The translations under genes and the position numbers were made by a program. From positions 431 to 64,430 of the forward strand of contig CAITMK010000004.1 of assembly GCA_903893485.1 (NCBI GenBank): a stretch of 64,000 nucleotides of DNA. Direction: 5' to 3'. Positions 1 through 64,000 of the stretch are shown here, piece after piece (the first letter of the stretch is position 1; each line of letters starts with the position of its first letter). A model generated the notes under the pieces. It saw nothing but the letters and a program-made list of their open reading frames with translations. It had not been told where the DNA came from and searched no databases. Origin of the DNA: Candidatus Magasanikiibacteriota bacterium (GTDB taxonomy: Bacteria; Patescibacteriota; Patescibacteriia; Magasanikbacterales; 2-02-FULL-50-9b).

Positions 1-872
1 ACCAAATGTTTTGGACCATTTGCGTCTGAGGTAATAAATGGCTGGTTGATTTCAGTTTCCTGTGCGGTTGATAATTCGATTTTTGCTTTTTCTGCCGCGT
101 CCTTAATGCGCTGCAATGCTAAGGTGTCTTTGCTCAAATCAATCTGATTTTCTTTTTTGAATTCGTCGATGATCCACTGAATAATCACCTGATCGAAATC
201 ATCGCCACCTAAATGTGTGTCACCATTGGTTGCGCGAACTTCAACAGTGTCAGCGGATACTTCCAAAATTGAAATATCAAAAGTACCACCACCCAAATCG
301 TACACTGCAATTTTCTGATCAGCTTTTTTGTCGAAGCCGTATGCAAGTGCTGCTGCGGTTGGTTCGTTAATAATGCGCATCACTTTTAAGCCCGCGATTT
401 CACCGGCATCTTTGGTTGCCTGGCGCTGCGCGTCGTCGAAGTATGCGGGAACAGTAATTACTGCTTCAGTAATTTTTTCGCCCAAGCGCGCTTCGGCATC
501 TGCTTTTAATTTTTGCAACACCATTGCCGAAATTTCTTGTGGAGAAAAATCTTTGCCGCCCATGGTAATTTTTACCGCTTCACCAGATTTTACAATCTTG
601 TATGGCATGAGTTTTGCGTCACGCTGCACTTCGGTATCACCAAAACGGCGACCAATTAAGCGCTTGATTGAATACAAAGTATTTTCTGGATTCGTTACGG
701 CCTGGCGTTTTGCTGGCAAACCAACAACACGTTCGCCTGATTTTGACATCGCCACAATTGATGGCGTGGTGCGCATGCCTTCTGCATTTTCTAACACCTT
801 TGGTTGACCACCTTCGATGATGGCCATGCATGAGTTTGTTGTACCCAGATCAATACCCAAAATTTTTGACAT
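1..872 (-). CDS. dnaK: Molecular chaperone DnaK (Hsp70), N-terminal ~290 aa. The gene continues past the window start.
   Basis: Minus-strand translation from ATG at 870-872 reads [22 protein letters not shown]...[20 protein letters not shown]...[10 protein letters not shown]. It is absent from the ORF track because there is no stop inside the window. ORF 328..807(+) is its antisense shadow. Confidence 0.95.
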
Positions 873-882
873 ATTGTTTTAG

Positions 883-1371
883 TTAGTTTGTTTTTGTTTC
901 AGCCGCAACAATTACTTGCGCGGGTTTAATAATTTTTCCTGACATTTCGTAGCCGCCTGCAACTTCGGTAAGGACCGTGCCTGGCGCGACGCCCGCGGCA
1001 GATTCTTCTTTTACCGCTTCCATCCAACTTGGATCAAATGGTTTACCAACGGTTTCCATTTCGGTTACGCCGAGCTGCGAAAGCGTCTGTTTAAAAAGCT
1101 GAGCGATGTGGCCGGTGCCGGTCATCCAATTTTGCACGGCTGGCGATTGATCTTCTGCGGCTGGCACATGCGCCATCGCGCGTTTGAAGTAATCGTACAC
1201 GGGCAAGAATTTTTCCACGGCGTGCGCGGTGGCGAGCGTCATCATTTGGATGCGCTGCGCTGCTAAATCTTTTTGCAAATTTGCGTAATCAGCTTGCGCA
1301 CGAAGCGCTGCCGCTTTCCAGTCTGGTTCTTGAGGCGCTACAATTGGTTGTTCTTCTAATTCATCACTCAT
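883..1371 (-). CDS. grpE: Nucleotide exchange factor GrpE.
   Basis: 162-aa ORF with GrpE-like coiled-coil N-terminus and C-terminal beta domain. It sits between hrcA and dnaK as in the canonical operon. Confidence 0.85.
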   Translation of the reverse strand: MSDELEEQPIVAPQEPDWKAAALRAQADYANLQKDLAAQRIQMMTLATAHAVEKFLPVYDYFKRAMAHVPAAEDQSPAVQNWMTGTGHIAQLFKQTLSQLGVTEMETVGKPFDPSWMEAVKEESAAGVAPGTVLTEVAGGYEMSGKIIKPAQVIVAAETKTN

Positions 1372-2072
1372 AGATCTTGTTCAATTATTTTTTTCATAGC
1401 TTGAAGGAGCGCAAGGTTACGATCATAGCGCATGCGCATAAAGCCCAGAAGCGCGATGATTTTGTCCCCATCGCTCGTGGCAACTTTGGTCACGAGCATC
1501 GAAAGGTTGTCGTTAATCGGATTTTGTTTGCCGATTAGGATTTGCACGTCACCCGTGTGTTCGTAGGCGAGCGAGAAAACTTCGTCGAGCACTTCGTCAG
1601 TGCGATCCAGCGCGCGCGAGATGCTGCGCATAATGACCGCATCATGTGATTCTGGCGCGTCGTACATGTGGCTCATGCCAATGGCGTACAGTGAGCGCGG
1701 ATCCATGCCAACGACCACGACATTGCCCGCAAGCTCCGAAAGTTCCCGGGCAGCGCTACGGATTTTTTCTTCCGGCGTTGCACGTTCGATTTCGGTGTGA
1801 GCGGCCGCGGTTTCGCGGGTCACATTGCTAGGGCGAACAAACTCTTCGATGTACAGGCGGTACCCTTCTTCAGTTGGCACGCGGCCGGCCGATGTGTGCG
1901 GCTGGCGCAGGAGGCCTGCGCGTTCCAAGTCCAGAAGCTCGTTTCTGACCGTGGCGCTGCTCACATTTTCGTTGAGCCGCGAAACCACCCATTCACTAGC
2001 GATGGGCTGGCCTGTGGATATGTACCCCTCCACCACGATGCGGAAAATTTGGCTTTTTCTGGCTGAAAACAT
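1368..2072 (-). CDS. hrcA: Heat-inducible transcription repressor HrcA.
   Basis: 234-aa ORF with an N-terminal winged-helix. A CIRCE operator lies immediately upstream. The hrcA-grpE-dnaK order is retained and overlaps grpE by 4 nt. Confidence 0.9.
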   Translation of the reverse strand: MFSARKSQIFRIVVEGYISTGQPIASEWVVSRLNENVSSATVRNELLDLERAGLLRQPHTSAGRVPTEEGYRLYIEEFVRPSNVTRETAAAHTEIERATPEEKIRSAARELSELAGNVVVVGMDPRSLYAIGMSHMYDAPESHDAVIMRSISRALDRTDEVLDEVFSLAYEHTGDVQILIGKQNPINDNLSMLVTKVATSDGDKIIALLGFMRMRYDRNLALLQAMKKIIEQDL

Positions 2073-2096
2073 AGCCTTTTTGAGTCTTAAAACACA

Positions 2097-2123
2097 TTAG
2101 CACTCTGGAGTATAGAGTGCTAA
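2097..2123 (-). promoter_or_regulatory. CIRCE operator (HrcA binding site), TTAGCACTC-N9-GAGTGCTAA.
   Basis: The sequence ttagcactctggagtatagagtgctaa is a perfect 9-bp inverted repeat with a 9-nt spacer, 25 nt upstream of the hrcA start. Confidence 0.9.
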
Positions 2124-2162
2124 TGAAGGGTTGTCAAGTTGATTTTATCTAAAGAATATTTT

Positions 2163-4265
2163 TTAGATAGTCTCCGCAACAAAATCATCAAATTCCTGGC
2201 GAAATTCTTTTGATTTAATCATCCAGAGATCATCGAGGTCTTTAAATGGATCGATGAATTGCTCGCTACCCACATTCAATCTGTCATAAGTACTTGATGT
2301 ACCAGGAGCTTCTGTAAACCACTCATCTTGTTGATCTGTGGACACCCCAATCGCTTTTAAATCGTTCTTGTCACGCACCAGATGTGCCAATTGTCGCATC
2401 TGCCCTTCGATTGGCCGTACCTCATTTTTATACGCCTGATAATGACCTGCAATTTCTGCGAGTTTAGCTTTCCATTCTGGATTTGATTTGATCGCGCCAA
2501 AAAATTCTTGCTCAAACGGGTACTTCACCTCGTCTTCAATTGCGGAATATAACCACGTATTATTCAAGGTTGCCACATATCGATAGTCTTTTGCGGTATT
2601 CTCAATGGCTTTATTTGGATCTTGAAATAATTTTGGATGCGTACGACGAATTTCAGCGAGCATGTTCTGGACTGCGGTTCGGTCTTGGTTAAGAATTTCT
2701 GTGTGAGCTTTGAGTACCTTATTACGCTCCGCAAGAAGATCTGCGGTTTTTTGTTTCAGTTCTGTATAATTTTTTGGTTTATTTTTTTCAAATTCAGCGC
2801 TTGCCAATTGCCATCTGAAATTCCGCAAACGACTTTCAGCATCCATTTGCACCTGAGATGCATCAGACTGGATGGCATGAATAGCTTCTAATTTTTCATT
2901 GCCAAAAAATCCGGTAAGAGGTTTCTCACTTATTTTTGCTTCTTCTAGCAATGCTAACTCAAATGCGTGCTTTGCAGCTGTTGCCTTTTTTTGCGCCGCA
3001 CGCGCATCAAACTCCAAAAGAGATTCTTGCGCGGCTGGCGTTTCAGCGCGGGCTTCTGCGCGATAATGCTGAAGAACTTTGGCCTCAATTCGACTTCCAA
3101 CCCCAACATAGGTTGGATCCGTTCGAGCAAAAAGACGTACATGGTCGCGATTCAGATCAGTTAAACTTCGAATTGATTCTGCTTTATAGAATTCACCAGG
3201 TTGAAACTGCACCGGTTTTCGAGGACCTTTTGGCAAGAGTCCTTTCGCAATCAAATCTTGCATGAGTTTATCATCGATTTGCTTTGAGTCACCACTTGCC
3301 AGCGCAAAACTTCTAAGATCTTGATCATATGCGTTCACTTGACTTTCAAGCATTGCGAGACGTGCTTGGTATTGGGCACTCACGCGCACCGCATTAAAAA
3401 TTTCAGATTTAAGTATCGGATTTTTTTCAACATCTTCAATTACATGCGGCGCCACCTGCTCAACCATCACGGCAAATTCAGGATCAGTCATTGATCGTGT
3501 GCCCTTTTTTTTCAGCCATTCTTCATTGTGAGCGCTGCTATATTTTCGTTGAAGTGCAAATAATTTTTGGTTTGGAATATGCCCAGCGTCCCAAAATTCT
3601 GTTGACATCGTATAATCTCTAAATTCCTTTGCCGAATCCAGCAACGCTGCTTTTTCTGCCAAAATTGATTCGCGCGTCAATTCGGTTTCAACGGCACTTT
3701 CCGCTTCTGGATGTTGCGCGGCATTTGCTTCGGCCATGCGCACGGTCGCAGAAATTTGCAGATCCTTAAGCACTTCCGCGTCACCACTTTGCATCGCCGC
3801 ATCCATTTGAGCAACTTCTTCATCAGTAAGTGTCTCAAGCCGCTCTAGTAGAGCTGCTAAATTTTCATGCTCTGCGGCAGCGGTTCGTTTTGCATCAAAC
3901 GCTTCTTTTACACCCGGCACGTGAGCGCCACGCGCTGTTTCGCGCCGCACACCGTGCACTTCCTCTTCGGTGGTAACACCTTCTTGTAGCGCTTCATTCA
4001 ACGTCGGCATTACCTCGCCAACCGCTTCACGAACCTGTGCTTTATGCTGCGCCACCAATTCAGCATGCTGAGCCGCAGTATTTTGAGCAAGCTGATTATA
4101 AGTACTCGCTGACAAATGCAACGCATCGCGAACACGATCGCGAGTTACTGTGGCCTGCTGTTGTTTTGCTTTTGCTTCTTCGGCTGCTGTGGCAGCAGCA
4201 AGCTCAGCAGCCTCTCTTTCTCTTTTTGCGGTTAAACGTTGTTGGATATCTTCTAAGACGCTCAT
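2163..4265 (-). CDS. Large hypothetical alpha-helical/coiled-coil protein (700 aa). It shares an N-terminal motif with the neighbouring 383-aa protein.
   Basis: Long ORF with no recognisable catalytic motifs. N-terminal segment TVTRDRVRDALHLSASTYNQLAQ. Confidence 0.6.
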   Translation of the reverse strand: MSVLEDIQQRLTAKREREAAELAAATAAEEAKAKQQQATVTRDRVRDALHLSASTYNQLAQNTAAQHAELVAQHKAQVREAVGEVMPTLNEALQEGVTTEEEVHGVRRETARGAHVPGVKEAFDAKRTAAAEHENLAALLERLETLTDEEVAQMDAAMQSGDAEVLKDLQISATVRMAEANAAQHPEAESAVETELTRESILAEKAALLDSAKEFRDYTMSTEFWDAGHIPNQKLFALQRKYSSAHNEEWLKKKGTRSMTDPEFAVMVEQVAPHVIEDVEKNPILKSEIFNAVRVSAQYQARLAMLESQVNAYDQDLRSFALASGDSKQIDDKLMQDLIAKGLLPKGPRKPVQFQPGEFYKAESIRSLTDLNRDHVRLFARTDPTYVGVGSRIEAKVLQHYRAEARAETPAAQESLLEFDARAAQKKATAAKHAFELALLEEAKISEKPLTGFFGNEKLEAIHAIQSDASQVQMDAESRLRNFRWQLASAEFEKNKPKNYTELKQKTADLLAERNKVLKAHTEILNQDRTAVQNMLAEIRRTHPKLFQDPNKAIENTAKDYRYVATLNNTWLYSAIEDEVKYPFEQEFFGAIKSNPEWKAKLAEIAGHYQAYKNEVRPIEGQMRQLAHLVRDKNDLKAIGVSTDQQDEWFTEAPGTSSTYDRLNVGSEQFIDPFKDLDDLWMIKSKEFRQEFDDFVAETI

Positions 4266-4283
4266 AGTATATATTGATCATCT

Positions 4284-5435
4284 TTATATTTTCTTTACCA
4301 AATTCTGCTCAACCTCTCTTCTCCATTGACTAATAAACCCAACATCTCGATTATACTGAATGCTTGTAAAATTCTTCGGTTTTAGGATTGCACCCAACCC
4401 ACGATTTGATAGCGATCCAGGATGAGCAAAGTGAGTGTAGTCCAAATTTTCCACCTTTATGATTCCTGAATCTGTCGTGTGAATTTCCCCACCGGGATTT
4501 GATAAATAAAGATCTTGCTTCGGATCAAATCCATTTTCAAATGCAACAATAAGTTTGCCCGACTCTTTCATTCCCTGCTTTATTAACCAAATAAGTTCAA
4601 ACATCAAAGAGCAACTACCTGATGCGGCAGCTGTCTCAAATCGCTGCACAGCCTGCGGCATCACGCCCAACTTCGTAGCAATTTCTACGGCTAATCGTTC
4701 TGCGTTAAGAGGCACTTCCTTAAAACCCTCTCCATTTTTAAAGTGATTCCAATCTACCATATTACATAACTCAACAATTTGAGTGTCTAAATCTTCAAGC
4801 TTCGCTTTAAATTCAATCATCGCACCTGGGTGACTAAAGAGATGGCTGATTTGTCGTTCTTTATTTTTTAAATAAGTCATCTGCAATTCTGACTGTTTTT
4901 CGTATGGACGCACTCCACTAAAAGGCGGTGCAAAGGTTTTTATGGAGAATTCAAAATCAGGATTTTTATATGTTTCAGTATATAATCCATCAACGACGGT
5001 ATTTGTCATTTTATAGTCGCCCGATCGAAGCGCACGTTCAAGTGCGGCTGTTTCCTTCGGAGCCATGAGAGGTAATATTTCTATAGCTCGTCTTATGGTT
5101 TCTTGACGAACCATATCACGTTTCGATTCTGCCAGATTTTTCTTTAGCAACTCAAGCGTAGCATCCTTTGCTGCATGCAAGCCTTGATCGTACGCTTCAT
5201 TATTCAAAGGTTCGCCTTCGTCCAGAGCCCCATTAAACTTTTGACGAAAAGCCTGCGTTGATTCATCGCTTGCATTAAGTAAGGCCGCCTTTCTTTGAGC
5301 ACTCTCCCCCAAAGACTGTGTCAATCGCTCATGAGAAATATGAAGCGCTGCTCTCACATGATCGGCTGATACAGAATTGGTGTTAGTAGGTTGTTGGTTA
5401 TCAAGTGACTCTGACATATTTTTAGTGTTGTTCAA
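4284..5435 (-). CDS. Hypothetical protein (383 aa), possibly a papain-like cysteine peptidase fold (weak).
   Basis: N-terminal SVSADHVRAALHISHERLTQS motif, paralogous to the 700-aa neighbour. C-terminal AASGSCSLMFELIW followed by DYTHFAHPGS resembles a Cys/His catalytic arrangement. Confidence 0.55.
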   Translation of the reverse strand: MNNTKNMSESLDNQQPTNTNSVSADHVRAALHISHERLTQSLGESAQRKAALLNASDESTQAFRQKFNGALDEGEPLNNEAYDQGLHAAKDATLELLKKNLAESKRDMVRQETIRRAIEILPLMAPKETAALERALRSGDYKMTNTVVDGLYTETYKNPDFEFSIKTFAPPFSGVRPYEKQSELQMTYLKNKERQISHLFSHPGAMIEFKAKLEDLDTQIVELCNMVDWNHFKNGEGFKEVPLNAERLAVEIATKLGVMPQAVQRFETAAASGSCSLMFELIWLIKQGMKESGKLIVAFENGFDPKQDLYLSNPGGEIHTTDSGIIKVENLDYTHFAHPGSLSNRGLGAILKPKNFTSIQYNRDVGFISQWRREVEQNLVKKI

Positions 5436-5985
5436 TTTTCCCTAACAAAACATTTTCTACAAAAATGCCACGGGGAAAAAATATCCGCTCGAGTTCATTT
5501 TTGATTTCAGTTTCAATCATGTCGCGCTTCGTAAAGTTCATTTCTTCGTAGGTAAAGCGTGAAGCAATTAAACGAAAACGTGAACGAATCGTTGGGCGCA
5601 CAATTTTTTGTACAAATTCTTCGCCAATGGTTTGCCAAATTACGGGAATTTGATGCACGTCTAAACGCATGAGCACGGTACCTTGCATGGTGACATTTTC
5701 ATTATCTCGTGTGGTCGCTTCGATTGATTTATCACCAAGCGCGCGAATCATTTCTGGATTAAAATCATCATCAATGGTGTATTCCAAAGTTTGCACATTA
5801 AACAATTTCGCTTTCTGCCAAAATGGAATTTTTAAATGCAGGCCTGGCGTATACACACGCTTCAGCACGCCGCGACCTAAATCGTACACAGCCGCAACAT
5901 ATCCTGGTGGCACATAAATCGCAATGCCTTTAAGGACATCTTCCATGACAAACGAGTACATCATTTTATCGATTTCTTCTGACAT
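5422..5985 (-). CDS. SPFH/band-7 (prohibitin/HflC-like) domain protein.
   Basis: 187 aa. TRDNENVTMQGTVLMRL matches the SPFH core (TKDNV.v.vd..v.yrv). Confidence 0.5.
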   Translation of the reverse strand: MSEEIDKMMYSFVMEDVLKGIAIYVPPGYVAAVYDLGRGVLKRVYTPGLHLKIPFWQKAKLFNVQTLEYTIDDDFNPEMIRALGDKSIEATTRDNENVTMQGTVLMRLDVHQIPVIWQTIGEEFVQKIVRPTIRSRFRLIASRFTYEEMNFTKRDMIETEIKNELERIFFPRGIFVENVLLGKIEQH

Positions 5986-5991
5986 ATAATT

Positions 5992-6753
5992 TTAGTGATG
6001 AGCCGCACCTGCTTTTTTCTTTTTGAAAAAAGTCACACGGATAAGCGTGAGCAAGTACGAAAATAATAATGAAGTTAGAATAAACAAGGACTTAACCATT
6101 GGCAACCACCAGAGAAACAAAAATGAAAGCAGTGGAAATACAATTAAAAATGTTTTCTCCCGGCCCGTCATTTTTCCTTTTTTCCCCTGGCGACGAATCA
6201 AAATTTCGATGATAAGCACCGCCGCAACAATCGCTGGCCAAATAATACTCTGGTGGCCAACATCGAACACCAATGTTTGCGCTGCCGTTGGTCCATATGG
6301 CACCGAGAAAAACACCGTATTTAATTTGCCTGGATAATCAATGCCTGGATACAAAATACGCGCAAGCTGCGTACCCTGAATACCCGTAATAAATACTTGA
6401 TAAAGCAAAACCAAAACCAACAGCTGAATCGCCAATGCCGTGGTTTTTGCCCATGGACGAATTTTATACTTGCGCGCCAAATGACGCACGTACTCTTTTA
6501 AATAAACCGGATCCGCACGATGGCGCTTTTGCGCTTCAATAATTTTTTCTTCCATTTCTTCGTATGCCATGGCGTTACGTTCCGCCATAATTGAAAGTGG
6601 AAGCAAAAATATGCGTAATGCCAACGTAAGTGCCACCACCGCCCAACCCAAGTTTTGCTGGGCAATAGTGTTATAAAAATACACCAAAGCGTTTACCAGC
6701 GGTTGGTACAAAAACAGCTGCCAAAATGCAACCAGGTCATTCATATAGGTCAA
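5992..6753 (-). CDS. yidC: Membrane protein insertase YidC/Oxa1 family.
   Basis: 253 aa, polytopic. LPLSIMAERNAMAYEEMEEKIIEAQKRHRADP...KYKIRP matches the YidC C-terminal core. Confidence 0.8.
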   Translation of the reverse strand: MTYMNDLVAFWQLFLYQPLVNALVYFYNTIAQQNLGWAVVALTLALRIFLLPLSIMAERNAMAYEEMEEKIIEAQKRHRADPVYLKEYVRHLARKYKIRPWAKTTALAIQLLVLVLLYQVFITGIQGTQLARILYPGIDYPGKLNTVFFSVPYGPTAAQTLVFDVGHQSIIWPAIVAAVLIIEILIRRQGKKGKMTGREKTFLIVFPLLSFLFLWWLPMVKSLFILTSLLFSYLLTLIRVTFFKKKKAGAAHH

Positions 6754-6777
6754 AGTATATCATGTGTTTGGATTAAC

Positions 6778-8022
6778 CTACAACCGCGAGGTATCGCGGC
6801 GCATCAGTGCGCGCATGATCCAGTCAAGGCAAACCTTGGTACGATTTCTGAGGCTCCACATGCGCTGCAAAAAAACATAGCGGCGAATAATCCACATAAT
6901 CCTGCCCGAAAACCGAAATGCGCCCAGCTGCCCCACCGCAAACCAGTCGCCAATTGGCACAATGTCGCCTTTGCTTACAAACTTAAATGGTCGAACTGGC
7001 TGATGCGTCAACAAATTATACATATTTTGCGCCGCGTGTGCTGCCTCCGCGGTTGCGGCTTGTGCGGTTTGGGGAACCATAACTTTTTCCGGAAAAACAA
7101 TTTCTGCCACATCGCCAATCACAAACACCTCAGGATGTCCAACAAGCTGAAGCGATGCCGTTGTCGCTAACCCTCCATGTGCCGCAAGTAATTCGGCAGC
7201 AACCAAACCACGCACCGATGATTCCATGCCCGCAGCCCACACACGAAGGCCCGCACGCAATTCCCCACTACCCGCAACAGTCACACCATTTTTGGTGCAC
7301 CCTTCTACTTTTGCATTCAGCATTATTGTAACACCCATTTTTTGTAGACGCGCCGCGGCTGCTGCAGAAAGCGAAGGATGCATCTGACGAAGTAATCGAT
7401 CGCCCGCATCAATCAGCGTAATACTTGCCTCATGAATATCGACTTCTTGATACAATTCACGCAATTCGGTATGAATAAGGTCAGAAATCTGCCCTGCCAA
7501 TTCAACACCAGAGGGACCGCCGCCAATAATTATTGTTGCTAATAATTCCTTGCGTACTGCAGCATCTTTTTCACGTGCCGCTTTTTCAAAATGATCTATC
7601 AATTGATTCCGAACCACAACCGCATCATCAATCGATTTAAAAGTGGTGCAATTTTCATGCGCACCGGGAATGCCAAAATAATTTGGCCGCACACCCAGCG
7701 CGACGACAAGATAATCATAATTAATCTCACCACTATCGGTAACAAGTTTTTTTTGTGCAACATCAATTTTTTGAATCTGCGTTTCCGTGACAGTTTCAAC
7801 ACAGCAATTTACAATTTCACGCAGTGGTTGCGTAATATGATTTCGTTCAACAGAACCAGTTGCAACTTCGTGCAACATGGGGTAAAACAAAAAATAATTT
7901 TTATCGGAAACCATTTGAAACCGTACCGCCGGCGAACCGTGCAGTTTTTTGTGCAATGTCTTGTATAATTCAACACCGGCAAACCCACCTCCTGCAATAA
8001 CAATTTTTTTCATATTAGACAT
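6778..8022 (-). CDS. ndh: Type II NADH dehydrogenase (NDH-2), FAD-dependent pyridine nucleotide-disulfide oxidoreductase.
   Basis: N-terminal KKIVIAGGGFAGVE (GxGxxG) and a second dinucleotide site IIIGGGPSGVELAG. Confidence 0.85.
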   Translation of the reverse strand: MSNMKKIVIAGGGFAGVELYKTLHKKLHGSPAVRFQMVSDKNYFLFYPMLHEVATGSVERNHITQPLREIVNCCVETVTETQIQKIDVAQKKLVTDSGEINYDYLVVALGVRPNYFGIPGAHENCTTFKSIDDAVVVRNQLIDHFEKAAREKDAAVRKELLATIIIGGGPSGVELAGQISDLIHTELRELYQEVDIHEASITLIDAGDRLLRQMHPSLSAAAAARLQKMGVTIMLNAKVEGCTKNGVTVAGSGELRAGLRVWAAGMESSVRGLVAAELLAAHGGLATTASLQLVGHPEVFVIGDVAEIVFPEKVMVPQTAQAATAEAAHAAQNMYNLLTHQPVRPFKFVSKGDIVPIGDWFAVGQLGAFRFSGRIMWIIRRYVFLQRMWSLRNRTKVCLDWIMRALMRRDTSRL

Positions 8023-9046
8023 GTCGCCATTTTAATTTCCACCAGGTTGCCGCAATGATAATCAATTCAATACTACCACAAATACCACCCACGGTCGCGA
8101 TGATTCCCACAAATTCACGCGCGCCGATTGCAAAAATAAATGCAGGAACTATCATGGCCAGCGCCCAACTTGTAAAATGAGATAATCCAAAATCCCATTC
8201 ATACATGCGTTGCACTGCCAGTCCAATGGTAATAAAACTTGCGCCCATAAGTAGCGCTGCAAATGCATTTCCAATATGTGCCGCGGCAGGCCCAAGAACC
8301 ATGCCCAAACCCTCGGTTGCAACTTCGGTCGTTGCAATGCCCGTTAATCGAACTACGCCCCACACGAACAATAAATAAATAATAATTGGCACCGTTGAAC
8401 CAAGCACCACGGCGGTCAAAAAAGATTTGTGTGAGTGTTTTGTGAGTTCATGTACTTCAGCGATTGCTGCGGTGCCATGAAACGCAAAAAGCAAAACACC
8501 AAGTGGTAATAAAACAGAAATGTCAGTTTGTGGCAACAATGGCAAGTGCGTTCCGTGGGCAATACCCCACATACCAAAAGTCACCAGCACAATGATGGTC
8601 AGTGCATTGATCACTGAATCAATTGATGCAACTACTTTGATACCGCGATATACAATCGCTGCGCCGATTGCAAAAAAAATACAGGTCCACGCAAGTGAAG
8701 TGCCACCAAAAAGTAGCGACAGACTTTGCCCTTCTCCAATTAAATAGGCCGTGAGCGCACCGGTATGCAGTAATAAAAAAACCACGAGCATGAGTGACGC
8801 GGTTTTTTTTCCTAAAATTTTATTAACCACACCGGCCATTTGTAATCGGCCTTTGGTGTGTTCAAAAATATCAGCAAGCGCCAAATGCGTTACCAGCAAG
8901 AGTAATCCAACGCCGCAAATATATGCCGTACCCATGAGCAAGCCGGTGCGCGCAATTACCGAAGGTAATCCAAGTACCCCGGCACCCACAATTGTGGAAA
9001 ACAAAATTGCTGCTCCCCGCAGTGCGGGACGATTCAAAGAGCTCAT
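8015..9046 (-). CDS. Polytopic membrane transporter, amino-acid permease-like (aromatic amino acid/Aa_trans-type).
   Basis: 343 aa with 10-11 predicted TM helices and no ATP-binding motifs. Confidence 0.4.
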   Translation of the reverse strand: MSSLNRPALRGAAILFSTIVGAGVLGLPSVIARTGLLMGTAYICGVGLLLLVTHLALADIFEHTKGRLQMAGVVNKILGKKTASLMLVVFLLLHTGALTAYLIGEGQSLSLLFGGTSLAWTCIFFAIGAAIVYRGIKVVASIDSVINALTIIVLVTFGMWGIAHGTHLPLLPQTDISVLLPLGVLLFAFHGTAAIAEVHELTKHSHKSFLTAVVLGSTVPIIIYLLFVWGVVRLTGIATTEVATEGLGMVLGPAAAHIGNAFAALLMGASFITIGLAVQRMYEWDFGLSHFTSWALAMIVPAFIFAIGAREFVGIIATVGGICGSIELIIIAATWWKLKWRHV

Positions 9047-9058
9047 GCGTTTCGAAAA

Positions 9059-9895
9059 TTATGACTTCAGTATACCACGAAGCGCGGCTGCAGAAAATAA
9101 AATTGCGGACACCAAAACCACCGTTGGCCCCGTTGGTGTTCCAAATACAGCCGACGCAAATAATCCGCCAAGCATCGCAATTGCGCCGCATAAAACCGAA
9201 ACAATAACTAAACCACGAAATGATTTTGCAACATATTGCGCGGTCGCGGCAGGCAAAATCATGAGCGCGCCCATCAAGATGCCGCCAACCATGGTAAGAC
9301 CCGCGGTTACCACCATGGATAAAAGTAAAAGAAAAATAATTTCAACGCGACCAACGGGTACACCATCAACACGCGCCATGTCTTCGTGAACTGCCATGCG
9401 AGTAAGTTGTGTAAAAAGTGCAATGACGCCACAAATCACCACCACCAATAAAATTGCTGCAGTAATTACGTCGCTGGTGCGAAGCGTTAAAATATCGCCA
9501 AATAAATACATGAACAAGTTGCCGCGATACCGTGGCAACAACGTCATGAGTACCACACCAAATGCCAGCGCCGAAGAAAAAAGTACCCCAATAATCGTAT
9601 CAACATCGTGCGTGCCACTGCGTCGCAGCCGCGCGACCAACAAACCCATAAGCATACTCACCACCACCGCACCAATAAACGGATGCACCCCAATGAGTAG
9701 TGCAATCGCAACACCGGTAATACTTGCATGCGCAACCGCGTCAGTGAAAAATGCCATGCGGCGCACCACTACAAAAATACCAAGCAGCGCCGCGGCCACC
9801 GCCATCATGACGCCAACCAAAATTGCTCTTTGAAAAAATGGAAGAAAAAGTAAATCAAACATGTTGGTGTGTGTGAGTTTCGCCATCGTGGGCAT
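9059..9895 (-). CDS. Metal (Zn/Mn) ABC transporter permease, ABC-3 family.
   Basis: 278 aa. Hydrophobic ZnuB/MntB-like sequence. Confidence 0.8.
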   Translation of the reverse strand: MPTMAKLTHTNMFDLLFLPFFQRAILVGVMMAVAAALLGIFVVVRRMAFFTDAVAHASITGVAIALLIGVHPFIGAVVVSMLMGLLVARLRRSGTHDVDTIIGVLFSSALAFGVVLMTLLPRYRGNLFMYLFGDILTLRTSDVITAAILLVVVICGVIALFTQLTRMAVHEDMARVDGVPVGRVEIIFLLLLSMVVTAGLTMVGGILMGALMILPAATAQYVAKSFRGLVIVSVLCGAIAMLGGLFASAVFGTPTGPTVVLVSAILFSAAALRGILKS

Positions 9896-10622
9896 ACAGC
9901 GCGGTATGACTGCCGTACATACGCTCGATGTTTTCGGCGGTTAGAACCACGTGTGGTGATCCACGACAGATCATGCGCTTATCGATGCACACGACTTCAT
10001 CAGCATAGCGAAATACAATATCTAATTCGTGCGAAATTAAAATAATGGTGCGCTGCTCTTGCAGCGACAAATCCTTAAGCAAGCTATAAATCGTTTGTCC
10101 ACCGCCGATATCGATACCTGCAGCTGGTTCATCTAAGCACAAAACATTTGCATCATCAGCGAGCGCATATGCTATCATGACTCGCTGCAGTTCCCCGCCC
10201 GATAAAACCGCCAATTGCTTTTTAAATAAATTTTCCGCGCCAACGCGTGACAACCATTTTTTTGTATGCTCCGTTGCTTTGCCAGTGCGAAACCAAAATG
10301 CGCGTGTACCACGACGAAGCAAAAATAATTCTTCGACCGTTAACGGAAATGCGCGAGAAATAAAAACTTTTTGCGGCACATAGCCAATCCGCACACTTGG
10401 TGCCCACAAAACGGATCCGGTATGCGGTAACAGTCCGAGCAATGCCTTCATGAACGTAGTCTTGCCCGCGCCATTCGGGCCAACAATTGCCAGCACCTGC
10501 CCCACCGATAAATCAACTGAAATATTTTCAATTATTTTTGTTCCAAACAAAGAAACACTCACCTCTTTTGCGGTGAGCACATTTTTCGATTCTAAATTAT
10601 TTTGTTTTGGTAACTGGTGCAT
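9855..10622 (-). CDS. Metal ABC transporter ATP-binding protein (ZnuC-like).
   Basis: Walker A GPNGAGKTT, signature LSGGELQR, Walker B LCLDEP. Overlaps the permease gene. Confidence 0.85.
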   Translation of the reverse strand: MHQLPKQNNLESKNVLTAKEVSVSLFGTKIIENISVDLSVGQVLAIVGPNGAGKTTFMKALLGLLPHTGSVLWAPSVRIGYVPQKVFISRAFPLTVEELFLLRRGTRAFWFRTGKATEHTKKWLSRVGAENLFKKQLAVLSGGELQRVMIAYALADDANVLCLDEPAAGIDIGGGQTIYSLLKDLSLQEQRTIILISHELDIVFRYADEVVCIDKRMICRGSPHVVLTAENIERMYGSHTALYAHDGETHTHQHV

Positions 10623-11094
10623 TTGGAACGGTTACAATTTCAATGGCCGTTGCATGCACAATACGCTTTTTAGCGTCGTACACACCTTTGACTTGAATAC
10701 GATACCCAATATCCATGTTAGTAAAATCCTTTTCTTCTCCGTCTTTATTTGAAATTTTGGTGTCTGAGGTAATACGAACGCTGCGCTGATCAAATGCTTT
10801 GATATGATTAAGCACAGACGCTTCGGTGATTACCAAGCTTTTTTCGCCATCGTTAATACCAATTACGGTACCAGACCAACTGGTGGCTTTCGCAGAATTT
10901 GAATTATCCACACCCTCAGCGCGTGATTTGCAGCGAACGCAAACAGCAGCCTTTTTAACTGTTTTTTTAACAGTTTTTTTGGCAGAAGTTAGCTTAACTG
11001 AAGCAACCTTGGCCTTTGTGGCAGCCAAGGAAATTGATGGGGTTGTGAGCGTGAGAATCGTGGCGAAAATGGCTAAGATGAGCTTCTTTCGCAT
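10597..11094 (-). CDS. Secreted hypothetical protein (signal peptide, DUF5666/OB-fold-like).
   Basis: 165 aa. N-terminal MRKKLILAIFATILTLTTPSISLAA signal peptide. It occupies the position where a metal-binding substrate-binding protein would be expected. Confidence 0.45.
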   Translation of the reverse strand: MRKKLILAIFATILTLTTPSISLAATKAKVASVKLTSAKKTVKKTVKKAAVCVRCKSRAEGVDNSNSAKATSWSGTVIGINDGEKSLVITEASVLNHIKAFDQRSVRITSDTKISNKDGEEKDFTNMDIGYRIQVKGVYDAKKRIVHATAIEIVTVPNAPVTKTK

Positions 11095-11134
11095 ATAGTG
11101 AATAAACTATAGCACAATGACCTTTTGTAGTCAA

Positions 11135-11854
11135 TTAACGGAGCCAACCGTAATACAGAACAATAACCCAAGCTGCCGGAATAAGAAAAAGACCCATTGG
11201 CAGGCTGTCCCCGATTTTTTTATGCCCCAGCTTGAGCAAAACCCCCGCAACCACCGCTCCTGCGGTATGAGCTAACAAAAGCAGTAAACCCAACTGTGTT
11301 GGCGTTGCCGCAGCAGCACCAACGATTATTCCAAGACCGACATCACCATCGCCAACCCACTTTCCTCGTGAAATCGCGTAAAGAAAAAAGTAAAACGTGC
11401 AGCCCAAAATTGCAGTAAGCGCGACCATGAGCATGGAACCCGATGACCACTGCGCTAAAATTGTGATAAAAGCCGTGATTACTGCAAACGAACGTGGCAC
11501 CACCATCCAACGAACATCGATATAAAAAATCAAGAGCGTAAAAACCGCAAAAAGTGCCCACCAAATAAACTCTCGCGTTGTGGTAAATCGCCACGCACCA
11601 ATTCCAAGCAGCGCACCGCCAAGCAACTCCATGACAAAATCAGTTACAATAATTTCTGTGCCACAAGAACGACAGCGACCACCAAAACCAAGATACGAAA
11701 AAATCGGAATCAATTCCCACCATGCCTTTTTTCGACGACAGACATCACACGCGGTCATGGTATGGCCGCCCGGATGATCCATCAATGCGCGCCCTGCTAT
11801 GGCCGCAAACGATCCAATCAAAACACCAATAACTGCCCAAAGAACGATCATCAT
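11135..11854 (-). CDS. Type IV prepilin leader peptidase (A24 family).
   Basis: N-terminal CxxC...CxxC (CDVCRRKK...CRSCG) zinc motif, polytopic, GDGDVGL aspartyl motif. Confidence 0.8.
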   Translation of the reverse strand: MMIVLWAVIGVLIGSFAAIAGRALMDHPGGHTMTACDVCRRKKAWWELIPIFSYLGFGGRCRSCGTEIIVTDFVMELLGGALLGIGAWRFTTTREFIWWALFAVFTLLIFYIDVRWMVVPRSFAVITAFITILAQWSSGSMLMVALTAILGCTFYFFLYAISRGKWVGDGDVGLGIIVGAAAATPTQLGLLLLLAHTAGAVVAGVLLKLGHKKIGDSLPMGLFLIPAAWVIVLYYGWLR

Positions 11855-11855
11855 A

Positions 11856-12620
11856 TTATTTTATGAAGTAAAAAATCACGAGCGCAAAAACCACACGATA
11901 TGCGCCGAACCACCAAAAAATATTTGTGCGAATAAGCTGCAGGAATGCCCGAATCACGAGGAGTGCCGTAATGAATGCACCCACAAAACCAACGGCAAGG
12001 AGCATCCATTCGTTACCAGAAAAATGTAGCGGTGTTTTAACCAAATCAAGTCCGCTCGCCGCAAGCATGGTTGGAATCGCGAGCATGAATGAAAATTCAA
12101 TAGCCGCTTCACGTGTGAGACCGGAAAACATACCGCCGATAATGGTGGCGGCGCTGCGCGAAACGCCTGGAATCATTGATAAAATTTGAAATGTACCGAT
12201 AGCAGCTGCTTGTGGATACGTAACCGCTGCGGTGCCCCGCGGCTTTGCGCGTTTGTACCACGACTCAAACGCCATGATTGCAATACCGCCCAAAAGCAGC
12301 GACCATGCAACAACGTGTAAATTACCGAGCAAATAATGCTTGATAAGTTTATAGAGCAATAACCCCGCAATGCCCGTTGGCACAAACGCGGTACAAAGTT
12401 TTAAAAAAAGTGTTCGGTTGCTTAAAATACGTTTTGCGTACAAAACGATTGCTGCCCCGATTGAGCCGAGCTGAATGAAAATTTCAAAACTTTTTTGAAA
12501 TTCAGTTGCCGGAAGGCCGAGCAGTGCGGACGTGGCGATCAAATGACCAGTTGATGAAACTGGTAAAAACTCCGTGACCCCTTCGACGATAGATAAAATA
12601 ATAGCGTGCCAAATTTGCAT
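11856..12620 (-). CDS. uppP: Undecaprenyl-diphosphatase UppP/BacA.
   Basis: VEGVTEFLPVSSTGHL and PGVSRSAATIIGG motifs. Start placed at the internal MQIW Met. Confidence 0.85.
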   Translation of the reverse strand: MQIWHAIILSIVEGVTEFLPVSSTGHLIATSALLGLPATEFQKSFEIFIQLGSIGAAIVLYAKRILSNRTLFLKLCTAFVPTGIAGLLLYKLIKHYLLGNLHVVAWSLLLGGIAIMAFESWYKRAKPRGTAAVTYPQAAAIGTFQILSMIPGVSRSAATIIGGMFSGLTREAAIEFSFMLAIPTMLAASGLDLVKTPLHFSGNEWMLLAVGFVGAFITALLVIRAFLQLIRTNIFWWFGAYRVVFALVIFYFIK

Positions 12621-12639
12621 ATGCGATAAGTATATCATA

Positions 12640-12668
12640 TTGACAGTTTGGCGCATTTTGACTACCAT
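12640..12668 (+). promoter_or_regulatory. Sigma70-like promoter TTGACA-17-TACCAT.
   Basis: ttgaca, then a 17-nt spacer, then taccat. An AAGGAG Shine-Dalgarno lies 5 nt before the ATG at 12698. Confidence 0.5.
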
Positions 12669-12697
12669 TTGCTAGCACACAGCTGCAAGGAGTCAAC

Positions 12698-13243
12698 ATG
12701 CATCGGATATTGGGTTTACACGCACCAACAAAGCCCGCGAGCGATCGAACGGTTTTTACCGGATACACGGTTTTGCGCAAGGAAAGTGGCCATCTGCGCG
12801 AAATCAAGCCAGGCGATTCGGCGTTTTACGCCGAATGGGATCCGCGGAAAGATTCGCAATTCCCGCCCGTGACCGGCCAAGCTGAGATCGTACGCCCGGC
12901 GGATGGCGTGCGGTTTACACTTGAATTTGCAGTGTTCATTTGCTGGCGCGAGATGTGCTGTCACCAACAAACTATTCTCGGCAAATGGGTGACGCTGTGC
13001 GAAATGCCGCGCGAGGAAATGTTGCGGCAGATTGCTGAGCGTATTCGCGAGACTGCGGCCACGCCCCGATTCGAAAACAACCGTGACACCTTCGTGGAAA
13101 CGGATCGTGGCGGCAATCCACACGGCTTCGTTCAAACGCTTCATCACCAAGCGTTCAAGCAGGCAATCGACGATCGGCTGCAAAACCTTGGCTGCGCCCT
13201 GCTCCACACCGAGGCTGGTCTCAGCTGGAAACCGTTGCCGTAA
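12698..13243 (+). CDS. Hypothetical protein (181 aa) in GC-rich islet 1.
   Basis: Perfect SD AAGGAG. Local GC is about 57% against a ~45% background. The minus ORF 12716..13255 is a shadow frame. Confidence 0.55.
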   Translation: MHRILGLHAPTKPASDRTVFTGYTVLRKESGHLREIKPGDSAFYAEWDPRKDSQFPPVTGQAEIVRPADGVRFTLEFAVFICWREMCCHQQTILGKWVTLCEMPREEMLRQIAERIRETAATPRFENNRDTFVETDRGGNPHGFVQTLHHQAFKQAIDDRLQNLGCALLHTEAGLSWKPLP

Positions 13244-13253
13244 CGTCGGCAAC

Positions 13254-13301
13254 AAAAAACGCGCTCGCGAGGAACAACCCCTCGCGAGCGCGCCATTTTT
13301 T
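13254..13301. terminator. Bidirectional rho-independent terminator.
   Basis: A6, then a 12-bp GC stem gcgctcgcgagg/cctcgcgagcgc, then T6. It sits between the convergent 181-aa gene and ppa. Confidence 0.75.
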
Positions 13302-13303
13302 AT

Positions 13304-13819
13304 TTATGCTTTTGCAACAAAATTTGCCTGACACTGTTTGATGATTTCAAATGCTTTTGCTTTGTCGCCGTAGCCTTCAATTACACAAACCTTTTTTTCG
13401 AGATTTTTGTATGTTGCAAAAAATTCTGAGATTTCTGCTTTGAGGTGTTCGTTTACATCGCCAATATCATTGATGTGTTTAAAGCGTGGATCTGCTTTTG
13501 CAACTGCAATAATTTTTTCATCTTGGCCTTTGTCATCGCTCATGATGAGCACACCAACCGGGCGCACGTCAGCGGTGCAACCAGGAAAAAGTGGATTTGA
13601 AACGAGAACGAGTACATCGAGGGTATCGCCGTCGCCGCCCAAAGTTTCTGGGAAAAAGCCGTAATCGAGTGGGTATACCACCGAGCTAAAAAGTACGCGG
13701 TCGAGTTTGATGGTACCACTTGTTTCGTCAAATTCGTATTTGTTTTGGCTGCCGCGTGGGATTTCGATAACCGCGGTGCATAATTCTGGAGCTTTGCTGC
13801 CAATAGAAAAGTGTGACAT
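13304..13819 (-). CDS. ppa: Inorganic pyrophosphatase.
   Basis: 171 aa. YPLDYGFFPETLGGDGDTLDVLV pyrophosphatase signature. Confidence 0.9.
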   Translation of the reverse strand: MSHFSIGSKAPELCTAVIEIPRGSQNKYEFDETSGTIKLDRVLFSSVVYPLDYGFFPETLGGDGDTLDVLVLVSNPLFPGCTADVRPVGVLIMSDDKGQDEKIIAVAKADPRFKHINDIGDVNEHLKAEISEFFATYKNLEKKVCVIEGYGDKAKAFEIIKQCQANFVAKA

Positions 13820-13871
13820 AGAAAAATATTAGTGGGTGGATTTTAACACAATAAAATCCGTCGTGCAAGCC

Positions 13872-14600
13872 TTATTTTTTCTCAAAAATAACCACGTTTG
13901 CAACGGGGGTGTAGCTGTCGATGCTCTCGGTACCATTCGTACCGTGAACCGCAATTCCTGTTGACGCCCCACCATCTAAATTTATTGCCGTTACAATATG
14001 TGGCTGAAATTCGGCGAGTGCCTGCGAAAATTCGTACAACGAAATTTCTTTTTCATCGGCAATAATAATTACCACATTACCGGCTGCATCAAGCGCAATT
14101 GCAGTGCGACGTGCGATATGTGATGAATCTTTTTCAACCGCAGACTTACCCGCACGAATCAATATTGGATAACTCTGTATTGACTCTGGCGCTTGTAAAA
14201 AATTATTTTGCACCGCATCTTCGATCGTGATCGCACCATTATAAAATAATCCACCGCTTTTATCTTTATCAAATAACCGTTCTGAAATTTTTTTTCCACC
14301 TGATGCAACAAATCCTGCTGGTATAAAATCGATGCCCGCGAAGTAGCCGCCATTCACCACCACCGCTGGCGCAGCAGTAGTCACGGCCGCAACAGTTGAT
14401 GAAGTAACGGCGACGCGCATTGTAACCGCCTGAGATGGAACGCGCACAAATGTAAATGGAATTCCTTGTATTGTTGCGCGTTGGAGTTGAAAAAAATCGT
14501 GAATGCGTGGCTGAGTAGCAGTGTGTGCGAAAAAAATAATTATTCCAAAAATACCAGCACTGAGTACCGCATATGCATATCGCATATTAGCCGCCACCAC
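13872..14600 (-). CDS. Phosphodiester glycosidase family protein (DUF2233/NAGPA-like), membrane-anchored.
   Basis: N-terminal TM helix and an INLDGGASTG motif. Confidence 0.5.
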   Translation of the reverse strand: MVAANMRYAYAVLSAGIFGIIIFFAHTATQPRIHDFFQLQRATIQGIPFTFVRVPSQAVTMRVAVTSSTVAAVTTAAPAVVVNGGYFAGIDFIPAGFVASGGKKISERLFDKDKSGGLFYNGAITIEDAVQNNFLQAPESIQSYPILIRAGKSAVEKDSSHIARRTAIALDAAGNVVIIIADEKEISLYEFSQALAEFQPHIVTAINLDGGASTGIAVHGTNGTESIDSYTPVANVVIFEKK

Positions 14601-15891
14601 TCACGAACATGATGACTGCGGCAGCTCCCATTGCAACAAATGTGGTCCACACCAAAATATTTGATAACCATTTGCTGCGATATTCGCCCATAATTTTTTC
14701 GCTGCGTGCAATTTTAGCAATAAGAAAAACTAATGGCACTGCGGCAACTCCATTAAATACTGCGGTAAAAACTAGCGCTTTAATTGGATCAATCCCGACG
14801 TAGTTAATGAGCAATCCAATGAGGGTTGCAATGGTCACGACTCCATAAAATCCATGCGCACGACGAAATTTTAAATTTAATCCGTCGCGCCAATTTGCGG
14901 CTTCTGCAAATGCGTATGCCGCACTGCCAGATAATACTGGAATACCTAAAAAGCCCAATCCGATTACGCCGGTCGCAAAAATTGCTTTTGCTAAAAATCC
15001 TGCATGTGGAAAGGTGTGCACCAGTGGCTCGAGCGCGCGCGCTGCGTCAGCGGCGGTTGCGACATTGGTCAAGCCATTTTTGTGGAGCACGGTCGCGGCA
15101 ACCACAATAATACACCACGTGGTGATTTCTGAAGCAATCATGCCAACCGCATTGTCAACGCGCAGCAAATGCATAAAACGCTTCGTAATTTTGGGCTTCG
15201 CATTTTTTTGCAACATGTGATGTGCACGTTCTTCTTCGACTTCTTGAGATGCCTGCCAAAAAAACATGTACGGCGAAATTGTGGTGCCAAGCACACCGGT
15301 TATAATGAAAAAGAATTGAAAGTTTAATTCAATGTGCGGCACAAAGGTCGCAATAAAAAGTTCATGCCAATTGTGCTCGACAAGTAAAAAGGTAATGGGG
15401 TATGCGAGAAGCGTCAGCGCCGCATATTTTAAAATGCGTGCATATTTTTTGTACGATAAAAATATCTCGAGCAATAAAATAATTACCGTAAAGCTCAGCG
15501 TCAAAATGGTAAAATTGAGCGGAATAATTAATTGAAGCGCTGCGGCCATCGCCCCGATATCTGCGCCAATATTTATCGTATTCGCAATGAGTACAAGCGA
15601 CACGATCGCGAATAAAACTTTTTTACTATAATATTGACGAATCACGGCAGCGATTCCCTTGCCATTGACCGCACCGATACGCGCAACTGCCTCCTGCACT
15701 GCCATCATAAATGGCAGCATGAGCAGCGCGGTCCATAATTGACCAAACCCAAATTGCGCGCCAGTTTGGGTATAGGTTGCGATACCAGATGGATCGTCGT
15801 CTGCAGCGCCCGTCACGATACCAGGTCCAAACGACGTAAAAAGTTTTTTTGTTTTTGCAAAAATCGAAGGCATACAATTATGTAAAAACAC
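14587..15891 (-). CDS. mntH: NRAMP-family divalent metal cation transporter (MntH-like).
   Basis: GPGIVTGAADDDPSGIATYTQTGAQFGF consensus, about 11 TM helices. Confidence 0.85.
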   Translation of the reverse strand: MFLHNCMPSIFAKTKKLFTSFGPGIVTGAADDDPSGIATYTQTGAQFGFGQLWTALLMLPFMMAVQEAVARIGAVNGKGIAAVIRQYYSKKVLFAIVSLVLIANTINIGADIGAMAAALQLIIPLNFTILTLSFTVIILLLEIFLSYKKYARILKYAALTLLAYPITFLLVEHNWHELFIATFVPHIELNFQFFFIITGVLGTTISPYMFFWQASQEVEEERAHHMLQKNAKPKITKRFMHLLRVDNAVGMIASEITTWCIIVVAATVLHKNGLTNVATAADAARALEPLVHTFPHAGFLAKAIFATGVIGLGFLGIPVLSGSAAYAFAEAANWRDGLNLKFRRAHGFYGVVTIATLIGLLINYVGIDPIKALVFTAVFNGVAAVPLVFLIAKIARSEKIMGEYRSKWLSNILVWTTFVAMGAAAVIMFVSGGG

Positions 15892-15955
15892 TATATCATA
15901 TTTTTTTATTCTTACCTATAAAAATGCGCGGCCCCACTGAAGTGAAGACCGCGAC

Positions 15956-16351
15956 TTAATTGTCGTCATCAAGCGACTGGTAATCCTCCACAAAGACGAT
16001 CGCCCCAAGTGCAAAAAACACCAATGGAAACGCGGTGCAGTATGCGATAGGTGTGTGCCAGAGTGGCGCCACGTGAAACGGATTCAGCGCTGCATGAAAG
16101 GCGTCGAAGCCGTCCGTGCGCGTGGTGCCGACCGCCTCTGCCATCATCTCGCCGAGCGCGCCAAATTTCGGGCTTTGCAAGGCAAACGCTGCGTACAGCA
16201 GTATCGTCAGAATGGCGTAGATCAAAACTTCCCACCAGAGCGAATACCCGTTCCAGTGCAGCGCCGCGGCGACACTGACATATCCGAGCAGCGCGCCTGG
16301 AGCGCGAACGCACAGCATCCGCCACAAAACTTTTCCGATTTTTTCTTTCAT
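15956..16351 (-). CDS. Small hypothetical membrane protein in GC-rich islet 6.
   Basis: About 131 aa from ATG (MKEKIGKV), 3-4 TM helices, GC about 57%. The G9 tract lies immediately 5' of the ATG. The ORF-track start uses an upstream TTG. Confidence 0.4.
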   Translation of the reverse strand: MKEKIGKVLWRMLCVRAPGALLGYVSVAAALHWNGYSLWWEVLIYAILTILLYAAFALQSPKFGALGEMMAEAVGTTRTDGFDAFHAALNPFHVAPLWHTPIAYCTAFPLVFFALGAIVFVEDYQSLDDDN

Positions 16352-16355
16352 GGTT

Positions 16356-16364
16356 CCCCCCCCC
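16356..16364. repeat. Homopolymeric C9 (top strand), G9 on the minus strand, in the RBS/initiation region of the 15956..16351 gene.
   Basis: Nine consecutive C in a ~45% GC genome. Candidate slipped-strand phase-variation tract. Confidence 0.6.
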
Positions 16365-16377
16365 AAGTTCTGCAAGC

Positions 16378-16406
16378 TTTATACGGCATAAGTGGCTTTT
16401 TGTCAA
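16378..16406 (-). promoter_or_regulatory. Sigma70-like promoter TTGACA-17-TATAAA (minus strand).
   Basis: RC reads ttgaca aaaagccacttatgccg tataaa, about 20 nt upstream of the G9 tract. Confidence 0.5.
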
Positions 16407-16428
16407 TAGATACGATACAATCAATAGT

Positions 16429-17193
16429 ATGAAACAGTGGCAATCATTTTTTATTATTTTGAGTATTTTTTTTGGCATGCTAATGCCTAGTTTTTCTTTT
16501 GCAAAAACCACATCCCCCGCTGCGGATCGCTATTTGCCAATTTTAATGTATCACCACATCACCAAACGCGTTCCACAAAATCCTTATTTTGTATCTCCCC
16601 AGATTTTTGATCAGCAAATGGCATGGTTGCAGCAAAATAAGTATCAGGTAATTTCCATGGACGCCGCCGCAAGTGCGCTGAAAAATAACACACCGTTGCC
16701 AGAAAAATCAGTGGTGCTCACGTTTGATGATGGGCTGCGTGATCAATATGAAAATGCGTTACCAATTCTAAAAAAATATAATGACACCGCAACATTTTAT
16801 ATTATCACCGGATCCGTTGGCAAAAAAAGTTACCTAACCTGGGACATGATAAAAAAAATGCATGCCGCTGGCATGGAAATTGGCGCGCACACCGAAACAC
16901 ATCCAAATGTCGCACATCTTAGTGGAAATAAATTAACCGAAGAAATTGCCGGTTCTAAAAAAATGTTGGAATCCGAATTAGGAATTCCAGTTACCAGTTT
17001 TGCCTATCCGGGTGGCGCGTATAACGATCGTGCGATTGCAGAAGTTCATGCGGCTGGTTTTACAAATGCCGTATCAACCCGCCATCGTGTCATGCATTCA
17101 ACCACCGAAAATCCCCTCGCACTTGGTCGCATGCACATCGATGACGATATGATTTCGTTTGCGCTTTTTGTAACGGGAAAAAAATTAAACTAA
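16429..17193 (+). CDS. Polysaccharide deacetylase family (NodB homology domain) secreted protein.
   Basis: Signal peptide, then LTFDDGLRDQY (TFDDG motif) and His-rich metal site. Confidence 0.8.
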   Translation: MKQWQSFFIILSIFFGMLMPSFSFAKTTSPAADRYLPILMYHHITKRVPQNPYFVSPQIFDQQMAWLQQNKYQVISMDAAASALKNNTPLPEKSVVLTFDDGLRDQYENALPILKKYNDTATFYIITGSVGKKSYLTWDMIKKMHAAGMEIGAHTETHPNVAHLSGNKLTEEIAGSKKMLESELGIPVTSFAYPGGAYNDRAIAEVHAAGFTNAVSTRHRVMHSTTENPLALGRMHIDDDMISFALFVTGKKLN

Positions 17194-17645
17194 CGTTGGC
17201 GATTATATTTTCCCATGAGTTGGGCGTCTATAATGATATACTGCTCGGCCGCGGCAAGTACTTCTGCTTTAGTTGAGCCAGTTGGCAAATCGAGCTTTTC
17301 ACTAAGTGCAAATAATTTAAAAAAATATCGATGCTCACGATCCGGCGGACATGGCCCCGTATAGCCAGATACGCCACGCGTCGTCACTCCCATTTCACCG
17401 AGTGGCGCTTCCCCTGCGGCAATGTGGCGCGTCTCTGGTGGAATATTCCACAGCACCCAATGATCAAACATGCCGTCTGCTCGCAGATGAGTTGGTACAT
17501 CAGGATCTTCCATGATTAAAACTAAACTTTTTGCAGCCGCTGGCACGTCTAAAAAATCCAGCGGCGGATTATAATTTCCCCCATCACACGTAAATTCTGA
17601 CGGAATAGATGCATTCGGCGCAAATGCCGAACTAGCAAGCTGCAT
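17190..17645 (-). CDS. YbhB/YbcL family (PEBP/Raf-kinase-inhibitor-like) protein.
   Basis: PEBP motifs DPDVP, HW, HRYFFKLFAL. Confidence 0.8.
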   Translation of the reverse strand: MQLASSAFAPNASIPSEFTCDGGNYNPPLDFLDVPAAAKSLVLIMEDPDVPTHLRADGMFDHWVLWNIPPETRHIAAGEAPLGEMGVTTRGVSGYTGPCPPDREHRYFFKLFALSEKLDLPTGSTKAEVLAAAEQYIIIDAQLMGKYNRQR

Positions 17646-17648
17646 AGA

Positions 17649-17903
17649 TTATTTACTAAACAATTTTGAAAATCTGAGTTTCAAAATAGCAAACAAATAA
17701 ATAATTTCGAGGATACCGGCAGTGTTAATGAGTAGTAGTGCCACAAACCACCATTCTTGCCCGCGACGTCCCGCGTGCCAAAGTGCTAATCCTTTCCAGA
17801 GCAAGCTCCAGAGCATTAAAAAAATCATGCCCGTACCAAAGCCGTACATCATTGATGGACCACCAACGCCCGCGCCGTAGTAATTTGAACCAAAATTATA
17901 CAT
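17649..17903 (-). CDS. Small membrane protein (DUF5652-like).
   Basis: 84 aa with a Gly-rich N-terminus and two TM helices. CPR-typical family. Confidence 0.4.
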   Translation of the reverse strand: MYNFGSNYYGAGVGGPSMMYGFGTGMIFLMLWSLLWKGLALWHAGRRGQEWWFVALLLINTAGILEIIYLFAILKLRFSKLFSK

Positions 17904-17931
17904 ATGTCTTTAGTATATACCGTCCACCGTT

Positions 17932-18255
17932 TTATACTAGTGGGTAGCCAGCCGCGCGCCATGCTAAAATTCCGCTCGTTACATTATACAATTCAGCAGT
18001 CAGACCGGCTGCAGACAACATGGCGATCGCCATTTGACTACGGCCACCAGACAAACAGTTTATGTATATTTTTTTATAACCGCTCAGCGATTCAATTTTA
18101 TCCGCAAGTTCATCAACGGGAATATTTACCGCGCCAGAAATTGCACCCTTTGAAAATTCTTCGGGAGTGCGAACATCAAGAATTAAACTATCCGCTGGCA
18201 AACCCGCGGAAATGTACGCCTGCAACTGCTCTACCGAAATTTGTTCACCAACCAT
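17932..18255 (-). CDS. Rhodanese-like domain protein (sulfurtransferase).
   Basis: 107 aa with the active-site loop CLSGGRS. Confidence 0.8.
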   Translation of the reverse strand: MVGEQISVEQLQAYISAGLPADSLILDVRTPEEFSKGAISGAVNIPVDELADKIESLSGYKKIYINCLSGGRSQMAIAMLSAAGLTAELYNVTSGILAWRAAGYPLV

Positions 18256-18264
18256 ATCAAATAA

Positions 18265-21123
18265 TTACACCGCGACTCTACAAACTTTTCCATCAACTTC
18301 AAATTCTGCAGCACCCTCACCCGCCGGCGCGAATGCAAAATTACTTACCGTGGCCCGCGCAAATTCATCTGCATTGCGAGTAATCAACTCTTGAATTTCC
18401 TGAGGTGCTTCCATGTTGAAGGTCGTCATTTCGCCTGGCTTTAATCCACGCGTTTTACGAATCGCATTAATGTTGCGCACCAACTCGCGCACTAAACCTT
18501 TTTCGCGTAGCTCTGGCGTGATGTTCGTATCGAGCGCTAATTCTGCACCAATCAAAACGGTTTCAACATTTAATTCCTCTTTGATAATTTCAAAGAGCGG
18601 CTCAAGCGCGTTGACTGATGGTGGTACCGTGAGCGATGCAAGCGCTTGGCGAATTGGCACGCCAGATTTCGCGCGAAGCTCAAGCGCGCTGGAAACCAAT
18701 TCGCGCACCGCATCCATTTGCGTTAAAATTTCTGTGTTGACTGGTGCGGTTGCTGGCCATTCGGTCAGGTGTACAGAATTTTCAGCGCCGTTTAATTCGC
18801 GATACACCGCATCAGCAAACAATGGCGTGAATGGTGCAAATAATTTTGCAAGTGTGGCAAGTGTATGACGAAGCATGGCCGCTGCAGCAGCTGCATCGTC
18901 GCCGCCATTTTTGAAACGATTACGCGAACGGCGCACATACCATGTTGAAAGTTCATTAACAAATGCCATGAGTTCACGCGAAGCGTCCGTGATTTCACAA
19001 GTTTCCATTTTTTCGGTAACGATATTGATCGTTTTTTGAAGACGCGCCTCAAGCCATGCATCGAGCGGATGTGCGGTTGAAATTTCTGCCGCAACCGGAC
19101 CCGTATATAACTTATAAAATTCCAAGGTGTTCCACACGATAAGGAAAACTTTTTTCACAATTTCATCAACACCTTTTTTCTCGAAAATTTTAGTGTCGCC
19201 TGGTTGTGACATGGAATACAAATGCAAGCGAAGTGGATCCGCGCCAAACTCGCCAAAAATTTCCCACGGATCAACAATGTTACCTTTTGACTTCGACATC
19301 TTCTGCCCTTTGCCGTCCAAGATATGACCAAGACACACCACATTTTTGTATGGCGCCGGAAGATCGAGCAATGTTGCAACCGCAAGTAACGTATAAAACC
19401 AACCACGCGTTTGATCAATTGCTTCTGCAATATAATCAGCTGGGAAATGCGATTCAAAATTTTGTTTTGCGGTGCCTTCCTGGCCCCACTGGTAACCCCA
19501 TTGCGCAACAAACATGGCGCCAGAATCGTACCAACAATCCATAACTTCCTTCACACGGGTGCGCGTGCCACCACAATCACATGCGTATGACAATTCATCT
19601 ACAAATGGGCGATGCAAATCTTCGGGCGCTTGCATGCCGCGTGCGTCAATTTCAGCTTTAGATCCGAGCACATCAAACTTGGCGCACGTGCCGCACTGCC
19701 AAATCGGAAGCGGCGTACCCCAATAACGTTCACGCGAAATTGCCCAATCTTTTACGTTCTTAATCCATTCACCAAAACGACCATCGCGGATGTGCTCTGG
19801 ATTCCAATGCACGGTTTGATTTCTTTTTTGAAGCTCTGCCGATAATGCAGACATCTTAATGAACCACGAATTTTTTGCGTAATACAAAAGTGGTGTTGAG
19901 CAGCGCCAACAAAATGGATATTCATGTTCGTAATTTTCTGCGCGAAGCAAAAGACCACGCGAATTTAAGTCGCTAATAATTTCTTTAGCAATGGTGTCTG
20001 ATTTTACAAATTTACCAGCCCACTGTGTTACGAATGGTAAAAATTTTCCATCTTCGGCAACCGTATGAATTCGTGGCAAGCCAACCTTCAAACCAAGTGC
20101 ATAATCATCTTCACCGTACATAACTGCTGTATGCACGATACCCGTACCATCGGTTGTGGTTACAAAATCTGCGGCATATACTTTGTACGATGCGGCGCGC
20201 TGCTCAGGAGACATCTGATCGGCAAGATATTGAAAGAGTGGTGTATATTCCAAACCGACTAACGCGGCGCCTGAAACTTTTTCCAAAATTTTCGCATCCG
20301 CACCAAGCACCTTTTCAACAAGCGCCTCAGCTACAATAAAAATTTCTTCGCCAACTTGTGCGCGCACATACGTAATTTTTTCGCCAACGGCAAGCGCGAC
20401 ATTACCTGGTAATGTCCATGGCGTTGTAGTCCAGCCCAAGAAAAAAGTTTTTGGATCGGTAACCAGTGCAAATTTCACAAAAACCGACTCATCAGTGACC
20501 GTTTTATATCCTTGTGCAACCTCATGACTCGACAAACCGGTGCCGCAACGTGGGCAATGTGGTACGACTTTATAACCCTGATACAAAAATCCACGCGCAT
20601 CGACTTCTTTAAGTACACTCCACAGCGATTCAATGTATTCGTTTTGATACGTAATGTACGGATTTTTGAGATCCACCCAATAACCCAAACGGCGCGTCAT
20701 TTTTTCCCAATCAACCAAATATTCCCACACGCTTTCTTTACATTTTTTGTTAAATTCAATAATACTTGCACGAACATCGCCTTCCACCAAATTTTCAATT
20801 TGTGGCTTTCCAGAAATGCCGAGTGCTTTTTCTACTTGCAATTCAACAGGCAATCCATGTGTATCCCAACCACCTTTGCGATCCACACGGCGACCACGCA
20901 TCGATTGAAAACGTGGAATCACATCTTTAAACGAACGCGACAATGCATGATGCACACCCGGCTTACCATTCGCGGTTGGTGGCCCCTCGAAAAAAACAAA
21001 TGGAACACCATCTTTATTTTTTTCGTTTACTTTTTCAAATAAATTTTCTGCTTCCCACGTAGCAAGCATTTTTTCTTCTAATTCTGGAAATTTTGGAGCT
21101 GGCATAAAGATGTTGATTGCCAA
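18265..21123 (-). CDS. ileS: Isoleucine--tRNA ligase.
   Basis: 952 aa. HIGH-type PTANGKPGVHHALS, KMSKS present, zinc-binding Cys clusters. Confidence 0.95.
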   Translation of the reverse strand: MAINIFMPAPKFPELEEKMLATWEAENLFEKVNEKNKDGVPFVFFEGPPTANGKPGVHHALSRSFKDVIPRFQSMRGRRVDRKGGWDTHGLPVELQVEKALGISGKPQIENLVEGDVRASIIEFNKKCKESVWEYLVDWEKMTRRLGYWVDLKNPYITYQNEYIESLWSVLKEVDARGFLYQGYKVVPHCPRCGTGLSSHEVAQGYKTVTDESVFVKFALVTDPKTFFLGWTTTPWTLPGNVALAVGEKITYVRAQVGEEIFIVAEALVEKVLGADAKILEKVSGAALVGLEYTPLFQYLADQMSPEQRAASYKVYAADFVTTTDGTGIVHTAVMYGEDDYALGLKVGLPRIHTVAEDGKFLPFVTQWAGKFVKSDTIAKEIISDLNSRGLLLRAENYEHEYPFCWRCSTPLLYYAKNSWFIKMSALSAELQKRNQTVHWNPEHIRDGRFGEWIKNVKDWAISRERYWGTPLPIWQCGTCAKFDVLGSKAEIDARGMQAPEDLHRPFVDELSYACDCGGTRTRVKEVMDCWYDSGAMFVAQWGYQWGQEGTAKQNFESHFPADYIAEAIDQTRGWFYTLLAVATLLDLPAPYKNVVCLGHILDGKGQKMSKSKGNIVDPWEIFGEFGADPLRLHLYSMSQPGDTKIFEKKGVDEIVKKVFLIVWNTLEFYKLYTGPVAAEISTAHPLDAWLEARLQKTINIVTEKMETCEITDASRELMAFVNELSTWYVRRSRNRFKNGGDDAAAAAAMLRHTLATLAKLFAPFTPLFADAVYRELNGAENSVHLTEWPATAPVNTEILTQMDAVRELVSSALELRAKSGVPIRQALASLTVPPSVNALEPLFEIIKEELNVETVLIGAELALDTNITPELREKGLVRELVRNINAIRKTRGLKPGEMTTFNMEAPQEIQELITRNADEFARATVSNFAFAPAGEGAAEFEVDGKVCRVAV

Positions 21124-21207
21124 AGTACTTTAGCGAAAATGTGGGTTTTTGTCTAGTTAAAAAATCCGCCCTGCCCCACCAGCTTACCTGGGGAACAAAG
21201 CGGACGA

Positions 21208-21720
21208 TCACGGGTCCGATGCAATGGCAGCAAGCATGCGTCGAAACACGCCAAGCGCCTGATCAGGGTTGATCAGAATACCCGGTGGTACACCCGACGC
21301 AAAATTTGTTGGCGGCGACGCAGCGTAGTACCGCCAACCATCAGCATCCCTCCAAATAAGTCGGGCGGGCTCCTTGTAATCTCCCGCTACCTGCAAAGCC
21401 GCGGCCAAGAAAATTGGGCGGGCCAACGGCAGGCCAATGATGACACGCGGAACTTCTATATCATCTGACGGAGCTGCCATGATCACATGACCTTGCTTCA
21501 CGGTGCGCGCGAGCGTGGCCGAAGTGATCCATCCGCCGGGCGGCGTATCTTCTCCTCGGTCAGACCGAAACGACTGAATATGCGCATTCGGCATGATGCG
21601 TTGCATCGCATTCAGAAGCAAGCTGAGCGTTTTGTGAGCAAGCGGCCGGTTCACCATGCTCGGCGATTCCAAGTCGCTCTGCAAATCGGACAATTTCACA
21701 ACGTTATATTTTGTTGACAC
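21208..21720 (-). CDS. Hypothetical protein (170 aa), GC-rich islet 2, GTG start.
   Basis: GGAGG SD 5 nt upstream of GTG. GC about 58%. Confidence 0.45.
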   Translation of the reverse strand: MSTKYNVVKLSDLQSDLESPSMVNRPLAHKTLSLLLNAMQRIMPNAHIQSFRSDRGEDTPPGGWITSATLARTVKQGHVIMAAPSDDIEVPRVIIGLPLARPIFLAAALQVAGDYKEPARLIWRDADGWRYYAASPPTNFASGVPPGILINPDQALGVFRRMLAAIASDP

Positions 21721-21747
21721 GACTTCCTCCGGTTGGAAACTTAAAAC

Positions 21748-21776
21748 AATGTATCGAATTACTCATTAAAAGTCAA
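21748..21776 (-). promoter_or_regulatory. Sigma70-like promoter TTGACT-17-TACATT (minus strand).
   Basis: RC reads ttgact tttaatgagtaattcga tacatt, upstream of the 21720 GTG start. Confidence 0.4.
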
Positions 21777-21891
21777 TAAAGCAGCCATACATATTTTATC
21801 CACCAGTTTTCCACCATTGACATTATTTATAATCTGTGGAACCCAGTAGATGACCGCGTTGAAGCGGTCCAACAAAGTACCGGAGGTCATC

Positions 21892-22515
21892 GTGTATTAT
21901 TTGGTCGGCACCATTTCGTTCATGAGTGCGTTTGTGTTGGTTTGTGTTTTTAATAGCTGCACTGCTGAGTGCCCCCACTTGGCCACCGATGCGGCGATTA
22001 GCAATGCCGCCGACGCACCAACACCGCCCGATATCACAATTGCAATCGACAATGATGGCGATGGCGTTTTCCCTCCCGAAGACTGCAACGATCACGACCC
22101 AAACGTGTACCCTGGCGCCTATGAGTATTGCGATTTTCAGGACAATGATTGCGACGGCGAGACTGATGAAACGTGGAAGTCACTTTGGGGTGGTTTGTAC
22201 GGAACTCCCTGTTCAGTTACCGACACGAACGGCTGCGTCTCCGTTGGTCGCTGGGGTTGCGACATGGATCATGATTGGCTCGCGTGCAATGCGTCACCTG
22301 TCGTGGCGCATGTTGAAAAATGCAATGGTGCAGATGATGATTGTGACGGCGTCACGGACAACGGCCAGGGATGGCCGATGATCGGTACTGTCTGCACGAT
22401 TATGGCTGGCACATGCACGGTGCCTGGGCTCTGGGCATGCAGCAGCTACACTGAGATGCCCTACTGCACCGCGGAAGATATTCCGTTTCCAGAAACAACC
22501 TGCCTGGAAAACTAA
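21892..22515 (+). CDS. Secreted/lipoprotein-like cysteine-rich protein with MopE-type putative metal-binding repeats.
   Basis: GTG start after GGAGG. N-terminal hydrophobic segment. Repeats CNDHDPNVYPGAYEYCDFQDNDCDGETDE and CNGADDDCDGVTDNG. GC-rich. Confidence 0.55.
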   Translation: MYYLVGTISFMSAFVLVCVFNSCTAECPHLATDAAISNAADAPTPPDITIAIDNDGDGVFPPEDCNDHDPNVYPGAYEYCDFQDNDCDGETDETWKSLWGGLYGTPCSVTDTNGCVSVGRWGCDMDHDWLACNASPVVAHVEKCNGADDDCDGVTDNGQGWPMIGTVCTIMAGTCTVPGLWACSSYTEMPYCTAEDIPFPETTCLEN

Positions 22516-22556
22516 AAATGGCGGCCCGGGAAACCCCAGGCCGCCACGAATTTAAA

Positions 22557-24005
22557 TTAGTATGACTTAGCGAATAACACACGCTTGCTTGACGGCTTTC
22601 CGGTTTTAATACAAACACCGGATTCTTCAGGCTGGCTAAATGGAATACAACGAATTGTTGCGCCTGTTTCCTCTTTGATCAAAGCTTCTGTGGCAGCGTC
22701 ACGATCCCAATGTGCCAAGACAAAATTCCCCGCTTCAATAGCTGCAACAAATTCTTCCCAGGTGTTCACGGATTTTGTTTTTTCTTTTTGATATTCGAGC
22801 GCGCGATTAAACAAGTTTGATTGAATTTCAACGAGTAGCGCTGAAATCTCTGTCGGTGCATCAACTAATGCAACCGATTTTTTGTCGCCCGTATCACGAC
22901 GTACTAATACGCACGTACCGGCAGCAACATCTTTTGGCCCAATTTCCACACGAACAGGCACACCTTTCTTTTCCCATGCAAAAAACTTTTCACCCGGGCG
23001 AATCTCGCGAGAGTCCACGCGAGTTTTAATTCCCACTGTTTTTAATGCTACAGACAATTCATTTGCCGCGGCAGTTACCACCGTAGCAGCTTCAGGATTT
23101 GGTGCGATTGTCGTAATAATAGCCTGGATTGACGCAATGCGCGGTGGCATCACCAACCCTTTATCATCGCTGTGAGTCATGATCAAACCACCAATCGAAC
23201 GAGTTGATAATCCCCAACTTGTTTGCCAACCAAATTGTTCAGTATTATTTTCATCCAAAAATTTAACATTAAATACTTTGGCAAAGTTTTGGCCCAAGTT
23301 GTGTGACGTTGCAAACTGCAATGCTTTGCCATCTTGCATCATTGGTTCCAACGTATAAGTCTGTGCCGCACCTGCAAATTTTTCTGAATCTGATTTAACG
23401 CCAGGGATCACCGGAATTGCCATGTAATTTTCTGCAAACTCACGATAGACTTCTTGCATTTGGCGAGCACGTGCATCAGCTTCTTCGTTGGTTGCATGCA
23501 CGGTGTGGCCTTCCTGCCACAAAAATTCTGTGGTGCGCAAAAATAAACGCGTGCGCAGTTCCCAACGAACCACGTTTGCCCATTGATTAATTAAAAGTGG
23601 TAAATCGCGGTATGAATGAATCCAATTAGAAAAAACTTCGTAAATAATTGTTTCCGAAGTTGGGCGCACCACCAGTGGCTCATCTAATTTTTTACCGCCC
23701 GCATGAGTTACCATCGCAACTTCAGGCGCAAAACCTTCAACGTGCGCTTCTTCGCGCTTCAATAAGCGTTCAGGAATGAGCAATGGAAAATATGCATTTT
23801 CAACACCGCTTTCTTTGAATTTTTCATCCAGCGTTTTTTGAATTGCCTCCCAAATGGCATAGCCGTACGGCTTAATCACCATACAACCCTTCACGGGCGA
23901 ATGCTCCGCGAGTTCTGCAGCATCAATAACATCAAGATACCACTGCGAATAGTCCTCGGCGCGGGGGGTGATTTTTTTGTCGGCAAATTTGTCCATAGTG
24001 GGCAT
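22557..24005 (-). CDS. proS: Proline--tRNA ligase (archaeal/eukaryotic-type class II).
   Basis: 482 aa with class II motifs and the C-terminal zinc domain ending in Y. Confidence 0.9.
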   Translation of the reverse strand: MPTMDKFADKKITPRAEDYSQWYLDVIDAAELAEHSPVKGCMVIKPYGYAIWEAIQKTLDEKFKESGVENAYFPLLIPERLLKREEAHVEGFAPEVAMVTHAGGKKLDEPLVVRPTSETIIYEVFSNWIHSYRDLPLLINQWANVVRWELRTRLFLRTTEFLWQEGHTVHATNEEADARARQMQEVYREFAENYMAIPVIPGVKSDSEKFAGAAQTYTLEPMMQDGKALQFATSHNLGQNFAKVFNVKFLDENNTEQFGWQTSWGLSTRSIGGLIMTHSDDKGLVMPPRIASIQAIITTIAPNPEAATVVTAAANELSVALKTVGIKTRVDSREIRPGEKFFAWEKKGVPVRVEIGPKDVAAGTCVLVRRDTGDKKSVALVDAPTEISALLVEIQSNLFNRALEYQKEKTKSVNTWEEFVAAIEAGNFVLAHWDRDAATEALIKEETGATIRCIPFSQPEESGVCIKTGKPSSKRVLFAKSY

Positions 24006-24101
24006 AGCTTAACATAATACATTTGTGCAGGCAAATAAAAAACACCCGCTGCCCCAGCAATTTTGTGCCGGTGCAGAAGGTGCCGCTGCCCGCGATGCGA
24101 A

Positions 24102-24644
24102 TCAAGCCGCGAGTAGTGTGTTGCCCGTGATCGCCTTAATCTGCTGCGCGAGATTGCCGCCGCCGAAACCAGGCATGCGGCCAAAGAGCTCGACCGCGAA
24201 GGCCTCGTCCACGATCGCCGTGGCGCCAGAAAACGAGAGGATTAAATCGTAATCTCTTGTTTTCAACCGCACCGCACCCGGCCACTTGTCTTCGGCTTCG
24301 CACCGGCTCTCAAAGCTGGTCAGGTGCTTGTGGTTGCTGGCAAGCCGCACCGCCTTTTCAATGGCAAGTGCAGCATACCGGGCATATTTTTCTGGCACTT
24401 CAACTTCGCCAACCTGCATGAGCAGGATGAGCCGCGGCGCGACGCCGTTGCCGTGGGAATACATGGCGTCGTAGAGCGCAAGATAACCGCCACTTCGCCA
24501 AGCCATTCCCTCGTAATTGCGCCCCAGGAATTCTTCGAACAAACATTCCGCCAAAAACGGCAGATTCATCTCTCGAAGCCTTCCATGCAAACGCAATTGA
24601 CGCCCTCGTTCTGGTGAAATCGAACCTCTCATTATAGCCCCCAT
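24102..24644 (-). CDS. Hypothetical protein (about 155-180 aa), GC-rich islet 3. Start uncertain.
   Basis: GC about 60%, coding-like composition. The probable start is an internal Met (MNLPFLAECLF) after GAAGG. Confidence 0.4.
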   Translation of the reverse strand: MGAIMRGSISPERGRQLRLHGRLREMNLPFLAECLFEEFLGRNYEGMAWRSGGYLALYDAMYSHGNGVAPRLILLMQVGEVEVPEKYARYAALAIEKAVRLASNHKHLTSFESRCEAEDKWPGAVRLKTRDYDLILSFSGATAIVDEAFAVELFGRMPGFGGGNLAQQIKAITGNTLLAA

Positions 24645-24743
24645 CCGTAGCGGAAATTATCGCTCGGTTACTAAACAGGCTACTCAAAAAAAAATCGTTT
24701 GTCAATACTCGACAATTGAGGCCACATGCGCTATCCTAATCAT

Positions 24744-25973
24744 ATGAAAATCGCAATCATTGGTGGCGGCGCCGCAGGCCTCATGGCTGCCGCAACAATT
24801 TTAGAAGAAAACGCCGATGCAGAAGTTTTTTTAATTGAACAAAATACCGGCCTTGGAAAAAAGGTTTTGATTTCTGGTGGCGGCCGTTGTAATGTCACCA
24901 CGGGCATTCGCAACATGAAATTTTTATTCACGCGCTATCCACGCGGCGCAAAATTTTTATCCTCAGCGCTTTACAATTTTCCACCCGAAGCCGTGTACGA
25001 ATGGTTTGAGTCGCATGGCGTGCCATTAAAAATCGAAGAGGATTTACGCGTCTTCCCTATTTCTAACGATGGCCACGATGTGGTTCGTGCGTTTGAAAAA
25101 ATATTTACCAAATCGCGTGCGCACATTTTGCTTTCACATGCGGCAAATAAAATTGAACGTGCTGACGAACAATTTGTAATACATTTTAAAATTGATCCCG
25201 CAATCACCGTGGACAAAATTATTTTAACCACCGGCGGTCAAGCATATCGTCACACTGGCTCAACGGGCGATGGCTACGCTTTCGCGGAATCTCTTGGCCA
25301 TACCATCACGCCGCTCGCTGCCAGCCTGAGTTCATTTATTGCCCGCGACGCATGGGTCAAAAGTTTAGCTGGCGTTTCTTTTGAATACGTCGGGCTTCAC
25401 ACCGATCGTGGCCCGTTACCAACGCCAATCGAAGGTCCAATACTTTTTACACACCATGGCATTACCGGCCCCGCGGTGTTTGCATTTTCGGCGCTCAAAG
25501 CCTTTGAGCTAGCAACTCCAAAACAACCGCTCACCATTTTCTTAAATTTATTTCCTGACAAATCGCCGGAAGCTTTTTTTACACAGCTACAAGTGGCGTG
25601 CCAATGTAATGCCAAGCGATCGATAGAAAATACCATCGCAACCCTGGTTCCAAAATCAGTTGCAAAAATTTTGTGCACGCTTGCCGCAATTGAAAGCGAA
25701 CGGCACGCGGCTGAAATTTCAAAAAAAGAATTGGAGGGCTTGCGCAGCCTCATGCAAAATTTACCAGTGCACACGATTGGCCGCGGCGCGGGCGATGAAT
25801 TTGTAACCGCGGGCGGCATAACTTTGTCTGAGGTAAATCCAAGCACCATGGAATCTAAAATTACCCCTGGACTATTTTTTGCAGGCGAAATTTTAGACAT
25901 TGACGGATTTACCGGCGGGTTCAATCTGCAAGCATCCTGGGCAACAGGGCGTTTGGCGGGAAAAAGTATATAA
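24744..25973 (+). CDS. HI0933/BaiN-family NAD(P)/FAD-dependent oxidoreductase.
   Basis: MKIAIIGGGAAGLMAA Rossmann motif and GGGRCNVT. Confidence 0.8.
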   Translation: MKIAIIGGGAAGLMAAATILEENADAEVFLIEQNTGLGKKVLISGGGRCNVTTGIRNMKFLFTRYPRGAKFLSSALYNFPPEAVYEWFESHGVPLKIEEDLRVFPISNDGHDVVRAFEKIFTKSRAHILLSHAANKIERADEQFVIHFKIDPAITVDKIILTTGGQAYRHTGSTGDGYAFAESLGHTITPLAASLSSFIARDAWVKSLAGVSFEYVGLHTDRGPLPTPIEGPILFTHHGITGPAVFAFSALKAFELATPKQPLTIFLNLFPDKSPEAFFTQLQVACQCNAKRSIENTIATLVPKSVAKILCTLAAIESERHAAEISKKELEGLRSLMQNLPVHTIGRGAGDEFVTAGGITLSEVNPSTMESKITPGLFFAGEILDIDGFTGGFNLQASWATGRLAGKSI

Positions 25974-25976
25974 AAC

Positions 25977-26003
25977 AAAAAGGGCCTTGAAGGGCCCTTT
26001 TTG
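25977..26003 (+). terminator. Rho-independent terminator.
   Basis: aaagggccttgaagggcccttttt, directly after the stop codon. Confidence 0.7.
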
Positions 26004-26169
26004 AGACGCTGTAATTATGCAGCTGCTTCTTCTGAAGCAACTTCTTCTGCAGCAGCTTCTGGAGCTACTACGATTTCTTCTTCTGTCATAGTGATCTTCG
26101 TAAGTGAGTAAAACAGCGTCTAATATCCGCTGTTCGGGACTATACCTTACAAAGCGATTCCTGTCAAGC

Positions 26170-26559
26170 TTATTTCCCTTTGATTAGAGAAAATTTGCCA
26201 CCTCCCGCGAGCACGAGTGCTACACTTGCGAATAAAAAGATCGATGGCGACATAAGCGACTTAAGATCTTTTGGCACTACAAAAATAGCAACTGCCATGG
26301 TAATGGTCAAAAAGATTGAGGCGATGCGAGTTCCAATACCAAGTAATACCGCCAAACCACCTACTATTTCTGCAGCGATTGCCATATAGGTCCAAAATGG
26401 GTTAAAGCCCATGTGTGCAAAACCTGCAACCGTTCCGCTTAAATTAGTGATCTTTTCCCAGCCGGCAAGGAACATAAATACGCCCACACCGATGCGAAGC
26501 ACCAGCAATCCAGCGTCAGTGCTCTTCCATGAACATTTCTTACAAAGTGTATTGAACAT
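26170..26559 (-). CDS. DoxX family membrane protein.
   Basis: 129 aa, 4 TM helices, DoxX-like. Confidence 0.6.
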   Translation of the reverse strand: MFNTLCKKCSWKSTDAGLLVLRIGVGVFMFLAGWEKITNLSGTVAGFAHMGFNPFWTYMAIAAEIVGGLAVLLGIGTRIASIFLTITMAVAIFVVPKDLKSLMSPSIFLFASVALVLAGGGKFSLIKGK

Positions 26560-26630
26560 AAAAAAATTTATTCGCCCCCATCATACCGCACCTGTACCTT
26601 TCTTGCCATACCCTGTACTATACAAGCACT

Positions 26631-27200
26631 ATGAGTATTCGAACCGCAACCTTCGTCAAAGGCGTCCGTGGCCCTGATGCCATCTTATCTGATGGCCATG
26701 ATCAATACGCCATGATTGGCCGCTCAAATGCAGGCAAATCAAGCCTCATCAATTCCCTAACCAACCAAAAAGGACTTGCCAAAACAAGTTCGTTTCCTGG
26801 CCGCACTCAGGAGCTTAACTTTTTTTTGATCAATAAGAAATTTTATTTAGTTGATTTGCCGGGCTATGGCTATGCAAAACTTGGTCATGAAAAACGCAAT
26901 AAACTGCAAGACCTATTGAACTGGTATTTTTTTGAATCTGGTACCGAAATAAAAAAAGTAATCTTAATTATCGACGCAGAACTTGGCCCAACCGCCAGCG
27001 ACATCGAAATGCTTCATGCGCTTATGTTGGCAGACAAAGATATTATTGTGGTGGCAAATAAAATTGATAAAATCAAAAAACCGTCGCAAGCAAAACAGCT
27101 TGAAAAAATTAAAAGTTTAATTGGTAGTCATCCAATTATTCCGTACTCATCGGAGCGCCGGACCGGGATGAACGAACTTTTAAAAGAGATGCTCGCATAA
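26631..27200 (+). CDS. engB: Ribosome biogenesis GTP-binding protein EngB/YsxC.
   Basis: GRSNAGKSSLINSL G1 motif, DLPGYG, NKIDK. Confidence 0.85.
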   Translation: MSIRTATFVKGVRGPDAILSDGHDQYAMIGRSNAGKSSLINSLTNQKGLAKTSSFPGRTQELNFFLINKKFYLVDLPGYGYAKLGHEKRNKLQDLLNWYFFESGTEIKKVILIIDAELGPTASDIEMLHALMLADKDIIVVANKIDKIKKPSQAKQLEKIKSLIGSHPIIPYSSERRTGMNELLKEMLA

Positions 27201-28317
27201 GAAATGCGCAAGCTCGAACGATCCCCCGAATATTTGCATACAATAATTTTTTGTCATACCACGGAATAAACCGCCAACGACCGCCCACATTAAAAATCCA
27301 TTTTGAGATTTCGATTACTTTAAAATTACGCAGCGACCACATGATGTGGCGTGAAAAAATACAAATGAAGATTCCCGTGGCCGTAGGCCGAAGCAGCTCT
27401 TTTTTTTGTACAAAACAGTTGCGAAGCGCTTCAGAAAAATCCATGCCCGCAAATTCCGCCAATCGAAACCAGGCATTCGCACGTAAATCTGCTTCGACTA
27501 AATAAAATTCTTTGGTTTCTGCGTGCTGCAAATAGGTCATCGATGCAAGACCGTGTATTGTGAGTGCATTTCCCGCTGCCTGAATAATAGATTCAAGCTC
27601 GGGGCACACAAAATATTCTCGTTCAACCGAAACTGCAAACGCACTGCCCGAGGTATGAACGACTTTTGAACACACGTATCCCCGAAGTTCCCCCGCATCA
27701 AATATTGCCTCAACGCCGATCGTCTCTCCTGGAATGTATGCTTGAATTAGTAAATTATTTTTTTGTGTTTCAGAAAGCGACGCGATTTTTTCTTGAGCCT
27801 CAACAGCAGTATTACATAAAAAAACGCCGCGCCCGCCTCCGCTAAAATCAATTTTTAACAAAAGAGGAAATCCGATTTTTTCAAATGTTGCATTCAAATT
27901 AAGATCGTCCGCATATATTACAAATTGCGGCGTCTGAATACCATACGTCTGACACAAAATAGAAAGTCCCGATTTTGAACCAAGCATGATTCTATTGTTC
28001 AAGTTTGTAACAGGCAAAATTTTAGTCGCCAACACCTCGTCTTTAATTTCATTATTCATGATATGTAGCGCTGACTCATCGGTCAAAATTACTCGATCAT
28101 AATCACCTACCGTAACAAGCGCTTCAAGCTGCGACGCAAATTTTTCTGGAGATTCATCATGCGAATCATGCCACACTGCCCAATATTTATTTTTTTTAAG
28201 CCAGGATTTGTTTGAACAATAGACATCGACCACCGCACCAGCGCGATGAAATAAATATGGAATTTCAGATGAAACTTCTGAATTTTTATAATCTACCAAC
28301 AGCACCCAATATTTCAT
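27136..28317 (-). CDS. ATP-grasp domain protein.
   Basis: ATP-grasp core LLLKIDFSGGGRGVFLC...EAIF. The 3' end overlaps engB convergently by about 65 nt. Confidence 0.55.
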   Translation of the reverse strand: MKYWVLLVDYKNSEVSSEIPYLFHRAGAVVDVYCSNKSWLKKNKYWAVWHDSHDESPEKFASQLEALVTVGDYDRVILTDESALHIMNNEIKDEVLATKILPVTNLNNRIMLGSKSGLSILCQTYGIQTPQFVIYADDLNLNATFEKIGFPLLLKIDFSGGGRGVFLCNTAVEAQEKIASLSETQKNNLLIQAYIPGETIGVEAIFDAGELRGYVCSKVVHTSGSAFAVSVEREYFVCPELESIIQAAGNALTIHGLASMTYLQHAETKEFYLVEADLRANAWFRLAEFAGMDFSEALRNCFVQKKELLRPTATGIFICIFSRHIMWSLRNFKVIEISKWIFNVGGRWRFIPWYDKKLLYANIRGIVRACAFLMRASLLKVRSSRSGAPMSTE

Positions 28318-28327
28318 ACAAAACTTT

Positions 28328-29854
28328 TTACACAAAACCTGGGAAAAAATCAGTCTTTATTTTATTTTTATGCACGCCCATTTTTACCAAAATAGTTTCA
28401 AACGCCGTGACCATTCCATGAGGCCCTGAAATGTAAAAAACTCTTTGTTTAAAATCAGGAATTTTTGCCGCGATCATTTCCGCCGTAATCGGCCCAACCT
28501 GCCCTTTCCAATCAGCGGGCACGCTTGCGGTATCAGTAATCGTATAAATAGCTTTCATTCCAAAAACTTTTACGGCCGTATCAAAAATGTCTGCATATGC
28601 AATTTCTGAGACATTTTTATTACTATACAGCAACGTAATGTCTCGTGGATCATCTGAATCGATTAAATATTTGACCATACTACGAAATGGCGTAATACCA
28701 ATTCCACCCGCAATAAATACGCTCTTTTCTTTTTTATCTTTTGGCAGTGTAAAATCACCTGCTAACTGACCGCTTAATATTTGTTCACCTGGCTGCATCG
28801 CCAACATGGTTTGTTTATAACTACTTGCGGGCTCATAAAACTTTACGCCCATAATAATTTCAGATTCTGTTGGCGAAGATGCAATCGTAAAATACCGTCG
28901 ATTGCCTCGATTATCTGGATGATCATGACCCACGGTCCATTCCAGATATTGGCCCGCGCGAAAAGATAATTTAGTATCAGGTGTAAAAATAAAATTATAC
29001 ATGTTCGGACCAATCAAAACTTTTTCTTTAAACGTGAGCAGCAATTTCTTTTTGGGACTTACCGCATACGAAAAAATATTTCCTGCAAGTAACGCTAATT
29101 CTGGTGTAAAGAAAAAGGAGCCCACATGTGCCTGCGGTACAAAAAGTGCACCTACCAATGCGCCGTATGCAATTTGCAATCCACGCGTTGGCGGCGTGGT
29201 GAGCGGCTCGCTGAGCATGACAAATGCAAAGAAAAAAAGTGGCGAACTAAGTAAAAACTTTTGCGTCGCCGGGCCAACGGGAAACCCCGCAAGAAAGTCG
29301 AGAGCAATAAATGTACCGAGTGCCACAATAAAAAAACTAAGCATGAGATCCCACCGTCTCATTTTTCTGATAAGCAAAAAACCACCAATTACAACAAATG
29401 GAAGCAGCGCGGCCGTGCCGACCCACCAGCTTGCAGACTGATTTATCACCAGTGCGGTAACAGCCACCGAAAATGCCACGGGGTTAAAAATATGCTTACG
29501 ATAAATTGCCAAAATATATTTTGATGCCTGCGACAAAACTGCAGCCCAAATAATAAATCCAAAATAAGCGACATCTGGCGTTTTAATCGGTGAAATAATA
29601 AGCGCCAAAATCAATGCCGTTATGTAAACCGATTCAACATTTGTTGGCACCTTAAAAATCCATGATGAAATCGTGTTTGCAAGCCAACACAAAAGTGTAA
29701 TCAGTATGGTTGAATACAAAAGGCTAATCGGCCCAAATGGCATGAGGCCAAACACACTTAAAATAAAAGCGGCGATTAACAACCCAATTACGTAATACAA
29801 AACCAACCGATACATGGTGATCTTATTCAAAAAATTATCGATGGAGGTAAACAT
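28328..29854 (-). CDS. Polytopic membrane protein fused to a C-terminal FAD/NAD(P)-binding ferredoxin-reductase-like domain.
   Basis: About 9 N-terminal TM helices, then RRYFTIASSP (RxYS FAD motif) and GGIGITP (NAD site). Confidence 0.65.
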   Translation of the reverse strand: MFTSIDNFLNKITMYRLVLYYVIGLLIAAFILSVFGLMPFGPISLLYSTILITLLCWLANTISSWIFKVPTNVESVYITALILALIISPIKTPDVAYFGFIIWAAVLSQASKYILAIYRKHIFNPVAFSVAVTALVINQSASWWVGTAALLPFVVIGGFLLIRKMRRWDLMLSFFIVALGTFIALDFLAGFPVGPATQKFLLSSPLFFFAFVMLSEPLTTPPTRGLQIAYGALVGALFVPQAHVGSFFFTPELALLAGNIFSYAVSPKKKLLLTFKEKVLIGPNMYNFIFTPDTKLSFRAGQYLEWTVGHDHPDNRGNRRYFTIASSPTESEIIMGVKFYEPASSYKQTMLAMQPGEQILSGQLAGDFTLPKDKKEKSVFIAGGIGITPFRSMVKYLIDSDDPRDITLLYSNKNVSEIAYADIFDTAVKVFGMKAIYTITDTASVPADWKGQVGPITAEMIAAKIPDFKQRVFYISGPHGMVTAFETILVKMGVHKNKIKTDFFPGFV

Positions 29855-29855
29855 A

Positions 29856-30596
29856 TTAGGTAATCACGTATTTTTGAAAATGAGATGTCTGCGTTGCAAT
29901 TCCTTTTGCATCAATACTATAGCCTTCAAGCCCGGGCATTGCTTCGATAAAATTTATTCCTGCGCGGCCCATGGCAAAAGCGGCTGTTGCAAAACGATCA
30001 GCTTCGTATACATTTGGTCCAACAACCGTAAGACTCACGATATCGGTAATTGGCTGCTCTGGACTCTTGGGGTTGTAAATATGAGACCCGCGTTCATACG
30101 TACCAGACGTTGCGACACCTTCGGTGGTAATTCGCAAAATCTTAATCACTTCTTCTTTTTTAAACGGATTACGAATGCCCACGCGCCACTCGTGCAATTC
30201 ATCGGGCACTCTTGCTTGAATATCGCCGCCCGCATCGATGAAAAAATAATCATGGCCAGCTTGTTTCAAGATGTCACTTGCCTTCCAAATTGCCCACCCT
30301 TTTACCACGCCAGATGGATCACAAAAACCATTTGGCGCGCACATATCAAAATAACCATTACTTTCTTTTTTTGTTTGCGCGGCACATTTAAAAATCTCTT
30401 GCATGTCCGCACTATAGGCATCCGGCGCAATTTCACCCCGATTAATTTTACTTATTTCGCTATCCGATTTATACGTGCTAAATTTTTCATCGATGTAAGT
30501 GAGGTATGCAAAAACGGATTCGCAGCCCCCCTTTTCATCGCCGCCGCGAATATCAACAGTTACATGCATTCCCATGAGATCTTTGGTTTGTTGCAT
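29856..30596 (-). CDS. apbE: FAD:protein FMN transferase (ApbE family).
   Basis: LMGMHVTVDI and DPSGVVKGWA ApbE motifs. Abuts the FMN-binding gene. Confidence 0.75.
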   Translation of the reverse strand: MQQTKDLMGMHVTVDIRGGDEKGGCESVFAYLTYIDEKFSTYKSDSEISKINRGEIAPDAYSADMQEIFKCAAQTKKESNGYFDMCAPNGFCDPSGVVKGWAIWKASDILKQAGHDYFFIDAGGDIQARVPDELHEWRVGIRNPFKKEEVIKILRITTEGVATSGTYERGSHIYNPKSPEQPITDIVSLTVVGPNVYEADRFATAAFAMGRAGINFIEAMPGLEGYSIDAKGIATQTSHFQKYVIT

Positions 30597-30599
30597 AGA

Positions 30600-31253
30600 T
30601 TAGCTCTTTGCCTGCGACAACGCAGCACCGAGCGACTGCTGAAACGCCTGACTCGTATCAGTTGCACCTGACACAATATCGACGTTTGCATTCTGCGCTG
30701 AAATAGCTTCTGAGATCAAATACGGCATTGCATAATTATTGATACTAATCGAATGGTTGCGATCATTTGGATATTGCAAAAAAGCAACGTTCGAAATTTT
30801 CCCCCCAGATATGGTGACGCGAACTTGGACAATGCCATAATACGCATCCGCCTGACTACCCGTATATTGCCCGTCTGTGTACATCCCCTTTGGTTTTGGT
30901 GGCACAATAGGTGCTGGTGGAGGAGGTGGCGCTTTAGCAGGTACCACCGGCTTTGGTGGAGCCGCTACCACGGGTGTTTTAACAACCTTTGGGACTGGTG
31001 CTGAAATTGGTGTTGGGACTACCGGTACTGGAATTGGCGTTGGCGCTGGCGCCGGTTGTGGCGCTTGTACTGGAGCTGGTATTGGGGTCGGCGTTGGTGC
31101 TAGCACTGGCGTTGGCTGCGGCGCAGTGGCAACTACAACAGGAGCGGCCGAATGAACGATTGATACACTAAGATCTTGGCTTAATCCGCCTTGATACGCA
31201 GCATATGCGGCGAAACTTAAAATTATTACGGATGCGTAAATGAATTTCTTCAT
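30600..31253 (-). CDS. Secreted FMN-binding domain protein with a long Pro/Thr/Val-rich linker.
   Basis: Signal peptide, about 80-aa PT-rich linker, C-terminal FMN_bind domain with flavinylation motif VDIVSGATDTS. Confidence 0.7.
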   Translation of the reverse strand: MKKFIYASVIILSFAAYAAYQGGLSQDLSVSIVHSAAPVVVATAPQPTPVLAPTPTPIPAPVQAPQPAPAPTPIPVPVVPTPISAPVPKVVKTPVVAAPPKPVVPAKAPPPPPAPIVPPKPKGMYTDGQYTGSQADAYYGIVQVRVTISGGKISNVAFLQYPNDRNHSISINNYAMPYLISEAISAQNANVDIVSGATDTSQAFQQSLGAALSQAKS

Positions 31254-31258
31254 ATTTA

Positions 31259-31636
31259 TTAATCATCAAGATCGCCAACTTGGCGTTTCGGAGCCCGAAT
31301 TTTCGTGTTTTTATGTGTAACACCTTTAGGTATACTACGTATTTTTTTTACAATAGGTGCATTTTTTTTAACTACATTTTCATTCTTTTTGATCAAAACA
31401 GGCTGATTTACCGCACCTGTCGCGACAAATGCAATGGGGGCATCTGAAATACCAACTGCCATGGTCCGCACCGGTTTTTGTGAAAAAATATAAGGTCGCA
31501 ACAAAATAAGTACGGCCAAATCTAGGCAGACCAGCAATACTTTTCCAATCTGTGCGGGCGAATACAAATTATTTCGTTTCATATTTCTATTATGCCCGAT
31601 AATCATCATTTTGCAAAATTTTGCATCATTACTCAA
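31259..31636 (-). CDS. Hypothetical basic membrane-anchored protein.
   Basis: 125 aa with one TM helix. Overlaps the upstream MFS gene by 8 nt. Confidence 0.35.
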   Translation of the reverse strand: MSNDAKFCKMMIIGHNRNMKRNNLYSPAQIGKVLLVCLDLAVLILLRPYIFSQKPVRTMAVGISDAPIAFVATGAVNQPVLIKKNENVVKKNAPIVKKIRSIPKGVTHKNTKIRAPKRQVGDLDD

Positions 31637-33149
31637 CGTGCACCTTCACCCCAACTTTTTCTCGATCAACACGAATCCAAAAAGCGCCGATCGCTCCAAC
31701 CAAAACCACGAGTGAGGCGATGAAAAAAACCGTGTCGTAAGCAGAAACCTGCGCTTTTAAAATAATTAATTGCACAAACGTTGCATAATCTGCTGGATGC
31801 GTGCTGTGTAAAACACTATTTTGCCCAATCGCGATAATATTATTTTCTGTGGTGCTATTTAAAATAGTGCCGAAAATTGCAATACCAAATGCACCCGCCA
31901 AATTACGTGCCAGCGCAAGTACCGATGATGCAATACCAATTTCATGCGCATCAACAATTGACGCAATAATATTGGTGCGCTGCGCCATACCAAAACCCAT
32001 GCCAAATGCCATAATGGTTAGTGGTATAGTAATATCAGATGCAGTTGAACCGGGATCAATAAAAACCGAAAACAAATAAATACCAAACGCACAGACAATC
32101 GTACTTGCCGCAATCACATATTGTGGTTTTACTTTGCCCACAAGCGCACCACCGAGTGGCGCCGCAAACATCATCCCTGCTGCCATGGGAATAAATAATA
32201 TGCCACTTTGTGTTGCGTTATATCCCAAAAAAGTTTGTGCAAAAATTGGAATTAAAAACACACTGCCCATGAGTCCCATGAACACGATAAAATTATTTGC
32301 AAGCGTGTTTACAAATGCAGGAATTTTGAAAAACTTTAAATCAACAATCGGCTCTTTTGCCCGTTGCTCAACCTGAATAAAAATCCAAGTAAACAAAATG
32401 GTGATTGCGTAACAGATTATTGAATTCACCGAAATCCAATTCCACTCCATGCCTTTATCAAGCACCAATACCAAAGTACTGAGCGCAATACCCAAGGTAA
32501 CAGAACCCCACCAATCAAAATGATACACTTTATTTTCTTTCACCGATTCTTTTACAAAAGTCATTGCCATGAGCAACCCAATAATACCGATTGGTAAATT
32601 AATTAAAAACACACTGCGCCAACCAAAATTATCAATCAGCGGACCACCGATGAGCGGACCAAAAACCGCGGCAGCTGCAAATGATGCGGACCAAATACCG
32701 AGCGCTTGCGAACGTTCTTTTTCTTCACGAAATGTCATGGCCAAAATTGCCATTGCCGTTGGATAATCGGCGCTGCCCGCAATCGCTTGAATCACACGAA
32801 ATACAATCATGGAACTCAAATTCCACGCAAGACCCGCCAAGATAGAGCCCACAATAAAAATTGAAAAACCTAAAATATAGACTTTTTTCTGCCCCCACAT
32901 GTCGCCGAGCTTGCCCCAAATTGGTACAAAAATTGCATTCGCTAAAATGTATGCCGTTGCGATCCACCCTGCTGCCGAAACTGAAATGCCAAAATTATCA
33001 ATAATTTTTGGCAATGCCAAATTAACAATTGTCTGATCAAGACGCCCTAAAAAAGTACCGATGATGACGGTAAGTAAAATCCACCAACGCAAATTCGATG
33101 GCGCAGATTTTTTTTCTTCTACGGGTTGCACTGCGGCGATCATTTCCAT
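31629..33149 (-). CDS. MFS transporter, DHA2 (EmrB/QacA) 14-TM drug:H+ antiporter family.
   Basis: 506 aa, 14 TM helices, MFS motif A, LPKIIDNFGIS start typical of EmrB. Confidence 0.8.
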   Translation of the reverse strand: MEMIAAVQPVEEKKSAPSNLRWWILLTVIIGTFLGRLDQTIVNLALPKIIDNFGISVSAAGWIATAYILANAIFVPIWGKLGDMWGQKKVYILGFSIFIVGSILAGLAWNLSSMIVFRVIQAIAGSADYPTAMAILAMTFREEKERSQALGIWSASFAAAAVFGPLIGGPLIDNFGWRSVFLINLPIGIIGLLMAMTFVKESVKENKVYHFDWWGSVTLGIALSTLVLVLDKGMEWNWISVNSIICYAITILFTWIFIQVEQRAKEPIVDLKFFKIPAFVNTLANNFIVFMGLMGSVFLIPIFAQTFLGYNATQSGILFIPMAAGMMFAAPLGGALVGKVKPQYVIAASTIVCAFGIYLFSVFIDPGSTASDITIPLTIMAFGMGFGMAQRTNIIASIVDAHEIGIASSVLALARNLAGAFGIAIFGTILNSTTENNIIAIGQNSVLHSTHPADYATFVQLIILKAQVSAYDTVFFIASLVVLVGAIGAFWIRVDREKVGVKVHVE

Positions 33150-33158
33150 ATCGCCAAA

Positions 33159-33791
33159 TTATTTGGTGAAGATGGTCATTTTCGCTGACATGCCATTCTT
33201 TACATTCGGATTTTGCGCCAGATCAAACCGAACTTTAATACTGAATTGCTGGGTTGCTCGTTTATCAGAAATATTAAATGTAAGTCCTGATGCGTTTGCG
33301 ACCGGACTAATTTCGTCAACTAAACCGTGATATTGTGCGCCACCAAATGCGTCGATAGTAAAGGTTACCTGCTGCCCTACTTGAATTCGATCAAGCCCTT
33401 TATTTTCGTCGATCGTTCCTACAATACGAAGTTGCGTCGGATCAATCATCGCAACGACTTGCTCACCTGGATTAATATTTTTGCCAATATTATTTTGCAC
33501 CGCGGTGATTATTCCTTTTACTTTTGTTTTAATAAGACTTGTCCCAACTTGCGCAACAACCGTATTCGCATCAACAGAATCACCTTCTGAAACAAAGGTT
33601 TGTTGCAATGCGCCAGGCGTGGTCGACGACAAACTAATCGTTGGTGCGCTTACCAATGAAGCGTCAATACTCACCTCATTTTGCGACATTTCAAAGTACA
33701 AAAATCCAACCGCGCAGACTAAAACCGCGACAACAATTCCCCCGCTTTGCACCCATTTATTTTGAAGTATGTGTTTTTTATCTAATGACAT
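33159..33791 (-). CDS. HlyD-family periplasmic adaptor (EmrA-like).
   Basis: N-terminal TM anchor followed by biotin-lipoyl-like and beta-barrel segments. Confidence 0.6.
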   Translation of the reverse strand: MSLDKKHILQNKWVQSGGIVVAVLVCAVGFLYFEMSQNEVSIDASLVSAPTISLSSTTPGALQQTFVSEGDSVDANTVVAQVGTSLIKTKVKGIITAVQNNIGKNINPGEQVVAMIDPTQLRIVGTIDENKGLDRIQVGQQVTFTIDAFGGAQYHGLVDEISPVANASGLTFNISDKRATQQFSIKVRFDLAQNPNVKNGMSAKMTIFTK

Positions 33792-33797
33792 ATTTTT

Positions 33798-35342
33798 TTA
33801 TTTACCAAAATAAGCAACTTGATCGCCCTCTGAAACTCCTGAGATAATTTCAACAGAACCAGCAACACTGGTGATTCCGACAGTAACTTTCTGATCCGCA
33901 AACGACCCATCTAAATTACGCTTTAGAACAAACACGTCCGCATCTTTTTTAATTAGTGCCGTTGCGGGTACGGTGAGTACGTTTGTCTTTGTTTGATTGG
34001 TGATAGTTACATTTGCACCCATACCATCTTTAATACGCGCATCCTCGTTCGTAAACCGCAACGTCACTTTGTATGCTGAAGCGCCATTCACTACACTTGC
34101 GCCCGGATCAATGGCAACCACGCTCGCAGGAAATAATTCGCCATTGCCATAGGCATCAAGCGTTACGGATGCCACATCACCAACCGCAACTTTTGCCAAA
34201 TCATTTTCAGAAATAAATAATTGAACTTGATAGTTGCCTGATGAAATGACCGAGATTTGTGGTGCTCCTGGTGAAACGGTTTGTCCAATTTTTGCAACAA
34301 CCGAAGAAACAACACCGTCGATCGGCGAGATGATTGCGGTTTTAGAATACAAACTTTGTGCAAGCGCCAATTGTGCGTGAGCACTCGCAAGGCCTGCGTT
34401 TGCTGCCGCAACGTCTTCGGGGCGCGCCGCTGAAACCTGTAGCGAAAGAGCGGCTTCGGCTTGTGCCAAAGCGCTTTGCGCACTGTTTACCTGGCCTTCG
34501 GCAACTGAAATTTGTGTGTCGCGTGTTTTCAATGCAGATGAATAACTATTTTGATTTGAAATAAATGCTGGCGCATTTGTATTTGGAATCGTTACCGTCC
34601 ACGCGTCCGATGCAGCAGGCACCGCCGCAAACTGAATTGAAAGTCCGGTATCACCGAGTGGTACTGGCGAATTACGAACAGCGCCAAAAAAAACTTTTGG
34701 ACCTGACGCCTGGAATTGCGCACCGGATCCTGTTTCATTAATACTAATTGCGTACGTCGCAGCATCAGTTCCTTCGTATGCGCCGGTAAAAATTGGTTGA
34801 ACCGCGTCAGCGTTTGTCACCGCAGGCACACCCGTAATTGCAGAATTAAACAATGCGGTTTGCGCATTTTGCACCGCGGTATTTTGCGCGGCGCGCACCG
34901 CATCTAAATTAATTTTTGCGTTATCAAGTGCGGTTTGCGCGCTTGCAACAGCTGCTTTTGAAACGTCAATTTGAGCGCCTGTGGCGCCAGATAAAACTTT
35001 TTCATAATTCGCTTGTGCAATCGCGACGCTCGCATTTGCCTGAGCAATTGCCGCTGCCGCATCCAATGCATTGAGCGATGCAAGGAGTTCGCCATGATGC
35101 ACCACTTGACCCACCTGTACCGGTACTGCTGCAACCGTACCATTCGCCTGAAACGAAAGACTGATATTTTGCGCCGCAGTAACCATGCCGCTTGCTGTAA
35201 CTCCTTCTGTGATAGAAGTTCGCGAAACGGACGCGGTGGTATATGCAGGGCGCTGCGCCAACGAATGGCTCACGGCAAAAGTAATCCCTGCAATTACGAC
35301 GATTGACGCGCTAATAAAAATTTGATGTTTGGTTAATGTCAT
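33798..35342 (-). CDS. HlyD-family membrane fusion protein with an extended coiled-coil.
   Basis: 514 aa. TM anchor, Ala/Gln-rich coiled coil, C-terminal beta domain. Confidence 0.6.
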   Translation of the reverse strand: MTLTKHQIFISASIVVIAGITFAVSHSLAQRPAYTTASVSRTSITEGVTASGMVTAAQNISLSFQANGTVAAVPVQVGQVVHHGELLASLNALDAAAAIAQANASVAIAQANYEKVLSGATGAQIDVSKAAVASAQTALDNAKINLDAVRAAQNTAVQNAQTALFNSAITGVPAVTNADAVQPIFTGAYEGTDAATYAISINETGSGAQFQASGPKVFFGAVRNSPVPLGDTGLSIQFAAVPAASDAWTVTIPNTNAPAFISNQNSYSSALKTRDTQISVAEGQVNSAQSALAQAEAALSLQVSAARPEDVAAANAGLASAHAQLALAQSLYSKTAIISPIDGVVSSVVAKIGQTVSPGAPQISVISSGNYQVQLFISENDLAKVAVGDVASVTLDAYGNGELFPASVVAIDPGASVVNGASAYKVTLRFTNEDARIKDGMGANVTITNQTKTNVLTVPATALIKKDADVFVLKRNLDGSFADQKVTVGITSVAGSVEIISGVSEGDQVAYFGK

Positions 35343-35343
35343 A

Positions 35344-35769
35344 TTAATTAATGTGAATCATTTTTTCGAGCAGCTGAAATAGTGTCTCGCGATCTTTTTG
35401 ATTTAAATTATCAAGTAATGCCTCAAGCTTAATACGTCGTGTTAACAAAGCCTTACGAAGAATATCCTTCCCTTTTTTGGTAAGTTGCACCACCACCGAG
35501 CGACGACTGGCAGAATCTTGATCACGCAAAACCAAATCAAGTCGCACTAATCGATCGATCAATACCGTTGCCGAAGGAGCGGCAATCGACAAAAAAGAAC
35601 CCACTTCCTTCATGGTTACTTTTTTTTGCTCACCAATATACCGCAGCGCTTCAAGTTGTGCGATGGTAACCTCCTGCCGCAATGTTTGATCGATTTCACA
35701 TCGTTGCCGCATTTGTCTGCCAATCGCCAAAAATGAAGAGATAATATCGTCGGTTTGTTTTTTCTGCAT
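35344..35769 (-). CDS. MarR family transcriptional regulator.
   Basis: 141 aa with a winged helix. First gene of the marR-adaptor-adaptor-MFS operon. Confidence 0.8.
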   Translation of the reverse strand: MQKKQTDDIISSFLAIGRQMRQRCEIDQTLRQEVTIAQLEALRYIGEQKKVTMKEVGSFLSIAAPSATVLIDRLVRLDLVLRDQDSASRRSVVVQLTKKGKDILRKALLTRRIKLEALLDNLNQKDRETLFQLLEKMIHIN

Positions 35770-36041
35770 ACCGGATTATTAGCCTATCTAACTATTAGGT
35801 TTAAATGATATCAGAATAATGAGTGGCTGTCAATTGCAATTATGGCGCGCCACATGATACGTGTTAGACCCTATTTGACGACTTTATTTGTAGCTGCTAT
35901 GTTAGATATATGAATATCATTCTTACTTCAAGTTGGCATCATATCAACGGGCTTCATTGGCGCGCCGGTTTTTTGCTATAAGTAAGTACCCTCACTTATT
36001 TTCCAAACACCTTCTCGCCGAAGGTGTTTTTTATATCCTCT

Positions 36042-36695
36042 ATGAAAAATATCAAAATGGTTTTATTCGATATCGATAAGACACTCGTATTTGGTGAAAA
36101 TGCAATTCAATTTTATCGCCAATATTCAGAAATACTAGAAAAGACGCTCGCGAGACTCCTACAAGTAGATACCATAACAAGCAAAAAAATTGCCGATGAA
36201 CACCGCGCCGCATTTGATGGACGAGGCGAACTGGCATTTCGAACACATCATCTTGATTTTGGGCAGTGGCATGACGCGCTGACACAATTATCACCTTCGC
36301 AGTTCCTCACGCCATTACCGAACACACAAGCACTGCTACAAGAACTAAAATCAAAAAAATATATTGTCGGTGCCATCACCGATGGTCCACGACCACTCGT
36401 AGAAAAAATATTAGGCGCTACAAAAATTGATTCCACCATATTTGATTTTATTATCGGCTGGGAACGTGGCAAGCAAATGCCTAAATATGGCTCGACCAAA
36501 ATATTTACGCAGATTTGTATGGAGCGTGGCATTCCACCTCAAGAAACGGTCATGATTGGCGATTCGCTTTCATCAGATATTTTACCCGCCATTGCTGCCG
36601 GATTGCACGCGATTTATATCAATCCAAACCAAGTTGTTGAACAAAAAAAATACCGATCAATTACTAATATCACTCAATTATCATCTCTTTTATGA
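36042..36695 (+). CDS. HAD-superfamily hydrolase.
   Basis: MVLFDIDKTLV (DxD motif I), GDSLSSD motif IV. Confidence 0.75.
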   Translation: MKNIKMVLFDIDKTLVFGENAIQFYRQYSEILEKTLARLLQVDTITSKKIADEHRAAFDGRGELAFRTHHLDFGQWHDALTQLSPSQFLTPLPNTQALLQELKSKKYIVGAITDGPRPLVEKILGATKIDSTIFDFIIGWERGKQMPKYGSTKIFTQICMERGIPPQETVMIGDSLSSDILPAIAAGLHAIYINPNQVVEQKKYRSITNITQLSSLL

Positions 36696-37615
36696 AATCC
36701 TTATCAAAAATTCCACTTATTATTGATACTGATCCGGGGCACGATGATGCGCTGGCGATTATGTTACTGATAAAATCCGAGCGCTTCGATATTCAAGCGG
36801 TTACCACGGTTGCAGGAAATACGACCATCCAAAATACAACAAATAATGCACGCTATATTTTAGACCTGCTTCAAAGCAGCATACCATTGTATTCCGGCGC
36901 TGCAGCGCCACTGAGGCAGAAATTAATTTGTGCAAACGTACACGGAGAAAATGGACTTGCGGGCGCGCAGATCACCAAAAAAGAACTGCTAAATAATTTA
37001 GCGGTTACAAAAATAATTGAATTAGTGCGCACCGCACCAAGCAAGGTTTCCCTGCTCGTTATTGGGCCGCAGACAAATATTGCGCTCGCGTTTAAGCAAG
37101 ATCTGGAACTACCGAAATTGATTAAACAAATTGTGATCATGGGTGGCGCCATAGCCGTACCGGGTAATAAAAATGCGGTCGCCGAATTTAATATTTTCGT
37201 TGATCCAGAAGCAGCGGATATCGTATTTCGCGCACCAGTTAAAAAAATCGTTATCCCCCTCGATGTCTGCAATGACATATTTTTAACGCTTGCCGATTTT
37301 CGCCGCCTCAAAAAATCTAAACTCTATCGCCCCATCATGGCAATGATGAAGCATTACATTCAAGGAATTAAAATTTTTGAACGTACGAAAGGCGCCCTCA
37401 TGTATGATCCGCTTGCGGCGTATTATTTATTAAATCCTCGCGCATATGAAACCAAAAAAATGGATGTCCGTATTGAAACTACGAGTGATCTAACTCGTGG
37501 CATGTCCGTGGCTGATCGACGAAATTGGGGCGAGAAAAAATATAACGCTCACGTGGTGACAAAAATTAATCGCGATCAATTTGTTGAAGACTTTATTAAC
37601 ACGCTTAACACATAA
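36692..37615 (+). CDS. Ribonucleoside hydrolase (IU-NH family).
   Basis: IIDTDPGHDDALAI aspartate cluster motif. Confidence 0.85.
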   Translation: MKSLSKIPLIIDTDPGHDDALAIMLLIKSERFDIQAVTTVAGNTTIQNTTNNARYILDLLQSSIPLYSGAAAPLRQKLICANVHGENGLAGAQITKKELLNNLAVTKIIELVRTAPSKVSLLVIGPQTNIALAFKQDLELPKLIKQIVIMGGAIAVPGNKNAVAEFNIFVDPEAADIVFRAPVKKIVIPLDVCNDIFLTLADFRRLKKSKLYRPIMAMMKHYIQGIKIFERTKGALMYDPLAAYYLLNPRAYETKKMDVRIETTSDLTRGMSVADRRNWGEKKYNAHVVTKINRDQFVEDFINTLNT

Positions 37616-37616
37616 T

Positions 37617-38345
37617 ATGAATACCATTTTATGTATTGGCGCTACGCACGGTGATGAACCAATTGGCGTATGCGCACTTCAGATACTTGAAAAGCGAGTC
37701 GATAATTTTGATTGGATTATTGGAAATGAAAAAGCATATGAACAGAATACCCGTTGTTTTGAGGGTGATCTAAATCGAAGCGCCCCGGGCATCTTTGGCG
37801 CACCAAATTATGCATCACGTCGCGCGGCAGAAATAATTGCACTGGCACAAAATTACAAATACACTATTGATTTGCATGGCACTACCGCCGGGACAGGTAT
37901 TTTTACCATTATTAGCAGAGCCACCGATAAAAATATCACGCTCGCTATGCAACTTGGGATTAAAAATATTATCATATGGCCGGCAATCAACGCTTCGCTC
38001 AAAGGACCACTGAGTGAATACACTCCCTGCGGATTAGAAATTGAATGCGGACCAAAAGACTCACTGGAAATTCAAAATGAATTAATCGATATTTTAGAGC
38101 GCTTCATAAAACTGCAAATGCAGCCTGAAATAAATATGCCGGTGGCCAAACCGAACTGCTTTTCCTTTTATGAGGTATACAGCGAACTACGAAAGCCTGA
38201 AATCGCTCCACAGCTTTCAGAATTTTGTGAAATCACCACCGATAATGAAACTTTTTTTCCACTTCTTATCGGACGGTATCAAGATATCACCTGTTACAAA
38301 ATGAAGCGAGTAGAATATGTCTCAATAAAAATACAACGCGATTAA
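37617..38345 (+). CDS. Succinylglutamate desuccinylase/aspartoacylase (AstE/AspA) family zinc hydrolase.
   Basis: ATHGDEPIG, DLNR, IDLHGT motifs. Confidence 0.65.
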   Translation: MNTILCIGATHGDEPIGVCALQILEKRVDNFDWIIGNEKAYEQNTRCFEGDLNRSAPGIFGAPNYASRRAAEIIALAQNYKYTIDLHGTTAGTGIFTIISRATDKNITLAMQLGIKNIIIWPAINASLKGPLSEYTPCGLEIECGPKDSLEIQNELIDILERFIKLQMQPEINMPVAKPNCFSFYEVYSELRKPEIAPQLSEFCEITTDNETFFPLLIGRYQDITCYKMKRVEYVSIKIQRD

Positions 38346-40243
38346 GCTACTGCAGCCTCTTTTTGGGCCTGCCGCATTGCATTTAATTCAAGCATCCGCA
38401 TTTTAAGTGGGTCATCGCTGCTTTGTTTTAGTTTTTTCTTAAATGATGTGGTAAGCGCAGCAATCGCTTCCTCTTTTGTGGTAGCGCCTCGCATACCATC
38501 GACAAATTTATTCATGACATCATGATTCTTTGTAATTTTTTCAACTTCAATTTCAGACAGGTCTGCACCATAACCTCTTTCAGCTACCAATTGTACAAAA
38601 GTATCCTCATCAAGAGTATTCACCGGGTGTTGAAAAAAAATAGCAACAATCTTTTCAATTAGTTTTTTATTTTTTTCTCTCTGTTCATCTTCTTTTTTTA
38701 GCATTTCAGCTTTGATTGCCGCGTATTTGTCGGCAACTGGACCACCGTCGACAACGATTTTATCAATAAGTTTTTGAGCGGCTAATTCTATTGATTCCTC
38801 AGGAAATATTTTTTTCAAACGTTCAACAATTTTTGTTCGTAATTCAATAAGCTCCGGATCTTTCAAAAAGATATCAGATGCCAAATCTTCGACGCCAATC
38901 ATTTTCTTCGCAAATAACTGCAGCTCGGTGTCATCCAACAGTGCAGCATCTTTTATAGTAAATAGTTTTTTTAAAGCATCCGCTGACCCCGCTTGGTGAG
39001 CAACAAATTCCTGTAACCCCTTTCTAAGGCCTTCCAGATACAAAACGTATTCAGGATCTTCACCCACTACACCTTTATTTTCTGTTAACAACCCTGCCAA
39101 GCGAATTCTCTCTTGACCATGCCCCGCACCCACGTCTGTTCTGGCAGAAAATCGATCAGCACTCAGAACTTTTACATCTGGAGCATCGATAATCTTACCA
39201 ATCTGCGATAATCGCCTTCCGAATTCAGGATCTTCGCCGCCGCCAATTTTAGGAACCCCACCAACTAATGCAGCTTCGAATGCTCGGCTCGCCATATTTG
39301 CACCGGAAAAAGAAACCGCTTTTGTCTCTGGCTTTTCAACTTTATCCGATACACCATATAAATATAATTCGAGAACTTTTCTGTAATTATATTGCAACTC
39401 CGAATAGTTTGAAATATTTTCAAACAAATCTCCTTGCTCCGTTTGCTCAAAATCTAATCCACCTGCAATGCCAACAATAGCAGGGTTATCATGAAATACC
39501 TTTATTACATTAAAAACATAATTTTCATCAAGTTTTGTATCCGCGTCAGTCTGCCCAATAATACCATTTGATTTTTTTTGTTCGTAAAAACGAGCCGCTG
39601 CTTCTGCAACACCACGATTTCTCGCACCACCCACATTTGCTTCGCCTGGTGGTAATTCATTTCCTGGTGTAGCTTTATCGATTGCGTAAATTTTTATTCC
39701 CTGCGTTTTAATTTTATCGATAATTTTTCTTTCAGCATCGCTTAAATCTGGAGCGTCACTTCCCCCATTAATAAATTCAATGATACGCAAACAAATTTGA
39801 TTTTCTTCAAGCGCGGTGTGATAGTGCGCCAGCGATCTTTCGTAATCTGCATCACTCATGTTTTGCTTTCTTTGTGGCACACCAGCCGGATTATTAATCA
39901 CAAAAATCGCCTCAAATGATTGAGGTGCGACAGGTGTTTGATTCGCAAGCGACTCGAGTGGACGAAAAATTGCATCTCGCTCCCCGTATGCAGGGATTAC
40001 AATTGAGACTTCACACAATGCGTCCATCGGCGTCTGAATTCGATGTTCACTTGCGGGCAAATTTTCTTGTAGATACCCCTCGATCTTCTGGTTCATCTGG
40101 TCACGTTGTCTATCTACATTTCTATCTACCTGCAGCGCCGCTTGTACACGCACACTATCGACTGGCGCACTTTGATTCAGCACTGGCAGTTCTGCGTCCA
40201 CACGGGCCGCTTCGTTTGTAATTATTTTTGGATCCCCTGTCAT
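38342..40243 (-). CDS. Large hypothetical protein with an internal GT-A fold glycosyltransferase (GT2-like) domain and a C-terminal helical region.
   Basis: N-terminal PVDSVRVQAALQV motif shared with the 700- and 383-aa proteins. SIVIPAYGERD ... QTDADTKLD (DxD) GT-A signature. Confidence 0.6.
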   Translation of the reverse strand: MTGDPKIITNEAARVDAELPVLNQSAPVDSVRVQAALQVDRNVDRQRDQMNQKIEGYLQENLPASEHRIQTPMDALCEVSIVIPAYGERDAIFRPLESLANQTPVAPQSFEAIFVINNPAGVPQRKQNMSDADYERSLAHYHTALEENQICLRIIEFINGGSDAPDLSDAERKIIDKIKTQGIKIYAIDKATPGNELPPGEANVGGARNRGVAEAAARFYEQKKSNGIIGQTDADTKLDENYVFNVIKVFHDNPAIVGIAGGLDFEQTEQGDLFENISNYSELQYNYRKVLELYLYGVSDKVEKPETKAVSFSGANMASRAFEAALVGGVPKIGGGEDPEFGRRLSQIGKIIDAPDVKVLSADRFSARTDVGAGHGQERIRLAGLLTENKGVVGEDPEYVLYLEGLRKGLQEFVAHQAGSADALKKLFTIKDAALLDDTELQLFAKKMIGVEDLASDIFLKDPELIELRTKIVERLKKIFPEESIELAAQKLIDKIVVDGGPVADKYAAIKAEMLKKEDEQREKNKKLIEKIVAIFFQHPVNTLDEDTFVQLVAERGYGADLSEIEVEKITKNHDVMNKFVDGMRGATTKEEAIAALTTSFKKKLKQSSDDPLKMRMLELNAMRQAQKEAAVA

Positions 40244-40246
40244 AAA

Positions 40247-40696
40247 TTATGGATATACCTGAGCCAATATCGAAATCAATTTCACCACCTTATCTTTATC
40301 CGATCCAATAACCACAATATATGATTCTTTTGTGGAGATACTTGCTTTTGTTCTGCCCGATACATCTTGGACTTGCATTTGACCATTATTAAACGTCCAA
40401 CTTGGATCAAATTTTTTACCAGCCGAGATATTTATTACATTCGCGATATCTCCCCAGCCAGTTGCATTAAGCACCGTTTCATTTGCTCTAAAATATTGTT
40501 CTGGCGGCTGAAATTTTCCTCCTTGCTGATTAATGATGCTTACGTTTGTAAATCCTGCATCAACGACAAGCGCCTTCATATCTTCCATTGATTTAGGCAT
40601 TTGATAGGTCGCCGCGTGAACCTGTGTGCGTAGAACAAATAGCGCTATGCCAAAAATAATAAGTGGTAGAGAGCTATATTTTAATAATTTTTGCAT
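40247..40696 (-). CDS. Secreted hypothetical protein (signal peptide).
   Basis: 149 aa. N-terminal MQKLLKYSSLPLIIFGIALFVLRTQVHAATYQ. Confidence 0.45.
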   Translation of the reverse strand: MQKLLKYSSLPLIIFGIALFVLRTQVHAATYQMPKSMEDMKALVVDAGFTNVSIINQQGGKFQPPEQYFRANETVLNATGWGDIANVINISAGKKFDPSWTFNNGQMQVQDVSGRTKASISTKESYIVVIGSDKDKVVKLISILAQVYP

Positions 40697-40749
40697 AAAA
40701 TAATCACTTGTTTGTAGATTAACGCTATTATAGCGTTAATCATGAGCAA

Positions 40750-41550
40750 TCACGCTATAAACTTTTTAGCACTTTTTGCTAATCGCAAGGCGAGCATTTC
40801 ATCGCCATTTAAAATGATTGCGAGGCCAGGATATAATTTCTTAACGACATCAACACCGTCGCGCTGATAAAAAGTTACCAATCTGCCACGATCTTCTCTT
40901 TCTACTGGTATCAGACCTTCTTGAGTAAGACTATCATAATCTAATTCGTTTGCACCCGCAAAATAAAGCTCTCCACTTTTACAAACCCCAAAACCATGCC
41001 CCATAATTGCCATATGCAAGAATGCATCTGACTCTGAAAATGGCACATCATCTTTTAAAACAAACTTTATTGCAGCGTCAGCGTGAATAGATTTCGTGGC
41101 TTCAAGTAAAACCCCCTCACCCCCGACAAACGCAGCGGTCAATTCATTTTTAATCCGTTCAACATCGGCTAAATAACTTTTTGCATCGAGATCATGATCA
41201 CTCACCTCATGACATGCGCGTACAAGCAGCATCCATAACTGCACCTCTGGACGTTCCCCCTCACCAAGATCCTGAGCTCGGCTCCAAATAGCACCAACAT
41301 GCAATTCTTTAGTGAGTGTGTCTACCGCATCCATAGATACACCAGCACTAGAAGCAATTTTTTCAACAATCTGACGAACCTCTTTTACCGCAAGCATGCC
41401 AGCGGGATCAAGACCGCGCACAATACGCCCCTCAAGACCGCGAAGTCCATATGCCCGAAGCTGCTCCCCATGCGCTTCGATTTGTTTTGCCTCTTGTTCT
41501 TGGGTAGAATGATTTTGAACTATTGTTGCCCCCATCATCGATTCTGACAT
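40750..41550 (-). CDS. Hypothetical protein (266 aa), first gene of the 266/149/633 operon.
   Basis: No recognisable domain. SMDAVDTLTKELHV loosely resembles the shared N-terminal motif. Confidence 0.45.
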   Translation of the reverse strand: MSESMMGATIVQNHSTQEQEAKQIEAHGEQLRAYGLRGLEGRIVRGLDPAGMLAVKEVRQIVEKIASSAGVSMDAVDTLTKELHVGAIWSRAQDLGEGERPEVQLWMLLVRACHEVSDHDLDAKSYLADVERIKNELTAAFVGGEGVLLEATKSIHADAAIKFVLKDDVPFSESDAFLHMAIMGHGFGVCKSGELYFAGANELDYDSLTQEGLIPVEREDRGRLVTFYQRDGVDVVKKLYPGLAIILNGDEMLALRLAKSAKKFIA

Positions 41551-41843
41551 AAAATATGCGATTGATTATTTTCATCTATTATAGCAAATCTGACACAGAT
41601 TTTTAGCACAATACCAAAGTTTTTTCAACTTATTCAATAGATCGGCCCCATAGGACCATCAAAAATAATAAGGCCCATAATTGCGTCGCGTAGCGAATGA
41701 CCTTCTTTTGCCTTTATGCCATAGCCTGCGCGCCAATTATATGGGCTTATTTTTTTATCTTCCTGCAATAAAATAAAACAAGTATGCGAATAAACTAGTC
41801 ATAAAAAATGATACTTTTCTTAGTATACACGTATTATCCATAA

Positions 41844-41867
41844 ACAAAAAACAGGGCTCTCGCCCTG
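41844..41867 (-). terminator. Rho-independent terminator downstream of the RT fragment.
   Basis: cagggcgagagccctg hairpin, then U6 on the minus strand. T-run also on the top strand (bidirectional). Confidence 0.65.
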
Positions 41868-41952
41868 ATTTTTGGTGGCACACCGTAGTGGAGGAAGTCA
41901 GGAAAAATTGCGTGAATGAAATGTATACGCACACAGAGGTAAAAATGCTTAA

Positions 41953-42537
41953 TTAATTTTTATCCGAAAGCAGCCAATCCAAATTCATTAGTTCCCTCTG
42001 AACTTTCAAAGTGTTCCCATGTCGCAACAATCCTCGATATGACTGTATTCGACCCTCAACACCCTGAACCAGTATCCGCCGAAACATTCGCTGTTTTGAC
42101 GCTCTACGCAATATGCGATGTTTTGGAAAATTAACCCATCCTAAAAAATCAACGCCCAAAACGATTGATTGAAGATAAATTTTATCTGGGTGAATTACCA
42201 GCCCAAGCTCCGACTGCAAAAAATTATCCATCAACCGAAGTTGTCCCTCTAGCCATGCACGGTCATGTGACATCACAACGAAATCATCGGCGTATCGAAT
42301 ATAAAACCGCGCCTTCAGTTTATGCTTCACAAACTGATCGAACACATTCATATACACGTTGGTGAATAGCTGTGATGTTAAGTTACCAAGTGGTAAACCT
42401 ACACCCGCAGATGTCTCAAAACTTTTTATAATATGTTCCAGCAGATCCATGATCCGTTCATCAGGAATATAGCACCTTAAAATCTTAATGAGCCGTGCGT
42501 GATCGATGTTTGCGAAAAACTTCCGAATATCACATTT
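41953..42537 (-). pseudogene. 5'-truncated reverse transcriptase with DGR-type motif 4.
   Basis: Minus frame reads VLKCDIRKFFANIDH (motif 3), GLPLGNLTSQLFTNVYMNVFD ([ILV]GxxxSQ is DGR-specific), IRYADDFVV (motif 5), FLGW (motif 7). No motifs 1-2 in any frame upstream. The ORF-track N-terminal 45 aa are an out-of-frame readthrough of the neighbouring GC-rich gene. Confidence 0.7.
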
Positions 42538-43177
42538 CAAAACCGGGCTGTTTCCATAAAGAGTTGCGAACGGCGAGAAACCGATAGTTGCCGTTCCAGC
42601 TGTTGCTCCACCAGAACAGGTCCAGCTTCCGCTCGTCACCGTTCCGGTAGAGGTACGGGGCACGGCGGTCGTCACCGTGACCCCAGATCGAACCCAAGCC
42701 CATGATCGCGTACTTGCGCTGTTCGTCGGGATTTTTCACGGCGTAGGCCAGGAGTTCGCGCAACGTCGCAGGACGGAAGCCATCTTTGTCCATCGCCGAA
42801 ACGACGTCCTTGGACGACATGTCCTTGCCGAAGTGGTAGAGCTTGACCTGGAGGTTCTGCTCGCCCGTCTCATGCGCCTGGTTCGGGAAGTTCTTCTCGA
42901 CGATGTCGTCGTACTTCCAGTCGAACGCGGCGGCCGTGATGGCGTCGATCAGCTTGAGCGCGTAATCGACCGAAAGCACTTCGCAGCCGTCGGGAATGGT
43001 GATCCCGCGCTCAGCCATGATCTGCTTGGCGATCTCAGTGGCCAGCTTCTTGTCCTTGAGGATGCGCAGGATGTCTTCATCGTTGCCGCCCATGTCGAGC
43101 ACGGCGTTGACGAGCACCTTCACGACCTCGAACATTTTGCCAAAGTTCTTGAGCAATTCACTTACAGGACGAGCCAT
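42530..43177 (-). CDS. Hypothetical protein (215 aa), GC-rich islet 4, occupying the position of the RT 5' half.
   Basis: GAGAGG SD. GC about 58% from about 42545 to 43270 with an abrupt drop at both edges. The + strand ORF 42677..43348 is a shadow. Confidence 0.5.
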   Translation of the reverse strand: MARPVSELLKNFGKMFEVVKVLVNAVLDMGGNDEDILRILKDKKLATEIAKQIMAERGITIPDGCEVLSVDYALKLIDAITAAAFDWKYDDIVEKNFPNQAHETGEQNLQVKLYHFGKDMSSKDVVSAMDKDGFRPATLRELLAYAVKNPDEQRKYAIMGLGSIWGHGDDRRAPYLYRNGDERKLDLFWWSNSWNGNYRFLAVRNSLWKQPGFEM

Positions 43178-43341
43178 TTTGAGCCTCTCACTTCTGTGTG
43201 GCCTACCGCTTATCCCGAGTCACCCGACCCAAGACCTACGGCTTACCAACTGCCAACCGATTTGGCTGCAGTAATTAAATTTGCTCTGTTGAGAGAAAAC
43301 CTAGTTATTGCGGCTAAATTAGGTACTGTTATTGACTATCA

Positions 43342-43370
43342 TTTATAGCACGATTTGGTGATTTTGTCAA
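43342..43370 (-). promoter_or_regulatory. Sigma70-like promoter TTGACA-17-TATAAA (minus strand).
   Basis: RC reads ttgaca aaatcaccaaatcgtgc tataaa. It lies in AT-rich DNA between tRNA-Trp and the GC-rich cassette, about 145-nt leader. Confidence 0.5.
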
Positions 43371-43414
43371 GGTGATGGCTCAAAATTTGGCTAATTAGTG
43401 AGTGAAAATCAAAA

Positions 43415-43438
43415 ACCCCACTTTCGTGGGGGTCTCGA
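43415..43438 (-). terminator. Rho-independent terminator after tRNA-Trp.
   Basis: RC reads cccccacgaaagtggggg followed by ttttt. Confidence 0.6.
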
Positions 43439-43439
43439 G

Positions 43440-43510
43440 CACGGGATGAGGGAATCGAACCCCCGCCAAAGGTTTTGGAGACCTTCGTTCTACCATTAAA
43501 CTAATCCCGC
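43440..43510 (-). tRNA. tRNA-Trp (anticodon CCA).
   Basis: RC folds as GCGGGAT-TA-GTTT/AATGGTA/GAAC-G-AAGGT/CTCCAAA/ACCTT-TGGC-GGGGG/TTCGATT/CCCTC-ATCCCGT-G. 3' CCA is not encoded. Confidence 0.85.
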
Positions 43511-43515
43511 ATACT

Positions 43516-44289
43516 TTATTTTCCTGACTTTGCTTGCAACATCGCAACGCGAAGTGTCACACTACTGTACACGATGAGCGCAATTGTTTCAATAAGATCT
43601 GCACCACCATATCCACCAACAGACAAAATGGTCCAAAGAAGCAATGGCCCCGTCATTGCTGCCATGTTGAGCCGAAATGCCTGGGCAAATCGAATCGGTT
43701 GTGCCTTTGCCATTTTATGTGCAAACACCACAAGCAAACTCCACAGCATCACTACCACCAAAGACAATGCCAGCTTCCATGCGCACATAACCACAAATAG
43801 TACCACGGTAATACCCGCTGCCAATTTCCCCTGGTATGAGCCCCACACAGCTTTAACACCGCTGCCAGTGAGTGCAAAATCTTGGTTACCGCCCCACAGC
43901 ATTTGCTGTGAATTTTGCGGAGTCACCAGCTGAATCGCGGTGCGTGAAACAGAAATACCTTGCGTCACTGCACCCAACGTGCTCGTACTGGTATCAATTT
44001 TTAACGCGAAATCCTTATCTTGAAACGCAAATGGCTGTGCAATTCCCGCAATGGTCAAATCATCGCCTTTTTTGGTTGCACTAATACCATCGGGAATTTT
44101 GTGCACGTAATATCCAACTTGGTTAAGGCCACCAGCAATTGCCGGCGCCATGGTTGCCACCACGATTGCGACCGCCAAAATATGCGTCTGAAACCAAAAA
44201 GACCATGGAGTCTTGTACTCCGGTCTCAGTAGTAGCGCAAGGGATTCAACGTCACTCGCCCATTTCCACAGCCGACGAAAGAACTCCAT
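43516..44289 (-). CDS. Hypothetical polytopic membrane protein.
   Basis: About 257 aa from the MEFFRRLWKW start, which avoids overlap with rpmG. 6-7 TM helices. Confidence 0.35.
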   Translation of the reverse strand: MEFFRRLWKWASDVESLALLLRPEYKTPWSFWFQTHILAVAIVVATMAPAIAGGLNQVGYYVHKIPDGISATKKGDDLTIAGIAQPFAFQDKDFALKIDTSTSTLGAVTQGISVSRTAIQLVTPQNSQQMLWGGNQDFALTGSGVKAVWGSYQGKLAAGITVVLFVVMCAWKLALSLVVVMLWSLLVVFAHKMAKAQPIRFAQAFRLNMAAMTGPLLLWTILSVGGYGGADLIETIALIVYSSVTLRVAMLQAKSGK

Positions 44290-44297
44290 ACCAAAAA

Positions 44298-44453
44298 TTA
44301 TTTGGTTTCTTTGTGGAGCGTGTGCTTGAGGCAGTGTTCGCAATGCTTCTTAAGCTCAAGACGGTTCTTGATCTTCTTTTTATTTTTATGAGTGTAATGC
44401 GTAACTCGCTTGCATTCGGTGCACTCGAGCTTGATGAGATTGTCTTGTGACAT
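44298..44453 (-). CDS. rpmG: 50S ribosomal protein L33.
   Basis: [51 protein letters not shown] (CxxC...CxxC). The upstream part of ORF 44298..44636 runs through a tRNA and is spurious. Confidence 0.9.
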
Positions 44454-44485
44454 ACAATAAATTATTATCCGAACAATTTTCCGAA

Positions 44486-44558
44486 AGCCAGCAGAGGGAT
44501 TCGAACCCACGACCTTCGCTTTACAAAAGCGCTGCTCTACCAACTGAGCTATGCTGGC
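44486..44558 (-). tRNA. tRNA-Thr (anticodon TGT).
   Basis: RC reads GCCAGCATAGCTCAGTTGGTAGAGCAGCGCTTTTGTAAAGCGAAGGTCGTGGGTTCGAATCCCTCTGCTGGC with loop TTTGTAA. Confidence 0.8.
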
Positions 44559-44559
44559 C

Positions 44560-44645
44560 TGGTGGGTGGAGAAGGATTCGAACCTTCGAAGGCGAAAGCC
44601 AACAGATTTACAGTCTGCCGTGTTTGACCGCTTCACTATCCACCC
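44560..44645 (-). tRNA. tRNA-Tyr (anticodon GTA), long variable arm, CCA encoded.
   Basis: RC reads GGGTGGATAGTGAAGCGGTCAAACACGGCAGACTGTAAATCTGTTGGCTTTCGCCTTCGAAGGTTCGAATCCTTCTCCACCCACCA. Confidence 0.85.
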
Positions 44646-44807
44646 GATGAATAGAACGGATATATACTATCAATTTCACGCAAATAAATCAAGAGCTGGG
44701 GAAAAAACCGCGGATTTTGATTATTTCCCTTATTTTTGAGGTTTTTGGCTTTGCTGCGCGCCAAGGTGAAAATAAAAAAACTGCAACAGAATTGCAGTTT
44801 TTTTAAC

Positions 44808-44883
44808 TGGAGCCGTTAATCGGGATTGAACCGATGACCTCGTCCTTACCAAGGACGTGCTCTACCAACTGAGCTACAACGGC
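44808..44883 (-). tRNA. tRNA-Thr (anticodon GGT), CCA encoded.
   Basis: RC reads GCCGTTGTAGCTCAGTTGGTAGAGCACGTCCTTGGTAAGGACGAGGTCATCGGTTCAATCCCGATTAACGGCTCCA. Confidence 0.85.
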
Positions 44884-44992
44884 GTAGTGAGAAAGAAATT
44901 TGAGCGCTCGCGCTCGAAATTTCTTTCGAACGGAGCCGCCAAGCCCGAGCGCCAAAGGCGCGAAGGAGCTGGAACGGCGAATGACGCTTAAT

Positions 44993-45892
44993 TTAAAGAT
45001 TCCGAATCCTTTCGACCCACTCCCCTAACTTCTGATTTTCGGGGTTTACTGTCTGAAGATCGGCAAGGGCTTGCGAAGCAAGACTCTTGTCGCCTGATAT
45101 TATACTGATTTCTATGAGATGGTCAAGTATCTTTGGATTATGAGGTTCTTTTTCAGCTGCTTTTTGATATGCAGACTTTGCTTTTTCAACATTTCCAAGG
45201 GTTTCGTAACATTCACCAAGATCAACCCAGCGTTTAGCCAAGGAGTCGTCCAGCGCCGCCGCACGGCCGAATGCTGCCGTTGCCTCGGCCCACTTCCCTG
45301 ACGCCTTCAGAGTGCGCCCTAGGAAGCCCCAGGCGCGTTCGTGACCCGTGTCTAAGGTTTCGACTACATGACGCAATGCCTCTTCCGCCTCCTGCCATTT
45401 TTCGGCTCGGAAGTACGATTTGCCAAGGCCAAGATATGCGTTTACATTACGCGGATCAAGCGTAATGATTTCGATATATTTTTTTTCAGCTTCGTCAAAA
45501 TTTTCTGCGCGACGTGCCTGGTCAGCGGTATCCAAAAGCGCAAGCAAATGCGCGCGACGTTCTCCCCGGCTTCGCCCGCGCCATTCATTCCATTTTTCTT
45601 TCCACTGCATGGTACGGTGTTGGTCTGCAATATGATTTGCTAAATCACGAAACCCTTTTTGCACCGCAACCCAGCCGGTATATACCGGACCCATTTTTTG
45701 AAGTGTGGTAAGCGTGGTGCGCTGAATATTACGAACCAAACGCGCGGCAACCAATTCCGTTTTCATTTGTTTTTCTTGCGCGCGAGGAATACTTGAAACA
45801 TCAAGCGCCACAAGCGCCGCACGATGCCGCGCAATAATAGCACTCAGTACCACGAGCGCCACGATAAGCATGATGATCCAAAATACTAACAT
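44993..45892 (-). CDS. Membrane-anchored TPR-repeat protein.
   Basis: N-terminal TM helix, then a helical region and 5-6 TPR-like repeats. Confidence 0.55.
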   Translation of the reverse strand: MLVFWIIMLIVALVVLSAIIARHRAALVALDVSSIPRAQEKQMKTELVAARLVRNIQRTTLTTLQKMGPVYTGWVAVQKGFRDLANHIADQHRTMQWKEKWNEWRGRSRGERRAHLLALLDTADQARRAENFDEAEKKYIEIITLDPRNVNAYLGLGKSYFRAEKWQEAEEALRHVVETLDTGHERAWGFLGRTLKASGKWAEATAAFGRAAALDDSLAKRWVDLGECYETLGNVEKAKSAYQKAAEKEPHNPKILDHLIEISIISGDKSLASQALADLQTVNPENQKLGEWVERIRNL

Positions 45893-45893
45893 A

Positions 45894-46622
45894 TTATTTT
45901 GCGTTTTTTATGCATGCCGCAAGCGATGCAAATTTGGCAGACGCGCCACCAATTAATACGCCATCAATATTTTTTTCTGCGAGTAGCGCCGCGATATTTT
46001 CTGGCGATACAGAGCCGCCATAACAAACACGCACTGGCGCATTTGCCAAATCTTTTATGTACGCATGAATTTGCGCTGCATCTTCTGGTGCAACGGCGGT
46101 GCCCATGCCAATTGCCCAACGTGGTTCGTAAGCAAAAATTAACTCAGAAGGATCTTTAACCGCGCTCAGTGCGGCGCGGACCTGCGCACCAACCACCACG
46201 CGTGTTTTTTTAGCCGCACGCTCTGCCGCGGTTTCACCAACGCACACGATTGGTGTTACTTTTGCGGCGCGCGCTGCTTTTATTTTTTCTGCAATCAATG
46301 CGTCGGTTTCAAAATATTCCGCGCGACGTTCGCTGTGACCTAGAATTACGTGCGTTGCACCAAGGATACGTAAATCAGTTGGTGATACCGCGCCGGTGTG
46401 CGCCCCAACAAGTGTCGCGCCGCAATCTTGCGCGGCAATTTTAATTTTTGTTTTCGCGGCATCGAGCACGGGCAGCGCAACAAAACTTGGTGCAATAATC
46501 AAATCAACGCCGTTCATTTTGCTATCGCGATCGAGCTGCAAAAGCTGCGCAAATAATTTTGCAGATTCTTTGATGCTTAAATATTGTTTCCAGTTTGCAA
46601 TGATGAATGGTTTCATAGCCAA
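45894..46622 (-). CDS. tpiA: Triosephosphate isomerase.
   Basis: ANWK, ILGHSERR, CVGET motifs. Confidence 0.9.
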   Translation of the reverse strand: MAMKPFIIANWKQYLSIKESAKLFAQLLQLDRDSKMNGVDLIIAPSFVALPVLDAAKTKIKIAAQDCGATLVGAHTGAVSPTDLRILGATHVILGHSERRAEYFETDALIAEKIKAARAAKVTPIVCVGETAAERAAKKTRVVVGAQVRAALSAVKDPSELIFAYEPRWAIGMGTAVAPEDAAQIHAYIKDLANAPVRVCYGGSVSPENIAALLAEKNIDGVLIGGASAKFASLAACIKNAK

Positions 46623-47911
46623 GGAAGATCTGCGATTTTAAGAAATTCATCCGCGGATTTAAACGGACCGATCACGCCCATCTTTGCATGGTTGAATTTG
46701 AAAATTTCTTTCGCCGCCGCATGCACATCTTTTGGTGTCAGTTTCATGATGCGCGTAAACTTTTCTTCTGGCGTTTCCATTTTTTTCATAAGCAATTTTT
46801 GCTGACCAAAAAAATCTGCAACGCGCGCTGAATCTTCGAATTGCAACGTCATCTTCCCGGCCAAATGATCTTTTGCCATCTGCACTTCTGCATCAGTCAC
46901 ACCATGTTCAACCACGTTTTTCAATTCATCGTAAATCACTTGCATCGCTTCTTTGACGCGTGATTTGTCGAGGCCTGACGTAATGGTAAATGCGCCCGCA
47001 TCACCATAATTGGTGAGGCCGGTGCGAATTAAATAGCAAAGTCCTTTGCGTTCGCGAACACCGATAAATAAGCGCGAGCTCATGGTGCCGCCCAAAATTA
47101 CGTGGAGCAAAAGTAATGCGGCGTTACGTGGATCATCATAATTAAATGCGGGAAATCCAAGCACCGCATGAATTTGATCGGTTTGTTTGAACATGACTTT
47201 AACCGGTGCCTTTTCTGCTTTGCGCGCTGCGTTCCAAGAAAATTCTTTGTACGAACTGCGCGTAGCGCCATGTTTTTTTTCTTTGCCAAAATATTTTTTT
47301 ATTTGGTCGCGCGTTTGTTTGTTGATTTTGCCAGCTAACACCAACACCAAATGTTCTGGTGCGTAAAATTTATTTTTAAATGCAATTAAATTTTTTAAAT
47401 TCATTGCTTTAATATTTTCGGTTGGGCCACCAATGCGAAGCCCGAGGGTATTCCCTGCAAAAATATGTTCCTCGAAAACTTCTTCAACTTTCATGGTTGG
47501 ATTGTCTTCGTACATATTTAATTCTTCAACAATCACACCACGTTCACGTTCAAATTCGCCGGCGTCAAACTTGCTGTTGTAAATCATGTCGGACAATAAA
47601 TCGAGTGCAAGTTCAGTGTGACGCGCGTCAATTTTAATGTAGTACGCGGTGTGATCTTTGCTGGTGTACGCATTGTAATCTGCACCAACCGCGTCGAGCT
47701 GTTTGGACAAAAATTCAGTGGTTGGGCGCTTTTCAGTGCCTTTGAACATCATGTGTTCAATAAAATGTGATCCGCCCCAGAGCGCCTTTGGCTCATAGCG
47801 ACTGCCAACGCCAAAATACGCAAGTGCAGTGACCGCCGCGGTATCTTTGCTTGGCGCAATTACAACTCGCGTCCCGTTTGAAAGCGTGAATGATTCGTAA
47901 GATTTACTCAT
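46613..47911 (-). CDS. M16 family (insulinase/pitrilysin-like) zinc peptidase.
   Basis: Inverted zinc motif HFIEHMMFKGT (HxxEH). Confidence 0.85.
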   Translation of the reverse strand: MSKSYESFTLSNGTRVVIAPSKDTAAVTALAYFGVGSRYEPKALWGGSHFIEHMMFKGTEKRPTTEFLSKQLDAVGADYNAYTSKDHTAYYIKIDARHTELALDLLSDMIYNSKFDAGEFERERGVIVEELNMYEDNPTMKVEEVFEEHIFAGNTLGLRIGGPTENIKAMNLKNLIAFKNKFYAPEHLVLVLAGKINKQTRDQIKKYFGKEKKHGATRSSYKEFSWNAARKAEKAPVKVMFKQTDQIHAVLGFPAFNYDDPRNAALLLLHVILGGTMSSRLFIGVRERKGLCYLIRTGLTNYGDAGAFTITSGLDKSRVKEAMQVIYDELKNVVEHGVTDAEVQMAKDHLAGKMTLQFEDSARVADFFGQQKLLMKKMETPEEKFTRIMKLTPKDVHAAAKEIFKFNHAKMGVIGPFKSADEFLKIADLPWL

Positions 47912-49272
47912 AGGCGTGAAGAAATATAATGGGCGACATCGGGAATTGCGACGCGTACTTGTTCCATGGTGTCACGGTCGCGAATCGTTACCGCACCATC
48001 GGTGATGGTGTCAAAATCGTACGTCACGCAAAACGGCGTGCCAATCTCATCTTGGCGACGATAGCGTTTGCCGATGGATTGTGTTTCATCATAATCAACC
48101 GCCAAATCTGCTTCACGAAGTTGTTGCGCGAGCATGCGTGCGGGCACCGACAACTCTTCTTTTTTAGAAAGTGGGAGCACTGCAACTTTCACTGGCGCCA
48201 TCCAATATGGAAAACGCATTACAATGCGAAGTTCGTTGTCCGCAATATCTTCGTGGTAAGCTTCGAGCATTGCAACGAGCAATGTGCGATCAACACCAAA
48301 CGACGGTTCGATTACGTGCGGTACAATTTTTTCTTTTTGGTCATCAGGATTGGTGAATTTTAAATCCTGGCCACTGTGTTGTTCGTGTTTGCTCAAATCG
48401 TAATCCGTGCGATACGCCAAACCGTATAATTCTTTTTGACCAAACGGATAATCGTATTCAACATCAACCGTGCGCTTGGAATAAAACGCACGATCTTCTT
48501 CTGAAATATCAACAAAATGCAAACGCTCTGGTGCCACACCAATTTTGGTGAGCCACTTTTTCATTGCATCAAGCCAATGTTCAAACTGCTCTGCACTTTC
48601 TTCTTCGCGAATAAAATATTCGATTTCCATTTGTTCAAATTCGCGCTGGCGAAAAATAAAATTGCCCGGCGTAATTTCGTTGCGAAACGCTTTCCCGATT
48701 TGTGCAATACCAAATGGCAAACGGCGACGTGTGGTTTCCAAGACATTTTTAAAATCAACAAACATTGCCTGCGCGGTTTCCGGGCGCATGTACACCACTG
48801 ATGTCTCATCTTGCACGGGGCCCAGATGTGTTTGCAGCATCATGTTGAATTGACGTGGCACACCAAAATCTTTTTTGCCACAGACCGGACATTTTGCGCC
48901 AGAAATATTCCATCCGCCTTCGGCGCCGGCATCCATTACTGCGCCTTCTAAATTATCGACGCGAAGTCGTGCGTGACACGCTTTACATTCCACCATTGGA
49001 TCAGAAAAAGTTGCCACATGCCCCGTTGCAACCCATACTTTTGGATTCATGAGCAGCGCGGCGTCGATACCCACCATGTCGCCACGGCGTTGCACAAACA
49101 TTTTCCACCACATTTGCTTAATGTTGTTTTTTAATTCAACGCCAAGTGGACCGTAGTCCCAAGAATTTGCGAGGCCGCCGTAAATTTCACTGCCTGGATA
49201 AATAAATCCGCGTCGCTTACAGAGCGATACTAATTTCTCCATGAGTTCTGGGCCTCGCAAATTTTCTGCCAT
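47908..49272 (-). CDS. glyQS: Glycine--tRNA ligase (dimeric GlyQS type).
   Basis: 454 aa. N-terminal MAENLRGPELMEKLVSLCKRRGFIYPGSEIYGG is typical of alpha2 GlyRS, with class II motifs. Confidence 0.9.
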   Translation of the reverse strand: MAENLRGPELMEKLVSLCKRRGFIYPGSEIYGGLANSWDYGPLGVELKNNIKQMWWKMFVQRRGDMVGIDAALLMNPKVWVATGHVATFSDPMVECKACHARLRVDNLEGAVMDAGAEGGWNISGAKCPVCGKKDFGVPRQFNMMLQTHLGPVQDETSVVYMRPETAQAMFVDFKNVLETTRRRLPFGIAQIGKAFRNEITPGNFIFRQREFEQMEIEYFIREEESAEQFEHWLDAMKKWLTKIGVAPERLHFVDISEEDRAFYSKRTVDVEYDYPFGQKELYGLAYRTDYDLSKHEQHSGQDLKFTNPDDQKEKIVPHVIEPSFGVDRTLLVAMLEAYHEDIADNELRIVMRFPYWMAPVKVAVLPLSKKEELSVPARMLAQQLREADLAVDYDETQSIGKRYRRQDEIGTPFCVTYDFDTITDGAVTIRDRDTMEQVRVAIPDVAHYISSRL

Positions 49273-49282
49273 ACATCCAAAA

Positions 49283-49831
49283 TTAGATAGTCATGATTTC
49301 TTTTGATTTGTCTTCGGCGATTGATTTTAATTTTTCATTAAATTCCTTAACTGCAGCGTCGAGTTGATCGCAAAACATGTAGCGATTATCTTCGGGAAGT
49401 TCGCCCGATTCTTCTGCGGCAATAATTGAAGTACGAATTTCATCGCGAACTTTGCGAACACGAATGCGCGCTTCTTCTTCTTTTTGACCAACAATTTTCA
49501 CCAGCGCTTTGCGATTATCTTCGGTCATTGGTGGCATGTTAATACGAATTGCCTTGCCATCGTTCACTGGATTGATACCTAAGTTTGCATTACGAATTCC
49601 CTCTTCGATTGCTTTCATGAGTGATTTGTCCCATGGTTCAATTGCCAATGATTTTGCGTCGGTAACACTAATTGAAGCAACGCCTTTGATTGCCATTGGC
49701 GCGCCGTATGCGTCGATGATGATATTTTCAACCAAAGCTGGTGATGCGCGGCCCGTGCGAAGTTGTGATAATTCTGCGTTCAAAAATTCAACAACGTCTT
49801 GAAGTCCTTCCTTTGCGGTTTCGATGTACAT
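49283..49831 (-). CDS. frr: Ribosome recycling factor.
   Basis: Frr-like sequence. Start placed at the internal Met (MYIETAKEG), which abuts the upstream gene. Confidence 0.85.
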   Translation of the reverse strand: MYIETAKEGLQDVVEFLNAELSQLRTGRASPALVENIIIDAYGAPMAIKGVASISVTDAKSLAIEPWDKSLMKAIEEGIRNANLGINPVNDGKAIRINMPPMTEDNRKALVKIVGQKEEEARIRVRKVRDEIRTSIIAAEESGELPEDNRYMFCDQLDAAVKEFNEKLKSIAEDKSKEIMTI

Positions 49832-49832
49832 A

Positions 49833-50939
49833 TTATTGAGCCGGATTCCACGCAGCGAGCCAAATAAGGTCTGAATCTGCAACGCCAGCGGCGCCTTTCA
49901 AATTCTGAACATTGAGCTGTTTTACCACGCGAGCCGTTGGAATACGCTTGGTTGTCCAGGTGTTTCCCCCGTCAACTGAGCGATAAAATGCCTTTGGCGT
50001 GCCGTAATAAATGTGCGCTGGATTAACCGGATTTATTGCTAATGAGATAATTTGGGTTTCATTTGGGGCGGTCAAAAGCTGATAAGCCTCCCATGAAGCG
50101 CCCCCGTCTTCGGAGTGCAAAATACCATAAGCCGTGCCAATGAGCAAGGCGTCTTCTTTGGTTGGATCAATCGCAATTGCGAATACGTCATCGGCACCAC
50201 GGAACTTTTTAGAATCCTCGGTACGTGCCCAAGTTACACCCGCGTCTGATGTTTTCCATAAACCACCTTGTGCGGTACCCACATAGACCACGCCATCCTT
50301 TGTTGGATGTGGCACAATCGAACGAATACGCTTGCCCGCGAAGCTGGTAAGTTTTACCCACGACTGCCCACCGTTGTCGGTGCGAAACATGTCGCCTGCT
50401 GAATTACCTAAGTAAATTTGCAACCGATTTTTTGGATTAATGGCAATCGCGCCAAATTGTTGCGCTGCAATTTCGCTGGTGCTGAGCATGCCCCATGAGC
50501 GACCACAGTTAATGGTGCGCACCACGTAACTTGCACCAGCTGGATTTGTTGTTGCGGCATACACCACACAACTATTTGCCGGATCAACTGCAATTGCGTT
50601 TACGCGCGAGGTGGTAAGTTGCAATTCTGCAGGGGCATAATTTTTTGCAATCTGCCAACCTTCGCCGCCGTCTGATGAATATAAAATGCCGTTCGCCATG
50701 GTGCCAGCCCACAGAGATTTTGAATCTGATGGATCGATTGCAAAGGTGTTAATGTCGAGCGTTGCAAAAGACATTGGCGCGCCCGTTGAGAACAAGCTGC
50801 TTTTTGCAAGCCATGTGGTGCCTGAATCGCCGGATACAAACATGCCACCATCAGGAAGCACCGGAGCCGTTGAGCAGCCAGCGCCCAAAAGCACCAGCGC
50901 GGCGCCCAAAAGCGCAAAAGAAACGTATTTTTTTTGCAT
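49833..50939 (-). CDS. Lipoprotein with BNR/Asp-box (sortilin/Ycf48-like) beta-propeller repeats.
   Basis: Lipobox LLGAGCS. Repeated S-x-D-x-G-x-T-W motifs (SGDSGTTW, SSDGGEGW, TDNGGQSW, SEDGGASW, SVDGGNTW). Confidence 0.7.
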   Translation of the reverse strand: MQKKYVSFALLGAALVLLGAGCSTAPVLPDGGMFVSGDSGTTWLAKSSLFSTGAPMSFATLDINTFAIDPSDSKSLWAGTMANGILYSSDGGEGWQIAKNYAPAELQLTTSRVNAIAVDPANSCVVYAATTNPAGASYVVRTINCGRSWGMLSTSEIAAQQFGAIAINPKNRLQIYLGNSAGDMFRTDNGGQSWVKLTSFAGKRIRSIVPHPTKDGVVYVGTAQGGLWKTSDAGVTWARTEDSKKFRGADDVFAIAIDPTKEDALLIGTAYGILHSEDGGASWEAYQLLTAPNETQIISLAINPVNPAHIYYGTPKAFYRSVDGGNTWTTKRIPTARVVKQLNVQNLKGAAGVADSDLIWLAAWNPAQ

Positions 50940-50971
50940 ACAAAATAACTAAAATTAGTGGGGCAAGTATA

Positions 50972-51847
50972 TCACGAGCGCAGTGCAATCACAATTCGCT
51001 CGGCAATGAGCCGTGGATGCATATTTTGAAACAAGAGCGGGTGCAATTTTGCAATTGTTGCAATTGCCATGTGGCCTGGTTTTTTTTCGGTCAGCCATTG
51101 CATCCACCATTCAAACATTTCGCCCAAGTTTTGACGCGCCTCTATGTGGCGATCCTTTTTTTCAAATAAATCGGCGAGCCGTTTTTCGGCGGCAATAAAA
51201 CTTTCGGCGCCGAGTACATCAAAAAACCGTGCACGTTCATTGGTGTAGCGTTCACGAAACGAGGTGTCTTCCATAAACTTAATTGCAACGCCTGGGCGGC
51301 CTGCCGCGGCGCGCACCGCGTCGGGAATCATGAGCGACGACGCACCTGATGCACGAAGCCCTTCGGTAAGCGTGGCGTCGGGCACACCGCTGAGGCGAAA
51401 CATTGCCGCGCGCGACCTGATTGTTTGCAACACATTATCCTCGTGGCTGGCGAGCACAAAAAAATAGAGTTGGCGGCCTGGCTCTTCGAGAATTTTTAAA
51501 AGCGCGTTACCTGATTCTGCCTGCAACTCTTCGGCGCGTTCAATAATAATGATGAACGGTGTTCCCTGCGCAAGATGAAATAAATGGCGAATGCTACGAA
51601 CTTCAGCAACCGGGATCGCAGCACGTGGCGTGCCGGTTTTTGGATCCTCACCCGCCCGCAGACGAAAAATCGCCGGATGCGTTGTTGCGGCTTCGTACGA
51701 AATATTCAAAAGGCGCGCTGCCAAAAATGTTGCAAACGTATTTTTACCAACGCTTGGCGGCCCAACAAAAACAGTGGTTTGGGCCAGCGCGTCTGGTTTT
51801 ATATTTTCAAAATATTTTTGAATGCGTTCGTTGCCAATTAAATTCAT
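50972..51847 (-). CDS. holB: DNA polymerase III delta-prime subunit (clamp-loader AAA+).
   Basis: VFVGPPSVGK Walker A, LLKILEEP motif, SRA sensor-like. Confidence 0.65.
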   Translation of the reverse strand: MNLIGNERIQKYFENIKPDALAQTTVFVGPPSVGKNTFATFLAARLLNISYEAATTHPAIFRLRAGEDPKTGTPRAAIPVAEVRSIRHLFHLAQGTPFIIIIERAEELQAESGNALLKILEEPGRQLYFFVLASHEDNVLQTIRSRAAMFRLSGVPDATLTEGLRASGASSLMIPDAVRAAAGRPGVAIKFMEDTSFRERYTNERARFFDVLGAESFIAAEKRLADLFEKKDRHIEARQNLGEMFEWWMQWLTEKKPGHMAIATIAKLHPLLFQNMHPRLIAERIVIALRS

Positions 51848-52920
51848 AGTGCCCGGTAGGTCAACGCGGCGGTTTTTTCCCATGAAAAATTTTGCAGGCG
51901 TTCGCGGCCACGCGAAATTAATTCATGACGCGCGGTTTCATTTTGTAACAATGTGATTACGGCTGCTGATAATTCATCTTCCGATGAAACAATTTTTGCA
52001 GCTTCATCTGCAACCTCACACACTGAGCCCGAATCCCACGCAACAACCGGCACGCTTGCCGCAAACGCTTCGAGCAGTGGCAAGCCAAAACCTTCGTAGC
52101 GCGTGGGGAAAACAAAAACCGCAGCGTGTTCATATAATGCCGCGCGCGTTGCATTATCGACAAAGCCTAATTCGTGAATGGCGCTGTGCGCGGGGCTTGC
52201 AGCGATTTGCAATTTTATTTTTTCATAGCCAACTCCTGGCGGACCAGCTAACAAAAGCTGCGCGCCCGTTGCTGTATTTATTTTTTCAAACGCGCGAACA
52301 AGGCGATCAATTCCCTTTTTATATTCCACACGGCCTACCGCCAAAATGTAACGCGCCGCAGCAACCGCGGGCAAAAAAGCACTTGGCTCTGCGGCGATTG
52401 GTAACGCCAATGGCGTTACCACGATTTTTTCTGGCGCGACGTGTAATAATTCTATCAATTTATTTTTTGTTTCGTTTGATGGCACTAATATTTTCTTCGC
52501 ACAAAAAATATTTCGGCGCGTCATTAGTTTTGCAAATAATTTTTCCGACCATGAATAACTTTCAGAGTCCCAAAAAAATGCGATATCGTGAATGGTGATT
52601 ACTAAATTACGCGGCGCAAAAAATGGTGCCACATGACCGGGTGTAAAAAAAACTTTTTTTGTTTTTGTTCGCGCGGCACGTGCCCATGCAAAACTCAAAC
52701 AAACTTGCGTCCACAAATATTTTGGTGGCCAAGGCAAAAATTTCCACGATACATTTGGCGTATCAATACATTTTTCTGATTTTGCCCACGCTGGTGCATA
52801 CAAAAAAAATTGATCCTCTGGGTGCGCGGCAACAAGTGCCCGAATAATTTCACACACATAAATCCCCACGCCCGTTGGCGCGCTCACACAGGCACGTGAA
52901 GCATCCACGTGAATCTCCAT
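51844..52920 (-). CDS. GT4-family (GT-B fold) glycosyltransferase.
   Basis: EGFGLPLLEAFAASVPVV motif. Start placed at the internal Met to avoid overlapping mreB. Confidence 0.75.
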   Translation of the reverse strand: MEIHVDASRACVSAPTGVGIYVCEIIRALVAAHPEDQFFLYAPAWAKSEKCIDTPNVSWKFLPWPPKYLWTQVCLSFAWARAARTKTKKVFFTPGHVAPFFAPRNLVITIHDIAFFWDSESYSWSEKLFAKLMTRRNIFCAKKILVPSNETKNKLIELLHVAPEKIVVTPLALPIAAEPSAFLPAVAAARYILAVGRVEYKKGIDRLVRAFEKINTATGAQLLLAGPPGVGYEKIKLQIAASPAHSAIHELGFVDNATRAALYEHAAVFVFPTRYEGFGLPLLEAFAASVPVVAWDSGSVCEVADEAAKIVSSEDELSAAVITLLQNETARHELISRGRERLQNFSWEKTAALTYRAL

Positions 52921-52921
52921 A

Positions 52922-53929
52922 TTATTTTGTTGCCAAAATACTGCGCTTGTATGCGTCCAAATTTTCGAGTGCAATACCCGTGCCCTTAACCACACACAAA
53001 AGTGGCTCATCAGCCACGTGCGCTGGCACACCAGTGGATTCCGTCAACAACACATCCAAATTACGAAGCAAGCTGGTACCGCCAGATAAAACCATTCCTT
53101 TTTCCATCACATCCGCAGAAAGTTCTGGCGGCGTTTTGTACAACACATCTTTCACCGCTTGCACAAAACCTTCGAGCTCGTGCTGAATCGCATCAGTTAC
53201 ATCGTCACTCGTGACCGTCAAAATGCGCGGCAAGCCTGAAACCATATCGCGACCCTTAATTTCGATAGATAATTTCTTTTCCAAATACATGGCGCTCCCA
53301 ACTTCAATTTTAATTTCTTCTGCGGTGCGCTCGCCCACAGCCAAACCGTATTTACGACGGATGTGTTCGGCGATTGCTGCGTCCAATTTATTACCACCAA
53401 TACGCACGGAACCGCTGGACACAATACCGCCAAGCGAAATAACTGCAATTTCTGCAGTGCCACCACCGGTGTTTACAATCATATGGCCACTTGCCGACCC
53501 GATTGGAATGTCCGCGCCAATTGCAGCCACAATTGGCTCTTTAATAATGTACGCAGCTTTTGCACCAGCTGCGAGCGTTGCATCAATAACCGCGCGACGT
53601 TCAGTTGAAGTAATGCCACCTGGCACCGAAACCATAACTTCAGGGCGAAACAATCGCATGCCGCCAACCGCTTTATTAATAAAATAGCGAAGCATTGCTT
53701 CGGTCACGCGATAATCCGCGATCACACCATCTTTGAGTGGGCGCAGCGCAACAATGGTGTCTGGCGTACGACCAAGCATGTCTTTTGCTTCTTTGCCCAC
53801 GGCCAAAACTTTTTTATCTACTTTTGAAATTGCAACCACGGATGGTTCATTAATAATGATGCCGCGTTTTGGCACATACACCAAAATATTTGTCGTTCCT
53901 AAATCAATACCGATTTTTGCAACCATCAT
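52922..53929 (-). CDS. mreB: Rod shape-determining actin homologue MreB.
   Basis: [14 protein letters not shown] phosphate-1 motif. Confidence 0.9.
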   Translation of the reverse strand: MMVAKIGIDLGTTNILVYVPKRGIIINEPSVVAISKVDKKVLAVGKEAKDMLGRTPDTIVALRPLKDGVIADYRVTEAMLRYFINKAVGGMRLFRPEVMVSVPGGITSTERRAVIDATLAAGAKAAYIIKEPIVAAIGADIPIGSASGHMIVNTGGGTAEIAVISLGGIVSSGSVRIGGNKLDAAIAEHIRRKYGLAVGERTAEEIKIEVGSAMYLEKKLSIEIKGRDMVSGLPRILTVTSDDVTDAIQHELEGFVQAVKDVLYKTPPELSADVMEKGMVLSGGTSLLRNLDVLLTESTGVPAHVADEPLLCVVKGTGIALENLDAYKRSILATK

Positions 53930-53941
53930 ACCGTTCGAATA

Positions 53942-55378
53942 TTACCATTGTACCGAAAAATTTTGATCAGTTTTGAGCGTGCCCTGCCAATCGTACGCAC
54001 CATCACCAAAATGTGCGGGCGCTTCTGGTGGCGTTGCCTGTCCTAGGGTTGTACCAAAATCATCGTGTATCGTCAAATCAAATTGTGGCAAACCAAGTTG
54101 CTTTTGAACAAACAACCTATAGTGATGTGCGGCAATTGCCTGTAAAACCTCTGGCGCTGGGGTAAAACGAAATGTTACGGTGTGCGAAGTGCCCGGCTCG
54201 ACCGAAACAAACGCACCAACTGACAAAAATCCATCTTCATGTTCCTGCCCAAACTCGCCAGGCTTTGTTATTTTGTCGCCCGACATCGCACCATCGCCGC
54301 CTAAAAAGGTTGCGTTGCCCGGCACGAACACACGCAAATACGTTCGGTAACGCGTAGTGCGATAATCAAAGCTGCCCGTGTGTTTATATGTTACCGCAAC
54401 CGATTCTTCCCACGCACCAGTTTTATTTTGAGCAAGTGAAACTACCGCGGAGCGATCAATTACACGATCTGTTTTAAGCGCGGCCAAATTCGCATCAACA
54501 ATTTGCAACTTATCGGGCGTTCCTGGCAGCATGCGGCCAGACCATTGCAACGCATCGAGCGAGCGCTGCACTGCTGGATCAATATCATATATCATGACAT
54601 GACGATTTTTAATAAGTTCAAATCCATCTTGCAAAAGCGCACCCCAACTTGTTGGCGAAATTACTGCCATGCGCTGCGCAAGTACGCCGGCCAACTTTCC
54701 CAAAATTTCTTTTCGCTTTTCTGTTGGAATTTGTTTGTGCGTAAAATCAACTTCAACCGAATATTCAAGTAAATCTGAAATCGTATCTGAGGTAAATGTA
54801 ACGTCATCAATCGTAATTGGCCCGGTATATTTCATGAGCGTTTGCAAAACCTCTGGTGTGATTGCAACAACCGTATGCACATCGGCTGCCTGCGCACCAC
54901 CTTCTGCGGCATAAAATTGCAACGCACGTTGCGCATCTGTTACAAAATCTGGCGACCAATTTGAATCACGAAAAAACCAACGCGTTGATTGTAAATATGT
55001 TTGTAATGCCTGTGGTGGTGCAACTTCAAAACTTCCCGGCGCTGCATCATCAATTTTTTCAGTGCCTTCGATTTTCATTTTTGTTGGCACACCATGATCA
55101 AATGTCACTAATCCGTACGAACCAATAAATCCACCGCCCGGACGCAATTCAGTATTATTTAAAAACAAAAATAAAACCGTATTCGGATGATCAATGCCAA
55201 GCACCCGCGGCACGACTCCTCCAACGGGCAGTGCTGAAGGATTTGTTTTCTCAATTACGGAATCAATGATGCGGGCCGCAAACACGCTGCTGTGCGTAAC
55301 TGCCCACAAGGAGCCCGCACCAGTAGCCCCAACAATTACGGCCAAGCCAAGTGCGATAAAGAGCGATTTTTTTTTCAT
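53942..55378 (-). CDS. DUF4012 domain secreted/membrane-anchored protein.
   Basis: N-terminal anchor. RPGGGFIGSYG motif characteristic of DUF4012. Confidence 0.6.
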   Translation of the reverse strand: MKKKSLFIALGLAVIVGATGAGSLWAVTHSSVFAARIIDSVIEKTNPSALPVGGVVPRVLGIDHPNTVLFLFLNNTELRPGGGFIGSYGLVTFDHGVPTKMKIEGTEKIDDAAPGSFEVAPPQALQTYLQSTRWFFRDSNWSPDFVTDAQRALQFYAAEGGAQAADVHTVVAITPEVLQTLMKYTGPITIDDVTFTSDTISDLLEYSVEVDFTHKQIPTEKRKEILGKLAGVLAQRMAVISPTSWGALLQDGFELIKNRHVMIYDIDPAVQRSLDALQWSGRMLPGTPDKLQIVDANLAALKTDRVIDRSAVVSLAQNKTGAWEESVAVTYKHTGSFDYRTTRYRTYLRVFVPGNATFLGGDGAMSGDKITKPGEFGQEHEDGFLSVGAFVSVEPGTSHTVTFRFTPAPEVLQAIAAHHYRLFVQKQLGLPQFDLTIHDDFGTTLGQATPPEAPAHFGDGAYDWQGTLKTDQNFSVQW

Positions 55379-55379
55379 A

Positions 55380-56909
55380 TTATTTGGTAGCGATGGATGC
55401 TAAATCTTCGGCATGCATACGCTTCTTCTGTGATACATTAAACCCTAAATAGCGGCCGAACAGCAAGCGCGTCGTTGCGTCGAGCGCTGGAAGTGCTGAG
55501 AAAAAAATCATGGACACGGGCACTAAAATCCACTGCAAAAACATAAACAACCACGCGTGCTTTTTTGCATGTCGTGGCGGCGGCGGCAATAATTTGGTGG
55601 ATAAAATAATACTCAGTACAATGCCACTCATGGAAATAATCATGAGCCATTCCAAAATATGCGGCGTGTTTTGAAATAACACGGTGCGGCGTACTTCATC
55701 GCCCGCAACGAGTAGCGGTAAACGACCAAAAACTAAAATGAAAATTGAGGTGGTGCACCAAGAAAATTTACCTTCCCACTGCACGAAAATTTTATGCACG
55801 CGTTCCCAAAATGGAATCTCATGATGTTTTGGAAAATGCCACAGCATAAATGGAATATGCTCCGCGCCCCATGCCCAGCGACGTTGCTGTTTGTACAAAT
55901 TCACCACCGATTTTTTGAACGAACGATCCGCAACCGTATCCATGGAAACTGGAATATACATTGGTACCACTTCATAGTTGCCGCCATATTTTAAATAGCA
56001 CTGCAACATGATACGCGAATCTTCACTCACAATATTTTTTTGCCAAAAACCAACATCAACCAGCGCCTCAAAACTCATGCTGTGCGATGAAAATGTACCC
56101 AAAAGTTCTGGTCGCGCAAACGCAAAAAGTAAATAAAACGTGGTACCAAACGCCATAATGCGCAGCGGCGCCGCAGATTCCCAAATATTATTATTGTACA
56201 GCGCAACCGGCTGAAACGATGCGTGTGTTGGATTTGGATGCGTGGCATACATGTATGTGAGACATGCAAAATACGATGGATGAATAATCGTATCGATATC
56301 GAACGCGGACACAATAATATTTTTGTACACAATCCCGCGTGCATCAAACCATTTTTGAACTTCATGCCCCGCGTAATGCAAATTCGACCCCTTGCCTGGA
56401 ATTTCGCCAGGTAAATTTTTTGGATGCACCGTAAGCACAAAACCAAAAAAATGTTTTTCGTATTCTTTTTGAATGTGTTCTGCGAACGTGTGAAAATGTT
56501 CCGCCTGACGCTCTTCGCCCGCAAGCACCACGACCATGCGATTTGATGGAAATTTAGAACTCAATAATGCATCAAGTGTAGTACGAACCACTTCTTCATC
56601 TTCATTATAGATCGGCAAAAAAATACAGTGCACGTAATTTTCGGTGGCCGTGCCCAAACTTTTTACGCGCGCCATCCAATCGGTGCGACGAGAAACTTCA
56701 AATTCGCGCCATGATGAGAGCAAGAAAAAAATATAATACACCACGCGGAATACCCAATATAAATCGAATAAAAGAATCGCGTAGATCACCCAGAGCGGAC
56801 GCACAAAACTACAAATTGTAGCACCAATTAAAGATCCCCACACCAAAAGACCTGGAAGCATTTCGTACAAACGATATTTTTGATAGTTGGTCAATCGAAA
56901 CGAAATCAT
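55380..56909 (-). CDS. Processive GT2 glycosyltransferase (cellulose/chitin-synthase-like) membrane protein.
   Basis: DxD motifs and QQRRWAWG (QxxRW). N- and C-terminal TM clusters. Confidence 0.75.
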   Translation of the reverse strand: MISFRLTNYQKYRLYEMLPGLLVWGSLIGATICSFVRPLWVIYAILLFDLYWVFRVVYYIFFLLSSWREFEVSRRTDWMARVKSLGTATENYVHCIFLPIYNEDEEVVRTTLDALLSSKFPSNRMVVVLAGEERQAEHFHTFAEHIQKEYEKHFFGFVLTVHPKNLPGEIPGKGSNLHYAGHEVQKWFDARGIVYKNIIVSAFDIDTIIHPSYFACLTYMYATHPNPTHASFQPVALYNNNIWESAAPLRIMAFGTTFYLLFAFARPELLGTFSSHSMSFEALVDVGFWQKNIVSEDSRIMLQCYLKYGGNYEVVPMYIPVSMDTVADRSFKKSVVNLYKQQRRWAWGAEHIPFMLWHFPKHHEIPFWERVHKIFVQWEGKFSWCTTSIFILVFGRLPLLVAGDEVRRTVLFQNTPHILEWLMIISMSGIVLSIILSTKLLPPPPRHAKKHAWLFMFLQWILVPVSMIFFSALPALDATTRLLFGRYLGFNVSQKKRMHAEDLASIATK

Positions 56910-57271
56910 GTTGGCATGGTGATATGTGCCTCACGCTGATATGAAAACGTGCTAGCATGTGCCAGCGCAAATGCAATTTGTTCTGGCGTTTCAATTTCGC
57001 TTTCGACAAAATGAATTGGTGTGCTGCGCGTTGCCGCAAACACATTTGCCGCAACGAGCGCTGCGCGGCTTGCTGAAAACGACCCAATATGTGCGCGCAC
57101 TATAACCGCGGTGAATTTTTGGCGCACGCGAGCCACGGTTGCAATTACATCCCCGCCCTGCGGCACTACTTCAGAAAAAGGAAATTTATTTTTTGCAAGC
57201 ACCCGCACTAACATGCCACCTTCGGCGCGCGGTTCAAGTACTAAATAAATTGGATCTGCTATTTTTTTCAT
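56906..57271 (-). CDS. Short TsaB/YeaZ-like (inactive Kae1 homologue) protein.
   Basis: 121 aa. HIGSFSASRAALVAANVFA resembles the GPGSFTGxRIG region. Shorter than typical TsaB. Confidence 0.35.
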   Translation of the reverse strand: MKKIADPIYLVLEPRAEGGMLVRVLAKNKFPFSEVVPQGGDVIATVARVRQKFTAVIVRAHIGSFSASRAALVAANVFAATRSTPIHFVESEIETPEQIAFALAHASTFSYQREAHITMPT

Positions 57272-57861
57272 AAAATAGTATTAATCGCTTTTTCATGGCG
57301 CGAATCAAGCACTTCGTAAATAAAACGATCCATGAGTTGGCGGCGTTCTTCGAATTCGCGCAGCGGCATAATCGCATAACGCACAGCGATTCCATGATCG
57401 TGTTCAAATTCATTCATGATTTTTGTTAGCTCGTGTGCAGGCACCGTACCAACGATGAGCATGTCGACTGAAGTATTTGCATTCGTAAATGATCCGGTAA
57501 AAAGCAAAAGTTTAATATCACCCAAACCAACAATTTGATTACGCAAAGAATCTTCGCCAAGCACATGTGATTTTAAAAGTAGCGCGCGCAATTCTGGATA
57601 CAGTGGTGACGCCTCGTTCAATCGATAATATTTTCGTTTTGCTTCGTGTGCATCTTCGGCCTCGCCGGTAAGATTCTCTGGCGCATCAACCGCAGCAATA
57701 ATTCCTGAATTGGTTAAATGCGTCAGTTCACGGCGAACTGCGTTAATCTGTGTATCTGCCAAACGGGTCAATTCGCGCACAAAAAAATGCCTTTGCGGTT
57801 CACGATAAAAAAGGCGGAGAAGTTTGACGCGAGTTCTGGAGCCAAAAAGATGGTCAAGCAT
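57268..57861 (-). CDS. Winged-helix plus nucleotidyltransferase-fold hypothetical regulator.
   Basis: 197 aa. N-terminal HTH (FVRELTRLADTQINAVRRELTHL), C-terminal NTase-like region. Confidence 0.35.
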   Translation of the reverse strand: MLDHLFGSRTRVKLLRLFYREPQRHFFVRELTRLADTQINAVRRELTHLTNSGIIAAVDAPENLTGEAEDAHEAKRKYYRLNEASPLYPELRALLLKSHVLGEDSLRNQIVGLGDIKLLLFTGSFTNANTSVDMLIVGTVPAHELTKIMNEFEHDHGIAVRYAIMPLREFEERRQLMDRFIYEVLDSRHEKAINTIL

Positions 57862-57904
57862 GTGTATCTATAGTATACTTGGGGCAAGCCCCCTGGTCAA
57901 TGGT

Positions 57905-59968
57905 ATGAATGAACGACTTTCCCTTCAAATTAACGATTTTTTAATCGAGGGACGTGACGAAGAAAAATCGCACGTCATCCTAGAAATCGCAAAACCCGTG
58001 CCCGAGGAACTCCTCACACACGGGCATTTTATTGCTTTGGCTGAAATGGCCGGCGCAACCCCAAAAACAATCAACATGGTTCGCGCCTGGGTTGAATTTG
58101 CGATTGATGCATTTTACGGATCCGTTCCAAGCAACCTTGAACAACATTTTGAAGATTTGCTGCAGCGTTTAAATACACAAAGTTCATTATATTTAAAACA
58201 ACACCCCGAAACACAGCTGCACATGGCGATTTTGGCCATTCGTGGTACCGATGTGCTTCTTTCATTTCATGGCGCACCAAGTGTGCTTCTTTTATATCGC
58301 AAACAAGATTCGTGGCATTCCATGAATTTAGCTGAAGCCGATGCAGCGCCTGCTGCCCTGTTTTCGAACGTGCTTACGGGCACACTGCGCCCCGGCGATC
58401 GTATGTGTCTTGCATCAGGCCGTGTCATCGAATTTTTCTCGGCCGATCGCATTGCAAAACTGTGCGAAACAAAATCAACTGCCGAAGTAGCCGAGCACAT
58501 GGCACGGATTTTAAACGATCTTGCAGCCGACGTTTCTTTTGCAGGCGCGTGTATTGAGTTGGAAAAAATTATCGAACCAGAACCCGAAGCGGAATTACCC
58601 GCACGCGTTGCTGAAGCGCCACAAAAAAAATCAATTCATTCGATGAAAGAGTTGTTGCAAAAAACTACATCCACCGAATCTCTTTTATCGCCGCCGGTTA
58701 TTTCAATTTCAAAAGATAAAGTGGTAACCGATACTTTGCGCATTGTGCAGCGTGGTGCGGTTGCGGTTGGACGCGTCACGGTTGGTGCAATTCAAAGTAC
58801 TGCCACATTTACCAAACGTAGCACGCCGCATGTTTCACGCGTCTGTCGTTCTACCTGGCAACATGTTCATAAGTTTTTAGACGCGCGCGCTCCAAACTCG
58901 CGCAAAAATATTCAAATTGGCGTTGGCGCAATTGCCGCAATTTTACTTATTGGTGGTGGTGTTTTATTTTATCGGAGCCACGCCGCGGGTATTGCCGCCG
59001 ATCGAGCAGCACTTGCAGAAATTCAAAATGGTGTACAAGCAGCAGATGGTGCAATTACGTTTCAAAATTCAAGCCGCGCAATCGAATTAATTACCACCGC
59101 GCGCAGCCAATTTAATTTACTTTCAAAAAATGCACAGTCCGGCACTGATGGTGTTGCACTTGAGGCGTCGATCACGAACGAAGAATTAAAAATTTATCGC
59201 GTAACACCCGTTGCATTTGAGCAAGTTGCGCCGCATACCGACGCAACACAAATTGCCGTTGTGCGTTCAACACCATTTACACTTTCTGTGGATGGCGCGC
59301 TCAGCACCATGCGCAACGGCGCGCTCACCGCGGCAATTTCAGTGCCTGCAAAAACCAACATGTTGTTCGATCCTGATGGCGATCGATTATTATTCCCTGG
59401 CTTAGACGGCTCAATTAAGGCGGTTGCATCGCGCACCATGGTGGCGACTGATTTAAAAATTGATCATCCTGCAGAGCAAACACATTTTGATGCAATGCAA
59501 ATTTATTCTGGGCGCTTGTACGTGTACGACAGTGCGCTACAAAAAATTTATCGCTACGACAAAACGCCAACTGGTTTTGGCAATGGTACTTCGTGGATTA
59601 AAGATAGTGGCAAACCGATGGGCGTAACCGCGCTACAAGCCGACACCTCGCTGTGGATGCTCACCAACGTTGGCGCACTTTTGAAATACACTGCCGGTAA
59701 GGCGCAACTTTTTCACCCAAGCGGCGCGGTGCCCGAATTGCAACACATCGATTCGTTTCAACTTGGTGGCGGCTCAAATAATTTGTATATTTTGGATCAC
59801 GCAAATAATCGCATTGCGGTTTTGGATCGCAGTGGCGCGCTGGTTAAGCAATATCGCTTCCCTGCAGGCAGCAATTTGCGCGCGTTTGATATTGATGATA
59901 AAGAAACGACGATTTTTGGGATTTCGGATGATGGAAAGTTAATTAAATTTGCAGTTTCGGCGCAGTAA
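57905..59968 (+). CDS. Large hypothetical membrane protein. Cytoplasmic N-domain, single TM, extracellular beta-propeller (NHL/YVTN-like) domain.
   Basis: TM helix IQIGVGAIAAILLIGGGVLFY. C-terminal repeats such as NNLYILDHANNRIAVLD. Start at MNERL avoids overlap with the upstream gene. Confidence 0.5.
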   Translation: MNERLSLQINDFLIEGRDEEKSHVILEIAKPVPEELLTHGHFIALAEMAGATPKTINMVRAWVEFAIDAFYGSVPSNLEQHFEDLLQRLNTQSSLYLKQHPETQLHMAILAIRGTDVLLSFHGAPSVLLLYRKQDSWHSMNLAEADAAPAALFSNVLTGTLRPGDRMCLASGRVIEFFSADRIAKLCETKSTAEVAEHMARILNDLAADVSFAGACIELEKIIEPEPEAELPARVAEAPQKKSIHSMKELLQKTTSTESLLSPPVISISKDKVVTDTLRIVQRGAVAVGRVTVGAIQSTATFTKRSTPHVSRVCRSTWQHVHKFLDARAPNSRKNIQIGVGAIAAILLIGGGVLFYRSHAAGIAADRAALAEIQNGVQAADGAITFQNSSRAIELITTARSQFNLLSKNAQSGTDGVALEASITNEELKIYRVTPVAFEQVAPHTDATQIAVVRSTPFTLSVDGALSTMRNGALTAAISVPAKTNMLFDPDGDRLLFPGLDGSIKAVASRTMVATDLKIDHPAEQTHFDAMQIYSGRLYVYDSALQKIYRYDKTPTGFGNGTSWIKDSGKPMGVTALQADTSLWMLTNVGALLKYTAGKAQLFHPSGAVPELQHIDSFQLGGGSNNLYILDHANNRIAVLDRSGALVKQYRFPAGSNLRAFDIDDKETTIFGISDDGKLIKFAVSAQ

Positions 59969-59970
59969 TT

Positions 59971-60107
59971 TTTCTTTTATCCTCTGAGGAGACGCGTCAG
60001 TTTCCCCGGCGGGAAACTGCGCTCGGCCTCGGCGCGGCTCGTCTTGGCTTCGCCAAGACTCCGGCCCGCCGCGCCTGCGGATGCTCCTCAGCGAACAAAA
60101 GAAAAAC
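59971..60107 (+). repeat. Structured GC-rich palindromic repeat, copy A.
   Basis: Flanking IR tttcttttat..ctgaggag / ctcctcag..aaaagaaaaac. Core hairpins cagtttccc-cggc-gggaaactg and gtcttggc-ttc-gccaagac. About 91% identical to copy B. Confidence 0.8.
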
Positions 60108-60199
60108 TTGCCCCAAAAAAATGCAAACGCCCACGCCGCCGTAAAGAAAGTTAGGAAATTTGTATACAGCATGTTTATGTGAACACGGGGGCAATCAAT

Positions 60200-60964
60200 T
60201 CATTTAACCGATTCCATCGACTTGTCTTTATTATTGTATAATTTTCTAATCAACTTTCCAATTTCCATTCTCATTTCATTTGTAATCCCAACTGTTGACT
60301 GGAGATTGTTGCTCCATGCATAAATCTTAATTATTTTGGTTGATAGTGACAAATCAAATTCATAAATGTCACAAGTCTTTTTTGCAACCAGTAGTTTTTC
60401 ATGCCTGATCGGTGTCGGCTTAAAATAGTTTTTAAAAATCTCTGTTGCTTCTTTGCCATTTATTAACAAAATTTCAACCCTTTCTTCTATAAGCTGCCTC
60501 TCCAAAAAGATAATATTACTTTGGATAAGCTGTTTTTTTGTTAAATAATCTAAACTTCTCCAAATTGGATCTGTCGCCCATTGAATAATATCTAAATGGC
60601 AGGCCGTACCTGTATAATAAGAAACAGAAAAACCTTTAAGAATATTGTTTTCTAATTGGTCGAACCATTTTTTATACGGATTATTTTGGAAATACTTTAA
60701 ACAAGTGTCAAATACTTTTTCAGCTTGTGCCTGTGTTAAACTTGATAAACTGTTTGCATTAAGAGAACTTAATGTTTCAAGCCTTCTTTGTTTTTCGACT
60801 AATTCTTTGCCGTCTTTTTGAAACTCATTTTTGCTTGGATTTATTCCAAGCGTTGCAACGGTTGCGTTTTTAATATTTCCAAAAAACACAATCGGAGTCG
60901 ACCCACCTACAATAAATGAATTGTTTGCATTTGTCCTAATTCTTAATTCTGTGATTTTTTTCAT
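60200..60964 (-). CDS. AT-rich hypothetical protein (254 aa), possible UDG-superfamily fold.
   Basis: About 33% GC. FFGNIKNATVATLGINPSKNEFQKDGKELV aligns to UDG family-4/MUG motif A (vFGEGnpdAklmivGEgPGeeED.tG.PFv, GINPG in MUG). Bracketed by inverted repeat copies A and C. Confidence 0.45.
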   Translation of the reverse strand: MKKITELRIRTNANNSFIVGGSTPIVFFGNIKNATVATLGINPSKNEFQKDGKELVEKQRRLETLSSLNANSLSSLTQAQAEKVFDTCLKYFQNNPYKKWFDQLENNILKGFSVSYYTGTACHLDIIQWATDPIWRSLDYLTKKQLIQSNIIFLERQLIEERVEILLINGKEATEIFKNYFKPTPIRHEKLLVAKKTCDIYEFDLSLSTKIIKIYAWSNNLQSTVGITNEMRMEIGKLIRKLYNNKDKSMESVK

Positions 60965-61176
60965 AATTTATTCAAGAATGAAGAAGAGGTTGGGTCCACA
61001 TGCAGCTCGCAATATTACCTTCTTACCATACTGCTATAGCCTTGTAGAAGACTTTTTATTTGCTCTGTCTCGGTTGATTTTGTAATTACTTCCCCGTAGC
61101 CGCAGTCTATCATATGTTATCCGTATAATACAAAAAGGAAATAAGCCTCCCTGAAGGATTTTTATTTTGAGGTTCA

Positions 61177-61318
61177 TTTTTCTCTTTTGTTTTTTTCGGA
61201 GATATCCGGAGGCGCGGCGGGCTGGTGTCTTGCCGAAGGCAAGACGAGCCGAGCCGGGGTTAAGCGCAAAATCGCGCTGGCGATTTTGACGCGGCTCCGA
61301 AAAAAACAAAAGAGAAAA
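61177..61318 (-). repeat. Structured GC-rich palindromic repeat, copy C, opposite orientation to A and B.
   Basis: Perfect 24-bp terminal IR ttttctcttttgtttttttcggag / ctccgaaaaaaacaaaagagaaaa. RC core retains the ggag-cgcgtca start. Hairpins caaaatcgc-cagc-gcgattttg and gtcttgcc-ttc-ggcaagac covary with A and B. Confidence 0.8.
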
Positions 61319-61379
61319 TTCGTAGCGCAAAACAAAAAACCGCCCTTTCGAGCGGCCTTTTTGTTTCGGAAAAGAAAAA

Positions 61380-61781
61380 TTATTTAACAGCTACCTTAGC
61401 ACCTGCTTCTTCCAATTTCTTTTTCAATTCTTCTGCTTCTGCTTTGCCAACTGCTTCCTTAACAGCCTTTGGAGCTGCGTCTACGAGGCCTTTAGCTTCT
61501 GCGAGACCCAAACCGGTTACTTCGCGAACTACTTTAATAACACCGATTTTGTTTGCACCTGCTTCGAGGAGTTCAACAGTAAATTCTGTTTTTTCTTCTG
61601 CTGCAGCTGCTGGACCTGCTGCTGGACCTGCCATCATCATGGCTGGAGCTGCTGCAGATACGCCGTAGTGATCTTCAAGAACTTTAACAAGTTCTGAAAG
61701 GTCGAGAACTGAGAGCTTGTCGATTGATTCGATCAAACCAGCAAATTTTGCTGGGATTTCTTTCTTTGTTTCGTCTGACAT
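61380..61781 (-). CDS. rplL: 50S ribosomal protein L7/L12.
   Basis: 133 aa with an Ala/Pro hinge and C-terminal [17 protein letters not shown]...[10 protein letters not shown]. Confidence 0.95.
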
Positions 61782-61792
61782 ATATAATTAGA

Positions 61793-62320
61793 TTAAGCTT
61801 GAGCTTTTTTTTCTTCGATTGCGTGAAGCGCGGTAACAAAACCACGAGTAACGCCAGCAAGTGTACCCACGAGGCCAGACAATGGCGCATTGATAACGCC
61901 AACGAGCTGTCCGAGGAGCTGCTGTTTGGTTGGAAGTGCGGCGAGTGCTTTCACACCTGCTGCGTCAATGAATTTACCCTCGAGCAAACCGCCCAAGATT
62001 TGAATCGTTGTTACTTCTTTACCGATGTTTGCAATAAGTGTAGCGGCGCTGATTTCATCGTTCATGCCAAATGCGACTGCAACGTTGCCGTCCATAGCTT
62101 TTGCGTTGATTTCATAGCCTGCTGCTTTTGCTGCCAGTGTGATGAGTGTCTTTTTTGCCACTACATAATCAACACCAACTTTTTCTGCACCGCGACGTAC
62201 TTTTGATACATCTTTTACGGTGACGCCTTTGTAGTTTACAAAAACCACGGCTTTTGATTTCTTAAAAGCTTCGGTCAGTTCTGCAAGGGCGACTTCTTTT
62301 TGTGAGCGTGTTTTTGCCAT
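61793..62320 (-). CDS. rplJ: 50S ribosomal protein L10.
   Basis: Start at MAKTRSQKEVALAEL. The upstream 31 codons of the ORF-track call are likely leader. Confidence 0.9.
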   Translation of the reverse strand: MAKTRSQKEVALAELTEAFKKSKAVVFVNYKGVTVKDVSKVRRGAEKVGVDYVVAKKTLITLAAKAAGYEINAKAMDGNVAVAFGMNDEISAATLIANIGKEVTTIQILGGLLEGKFIDAAGVKALAALPTKQQLLGQLVGVINAPLSGLVGTLAGVTRGFVTALHAIEEKKAQA

Positions 62321-62470
62321 ACAAAAAATTTGCGGCTTAACCGCAAACGTGAGATCACCCCGACCTTTACCTAAAAGTGTAGAGTGGATGGCCTCGGCGG
62401 GACTTATGGGCATTTTTTGGCGCCCAGCCTGCTGTCTGCGGTAGTGAGGACATATTACCGAATTAAGTTG
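62321..62470 (-). promoter_or_regulatory. Probable rplJ (L10) leader / autoregulatory 5' UTR.
   Basis: About 150-nt structured untranslated region immediately upstream of rplJ (ggccatccactctacactttt...gtcggggtgatctcacgtttgcggttaagccgcaaa). By analogy with L10-leader elements, not sequence-verified. Confidence 0.3.
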
Positions 62471-62477
62471 CTTGTGT

Positions 62478-62620
62478 CAAGTCTGAAAGTTCCCTCTGGC
62501 ACACGTGTCAGTTTGCCCGGCGGCAAACTGCACTCGGCCTCGGCGCGGGCTCGTCTTGGCTGCGCCAAGACACCGGCCCGCCGCGCCTGCGGATGGTGCC
62601 AGAGGGAACTTTCAGACTTG
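62478..62620 (+). repeat. Structured GC-rich palindromic repeat, copy B.
   Basis: Perfect 25-bp terminal IR caagtctgaaagttccctctggcac / gtgccagagggaactttcagacttg. Core hairpins cagtttgcc-cggc-ggcaaactg and gtcttggc-tgc-gccaagac. Confidence 0.85.
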
Positions 62621-62652
62621 AGTAACTCAATCCGGTAATTAACCACAAAATA

Positions 62653-62681
62653 TTGACAAAATGGCTAAAATGTGATATATT
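62653..62681 (+). promoter_or_regulatory. Near-consensus sigma70 promoter TTGACA-17-TATATT.
   Basis: ttgaca aaatggctaaaatgtga tatatt, 75 nt upstream of the 62757 ATG. GGAG SD at 62747-62750. Confidence 0.6.
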
Positions 62682-62756
62682 GCTACGTTGTGCGATTAAG
62701 CGGTTATGCACGACCTGAGCAACAAAACCGCGAGAAATTGAAAATTGGAGGCTTTA

Positions 62757-63128
62757 ATGGATACGAGTACTACAACTACGGCGCCCTGGCATAGCCCGGA
62801 CGGAAAGGCGGATCGCATCAAGGCGATCTGGGGCGACAATGTCCCCGATTACCTCTGGTACGCGGTTTTGAACCCGCTCACGAAGGAGCAGCAGCTCGAA
62901 ATCATCGCGCTCGTCGAAAACGAGATGTTCGCGGCCGATAACCGTCCTGATTTCGGCAGCATCGAGTGGCATTTTGGCAAAGTGCCCGCTACCGAAGGCA
63001 AAACGGAACTTCGCGTGCGCGGCGCCGACAAGCTCCTGCTTTCCCTGGAAATCAAAGGAGTGACGCTGCCGCTGCATGTCGTCGGCCACAAAAGACAGCC
63101 CGCGACGCGCATCGACTTCACGGCGTAG
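62757..63128 (+). CDS. Hypothetical protein (about 123 aa), GC-rich islet 5.
   Basis: ATG start MDTSTTTTAPW after GGAG. GC about 60%. Minus-strand ORFs 62754..63455 and 62849..63145 are shadows. Confidence 0.55.
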   Translation: MDTSTTTTAPWHSPDGKADRIKAIWGDNVPDYLWYAVLNPLTKEQQLEIIALVENEMFAADNRPDFGSIEWHFGKVPATEGKTELRVRGADKLLLSLEIKGVTLPLHVVGHKRQPATRIDFTA

Positions 63129-63158
63129 CGCGCCCCGCCCGGCAATCACGCCGACCAA

Positions 63159-63203
63159 CCCCATCCCGCTTCGGTCATCGACTGGAGTGGGGTGTTTTAT
63201 TTT
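63159..63203 (+). terminator. Probable rho-independent terminator.
   Basis: ccccatcc...ggagtgggg stem followed by tgttttatttt. Confidence 0.45.
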
Positions 63204-63604
63204 ACAAAAATTTAAATAAAAAAACACCTCATACTCCTGGGCCCAGGAATATGAGGCATGGTGTGCGATCAGCTTGGCTGAGGTTTGTCGGAGGGTTTCC
63301 CTTTCCGAATACGCGACACCGTCTGTTTCGTGGAGGTATTTGCACCCCGCTGTTGCATATTGAGCTGCTTGTGGCGGGCAGAAACTTGCGCTCCTGCTGA
63401 GAGTGCGCAAAGGGTACCCAGTTAACCACAGCACTGTTTCGTGCAGCCCATACAACCGAACCCACCGACAAGGAGTTTAACCCTGTCATCGCAACTGCAC
63501 GTCCCACAAGGGGTTCGATGCACTGCGCGATTTGCCCGCACGGACACCATCGGTGGTTTTTCAGACTGTTAAAATAGTACGTTACTTTTGGGATAGCGTC
63601 AAGA

Positions 63605-63633
63605 TTGACAAATACCCTATTCTGTTGTAGTGT
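63605..63633 (+). promoter_or_regulatory. Sigma70-like promoter TTGACA-17-TAGTGT.
   Basis: ttgaca aataccctattctgttg tagtgt. AGGAG SD before the ATG at 63674. Confidence 0.5.
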
Positions 63634-63673
63634 TTGGGCGACCGAATCGTTCCGACACAAACAGGAGAACACC

Positions 63674-64000
63674 ATGAAACGTAACTGGTCCGTGATCAAT
63701 CTGCTCGGAGACGACGAGCTGTGGAAAAGACTGGCTTTTGAGCTCGACCCCAAGAATCTTGCGGAGCTGCAGCGACAGTACCCCATGTTTTTCATGGAAG
63801 GCGCGGACGACGGGCCGCGGCGGTTTCCGCTGTCGCAGCTGCGCGCACTGGCAAGAACAGACCCGAAAATGCCATCGAACTGCTCCATCCTTGTTCGCGA
63901 GAAAAAAACAGCGAAATACCCCAAGCGTGTTACCGAGTATCCGCACGTTTCGTATCGCGGCGATATTGAGGGCATGCGTCCACCCTACGACCTTGTTGAC
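63674..64000 (+). CDS. Hypothetical protein, 5' part only. The gene runs off the window end.
   Basis: MKRNWSVINLLGDDELWKRLAFELDPKNLAELQRQYPMFFMEGADDG... is open to the window end. Good SD. GC-rich. The minus ORFs over this span are compositional shadows. Confidence 0.5.
   Translation, partial: MKRNWSVINLLGDDELWKRLAFELDPKNLAELQRQYPMFFMEGADDGPRRFPLSQLRALARTDPKMPSNCSILVREKKTAKYPKRVTEYPHVSYRGDIEGMRPPYDLVD

Follow-up and report, generated by a model that had tools for sequence, protein, structure and literature searches.

A soluble GT-A glycosyltransferase of a mostly patescibacterial family, with a possible role in the cell envelope

The 633-aa protein encoded in the window (the whole 64-kb stretch of DNA that was analysed) is a member of a small, mostly Patescibacteria family of soluble GT-A/GT2 glycosyltransferases. 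We regard this glycosyltransferase (GT) as an uncharacterised, fairly ordinary family-2 enzyme that more likely serves envelope building than acts as a toxin. With moderate confidence, we propose that it glycosylates an envelope precursor on the cytoplasmic side, and that the GT gene and the two genes upstream of it are a local juxtaposition rather than a functional module.

The features of the locus are listed in Table 1. The sequence-only reading had described an operon of three ORFs next to a reverse transcriptase (RT) remnant; all three ORFs were found on the minus strand with lengths of 633, 149 and 266 aa, and the RVT_1 match lies directly upstream of them, as described. The gap between the 266-aa and 149-aa genes is 53 nt, and the 149-aa stop codon is separated from the GT start codon by 3 nt. 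The stops of the GT gene and the convergent AstE/AspA-like gene overlap by 4 bp.

Table 1. Coordinates of the features of the GT locus in the window
Feature	Position	Strand	Basis or remark
AstE/AspA-like gene	37581..38345		convergent to GT gene
633-aa GT gene	38342..40243	-	ORF, homologues, AlphaFold2 model
GT all-helical C-terminal domain, residues 397-633 (237 aa)	38345..39055	-	model, alignment, Pfam, hydropathy
GT GGED motif G335-D338, putative catalytic base	39230..39241	-	conservation; aligns with K4CP
GT DxD motif D233-A-D235, putative metal/nucleotide-sugar site	39539..39547	-	conservation; aligns with DAD of 6p61
GT-A (GT2) catalytic domain, residues 79-390	39074..40009	-	alignment, model, Foldseek, Pfam, profile searches
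GT N-terminal region, residues 1-78	40010..40243	-	alignment and model
VQAALQVD, GT residues 33-40	40124..40147	-	resembles VRAALHIS (383-aa ORF) and VRDALHLS (700-aa ORF)
149-aa protein gene, candidate signal peptide or N-terminal membrane anchor	40247..40696	-	ORF, hydropathy
Perfect palindrome ATTAACGCTATAATAGCGTTAAT	40718..40740	-	encloses second GCTATAATAG (40725..40734)
266-aa protein gene, conserved uncharacterised family	40750..41550	-	ORF, 61 homologues
Promoter-like element TGCTATAATAG	41576..41586	-	end of -10 hexamer lies 27 nt before 266-aa start codon
Terminator-like hairpin AATCAGGGCGAGAGCCCTGTTTT	41848..41870	-	downstream of RT fragment
RT fragment	41953..42675		RVT_1, E 1.4e-15; directly upstream of the three ORFs

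The AlphaFold2 model of the GT (mean pLDDT 87.8) bears out a GT2-like core followed by a helical tail, the tail being 237 aa long against the roughly 250 residues claimed earlier. In the N-terminal region, residues 1-24 are predicted to be disordered and residues 28-61 form a long helix in the model. This region is 6 to 141 residues long across orthologues where it could be delimited, and a family-conserved LPxxEERIxxPMDxxCE precedes the first beta-strand of the core. The catalytic domain is interrupted by a helical insertion some 65 residues long (approximately residues 119-183) and contains the GT2 signatures PAYGER, NVGGARNRG, D233-x-D235 and GGED; the two catalytic motifs quoted in the sequence-only reading were located at residues 80-90 (SIVIPAYGERD) and 231-239 (QTDADTKLD). 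The catalytic DxD, for which that reading had proposed a check, is present and strongly conserved: in a narrow (A1) and a broad (A4) alignment alike, D233 never varies and D235 is kept in at least 90% of the sequences. E337 and D338 of the GGED motif are invariant in A1, and E88, N117/N118, D189, R208, R218, D233, D235, D338, R364, S366 and R368 are invariant or nearly so in the narrow and broad alignments. The acidic DD/DxS that usually follows strand beta-2 in GT2 enzymes is replaced by N117-N118, which, as judged from the alignments, is a deviation specific to this family. The C-terminal helical domain has a length conserved across the family and no invariant residue; Pfam gave no match for it, and none of its segments is hydrophobic enough for a membrane helix. 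The Kyte-Doolittle 19-residue maximum was below 1.5 in 32 of the 33 aligned GT family members and 1.68 in the other, a borderline value, and no signal peptide or hydrophobic segment of membrane-helix length was found among the 33.

A Foldseek search of the model against the PDB returned 159 matches at E <= 0.001. The 50 listed were all GT2-type GT-A enzymes and included the Chlorella and Xenopus hyaluronan synthases, the chondroitin polymerase K4CP, chitin synthases, BcsA, TarP, 6p61 and PcManGT. Each of the 33 aligned family members matched PF00535 (GT2) with an E-value of 0.01 or lower, the best being 2.4e-13; for the window GT the score was 22.8 bits (threshold, 23.3) and covered residues 80-118 only. 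In profile searches against PDB sequences, PAYGER, DAD and GGEDxEFGxRL aligned with 6p61, 5tze and K4CP. The family comprises 183 representatives at E <= 1e-30 among the 1.84 billion searched, about 70 of them full length. Named members among the 70 GT homologues belong to the Patescibacteria group, and a genome scan found the GT in 17 species-level genomes, most labelled as Patescibacteria lineages, with distant relatives in Smithella/Syntrophaceae. Two other assignments were rejected. A polyprenol-phosphate GT of the DPM1/GtrB/ArnC type, the housekeeping class that the sequence-only reading had set against its own proposal, was not assigned by the profile search, in which dolichol-phosphate mannose synthase 5mlz reached only E 0.68, and the GT has no hydrophobic helix that could serve as the C-terminal membrane anchor of that class. 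A processive membrane GT2 synthase was discarded because the protein has no transmembrane segment and carries R364-F-S-A-R368 where QxxRW is expected.

Considering these features, the GT would be cytoplasmic or peripherally membrane-associated, and most likely metal-dependent and inverting. D233-x-D235 would hold the divalent cation and the nucleotide-sugar diphosphate, D189 and N117/N118 may touch the nucleotide, and E337/D338 of the GGED motif would deprotonate the acceptor hydroxyl. The conserved basic residues R89, K190, R208, R210, R218, R320, R364 and R368 suggest that the acceptor is anionic and phosphate-bearing. The poorly conserved helical tail would probably serve oligomerisation or docking to a membrane or partner, not catalysis. 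The substrate is most likely an envelope precursor at the cytoplasmic face, and candidate acceptors would be lipid-linked glycans, intermediates of the peptidoglycan or teichoic-acid type, and glycolipids.

The cell-envelope role is hinted at by gene neighbourhoods, given that orthologues lie beside murC, murD, murF, ftsW-murG or mraZ-ftsI in about five independent lineages. The murD gene is directly upstream of the GT at one locus (L004) and 3 kb downstream at another (L020), and murF overlaps the start of the GT at a third (L018). The order ftsW-murG-murC-PMT_2-SpoU-x-GT-ATPase-murB was seen at L046/L007 and L010, mraZ-rsmH-ftsI-Mur ligase-x-GT at L049, and at L047 the GT closes a cluster of glycosyltransferase genes. 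A Mur ligase gene lies within 7 kb of the GT in about 5 of 18 independent lineages against roughly 0.7 expected, an expectation derived from assumed gene counts and clustering and not a measured background. The majority of orthologue loci have no peptidoglycan gene nearby, and none was found within 6 kb of the window GT. A further caveat is that peptidoglycan genes in these small genomes have many unrelated housekeeping neighbours.

The loci without envelope genes, including those with SMC (L005), exonuclease VII (L006) or NUDIX and DEAD helicase (L050) genes, would also suit a cytoplasmic enzyme with no envelope link, whose substrate would be a soluble metabolite, a protein or RNA. The solubility of the GT by hydropathy fits such an enzyme, as do the nucleoside hydrolase and HAD phosphatase genes that are nearest in the window and the miaA-like tRNA-modification gene (identified by reading the sequence, not by family search) that adjoins the GT of a Smithella relative (L028). 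However, no such partner recurs across loci, and Mur ligase genes are the sole recurrent neighbours found beyond close relatives, which makes an enzyme of this kind unlikely, though worth bearing in mind.

We consider it rather improbable that the GT makes glycolipids by adding a sugar to diacylglycerol or to a different scavenged membrane lipid, with the tail as a membrane-association domain. The GT does belong to GT2 and lacks transmembrane helices, its long helical tail is lysine-rich and looks amphipathic, and two family members gave weak GT21 matches. The model for such a function is the soluble or peripheral GT2 glycolipid synthase of Mycoplasma, and an enzyme of this general kind is described in PMC3849446. 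On the other hand, the searches revealed no direct resemblance to any known glycolipid synthase, the neighbours are peptidoglycan genes and not lipid genes, and the tail sequence lacks a conserved basic or hydrophobic membrane-binding patch.

Whether the GT belongs to a module with its two neighbours was assessed from their sequences and from the regions between them. The only hydrophobic stretch of the 149-aa protein is N-terminal (residues 4-22; Kyte-Doolittle mean over 19 residues, 2.06) and is followed by VHA/AT; it would suit either a signal peptide or a membrane anchor. The hydrophobic N-terminus behind the earlier label of signal-peptide protein is real, though it may also be such an anchor. 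This protein had no match in Pfam, NCBIfam, PHROG, PADLOC or the PDB. The 266-aa protein has 61 homologues with 38-62% identity, the few named members all coming from Patescibacteria lineages, and its family is a stand-alone gene in three other genomes; its predicted structure (pLDDT 93.4) found no match in fold searches of the PDB and BFVD. When both proteins were searched by tblastn across 41 loci, about 20 of them from other genomes and with a full-length GT orthologue, only contigs of the same genome were returned, and neither gene lies beside the GT at any other locus examined.

An extended -10 near 41585 had been proposed as the operon promoter. The element TGCTATAAT is indeed present at 41586..41578 on the minus strand, but the single TGNTATAAT in 64 kb does not exceed chance, at least one being found in 87 of 100 shuffles. 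The window has exactly two copies of the promoter-like 10-mer GCTATAATAG, where 0.05 would be expected; in the second, the end of the -10 hexamer lies 29 nt before the 149-aa start codon. The intergenic region between the 266-aa and 149-aa genes folds with -15.5 kcal/mol and has no T-run behind the hairpin. The palindrome ATTAACGCTATAATAGCGTTAAT probably serves as a second promoter or as an operator, if not as both. The 67%-identical closest relative has conserved the hairpin AATCAGGGCGAGAGCCCTGTTTT, which is found there 72 nt before the GT start with neither extra gene in between, whereas in the window it is 1.6 kb from the GT start and the 149-aa and 266-aa genes intervene.

Support for a three-gene operon is weak. 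The genes are co-directional, and since the 149-aa gene is 3 nt from the GT, it is plausible that these two share a transcript; the 53-nt gap before the 149-aa gene holds the second GCTATAATAG within the palindrome, and the gene order is not conserved in related genomes. The 149-aa protein is probably a secreted, lineage-specific neighbour that is co-transcribed with the GT, and the 3-nt gap leaves room for a functional tie between them. The 266-aa gene would be independent, widely conserved and driven by its own promoter.

The GT had further been said to share an N-terminal motif with other proteins of the window. We assumed this motif to be V[RQ]xAL[HQ][LIVM], the sole candidate found. A scan of all six-frame segments, about 71,000 aa for the window, gave exactly three occurrences of the pattern, a count that overstates the support because the pattern was defined after the instances were seen: VQAALQV in the GT (residues 33-39), VRAALHI in a 383-aa ORF (4284..5435) and VRDALHL in a 700-aa ORF (2163..4265). 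All three lie inside the first 55 residues of their proteins, and the 383-aa and 700-aa proteins are orphans without Pfam matches, next to SPFH and YidC genes. In alignment-shuffle comparisons, the observed score was reached in 40 of 500 shuffles for the GT and the 383-aa protein, 125 of 500 for the GT and the 700-aa protein, and 10 of 500 for the 383-aa and the 700-aa protein; the three regions showed no similarity at the DNA level. Among GT orthologues, a clear motif was seen only in the closest, P0002 (RVRAALHM), and most have none. What is left of the claim is an eight-residue resemblance of marginal significance. It is very unlikely that a [DS]xVRxALHxS-like helix motif is a lineage-specific targeting or docking peptide that sends the GT and both orphans to one destination. 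If it were, that destination would be an export route, a membrane microdomain or the host-cell interface, and the GT would be a glycosylating factor of an episymbiont, either delivered or acting at the surface.

The sequence-only reading had compared the domain arrangement with that of glycosylating toxins or effectors, and not with that of cell-wall enzymes; this likeness was not supported. Such a protein would be secreted and host-directed, with the N-terminal motif as a shared export or targeting signal and the helical tail binding the target. The Patescibacteria studied in culture are described as attached to other microbes (PMC11623550), which makes effectors plausible in principle. The short motif common to three otherwise unrelated proteins could be read in this way, as could the location of the GT gene, which follows a putative secreted-protein gene at 3 nt and has a retroelement remnant nearby. 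A GT-A core with DxD and helical additions is also found in the large clostridial, Legionella and Photorhabdus toxins. However, glycosylating toxins act with retention and do not have the GGED motif, which marks the catalytic base in inverting GT2/GT7-type enzymes. They also have delivery domains or secretion signals, whereas hydropathy revealed no Sec-type signal or hydrophobic segment in the GT, though a non-classical signal is conceivable. No toxin glycosyltransferase of the large clostridial toxin, Lgt, SetA or NleB/SseK type is among the 50 fold matches listed, no toxin-type match was obtained in Pfam, NCBIfam or PADLOC, no phage homologue was found, and the GC and GC3 of the GT gene are inside the range of the window (z about -1). 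With orthologues in housekeeping or cell-wall contexts and the motif marginal and missing from most of them, a toxin role is highly improbable.

Among known systems, the best Foldseek matches were the membrane GT2 synthases, namely Chlorella virus hyaluronan synthase, chitin synthases and BcsA (E 3e-7 to 5e-6). Their acidic series resembles D189, D233-x-D235 and E337-D338 of the GT, but TM-scores are low (0.25-0.35), the GT has no transmembrane channel, and QxxRW is absent as such, R364-F-S-A-R368 standing at a comparable position. The wall teichoic acid glycosyltransferases TarP (6h1j and others; fold match, E about 6e-6) and TarS (5tze; profile match, E 7e-4) are, like the GT, soluble GT2 GT-A enzymes with a C-terminal non-catalytic domain. 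They act on an anionic cell-envelope polymer. Sequence similarity to them is confined to the first beta-alpha-beta unit, and their C-terminal domains mediate trimerisation and are not known to form long helical bundles; teichoic acids are not known from these bacteria. K4CP (PDB 2z86/2z87), with the beta-1,4-galactosyltransferase-type GGED enzymes, shares the soluble GT-A fold and DxD motif. It is among the best fold matches listed (E 8e-7; sequence identity about 14%), and the GT segment F-x-G-x-N...GGEDxEFGxRL matches residues about 270-314 of K4CP position by position, GGED falling on its GGEDNEFGYRL. K4CP polymerises chondroitin with two tandem GT-A domains, whereas the GT has a single one, to which it adds a family-specific N-terminal helix, the helical insertion and the helical tail.

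The sequence-only reading had described an operon of three genes encoding the 633-aa GT2-type glycosyltransferase (GT), a small signal-peptide protein and a 266-aa protein. The three minus-strand ORFs are present as described, with products of 633, 149 and 266 aa (Table), and in the 149-aa protein the only hydrophobic stretch lies at the N-terminus, ahead of VHA/AT, which would fit a signal peptide or an N-terminal membrane anchor. As a conserved module, the operon did not hold. The 149-aa and 266-aa genes were not found at the GT loci of other genomes: a tblastn survey of 41 loci, about 20 of which belong to other genomes and hold a full-length GT orthologue, matched them in same-genome contigs only, and the gene neighbourhoods of GT orthologues vary between loci. 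On the other side, GT and a convergent AstE/AspA-like gene (37581..38345) share 4 bp at their stop codons (38342..38345), which leaves no space for an intervening terminator. A recent horizontal origin of the three genes was considered and rejected, since their GC and GC3, lowish at z about -1 to -1.6, lie within the range of the window.

Positions of the three genes, the structural parts of GT, and the genes found near GT orthologues at other loci (L-numbers)
Feature	Position	Strand	Basis or context
GT, 633 aa	38342..40243	-	ORF
149-aa protein	40247..40696	-	ORF
266-aa protein	40750..41550	-	ORF
RT fragment (RVT_1 reverse transcriptase remnant)	41953..42675		upstream of the three genes
GT disordered N-terminus	residues 1-24		AlphaFold2 model
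GT long helix	residues 28-61		AlphaFold2 model
GT-A core of GT	about residues 79-390		AlphaFold2 model
Helical insertion within GT-A core	about residues 119-183		AlphaFold2 model
All-helical tail of GT, 237 residues	residues 397-633		AlphaFold2 model
L004			murD directly upstream of GT
L007, L010			murC within ftsW-murG-murC-PMT_2-SpoU-x-GT-ATPase-murB
L018			murF overlaps GT start
L020			murD 3 kb downstream of GT
L047			GT closes a run of glycosyltransferase genes
L048			UDP-sugar dehydrogenase and GlmS genes near GT
L049			mraZ-rsmH-ftsI-Mur ligase-x-GT

The extended -10 element proposed as the operon promoter, TGCTATAAT, is found at 41586..41578 (-), and its single occurrence in 64 kb is at chance level (at least one match in 87 of 100 shuffles). 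The window contains exactly two copies of a promoter-like 10-mer, GCTATAATAG, with 0.05 expected. From the end of its -10 hexamer to the start codon downstream, the distance is 27 nt for the 266-aa gene in the first copy and 29 nt for the 149-aa gene in the second. Given that the 10-mer stands before both genes, the likeliest layout would be two transcription units, one with the 266-aa gene and one with the 149-aa gene and GT. The second copy is enclosed by a perfect 23-nt palindrome, ATTAACGCTATAATAGCGTTAAT (40718..40740, minus strand), between the 266-aa and 149-aa genes, which spans a -10-like hexamer and could be an operator covering a promoter.

The only sequence conserved upstream of GT both here and at L045, the locus of the closest homologue (P0002, 67% identity), is a hairpin. 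At L045 it reads AATCAGGGTGAGAGCCCTGTTTT and ends 72 nt upstream of the GT start codon; the window copy (41848..41870, minus strand) is one base off L045 55..77 and lies 1.6 kb upstream of GT, from which the 266-aa and 149-aa genes separate it. The shared hairpin at differing distances indicates that these two genes were inserted here or lost in the P0002 lineage. The hairpin is GC-rich, has GAGA as its loop and is followed by a T-run. A common repeated terminator was rejected as its identity, because the window has it only once and the locus of the closest relative is the one other place where it was found.

The 266-aa protein has 61 homologues (38-62% identity), of which the few that are named come from Vogelbacteria, Gracilibacteria or unclassified bacteria, and in three other genomes its gene stands alone with no GT nearby. 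In its very confident model (pLDDT 93.4), the N-terminal half is helical and the C-terminal half beta-rich; nothing significant was matched in PDB (the best hit, a DHH-type phosphatase, had E 0.08) or BFVD, nor was there a match in Pfam or NCBIfam, and PHROGs and PADLOC matched none of the three proteins. It is a conserved protein, from Patescibacteria wherever the source names an organism, with an unmatched fold class. For the 149-aa protein, no match was found in PDB and no relative in viral contigs.

Elsewhere in the window, a 215-aa ORF (42530..43177, minus strand) overlaps the start of the RT-fragment ORF and stands out by a GC content of 0.81 at third codon positions (z = 4.6 relative to the remaining window genes). 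At its C-terminus, WWSNSWNGNYRFLAVRN resembles a variable region as found in targets of diversity-generating retroelements; no template/variable repeats of at least 30 nt were found around the RT fragment in 41500..43600. A 254-aa ORF without a Pfam match (60200..60964, minus strand) deviates in the other direction (GC 0.31, z = -3.0). The Rfam scan of the window returned four tRNAs only.

GT had also been said to share an N-terminal motif with other proteins. The sole candidate, V[RQ]xAL[HQ][LIVM], is a pattern chosen after the fact; it occurs three times in about 71,000 residues of the six-frame translation, each time within the first 55 residues, in GT, a 383-aa ORF (4284..5435) and a 700-aa ORF (2163..4265). 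When the GT N-terminus was compared with those of 110 other ORFs, the 383-aa and 700-aa ORFs scored best. BLAST with this N-terminus found no significant match among all ORFs of the window, none of the pairwise alignment scores among the three carriers was convincing, and their DNA is not similar. P0002 carries RVRAALHM, which suggests a real motif within the shallow clade of GT and P0002. Most GT orthologues have no such region, and a subgroup with long N-termini has ERLxEIDxEL in its place; as a family, GT is not characterised by the motif. The 700-aa and 383-aa ORFs are adjacent minus-strand orphans with a common D[RH]VR[DA]ALH[LI]S near their N-termini, placed between hrcA-grpE-dnaK and SPFH/YidC genes; neither matches Pfam, and no homologues of the 383-aa protein were detected.

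A word-indexed search found 70 GT homologues, typically of 550-700 aa, and the organism names on them all belong to the Patescibacteria group (Uhrbacteria, Microgenomates, "Patescibacteria group bacterium"). Exhaustive HMMER searching of 1.84 billion cluster representatives yielded 183 proteins at E <= 1e-30, of which about 70 extend over the full length with the tail, and 1241 at E <= 1e-10; the family is therefore small and distinct within the GT2 superfamily. A species-level scan with one genome each, which relies on exact peptide patterns and so undercounts the family, placed it in 17 species-level genomes, most of them named as Patescibacteria lineages (Uhr-, Morani-, Portnoy-, Kerfeld-, Staskawicz-, Peregrini- and Paceibacteria). 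Smithella/Syntrophaceae encode shorter relatives, 24-28% identical (L024-L039), such as the 474-aa relative of the catalytic domain at L028 5914..7338, which retain the PAYAERD, NN, DADT, GED and SAR motifs. The L028 gene follows one that reads like miaA, as judged from its sequence and not by family search. The only close relative in the metagenome scan was the 2.1-kb P0002 contig, tblastn of 50,697 phage records gave no match, and our literature search found no paper on the family. Among longer homologues, P0030 (923 aa) has a precomputed PF01636 match, P0056 reaches 1096 aa, and P0027 also matches the tRNA-synthetase-type families PF00587 and PF03129; these may reflect genuine fusions or errors in gene calling.

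The GT-A/GT2 core and helical tail assigned to GT from its sequence are borne out by fold and profile matches and by an AlphaFold2 model built from 33 homologues (mean pLDDT 87.8, pTM 0.80). The quoted motifs SIVIPAYGERD and QTDADTKLD correspond to residues 80-90 and 231-239, respectively. The alignment shows the canonical GT2 signatures VVIPAYGER...LxSLxxQ, NVGGARNRGxAEA, D233-A-D235, FSGANMASRAFE...GGEDPEFGxRL and DRFSARTxxxAGHGQ, and its invariant columns all fall within residues 84-376, with none in the tail. With distant relatives added, E88, N118, N148, D233, G261, G329 and R364 are still invariant, and P84, N117, D189, R208, R218, D235, D338, S366 and R368 are conserved in at least 90%. 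The DxD and GGED motifs indicate, on established GT-A knowledge, a predicted metal-dependent inverting mechanism. PF00535 is matched by all 33 aligned members; taken by itself, the window protein falls just under the Pfam GT2 threshold. The window holds a second GT2 gene (53942..56909, minus strand), a membrane-type Glyco_trans_2_3 gene of 509 aa beside a DUF4012 gene; it is unrelated to GT.

The suggestion that GT resembles glycosylating toxins or effectors received no support, and what evidence there is leans against it. Foldseek of the model against PDB gave 159 matches at E <= 0.001; the 50 listed comprise hyaluronan synthases, chondroitin polymerase K4CP, chitin synthases, BcsA, TarP, 6p61, PcManGT and a fucosyltransferase, and no glycosylating toxin is among them. 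GT very probably belongs with GT2-type enzymes and lacks any toxin character. Nothing in these findings is evidence for a new kind of system; GT adds a new, uncharacterised member to an enzyme class that is already known and very large.

Neighbour clustering over about 20 orthologue loci showed Mur ligases to be the one recurrent neighbour beyond close relatives, and NCBIfam identified them as genuine peptidoglycan-precursor enzymes (Table). A Mur ligase lies within 7 kb of GT in about 5 of 18 independent lineages, against a rough expectation of about 0.7 that assumes four ligase genes, grouped into two or three clusters, per genome of about 1 Mb and is not a measured background. At the window locus, GT has no Mur-ligase or peptidoglycan neighbour within 6 kb. 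Because of these neighbours and many conserved basic residues, the best-supported role of GT is a cytoplasmic step in cell-envelope glycan assembly, to which we give an even chance. If this is true, the family would mark an envelope-glycan modification special to some Patescibacteria, whose surfaces mediate host-cell attachment and, to our knowledge, have hardly been studied by biochemistry. Its small size, solubility and confident model make the family workable for expression and for donor and acceptor screening.

A single-sequence search of PDB sequences with GT gave nothing useful, and in profile searches its motifs align with the GT2 structures 6p61, 5tze and K4CP, the GGEDNEFGYRL of K4CP aligning with the GGED motif. 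No clear hydrophobic segment of membrane-helix strength was found in the 33 aligned members (Kyte-Doolittle 19-residue maximum below 1.5 in 32 and 1.68 in one), supporting that the enzyme is soluble or peripheral, whereas its best structural matches are not. Ordinary GT2 enzymes have an acidic DD/DxS after strand beta-2, where the GT family has an invariant NN; this replacement, the N-terminal helix, the helical insertion and the 237-residue helical tail are the unusual additions of GT.

Follow-up and report, generated by a model that had tools for sequence, protein, structure and literature searches.

The locus analyzed here occupies the minus strand in part of a 64,000-nt stretch of bacterial DNA, which is referred to below as the window. 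Along this strand, a DUF1189 gene (43516-44343) is followed by tRNA-Trp (CCA; 43439-43510), the host anchor of the locus, with its terminator hairpin (43416-43431), a promoter-like TTGACA-17-TATAAA pair (43342-43370), an ORF for a protein of 215 aa (42530-43177), a reverse transcriptase (RT) frame (41953-42544) and an intrinsic terminator (41852-41867). The tRNA, which an earlier sequence-only reading of this DNA had already recognized beside the locus, was located with ARAGORN. Upstream of the DUF1189 gene, the region 44298-44883 holds a cluster of tRNA-Thr(GGT), tRNA-Tyr and tRNA-Thr(TGT) and a small Cys-rich ORF resembling ribosomal protein L33; of these features, tRNA-Thr(TGT) alone was confirmed, likewise upstream of DUF1189, in L005, a contig carrying an intact counterpart of the locus. 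Homology between the window and L005, as determined by blastn and sequence comparison, begins within the final ~21 nt of tRNA-Trp, and the terminator hairpin of the tRNA, which bounds the shared region on the left, is kept in L005. In the promoter-like pair, TTGACA lies at 43365-43370 and TATAAA at 43342-43347 with a spacing of 17 nt; as the earlier reading had noted, the pair is there, and both hexamers are kept in L005, L069 and L070, changes being confined to the spacer. Sequence and conservation suggest that it may be the promoter of the 215-aa gene. It was not listed by the promoter scan tool, probably because the rule for the second hexamer demands a final T, which is absent from TATAAA. 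The pair marks the beginning of a conserved cassette, which ends ~72 nt past the RT stop codon with a tail (41880-41952) still homologous to L005. The terminator that the earlier reading saw 3′ of the RT frame is real, consisting of a stem at 41852-41867 followed by TTTTTTGTTT. It belongs, however, to the host flank and lies outside the conserved cassette, the homology of the relatives stopping at 41880.

The RT frame, which ends at 41953, is matched by Pfam RVT_1 (positions 66-203 of 205, E 1.4e-15) and PHROG 1423, a phage RT family (E 1.4e-60). It includes CDIRKFF (42514-42534), LGNLTSQ (42370-42390) and YADD (42283-42294), and thus shows both signatures of the RT clade of diversity-generating retroelements (DGRs), [ILV]GxxxSQ in motif 4 and YxDD; the SQ dipeptide is a marker of this clade (PMC3521204). 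The nearest full-length homologs are located in verified DGR loci, the genomic context of the frame itself is that of a DGR, and the named relatives belong mostly to Patescibacteria and related candidate phyla. Membership among group II intron, retron or Abi/UG RTs is not indicated: the NCBIfam scores are far under the curated cut-offs for group II introns (81 versus 300 bits), for Drt3a (64 versus 200) and for retrons (49 versus 235). The assignment to a DGR-type remnant made in the sequence-only reading therefore stands.

This RT is not complete with respect to motifs 1-7. Only the C-terminal 196 residues are left, corresponding to residues 139-334 of a 334-aa DGR RT (59%), from the CDIRKFF motif through the stop codon, and the front 41% is gone. 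The frame (GC 0.407) is open, without a start codon or an SD of its own. The earlier reading was right about the minus-strand remnant and placed its limit at 42537; true homology runs to 42544, beyond which the listed ORF (41953-42675) extends only as an out-of-frame overlap with the 215-aa gene. Searches of the full 64 kb by tblastn, with the Avd of L005 among the queries, and by blastn detected neither avd nor an N-terminal part of the RT nor a second TR/VR-like copy, which bears out the earlier statements that the 5′ motifs are absent and that no pair of template repeat (TR) and variable repeat (VR) is visible. The peptide NLAAITRFSLNRANLITAAKSVGSW (~43250-43330) was suspected to be a leftover of the RT N-terminus. 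It was rejected, since in L005, L069 and L070, which possess avd as well as RT as far as their contigs extend, the region is conserved as the 5′ leader of the counterpart of the 215-aa gene, and since tblastn with full-length RTs gave no match there.

In an intact DGR, RT and Avd make cDNA from TR RNA, a step that is error-prone at adenines, and this cDNA replaces VR. The replacement diversifies the ligand-binding face of a protein with a C-type-lectin fold. About 25 relatives of the 215-aa protein were found in the protein collection, one of which, P0006 (82% identical), is encoded on L005, a contig of 24 kb. L005 has the order DUF1189, tRNA-Trp, 207-aa target gene, bAvd on the opposite strand and RT; after the tRNA, the target gene with its VR is followed by a spacer, TR, a hairpin, avd and RT. 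The final 140 nt of the target gene recur 475 nt downstream, and 17 of the 20 mismatches fall at adenines of the downstream copy, which is the TR/VR signature of a DGR. Such pairs were found in 14 related loci, where 78-100% of mismatches are at TR adenines (at least 90% in 11 of them), and the architecture usual among the relatives is target gene with VR, spacer, TR, avd on the minus strand and RT. The closest full-length RTs (L005, L008 and L009) all have adenine-biased TR/VR pairs and adjoin bAvd, which is also found in L069; the full target gene is present in L005 and L009 as well. The hairpin following TR in L005 folds at -12.5 kcal/mol (z -5.6). A different arrangement is seen in L040 (3779-5791), in which a full-length RT ORF lies ~280 nt beyond a target homolog, avd and a second repeat copy being absent from its 8.3 kb; the locus represents either an alternative architecture or a different stage of decay. 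Since the intact DGR of L005 lies at the same place after tRNA-Trp and is 91-96% identical to the window, an ancestral DGR adjacent to tRNA-Trp, as the earlier reading had supposed, is very likely.

What, then, is the 215-aa gene? The earlier reading correctly described it as a gene of 58% GC with an SD of its own (GC 0.576, GAGAGG upstream), and took it for an unrelated, GC-rich single-gene cassette that had been inserted into the ancestral DGR, overwriting the 5′ half of the RT gene and the TR/VR region. Two observations are in favor of such an insertion, a sharp local GC step (0.58-0.61 versus 0.40-0.45, with 0.453 for the whole window) and the lack of any Pfam, NCBIfam or PHROG family for the 215-aa protein. 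However, orthologs of the gene sit at the same place in intact DGRs and carry VR, the 3′ end of the gene is itself TR/VR sequence, and the window is ~1,276 nt shorter than L005 and contains no added sequence. Neither is the GC step a mark of insertion, because high GC is a trait of the target family: it is common to the target genes of eight loci, seven of them with an intact RT, and in eight of nine loci compared the target gene is 10-29 GC points above its own RT, the exception being the decayed L016 (7 points). An insertion of foreign DNA is thus extremely improbable. The 215-aa gene belongs to the DGR itself: it is the target gene, orthologous to that of L005 and in its original position, as the layout and the adenine-biased VR/TR pairs shared by the relatives show. 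The protein consists of a helical N-terminal part and a C-terminal domain of C-type-lectin fold, and it is the 3′ end of the gene that codes for the variable residues. A hypervariable stretch, with 48-59% identity between relatives, makes up the last ~46 residues; the rest is 88-96% identical among the closest relatives (P0002-P0009).

Target genes richer in GC than their own RT and avd were observed in L005, L009, L012, L021, L027, L039, L040 and L023 as well as in the window (42530-43177). In L021, for example, the values are 0.622 versus 0.336, and the richness spans the entire gene, beyond VR. A 223-aa shadow ORF (42677-43348, plus strand) is antisense to the target gene in the window; in L010 and L009, gene callers picked this ORF or its equivalent over the real gene.

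Alignment of the window with L005, as an intact tRNA-Trp-adjacent DGR, gave three collinear blocks. By blastn, the target region (43460-42560) corresponds to L005 2633-3533 (91% identity), 42694-42545 corresponds to L005 3874-4023, TR plus 10 nt (89%), and 42544-41880 corresponds to L005 4825-5488 (96%), a stretch that opens with the last base of RT codon 138 and extends ~72 nt beyond the stop. The ~1,276 nt by which the window is shorter, ~1.28 kb where the earlier reading had postulated an overwriting insertion, are missing in two pieces. The first is one VR-to-TR repeat unit (475 nt in L005), in place of which a single VR/TR hybrid remains (42545-42694). The second is 801 nt (L005 4024-4824), comprising the rest of the TR hairpin together with avd and the first 138 RT codons. 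The locus is thus orthologous and syntenic to an intact DGR and has lost essential parts at mapped positions, which identifies it as a DGR remnant.

The hybrid, in which the last 150 nt of the supposed insert consist, is the sole repeat of the window, its second copy being absent from the 64 kb. Its 5′ flank is target-gene sequence. The body (42582-42694) is VR-type and has 15 private differences from the TRs of L005, L008 and L069, 11 of which coincide with invariant TR adenines (the final one being 42582); the four others are away from TR adenines and need either a lineage-specific TR or drift after the decay. The 3′ part (42581-42545), according to alignment with the VRs and TRs of the relatives and the hairpin fold of L005, is exactly TR-type: CGCAAC, where five of five VRs have CGCAAG, is followed by TCTTTATGG and AAACAGCCC, the latter being the 5′ arm of the hairpin downstream of TR. 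All adenines within these last 37 nt are unchanged. VR and TR share an exactly identical stretch of ~40 nt, and the crossover interval in the hybrid is ~42564-42581. The VR-type CGCAAG together with the GGCAC/GTGCC hairpin is present in L005, L008, L009, L069 and L070 and absent from the window, which has the TR-type CGCAAC and the TR flank in its stead. As a result of the fusion, the target protein is longer at its C-terminus by 8 residues (SLWKQPGFEM) than the 207-aa relatives, and this extra tail is predicted to be disordered.

At the second junction (42544/42545), the 5′ arm of the TR hairpin (equivalent to L005 4023) directly abuts RT codon 138 at its last base (L005 4825). No microhomology is found there, as judged on L005, and fewer than 40 nt separate the two breakpoints. 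Could these junctions be products of the assembly, through collapse of VR and TR or a chimeric join at 42544/42545? The ~40 nt of exact identity between VR and TR could mislead a de Bruijn graph. However, no repeat is involved at the second junction, and no contig with the window allele carries avd or the RT 5′ end. Moreover, both junctions recur at 99.9-100% identity in five contigs (L001-L004 and L010) from different samples and assemblers, among which are ENA scaffolds, a k141 MEGAHIT-style contig and a Logan contig; misassembly is therefore very unlikely, and a chimeric join near 42540, which the earlier reading had considered, can be set aside. No intermediate allele, a hybrid repeat with intact avd-RT, was found among 25 target homologs and 58 metagenome loci, the close relatives being all of 207 aa.

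The best explanation of these data, and a highly probable one, is that the locus is a dead DGR with an orphaned, frozen target gene, which arose by deletions with nothing inserted. The immediate ancestor is represented by the proxies L005, L008 and L069 at 86-96% identity. In that ancestor, tRNA-Trp would have been followed by the promoter, the target gene with its C-terminal VR, a spacer of ~335 nt, TR, the strong hairpin, avd on the opposite strand and RT. One lost piece begins in the conserved 3′ part of VR and ends at the equivalent position of TR; homologous or copy-choice recombination between these direct repeats most likely removed it, leaving one VR/TR hybrid. The other comprises 801 nt that start within the TR hairpin, include avd and RT motifs 1-2 and end at RT codon 138; it was presumably lost in a hairpin-associated illegitimate deletion. 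The two may have been successive events or parts of one multi-switch replication event. The outcome is an element without TR and Avd, with an RT devoid of its fingers domain and start codon, and without the IMH and hairpin on the VR side. The IMH and the hairpin adjoining VR promote efficient retrohoming and are required for it in BPP-1 (PMC3240598). Every part for retrohoming being missing or broken, the element is inactive; its target gene retains its putative promoter, SD and fold, with a frozen variable region. The locus is a case of ordinary gene decay, and foreign insertion is rejected.

The lack of microhomology at the second junction counts against this explanation, and with the breakpoints within 40 nt of each other, two fully independent deletions would be somewhat unexpected. 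An unlikely alternative is that both deletions come from one event tied to the hairpins of the element, either aberrant retrohoming or a serial template switch, in which a short patch of the TR 3′ end would have been copied between two jumps. Aberrant retrohoming, taken separately, would mean a self-inflicted loss in a single event: a mutagenised cDNA begun in the TR hairpin would have been integrated at VR and illegitimately joined within the RT gene, with loss of all the sequence between. The proximity of the breakpoints, the TR-type patch, whose end coincides exactly with the 5′ arm of that hairpin, and the adenine-type changes in the body of the hybrid are in line with this idea. Nevertheless, an ordinary earlier retrohoming explains the adenine changes equally well, the adenines of the final 37 nt are all unchanged, and no precedent was found in the literature searched. 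The possible origin of the RT part from cDNA was tested by its substitution spectrum relative to L005 and rejected: the spectrum is symmetric, with seven A>G and seven G>A changes and no adenine bias, and thus gives no support for passage through an adenine-mutagenic RT. Such self-inflicted loss is accordingly regarded as quite improbable.

Is the target gene of this dead DGR really frozen? DGRs with remote targets exist. The locus might thus be a remote target that continues to be diversified in trans, by an intact DGR at another genomic site, an idea compatible with the description of DGRs with multiple VRs (PMC3521204) and with the coverage of the present data, 64 kb of the genome, beyond which a second DGR is possible. 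Against it, the VR-coded residues are identical across all copies of the 215-aa protein, from at least eight samples (a variant, P0146, differs at two positions, both outside VR), and the VR-type IMH (CGCAAG) and the downstream hairpin have been replaced by TR-type sequence. Diversification in trans is therefore very improbable, and the constancy of the variable residues in all copies indicates that VR is no longer rewritten. With L008 as the outgroup, the RT remnant has seven synonymous and three non-synonymous private changes and no stop codon, which suggests that it was under selection for most of its branch; the loss of the DGR parts thus looks recent. A second, independent decayed DGR was observed in L016 (3812-4892; also in L018), flanked by ruvA-like and rpsT-like genes. 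Its target gene keeps an intact VR end and the downstream hairpin, as in L020, and is followed after ~220 nt by an 83-aa RT remnant with the last motifs and thumb only, without avd or TR.

The cassette (41880-43395) is 72-96% identical to those of L005, L069, L070 and L009 despite unrelated flanks. It adjoins tRNA-Trp in the window and L005, a tRNA-Thr fragment in L070, an unrelated gene in L069 and, in L009, an island where a large serine recombinase and a SMODS gene are its neighbors; even the DUF1189 proteins beside it in the window and L005 are only 30% identical. Judging from such similar cassettes in unrelated settings, the cassette has evidently moved horizontally between genomes. Between tRNA-Trp and the DGR of L005 there is an insert of ~130 nt (2503-2654), holding a minus-strand piece resembling a tRNA 3′ end and, after it, a duplicated 21-nt 3′ end of tRNA-Trp, which looks like an att-type scar of integration at this tRNA. 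A phage origin was also considered and is disfavored by the lack of relatives of the target or the cassette in IMG/VR.

How does this locus compare with known systems? It resembles the DGRs of CPR/Patescibacteria (target-TR-avd-RT, with targets of C-type-lectin fold) in the RT signature LGNLTSQ and in a C-type-lectin-fold target with a C-terminal VR; unlike them, it lacks TR and avd, has 59% of an RT and a single VR/TR hybrid, and cannot retrohome. The prototype, the DGR of Bordetella phage BPP-1 (mtd-avd-TR-brt), follows the same logic, in which the gene for a C-type-lectin-fold protein ends in an adenine-mutagenised VR, and the intact relatives share with it conserved IMH-like differences between the 3′ ends of VR and TR and a hairpin after VR (PMC3240598). 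They differ from it in gene order, in the orientation of avd and in the strong terminator-like hairpin after TR; the cassette, unlike BPP-1, is chromosomal and tRNA-adjacent with no relatives in IMG/VR, and its copy in the window is decayed. The DiGReF survey reports truncated or inactivated, non-functional DGR RTs, due to transposon insertion, nonsense mutation or frameshift (PMC3521204). In contrast to these cases, the window has a mapped double deletion that fuses the VR of the target to the end of TR, and this in turn to RT codon 138. The literature searched contained no description of a VR × TR deletion scar or of a VR/TR hybrid. Homologous recombination between VR and TR is not the normal route of transfer; nevertheless, a hybrid scar is an expected outcome for direct repeats. 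Thus, the locus is a fresh instance of an already-known kind of decay: complete RT, TR/VR pair, avd and the IMH and hairpin on the VR side, four of the marks of a functional DGR, are all lacking, and those of a remnant are present.

The understanding of the DGR mechanism is unchanged by this locus, and its main value lies in a correction: where a GC-rich gene is found beside a truncated DGR RT, the first possibility to test is that it is the target of that DGR. If both deletions did stem from a single event tied to the hairpins, DGRs of this type would be capable of self-destruction by way of their VR/TR repeats and hairpins, and the near-identical cassettes at one tRNA-Trp site in hosts as different as those of the window and L005 would represent a mobile, integrase-less DGR homing to tRNA 3′ ends. 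The locus otherwise provides a cleanly mapped case of DGR death, in which recombination between the VR and TR repeats and loss of avd and the RT 5′ part have left a frozen variable protein still equipped for expression. Such scars could serve to count DGR losses in streamlined genomes and could help to explain 'orphan' C-type-lectin-fold genes.

Follow-up and report, generated by a model that had tools for sequence, protein, structure and literature searches.

Three GC-rich palindromic DNA repeats with copy-specific stems around the rplJ-rplL operon of a Candidatus Magasanikbacteria-like genome

The window analysed here is a 64,000-nt stretch of a Candidatus Magasanikbacteria-like genome of the CPR, in which the core L10/L12 operon is encoded on the minus strand by rplJ (61793-62320) and rplL (61380-61781). 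The intergenic DNA around these genes carries three copies, A, B and C, of a GC-rich, hairpin-forming DNA repeat with a common core of 92-93 nt. The operon lies between C and B, and an accessory gene, ORF254 (60200..60964, minus strand), lies between A and C; its product has a uracil-DNA-glycosylase-superfamily fold with a GINPS motif. Copy A begins at the first base past the stop codon of a 714-aa gene, C is downstream of the rplL terminator, and B is upstream of the promoters of both its neighbours, rplJ and a 127-aa gene. Each copy is found where a conserved core gene gives way to lineage-specific accessory DNA with recently acquired genes. Inverted duplications are abundant in the region, for example an exact 13-nt inverted repeat (TAATTTTTCTTTT) past both convergent stops.

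Copies A (59969-60106; core 59992-60083) and B (62477-62621; core 62503-62595) are on the plus strand and score 114.8 and 110.4 bits respectively with model R1; C (61178-61318; core 61203-61294, read on the minus strand) is on the minus strand and scores 101.7 bits. A 22-nt core pattern with up to three mismatches allowed has exactly three matches, A, B and C, and none in 100 shuffles. The first-pass annotation, made from the sequence alone, had described a GC-rich core of about 95 nt in three copies, with C reverse-complemented, A and B about 91% identical, and C close to them in the 3' half. Our measurements agree, with a slightly shorter core and identities of 90.4% over 104 nt for A versus B and 86% over the 57-nt 3' half for B versus C; A and C are 74.8% identical over 139 nt. 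All three copies fall inside 2.65 kb, and the remaining ~69 kb of genome examined contains no other. They were recovered in independent assemblies from four ENA analyses, and because these agree an assembly artefact can be ruled out as their source; contigs end near 61046-61073, 61196 and 62608.

Searches of Rfam 15 gave no match overlapping A, B or C at gathering thresholds, and at E<=10 gave only chance-level matches (E 3-9, far below gathering scores) grazing copy C. Searching 72 kb of this genome revealed no additional copy, and with filters off model R1 returned only noise below 18 bits beyond the known copies in the window and further relatives. Exact core-motif scans produced four matches in GTDB species genomes, two in JGI metagenomes and ten in IMG/VR, all of them chance matches of 19-29 nt; none of the three collections yielded a further copy, and blastn of copy B against phage and plasmid collections gave no match. 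A protein search with all six reading frames of the three cores, aimed at spurious ORFs across other copies, likewise gave no scoring match. The repeat family is previously uncatalogued.

The core comprises a 5' ACGCGTC, hairpin 1, a long-range GC helix and hairpin 2, with hairpin 1 beginning 6 nt from the core 5' end and hairpin 2 stopping 24 nt from the core 3' end. Hairpin 1 reads cagtttccc/gggaaactg in A, cagtttgcc/ggcaaactg in B and caaaatcgc/gcgattttg in C, and hairpin 2 reads gtcttggc/gccaagac in A and B and gtcttgcc/ggcaagac in C, exactly as first quoted. Across the two hairpins seven base pairs are changed on both sides among A, B and C and none is disrupted, which supports the original claim that they are kept by paired substitutions. 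Inclusion of a homologue from a related species (L022, see below) extends this pattern, although every comparative statistic is thin because only four independent copies are known: in hairpin 1, nine of 12 pairs are changed on both sides with 98% of cells paired; and over the whole structure, with eleven pairs changed on both sides, 92.8% of cells are paired compared with 82.5% in shuffles, a value that 0 of 500 shuffles reach. The long-range helix is the least well kept (83% paired). Folding z-scores of the copies range from -5.9 to -11.5 on either strand.

Very stable folds and compensatory changes in both hairpins would be expected of a functional structured RNA, either cis-regulatory or a small RNA family, with helices under RNA-level selection, and it was from selection on structure that the first-pass annotation had argued for either such a function or a hairpin-dependent mobile element. 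On the plus strand, A and B also tolerate a U-G within the long-range helix, and hairpin 2 of B a G-U that results from a C-to-U polymorphism (L005). However, two A-C cells in the long-range helix of C and two of the three mismatches in the stem of A would be wobbles on the opposite strand only; the asymmetries are mixed and point to both strands. The long-range helix, moreover, is the part least maintained, Rfam offers no family even at the relaxed threshold, and the element is missing in close relatives that have the same operon. RNA function is not supported, because orientation relative to rplL is inconsistent (the L022 homologue is antisense and C is sense), B lies upstream of both neighbouring promoters with C past a terminator, and there is no strand-specific G-U bias. 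We regard this explanation as very improbable. Covariation would arise just as readily in DNA hairpins or through template-switch homogenisation.

Outside the core, each copy is enclosed by a long stem. The arms of B (62477-62502 and 62596-62621) form 26 perfect base pairs and those of C (61178-61201 and 61295-61318) 24, whereas those of A (59969-59991 and 60084-60106) form 23 bp with three mismatches (87%); the enclosing repeats are therefore not uniformly perfect over 24-25 bp, as first described. Beyond these stems the palindromes run on imperfectly, to 44-49 nt per arm. The outer stems are copy-specific, with TTTTTCTTTTATCCTCTGAGGAG in A, TCAAGTCTGAAAGTTCCCTCTGGCAC in B and TTTTCTCTTTTGTTTTTTTCGGAG in C, and only the innermost few bases are common, although A and B share CCTCTG and A and C share GGAG/CTCC and a T-rich tract.

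In all three copies, functional DNA native to the site (a gene end, the rplJ promoter or the rplL terminator tail) makes up one arm and the other is its inverted copy, the mirror always being on the side of the accessory DNA. The native flank of A (59946..59968, plus strand) is the end of the 714-aa gene (KFAVSAQ*), of which KFA(V/L) is conserved in relatives, and a diverged inverted copy of it (CTTGCCCCAAAAAAATGCAAA) lies at 60107..60127 (plus strand) on the accessory-gene side; on its own this outer-flank mirror is weak (p~0.05). Copy C is flanked by the intrinsic terminator hairpin and T-tail of rplL (61319..61365, minus strand), a terminator common to this genome and relative L022, and a diverged inverted copy of the T-tail is found at 61155..61177 (plus strand; p~0.01), again towards the accessory gene. 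For B, the native flank (62313..62481, minus strand) is the L10 leader (62313-62459) and the rplJ promoter, with TTGACA at 62481-62476, a 17-nt spacer and TAATAT at 62458-62453 (minus strand). The final 4 nt of the B stem overlap the TTGA of the -35 element, and three relatives conserve the placement of this promoter with respect to the L10 leader. The promoter spacer and -10 region recur as a diverged inverted copy at 62622..62640 (plus strand) on the accessory-gene side of B, with 15 of 18 bases matched and a 5-nt deletion (outer-flank p~0.001). No empty pre-existing palindromes that might have served as targets were found in the window. The stems are not conserved element termini: no two copies have the same ones, and further out they mirror native flanking DNA. 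Homogenisation and expansion of inverted repeats by template switching, a mutational process, can therefore generate the perfect stems as well as the apparent covariation.

Gene order around rplJ-rplL is kept in six related species, five of which are without any of A, B and C, and the whole A-C block, including ORF254, is missing in every relative. In L021, L028-31, L040-45 and L048-49, a convergent ~700-aa gene lies 1-12 nt past rplL, and none of these loci has an element. The sixth relative (L022-L026) has a shortened, 68-nt homologue directly 3' of the rplL stop codon, without hairpin 2 and flanked by an 18-nt direct repeat, AAAGTTACTCT[C/T]AAGTAA. This homologue precedes the rplL terminator, whereas C follows it. 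In L022, two bases distinguish the noncoding arm beside the element from its duplicate, and both perfect the pairing of that arm with the rplL coding arm. A, B and C behave as inserted DNA that is missing at the orthologous sites of relatives; the five relatives without copies and the homologue with its 18-nt direct repeat together show that the copies are DNA insertions. There is no direct repeat abutting A, B or C and no clean target-site duplication. For a strain-level empty site, an exact look-up of the neighbouring 687-aa protein gave no record.

An alternative without mobility starts from one ancestral GC-rich hairpin beside rplL, of which inverted or segmental duplications would have made two or three further copies as rearrangements brought in the accessory genes. 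This would suit the confinement of the copies to 2.65 kb, the fact that the sole homologue found elsewhere also adjoins rplL, and the wealth of inverted duplications in the region, TAATTTTTCTTTT among them. However, the L022 copy differs in position and orientation and has its own flanking duplication, the 90%-identical A and B are separated by the far more diverged C, and several losses would be required to account for the five relatives that have none of the three. It had been proposed at the outset that, for a family of only three copies without polymorphic insertion sites or significant covariation in R-scape, the interpretation would weaken to local segmental duplication; three clustered copies are indeed all that was found in the ~72 kb examined, but presence and absence differ between species, and this, with the homologue elsewhere, argues against plain segmental duplication. 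We consider a purely local history unlikely.

Since the A-C block as a unit is missing in every relative, and A and C are inverted with respect to each other at its exact borders, they could be viewed as the terminal inverted repeats of a ~1.35-kb cassette (59969-61318) that brought ORF254 into the rplL/714-aa site, B then being a solo end. Against this, homologues of ORF254 in other metagenomes (71-75% DNA identity) are without an adjoining element, its fold is that of a glycosylase and not a recombinase, and A and C are only 75% identical. There is no convincing direct target duplication, TTCGGCGCA and TTCGTAGCGCA being similar but not adjacent to the ends, and immediately inward of A and C the sequence mirrors the native flanks there, which indicates that it arose in place. 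Such a cassette is the least probable of the explanations considered. ORF254 was also assessed as a transposase in its own right and rejected, given its uracil-DNA-glycosylase-superfamily fold and homologues without flanking elements.

The report of no transposase gene was confirmed, Pfam detecting none near A, B or C in the 54 ORFs of the window or in precomputed tables for window positions 50200-64000; neither a Y1 transposase nor a RAYT was found among these ORFs or in the precomputed Pfam tables (L005, L039), together ~72 kb of genome, and no IS element was found in the window. A hairpin-dependent element might nonetheless be mobilised in trans by a Y1/HUH transposase encoded elsewhere in the genome, as a PATE would be by an IS200/IS605 TnpA or a REPIN-like unit by a RAYT; the hairpins would then be protein recognition sites kept by selection for mobility. 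The two subterminal hairpins near the core ends with their compensatory pairing, the absence of the copies from orthologous sites in relatives, and the inversion of A and C around a foreign gene are all in keeping with this, and the lack of conserved terminal repeats and of a short direct duplication at A, B and C is what single-strand peel-and-paste transposition would be expected to leave. Besides the negative Pfam results for these ~72 kb, however, the cores are preceded by different bases (GGAG, GCAC, GGAG and TTTGTC), with no common target tetranucleotide visible, the copies are clustered rather than dispersed, and the 18-nt direct repeat at the L022 copy is not a product of such a mechanism. 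We therefore treat mobilisation in trans as doubtful, if somewhat less so than a local history; the IS200/IS605 or PATE ancestry suggested in the first-pass annotation is not shown, with no TnpA found and no conserved target nucleotides visible.

Several known systems resemble these repeats in part. IS200/IS605-derived PATEs carry subterminal hairpins and lack both conserved terminal repeats and a short target duplication. A, B and C lack the latter two as well, and their hairpins may likewise count as subterminal, although the core is embedded in a long stem; unlike PATEs, the present copies have no common 5' target motif, no TnpA or TnpB nearby and, at one homologue, the 18-nt direct repeat. 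Correia/NEMIS, RUP, ERIC and Rickettsia palindromic elements are 100-150 nt long, form a single hairpin, lie beside genes or promoters and vary in presence or absence. A, B and C are like such bacterial MITEs in size, one-hairpin fold, insertion beside genes and promoters, and presence or absence between related genomes. Classical MITEs share their terminal inverted repeats across the family and have a short direct target duplication of fixed length, neither of which is present at A, B or C. They also come in many dispersed copies with a parent IS that has the same ends; the ~72 kb of this genome examined shows three clustered copies, and the window no IS. Fungal mitochondrial GC clusters and double-hairpin elements are GC-rich mobile hairpin islands in lower-GC intergenic DNA, and we know of no enzyme that mobilises them; they are similarly GC-rich and hairpin-forming but are organellar, mostly shorter and unrelated in sequence. 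The REP sequences and REPINs of Pseudomonas and enterobacteria are short, non-autonomous, intergenic palindromic repeats with long hairpins and compensatory pairing, REPINs having conserved ~25-nt REP arms, a less conserved spacer, tens to hundreds of copies and a RAYT gene (PMC3116915, PMC3337134). A, B and C are likewise short, intergenic and palindromic, with long hairpins whose pairing is kept by compensatory change. The conservation is, however, reversed by comparison with REPINs, which also weighs against REPIN-type mobilisation: here the centre (93 nt) is conserved at 75-90% and the arms are copy-specific, with three clustered copies and no RAYT in 72 kb.

The reading that we favour, with middling confidence, is of a lineage-restricted MITE/REP-like palindromic DNA repeat with arms that were homogenised and extended in place, probably by template switching. 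As outlined in a set of earlier reports, template switching between imperfect inverted-repeat arms homogenises and expands those arms (PMC13100816, PMC8604942, PMC5941160, PMC7202029). In these accounts of quasipalindrome correction, as at A, B and C, the arms become identical and grow outward, and multi-base changes look compensatory; correction and expansion of this kind would account for both the copy-specific perfect stems and the mirrored native flanks. The examples set out there usually have short spacers, whereas the arms here are 93 nt apart. Template switching is, moreover, a mutational process and not an element, and leaves the arrival of the core at three sites unexplained.

On this template-switching reading, the inherited unit would be the 92-93-nt core with a short inner stem, non-autonomous or propagated locally, copies of which entered the intergenic DNA around rplJ-rplL, and the long stems would not be terminal repeats recognised by a transposase. 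Once placed, the hairpin-forming core may have provoked intrastrand template switching during replication or repair that repeatedly homogenised both arms and lengthened them outward. The constrained flank (gene end, promoter or terminator) would serve as template, its inverted copy replacing the unconstrained flank. Template switching, selection for a stable DNA hairpin, or both may underlie the paired substitutions seen in hairpins 1 and 2. To explain a perfect inner 24-26 bp beside more diverged outer mirrors, template switching would have to occur twice, unless the inner stem is under selection. New copies possibly arise through an unlinked transposase or by local duplication, and their clustering within 2.65 kb fits local duplication at least as well as transposition. 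Any function of the repeat is likely to be at most passive, for instance as a strong hairpin at operon borders, and not that of a dedicated RNA gene. A more speculative version, which we think improbable, has the core as a hairpin-based mobile or junction-forming CPR element whose insertion creates an inverted target-site duplication and which marks or mediates the joining of acquired genes to core operons; if true, this would explain the borders of both the ORF254 island and the island upstream of rplJ.

Descriptions of repeats and mobile elements from the tiny genomes of CPR/Patescibacteria are rare, and a structured palindromic repeat that borders acquired genes beside a ribosomal-protein operon would add a case. 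Homogenisation of inverted repeats at the DNA level can yield both paired substitutions and perfect copy-specific stems; a functional RNA should therefore not be deduced from covariation alone when the repeats are palindromic. If the stems truly grow by copying promoters, terminators and gene ends, regulatory signals could be created or disabled in the process.

Sequence reading of window positions 59700–62900, together with a repeat finder, placed three copies of the GC-rich palindromic element at 59969–60106 (copy A, + strand), 62477–62621 (copy B, + strand) and 61178–61318 (copy C, − strand), confirming the three copies, with C inverted, recognised in the first-pass annotation. A 22-nt core motif (up to three mismatches) matched at A, B and C alone in the 64 kb and nowhere in 100 shuffles. 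Identity was 90.4% between A and B (104 nt aligned), 74.8% between A and C (139 nt aligned) and 86% between B and C over the 3' 57 nt. Each copy has a core of 92–93 nt with inverted arms on both sides, and the cores are 65–73% GC by comparison with ~45% for the genome. The enclosing inverted repeats had been described as perfect over 24–25 bp; they are perfect in B (26 bp, 100%) and C (24 bp, 100%), whereas the arms of A span 23 bp at 87%. Independent assemblies (four ENA analyses) recovered the same copies, which rules out an assembly artefact as their origin. Contigs from same-strain assemblies (L005, L006, L007, L008 and L039) end at the elements or ~100 nt away (window 61046–61073, 61196 and 62608), perhaps because the hairpins are poorly read through or because the population is heterogeneous at the junction of ORF254, the accessory gene between A and C.

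Whichever strand is folded, every copy forms a single long hairpin (z-scores −5.9 to −11.5). The core comprises hairpin 1 (12 bp), a long-range GC helix that encloses hairpin 2 (8 bp), and an unpaired 3' tail UGCGGAUG. That these hairpins are kept by paired substitutions was borne out: across A, B and C, hairpins 1 and 2 show two-sided change in seven pairs and no broken pair. In a model-based alignment of the three copies with a homologue from another species, 11 of 32 pairs had two-sided changes and 92.8% of paired cells were observed to pair, versus 82.5% in shuffles; none of 500 shuffles reached the observed value, and pairing collapsed in slid registers. The long-range helix was the weakest conserved part (83% paired).

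The proposal that this structure represents a functional RNA, either a gene or a regulator, is unlikely. Strand-diagnostic pairs are mixed: the plus strand is favoured by the U-G that A and B have in the long-range helix, and by a C-to-U change in hairpin 2 (GUUUUGGC) that gives a G-U pair in one strain variant of copy B (L005 9187–9279), but C has two A-C cells, and A two among its three stem mismatches, that would be wobbles on the minus strand only. No Rfam family matched the element, and its position and orientation vary relative to transcription units: B is upstream of each of the two promoters beside it; C is placed after a terminator; and the orientation relative to rplL is sense in C but antisense in the copy of a related species, L022.

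L10 of the window is 67–71% identical to homologues named Candidatus Magasanikbacteria by their sources, which makes the genome a CPR/Patescibacteria MAG. A 714-aa gene (+ strand) ends at 59968 and is followed by A, ORF254 (60200–60964, − strand), C, the rplL terminator, and rplL and rplJ on the minus strand. The L10 leader (62313–62459, − strand) scores 33.5 bits against an Rfam gathering score of 44 bits; its clear conservation (ACTACCGCAGACAGC...) in relatives L021, L022 and L028 makes a divergent CPR version probable. The rplJ promoter (TTGACA-17-TAATAT) lies between this leader and B, with a divergent promoter and then GC-rich ORFs without Pfam match beyond B.

We compared contigs of six related species, found via their L10 proteins, and in all six the order pyrH ... 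rplJ-rplL followed by a convergent ~700-aa gene is kept. In L021, L028–31, L040–45 and L048–49, only 1–12 nt separate the rplL stop from the convergent-gene stop, so the A-ORF254-C segment (~1.35 kb) is an insertion in the window lineage; neither blastn nor R1, the covariance model of the element, found a copy at these loci. Accessory genes between pyrH and rplJ differ from species to species, so this interval (window 62745–64000; L005 7513–9160) is a variable accessory island with copy B as its rplJ-side edge. Its GC-rich (52%) ORFs, of 127–136 and 248 aa, have no Pfam match. At L005 7521–7580, immediately after pyrH and ~200 nt outside the window, there is a long hairpin rich in GC (CCCGCGCCGAGCC...GGCTCGAGGCGCGGG); it has the 9-mer CGCGCCGAG in common with the minus strand of the core and no covariance model match.

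One related species (L022–L026; L10 72% identical) carries a 68-nt GC-rich insert directly 3' of the rplL stop and 5' of the shared terminator. Read on the opposite strand, it contains ACGCGTC, hairpin 1 (GTTTCC/GGAAAC) and CCCCGGCTCG as in copy C, lacks hairpin 2, and scores 21.7 bits with R1 (E about 0.04–0.1). This shortened homologue (L022 10931–11034; same in L023, L024 and L026) lies between 18-nt direct repeats, AAAGTTACTCT[C/T]AAGTAA, that match the rplL 3' end and each fold into a small hairpin of their own. The family thus predates the window species, and the L022 insertion is independent, at another position and in another orientation; having its own duplication, it demonstrates that the element does insert at new sites.

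What sets the element apart is its stems, which mirror the native DNA next to them and are no ordinary element ends. Arm sequences differ from copy to copy, with inner bases partly homologous (CCTCTG common to A and B; GGAG/CTCC to A and C). When each left flank was aligned to the reverse complement of the right, the palindromes continued imperfectly to 44–49 nt per arm, and in every copy the continuation on one side was native functional DNA: in A, the final codons of the 714-aa gene, whose ...KFA(V/L)...* end and TTTGC codons are kept in six relatives; in B, the rplJ promoter, whose distance to the L10 leader is kept in L021, L022 and L028 and whose −35 contributes its TTGA as the final 4 bp of the perfect stem; and in C, the T-tail of the rplL terminator, also found in L022. 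The inverted copies invariably lie on the accessory-DNA side (60107–60127 for A, 62622–62640 for B and 61155–61177 for C). With random window 30-mers as the reference, similarity of the outer flanks alone had a p of about 0.05 for A, 0.001 for B and 0.01 for C, and was nearly in register. An exact 13-nt inverted repeat, TAATTTTTCTTTT, begins at each convergent stop codon, that of the 714-aa gene (59966–59978, + strand) and that of rplL (61370–61382, − strand), with no other exact match in the window. The noncoding arm that adjoins the element in L022 has two base differences from its duplicate, and both make it pair perfectly with the coding arm in rplL.

We propose that the inherited unit would be the core with a short stem, and that the long perfect stems, like the continuations outside them, would be made in place, one flank being copied onto the other by polymerase template switching at imperfect inverted repeats, a process described in published reports as homogenising and expanding arms (PMC13100816, PMC8604942, PMC5941160, PMC7202029). 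Only events overwriting the unconstrained side would survive, and this would explain that the native arm is functional in every case. Multi-base paired changes are also a product of this process, so the covariation is no proof of RNA-level selection; selection for a DNA hairpin is an alternative that may account for the pattern equally well.

The copies are strongly clustered, which fits local duplication or a preference for this hot spot: all three lie within 2.65 kb, and the model, run with filters off, detected no further copy over the remaining ~69 kb. The reported absence of a nearby transposase gene was upheld: the 54 window ORFs scanned against Pfam included housekeeping genes but neither a transposase nor an integrase, and precomputed Pfam tables for 50200–64000 and 7.8 kb beyond gave the same picture. 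No enzyme that would mobilise the element came to light. The sole retroelement trace in the window is a truncated DGR-type reverse transcriptase (41953–42675, − strand; RVT_1, E 1.4e-15; DGR-like motifs GNLTSQLF and YADD), adjoining a cluster of four tRNA genes (43440–44883) and with no template/variable repeat pair within 37.5–45 kb. ORF254 was rejected as a mobilising enzyme, its predicted structure (pLDDT 95.2) matching family 4 UDG and TDG/MUG glycosylases. It has no match in Pfam, NCBIfam or PADLOC; its GINPS motif is invariant across homologues, which occur among defence-type genes (AIPR, Fic, methyltransferase) where the element is absent. The closest homologues adjoin AIPR, Fic, methyltransferase and SatD genes, so ORF254 may be a horizontally acquired glycosylase-type defence gene.

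Core patterns gave chance matches only in GTDB genomes, JGI metagenomes and IMG/VR, and blastn gave none in phage and plasmid collections; the family is known so far from two Magasanikbacteria-like species only. The element is a genuine palindromic repeat, restricted to a lineage, not catalogued before and of a general type already known (REP/MITE-like); it departs from classical MITEs, REPINs and PATEs in features that define them. Its main value is as a warning example on covariation in palindromes, and it further adds a repeat family of a sort rare in CPR genomes.

Follow-up and report, generated by a model that had tools for sequence, protein, structure and literature searches.

Integron attC sites and the T-shaped terminal hairpins of the parvovirus type are folded DNAs with a long stem and a branched terminal structure, in which structure counts over sequence; the consensus boxes of attC (R''/R') are RYYYAAC...GTTRRRY. 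The element described here resembles them in architecture only, being likewise a folded DNA of ~60-145 nt at the borders of mobile cargo, but it has neither attC boxes nor a uniform orientation nor a Rep or IntI gene, and its stems hold host sequence. MITEs and REP/BIME sequences are similarly small, non-coding, hairpin-forming and intergenic, lie often at the 3' ends of genes and have no transposase of their own; here, however, copies are very few, and those in the window (the whole stretch of 64 kb that was analysed) are not flanked by a short target-site duplication. The design of a MITE is also reversed, in that the ends vary and copy local host DNA while the centre is conserved, and terminal inverted repeats common to all copies, by which MITEs are recognized, are missing when the copies are aligned. 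A third comparison is with integrative islands at tRNA 3' ends, which use tyrosine-recombinase att sites: an element found outside the window (locus L094) has a perfect 21-nt repeat of a tRNA-Ser 3' end, and another (L020) has the 3' end of rplL similarly repeated at its flank, but the "island" is here only 60-140 nt long and lacks an integrase, the conserved core lies inside a stem that mimics the T-arm, and the window copies have no direct repeats.

As for the cargo, Brig1 and Brig2 are defence enzymes with the uracil-DNA glycosylase (UDG) fold, and homologues of Brig2 tend toward AT-rich, recently acquired DNA (PMC11078745; 10.1101/2025.10.29.685425). The gene found at the present locus shares several traits with them, as set out below.

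The host belongs to Candidatus Magasanikbacteria (candidate phyla radiation, CPR), and its rplJ-rplL operon has horizontally acquired DNA on both flanks (Table 1). In seven related loci of Candidatus Magasanikbacteria, a convergent gene of ~700 aa lies 1-143 nt beyond rplL, and in L016, L017-19, L020-22, L042 and L044 these two genes are neighbours with no UDG-like gene between them. Relative to the related genomes, the segment at 59969-61318 is a genuine insertion. The gene of 714 aa next to it had no Pfam match and its function is unassigned; it ends one base before copy A, the C-terminus of its product (KFAVSAQ, then stop) corresponds to that in L016 (KFAVTK, then stop) when the translations are compared, and syntenic genes of 700-705 aa adjoin rplL in L017, L020 and L044. 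The preliminary description had thus correctly recognized a 1.35-kb inserted segment between rplL and the end of the 714-aa gene, but it had placed this segment where rpoB is usually found, and in this lineage the ~700-aa gene, not rpoB, is the ancestral neighbour of rplL.

Table 1. Features of the insertion locus and of the adjoining rplJ-rplL region (coordinates are those of the 64-kb window)
Feature	Coordinates	Strand	Remarks
714-aa host gene	57824-59968	+	ORF; convergent with rplL in relatives
Copy A	59948-60127	+	fold z -5.6; 128 bits
Copy A, host-side arm	59948-59991		near-perfect at 59969-59991
Copy A, core	59992-60083
Copy A, inverted host-arm copy	60084-60127
AT-rich foreign cargo segment	60128-61154		~34% GC; absent from all related loci
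UDG-superfamily protein gene (254 aa; predicted)	60200-60964	-	sole ORF bracketed by A and C; intact
Copy C	61155-61341	- (canonical strand)	24-bp perfect stem; fold z -9.7; 105 bits
Copy C, cargo-side arm	61155-61201
Copy C, core	61202-61294
Copy C, host-side arm	61295-61341		enters rplL terminator
Host rplL terminator hairpin	61330-61366	-	inverted repeat; homologous terminator in L020
Host rplJ-rplL operon	61380-62480	-	Pfam for the genes
rplL	61380-61781	-	Pfam; just right of copy C
rplJ	61793-62320	-	Pfam
L10 leader-like region	62313-62459	-	33.5 bits, under gathering score of 44
rplJ promoter	62480-62452	-	TTGACA-17-TAATAT; position conserved in L016, L040, L044
Copy B	62454-62639	+	26-bp perfect stem; fold z -11.4; 123 bits
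Copy B, host-side arm	62454-62502
Copy B, core	62503-62595
Copy B, inverted copy	62596-62639
Second foreign segment	62640-64000	+	54% GC; continues to ~64200, past the window end
Promoter of second segment	62653-62681	+	promoter prediction
123-aa gene of second segment	62757-63128	+
Non-coding stretch of second segment	63240-63600
174-aa ORFan gene of second segment	from 63675	+

The GC content was 31.4% for the 254-aa ORF and 33.8% for the cargo segment versus 45.3% for the window, and this low value points to a foreign origin of the segment. The nearest homologues of the 254-aa gene are on contigs with 35-38% GC; similarity of the cargo segment to other contigs was confined to the ORF part (73% nucleotide identity). 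Beside copy B lies a second segment, which was taken as foreign by its 54% GC versus the 45% of the window; the spacer between the AA_kinase gene and rplJ measures ~1.95 kb here versus ~175-200 nt in L040 and L044. One gene of this GC-rich segment is an ORFan; 38 distant relatives are on record as well. The far end of the insertion carries a different GC-rich hairpin that is not a copy of the element.

Contigs of three independent assemblies end at 61046, 61061 and 61073, and also at 61196 inside copy C, and positions 61047-61060 are uncovered between the two longest contigs, so that continuity there rests on the 65-kb NCBI contig and on the adjacency of rplL and the ~700-aa gene in the relatives. 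Such contig ends might suggest an assembly chimera in which unrelated contigs were joined at repeats; however, the AT-rich cargo sequence is already present on both contig ends, these ends must face each other since the flanking genes are adjacent in the relatives, and copies B and C recur in assemblies from four samples, which makes a chimera scarcely credible.

Copy A (59969-60106) recurs in inverted orientation as copy C (61178-61318), the two being 76% complementary over 114 nt and 1,121 nt apart, so that the earlier picture of inverted copies around one AT-rich gene holds, and a third copy, B, is located at 62477-62621 upstream of rplJ. Each copy is itself a hairpin, in which a stem of 23-26 bp (perfect in B and C) encloses a GC-rich core of 92-93 nt, and the core folds as two covarying hairpins forming a three-way junction (fold z-scores of the three copies, -5.6 to -11.4). 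The host-side arm of copy B contains the spacer and the -35 box of the rplJ promoter, and a further 19-nt arm pair of this copy matches at 84%. Over the only five independent copies known, which come from three lineages, hairpin 1 is 96.6% paired with compensatory changes at 8 of 12 pairs; such pairing was reached by none of 500 shuffles, and slid controls were 22-61% paired. Hairpin 2 has one compensatory pair, and the base of P3 is kept in all five copies. The cores are 72-92% identical overall (A-B, 86/93; A-C, 71/93), and the stems agree at 14/27 (A-B), 11/26 (B-C) and 17/24 positions (A-C); judged from these alignments, the stems are locus-specific and the cores conserved. None of this (the hairpin nature of each copy, the differing stems with conserved cores, the border of B with a second foreign segment) had been remarked in the preliminary description. 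Short ORFs run across the cores, and a coding role was rejected: they arise as a by-product of the repeat, and the pattern of compensatory changes agrees with base pairing and not with a peptide.

A and C had been described as terminal inverted repeats, of which the inverted orientation stands, but they are not ordinary ones, since each is a hairpin with its own locus-specific stem and there are three copies. The related proposal, that they bound one composite or MITE-pair transposon which moved the UDG-like gene as a unit, could draw on their opposed orientation around a single foreign gene, on the relatedness of their stems and on a weak 9/11 direct match, TTCG(TA)GCGCA, near both outer boundaries. 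The score of this match is, however, reached by 30% of random sequence pairs, so that the predicted target-site duplications at the outer boundaries have no significant counterpart, and no transposase, integrase or recombinase Pfam match was found among the called genes within 10 kb on either side. In addition, the stems are not common to the copies, the core of A is nearer to that of B than to that of C, the outer halves of the "repeats" belong to the host, B stands by itself at the border of an unrelated insertion, and the closest homologues of the 254-aa gene elsewhere lack flanking repeats of this kind. A transposon of this type is therefore quite improbable.

An integrase-less cluster of integron-type attC sites, with the genes as cassettes, is a further candidate that we consider highly unlikely. 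RYYYAAC is absent from the 5' arms and GTTRRRY from the 3' arms, B showing the reverse (GTTCCCT...AGGGAAC); B and C have perfect stems that lack both extrahelical bases and an unpaired spacer; the copies alternate in orientation (B +, C -, A +); the operon rplJ-rplL is no cassette; and the search of called genes described above found no integrase. These points outweigh the size of the elements (~140 nt), their ability to form hairpins, the single-gene foreign inserts of differing GC between them and the fact that UDG-like defence genes are known as integron cassettes (10.1101/2025.10.29.685425).

The Pfam scan of the full window is summarized by 25 of 91 families among the matches listed. The window has a single reverse transcriptase (41953-42675), a DGR-type fragment that is truncated at the N-terminus and located 17 kb away, and a DGR or retron link was rejected since this gene is a truncated remnant and a TR/VR repeat was not found. 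An assignment of rplK-rplA at 42-43 kb was wrong and was dropped.

Comparison of each copy with its surroundings revealed that the closing stem is an inverted copy of the adjoining host DNA. The complementarity continues in register beyond the perfect stem into the rplJ promoter in B (p <= 0.002) and into the rplL terminator in C (p 0.004-0.014); in A it extends beyond the stem into the end of the 714-aa gene with weak significance (p 0.02-0.07). No such palindrome was present at the corresponding sites of the relatives (L016 and others compared). In every copy the path from host to foreign DNA leads through hairpin 1, then hairpin 2 and last the inverted host copy; all three copies are at a host/foreign border with the same polarity, the chance of a shared polarity being 0.25. 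No significant direct repeat was found around A, B or C singly. The clustering of the three copies in 2.7 kb could be due in part to the fact that the rest of the window has little intergenic DNA.

Two further sites, on other candidate-phylum contigs, carry cores of a short type, which are identical to each other over ~35 nt with one compensated hairpin. One core is located after rplL in L020-22, flanked by a 28-nt direct repeat at 86%, and in L020 the repeat of the rplL 3' end leaves the gene intact. The other is located after tRNA-Ser(CGA) in L094, where the perfect 21-nt direct repeat begins in the T-loop and is accompanied by an inverted copy of 9-14 nt. Both stand alone, and their direct repeats of 21-28 nt copy the 3' end of the target, which is evidence that the element is mobile. 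Since the flank repeats are inverted in the window and direct in L020 and L094, no single mechanism is established.

No further copy was found in the 64-kb window, nor with covariance models R1 and R2 over ~1.1 Mb of loci. Neither GTDB species genomes nor JGI metagenomes contained the strict core pattern GACNCCNGCCCGCCGCGCCTNCGGAT, and a loose tail pattern gave chance matches only, in GC-rich phage contigs. A relaxed gapped pattern gave at least 120 matches in metagenomes, L094 being the sole real one among the matches listed; the others listed were on contigs of 56-77% GC and had no hairpin. Viral contigs yielded no real match to the element, and blastn against phages and plasmids yielded none. 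An L10-based search for related loci in GTDB genomes returned distant phyla only (<=49% identity) and no Magasanikbacteria.

The solo copies without cargo in L020-22, and the L094 core with only ~40 nt of extra DNA, suggest another explanation, namely that these are selfish miniature repeats which landed independently in new, non-essential intergenic DNA, unrelated to the arrival of the genes, and whose stems were later lengthened by quasi-palindrome template switching, the constrained host side overwriting the unconstrained side. CPR genomes are compact, so that free intergenic DNA concentrates around insertions; the stems are perfect on the inside and have decayed further out, which fits ongoing palindrome repair; and the core of A is nearest to B while its stem is nearest to C, which suggests gene conversion between nearby copies. 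On the other hand, the three copies sit exactly on the host/foreign border (A one base past the stop codon, B over the -35 box), share one polarity, and are without counterpart elsewhere, both in the remaining 61 kb of the window and across ~0.5 Mb of loci, related ones and others. Independent landing is possible but, in our judgement, rather unlikely.

Strong covariation and very stable folds would also be expected of a structured RNA (a 3'-end stabiliser, an insulator/terminator or a small RNA gene) kept for a role in the transcripts of its neighbours. A closely follows the 714-aa gene and C closely follows rplL, both in the sense orientation, and G-T wobbles keep the pairing on the canonical strand only (58:82 in A and B; a C-to-T change in hairpin 2 of L012). 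Copy B, however, has divergent promoters on its two sides and no promoter predicted upstream on its own strand, the copies of L020 and L094 run antisense to the gene that precedes them, searches of the elements against Rfam 15 gave no match at gathering scores or at E <= 10, and the flank duplications are events at the DNA level. An RNA role is accordingly improbable.

We estimate a probability of about 0.5 that the repeats represent a small structured element, hitherto undescribed, which serves as a junction or in integration and whose cargo was acquired horizontally. It would form the end (or junction) module of an integrating element that is small and non-autonomous, acting as folded single-stranded or cruciform DNA and not as a transposase-bound terminal repeat. 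Insertion would take place at gene 3' ends or operon borders, the cargo being either brought along or captured, and the moving enzyme would be supplied in trans. The inverted host copy may be made during integration itself, or template switching at the hairpin may produce it afterwards. More tentatively, and with considerable doubt, the GC-rich three-way-junction core might define a class of DNA integration modules of candidate-phylum bacteria, so far undescribed, which would work as folded DNA, form their recognition stem themselves by copying the target in inverted form and serve as a port for single foreign genes beside essential operons and tRNA genes, those at this locus being a UDG-fold glycosylase gene and ORFan genes.

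The 254-aa protein had no usable match in Pfam, NCBIfam, PHROGs or PADLOC, and a PDB sequence profile search gave nothing; alignment by hhalign with E. coli Mug was not significant (probability 0.35%). The UDG-like fold proposed in the preliminary description was nevertheless supported by structure prediction (pLDDT 95.5), in which the four-stranded parallel beta-sheet of the alpha/beta UDG fold is present and the best Foldseek match is a family 4 UDG (1.8e-6), followed by TDG, UdgX and SMUG1; in the predicted model, the resemblance to UDG is real at the level of the fold. Motif A (L39-G-I-N42-P-S44) forms a loop directly after strand beta-1 (strand 36-40, then G40-I-N42-P43-S44), with G40, N42, P43 and S44 invariant across 63 homologues; other invariant residues are ACHLD (121-125), Q128, W135 and N220-x-Q222. 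No sigma-70-like promoter was found upstream of the gene.

The motif A sequences of families 2 and 3 are GINPG and GMNPG, respectively (PMC4787834). That of the 254-aa protein agrees with MUG/TDG (family 2) at four of five residues, the fifth being Ser, not Gly, but its motif B, W-S-x-N-L-Q-S, is unlike that of the known families (MPSSAR, NPSGLS or HPSPRN in MUG/TDG and in SMUG, family 3), it has ~60 extra residues, and similarity to either group is undetectable in sequence. By sequence, the protein is thus no member of family 2. Family 4 UDG and UdgX have GE(A/Q)PG, or GE(A/G)PG for family 4, in place of GINPS, and with only two conserved cysteines (C88 and C122) the protein has no four-cysteine Fe-S site, unlike these enzymes; it therefore also falls outside family 4. 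It stands for at least 459 unnamed proteins, an uncharacterised lineage within the UDG superfamily whose active-site motif is of the Asn type.

Most likely, the protein is a monofunctional DNA glycosylase, in which the motif A asparagine, as in MUG/TDG enzymes, would excise uracil or a modified pyrimidine. Like Brig1 and Brig2, it is a single-gene UDG-fold protein, annotated as hypothetical and horizontally spread; its gene lies in acquired AT-rich DNA, as Brig2 homologues are enriched in such DNA, and the best structural match of Brig1 is the same Sulfolobus tokodaii family 4 UDG. This comparison is by description only, and here there is no PADLOC match and the Bacteroidota homologues (L046-48) are found among housekeeping genes, not in defence islands. 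The predicted glycosylase could serve repair or a Brig1/Brig2-type defence against phages with modified DNA, and such a host role is at least as likely as the anti-restriction or counter-defence role suggested at first. The branch is of current interest, since an anti-phage role of UDG-fold enzymes was demonstrated only recently.

The genomes of candidate-phylum bacteria are tiny, and their mobile elements and ways of taking up genes are poorly understood. The present locus is a clean case with filled and empty sites, in which foreign segments lie on both sides of an essential ribosomal operon and are bordered by elements that are in no database and whose stems copy the host flank. If the element is an integration module, it would represent a new way of inserting DNA, and one that can be searched for with the models built here.

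The inverted repeats around one AT-rich gene, between rplL and the end of the 714-aa gene, were found as reported in the preliminary description: copies A and C of a GC-rich hairpin element are inverted repeats over 114 nt with 76% complementarity, and the GC content is 30-35% over 60200-61100 versus 45% in the window. Based on the best L10 matches, the host is a member of Candidatus Magasanikbacteria, a candidate-phylum lineage. In seven related loci (L016, with an L10 82% identical, and L017-19, L020-22, L042 and L044, 67-71% identical), a convergent gene of about 700 aa lies 1-143 nt past rplL, beyond which come the genes found downstream in the window, and neither a uracil-DNA glycosylase (UDG)-like gene nor rpoB was found next to rplL. 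The segment 59969-61318, lacking from this adjacency, is therefore an insertion; since no relative has rpoB there, the idea that the cassette occupies the usual place of rpoB is inapplicable to this lineage.

Features of the rplJ-rplL locus
Feature	Position	Strand	Remarks
714-aa ORF	end at 59968		left of copy A
Copy A	59969-60106		inverted relative to C; stem 23 bp, 87%; host-side arm contains last codons of 714-aa gene, extension alone p 0.02-0.07
254-aa ORF	60200-60964	minus	sole ORF bracketed by A and C
Copy C	61178-61318		inverted relative to A; stem 24 bp, perfect; host-side arm contains T-tract of rplL terminator, extension alone p 0.004-0.014
rplL	61380-61781		right of C; Pfam
rplJ	61793-62320		right of rplL; Pfam
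Copy B	62477-62621		stem 26 bp, perfect; host-side arm contains rplJ promoter spacer and -10, -35 box overlapping perfect stem, extension alone p <= 0.002
Second foreign insertion	62640-64000, to about 64200 (L012 7584-9140)		54% GC
Promoter	62653-62681		near-consensus, sigma-70-type; ahead of 123-aa gene
123-aa gene	62757-63128	plus	within 54% GC segment
174-aa gene	from 63675	plus	ORFan, within 54% GC segment

Contig ends of three independent assemblies fall at 61046, 61061 and 61073, approaching from both sides; possible causes are poor coverage or heterogeneity among strains in the foreign DNA (cargo); a 24-nt direct repeat (75%, 61038-61061 and 61144-61167) is located at this break. That the arrangement is an assembly artefact is a less likely explanation. 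A further contig, L012, extends past the right end of the window. The Pfam scan covered all window ORFs (25 of 91 families listed), and no recombinase was called within 10 kb of the locus; a more distant one may therefore be present in the window. Elsewhere in the window, an N-terminally truncated reverse transcriptase (41953-43177, minus strand) with a DGR-type motif 4 (LGNLTSQ) and YADD overlaps the end of a 215-aa ORF and adjoins tRNA-Trp; no TR/VR repeat was found for it, which makes a decayed diversity-generating retroelement probable.

Upstream of rplJ, the spacer to the AA_kinase gene is about 175-200 nt in the related loci L040 and L044 versus about 1.95 kb in the window genome, the extra DNA consisting of copy B and a segment of 54% GC that carries two genes on the plus strand, and rplJ-rplL is flanked by two foreign insertions. 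The 123-aa gene had only 38 relatives, all distant, among 1.84 billion representatives, and the automatic calls of the ENA record here (248 aa and 136 aa) were apparently assigned to the wrong strand. The two genes are separated by about 360 nt of non-coding DNA (63240-63600, 50-55% GC), bounded by a bidirectional terminator-like hairpin (63162-63259). This stretch had no Rfam match and may be an uncharacterised RNA. At the far end of the insertion (L012 7514-7584, about 64198-64268) lies a different GC-rich hairpin, CCCGCGCCGAGCCAACC...GGTCGGCTCGAGGCGCGGG, with only a 10-mer in common with the core of the element. It was also noticed that additional small ORFs (238, 117 and 65 aa), absent from L040 and L044, occupy the corresponding spacer of L020 (8226-10001), so that this site varies in at least two lineages. 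On the minus strand, 62313-62459 matched the ribosomal protein L10 leader at 33.5 bits (E 0.0076), below the Rfam gathering score of 44, and the conserved ACTACCGCAGACAGCAGG box of this leader region is common to the window and relatives.

No further copies of the element were found elsewhere in the 64-kb window. Each copy is a hairpin by itself, with a stem around a 92-93-nt core (65-73% GC) and fold z-scores of -5.6 to -11.4, and the two hairpins of the core form a three-way junction with the stem. Identities in the core and the stem were 86/93 and 14/27 for A-B, 71/93 and 17/24 for A-C, and 67/94 and 11/26 for B-C, respectively; conserved cores with divergent stems are the reverse of a MITE, in which the ends are conserved, and the MITE architecture proposed earlier was not upheld. 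Across five copies, the only independent ones known, 96.6% of cells in hairpin 1 pair, with compensatory changes in 8 of 12 pairs; none of 500 shuffles reached this value and slid controls gave 22-61%, while hairpin 2 had one compensatory pair. A structured RNA is a less likely identity for the element, to which Rfam gave no match even at E <= 10. Integron attC sites are likewise a less likely identity for these hairpin repeats.

A relaxed pattern matching all copies, run on metagenomes, gave one true match among the 120 listed, in a 38% GC contig (L094), where a short-type core follows tRNA-Ser(CGA). A perfect 21-nt direct repeat, which copies the tRNA 3′ end from the T-loop on, flanks this core, whose stem is a 9-14-nt inverted copy of tRNA 3′-end sequence. 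Another short-type core follows the rplL stop codon in L020-22, where the flanking 28-nt direct repeat (86%) corresponds to the 3′ end of rplL, itself a hairpin. Relatives of the core thus lie at the 3′ ends of genes and are accompanied by duplicated target sequence. A stretch of about 35 nt is the same in both short cores, yet their hairpin-1 stems are compensated; the distal portion of hairpin 2 is missing from both, as is the 13-nt tail, and the P3 base is kept. The different targets in different lineages show that the core is, or formerly was, mobile. Scanning about 1.1 Mb of related and other loci gave no more copies, and blastn of copy A against phages and plasmids gave no match. In L094, a degenerate further core piece (GAGGCGGACAGGCGCGCGGGCAAAATGGGCTGA, 1600-1660) downstream of the second tRNA-end repeat is suggestive of tandem insertions, and a LAGLIDADG-type ORF (1852-2859) overlaps the start of tRNA-Ser.

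Alignment of the left flank of each copy to the reverse complement of the right flank revealed in-register complementarity past the perfect stems, about 45-50 nt overall, in A, B and C, each stem being a reverse duplicate of the host flank. The rplJ promoter position is conserved in L016, L040 and L044, and in relatives just 10-28 nt separate the -35 box from the AA_kinase stop codon upstream of it, leaving no room for a native palindrome at the site of B. The cargo-side arm is therefore an inverted copy of host sequence. On the cargo side of copy A, the flank (60107-60135, CTTGCCCCAAAAAAATGCAAACGCC) resembles a 40-nt stretch of L094 (1745-1784, CTTGCCCCCAAGAAAATAGGGCAATCC) separating tRNA-Ser from the element; a weak alignment of this flank to the inverted 714-aa gene end conflicts with the resemblance. 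In all three copies hairpin 1 adjoins the host side and the foreign side comes after the inverted copy, and a structure-constrained core is present at each of the three host/foreign borders in one polarity. No significant direct repeats flanked single copies A, B and C, nor the A-to-C unit; the composite transposon earlier seen in the inverted pair A and C is a less likely explanation. The strongest competing explanation treats the copies as selfish repeats which settled independently in new intergenic DNA, their stems being lengthened later by quasi-palindrome correction. We infer that the core serves as the junction module of an integrating element that is small and non-autonomous. This element would work as folded DNA, with an enzyme supplied in trans, and the inverted duplicate could form at integration or, alternatively, through a template switch at a strong hairpin.

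Homologues of the 254-aa protein, at least 459 across phyla, are all unnamed and have no Pfam domain, and Pfam, NCBIfam, PHROGs and PADLOC gave nothing usable for the protein itself. Foldseek comparison of its AlphaFold2 model (pLDDT 95.5, pTM 0.92, 63-sequence alignment) with the PDB ranked the Sulfolobus tokodaii family 4 UDG highest (1.8e-6), followed by TDG, UdgX and SMUG1. In the 63-sequence alignment, G40, N42, P43 and S44 are among the invariant residues, directly behind strand beta-1 at the place of motif A, and GINPS resembles the family 2 sequence GINPG and the family 3 sequence GMNPG (PMC4787834). W-S-x-N-L-Q-S as motif B, together with the absence of four cysteines, distinguishes the protein from UDG families 1-5, and neither a PDB sequence profile search nor a comparison with E. 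coli Mug (Mug sequence approximate) revealed a relation to known UDGs. The UDG kinship proposed earlier is supported in fold and motif A place, but not at the sequence level; overall, the observation of the preliminary description was confirmed and its interpretation partly supported. The window copy retains every invariant residue and is thus likely to be functional. Upstream of it, no sigma-70-like promoter was detected. Its closest homologues (71% aa, 73% nt, similarity limited to the ORF) are in contigs of 35-38% GC in which no element copies were found, and Bacteroidota homologues are located among housekeeping genes. UDG-fold anti-phage enzymes against modified bases are known, namely Brig1 and Brig2 (PMC11078745; 10.1101/2025.10.29.685425), and Brig2 homologues tend towards AT-rich acquired DNA (10.1101/2025.10.29.685425). 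The 254-aa gene is a new member of the known UDG superfamily, in no described family. Some features of the hairpin element match no described class that we found, and the element belongs among the small structured mobile or recombinogenic DNA repeats.
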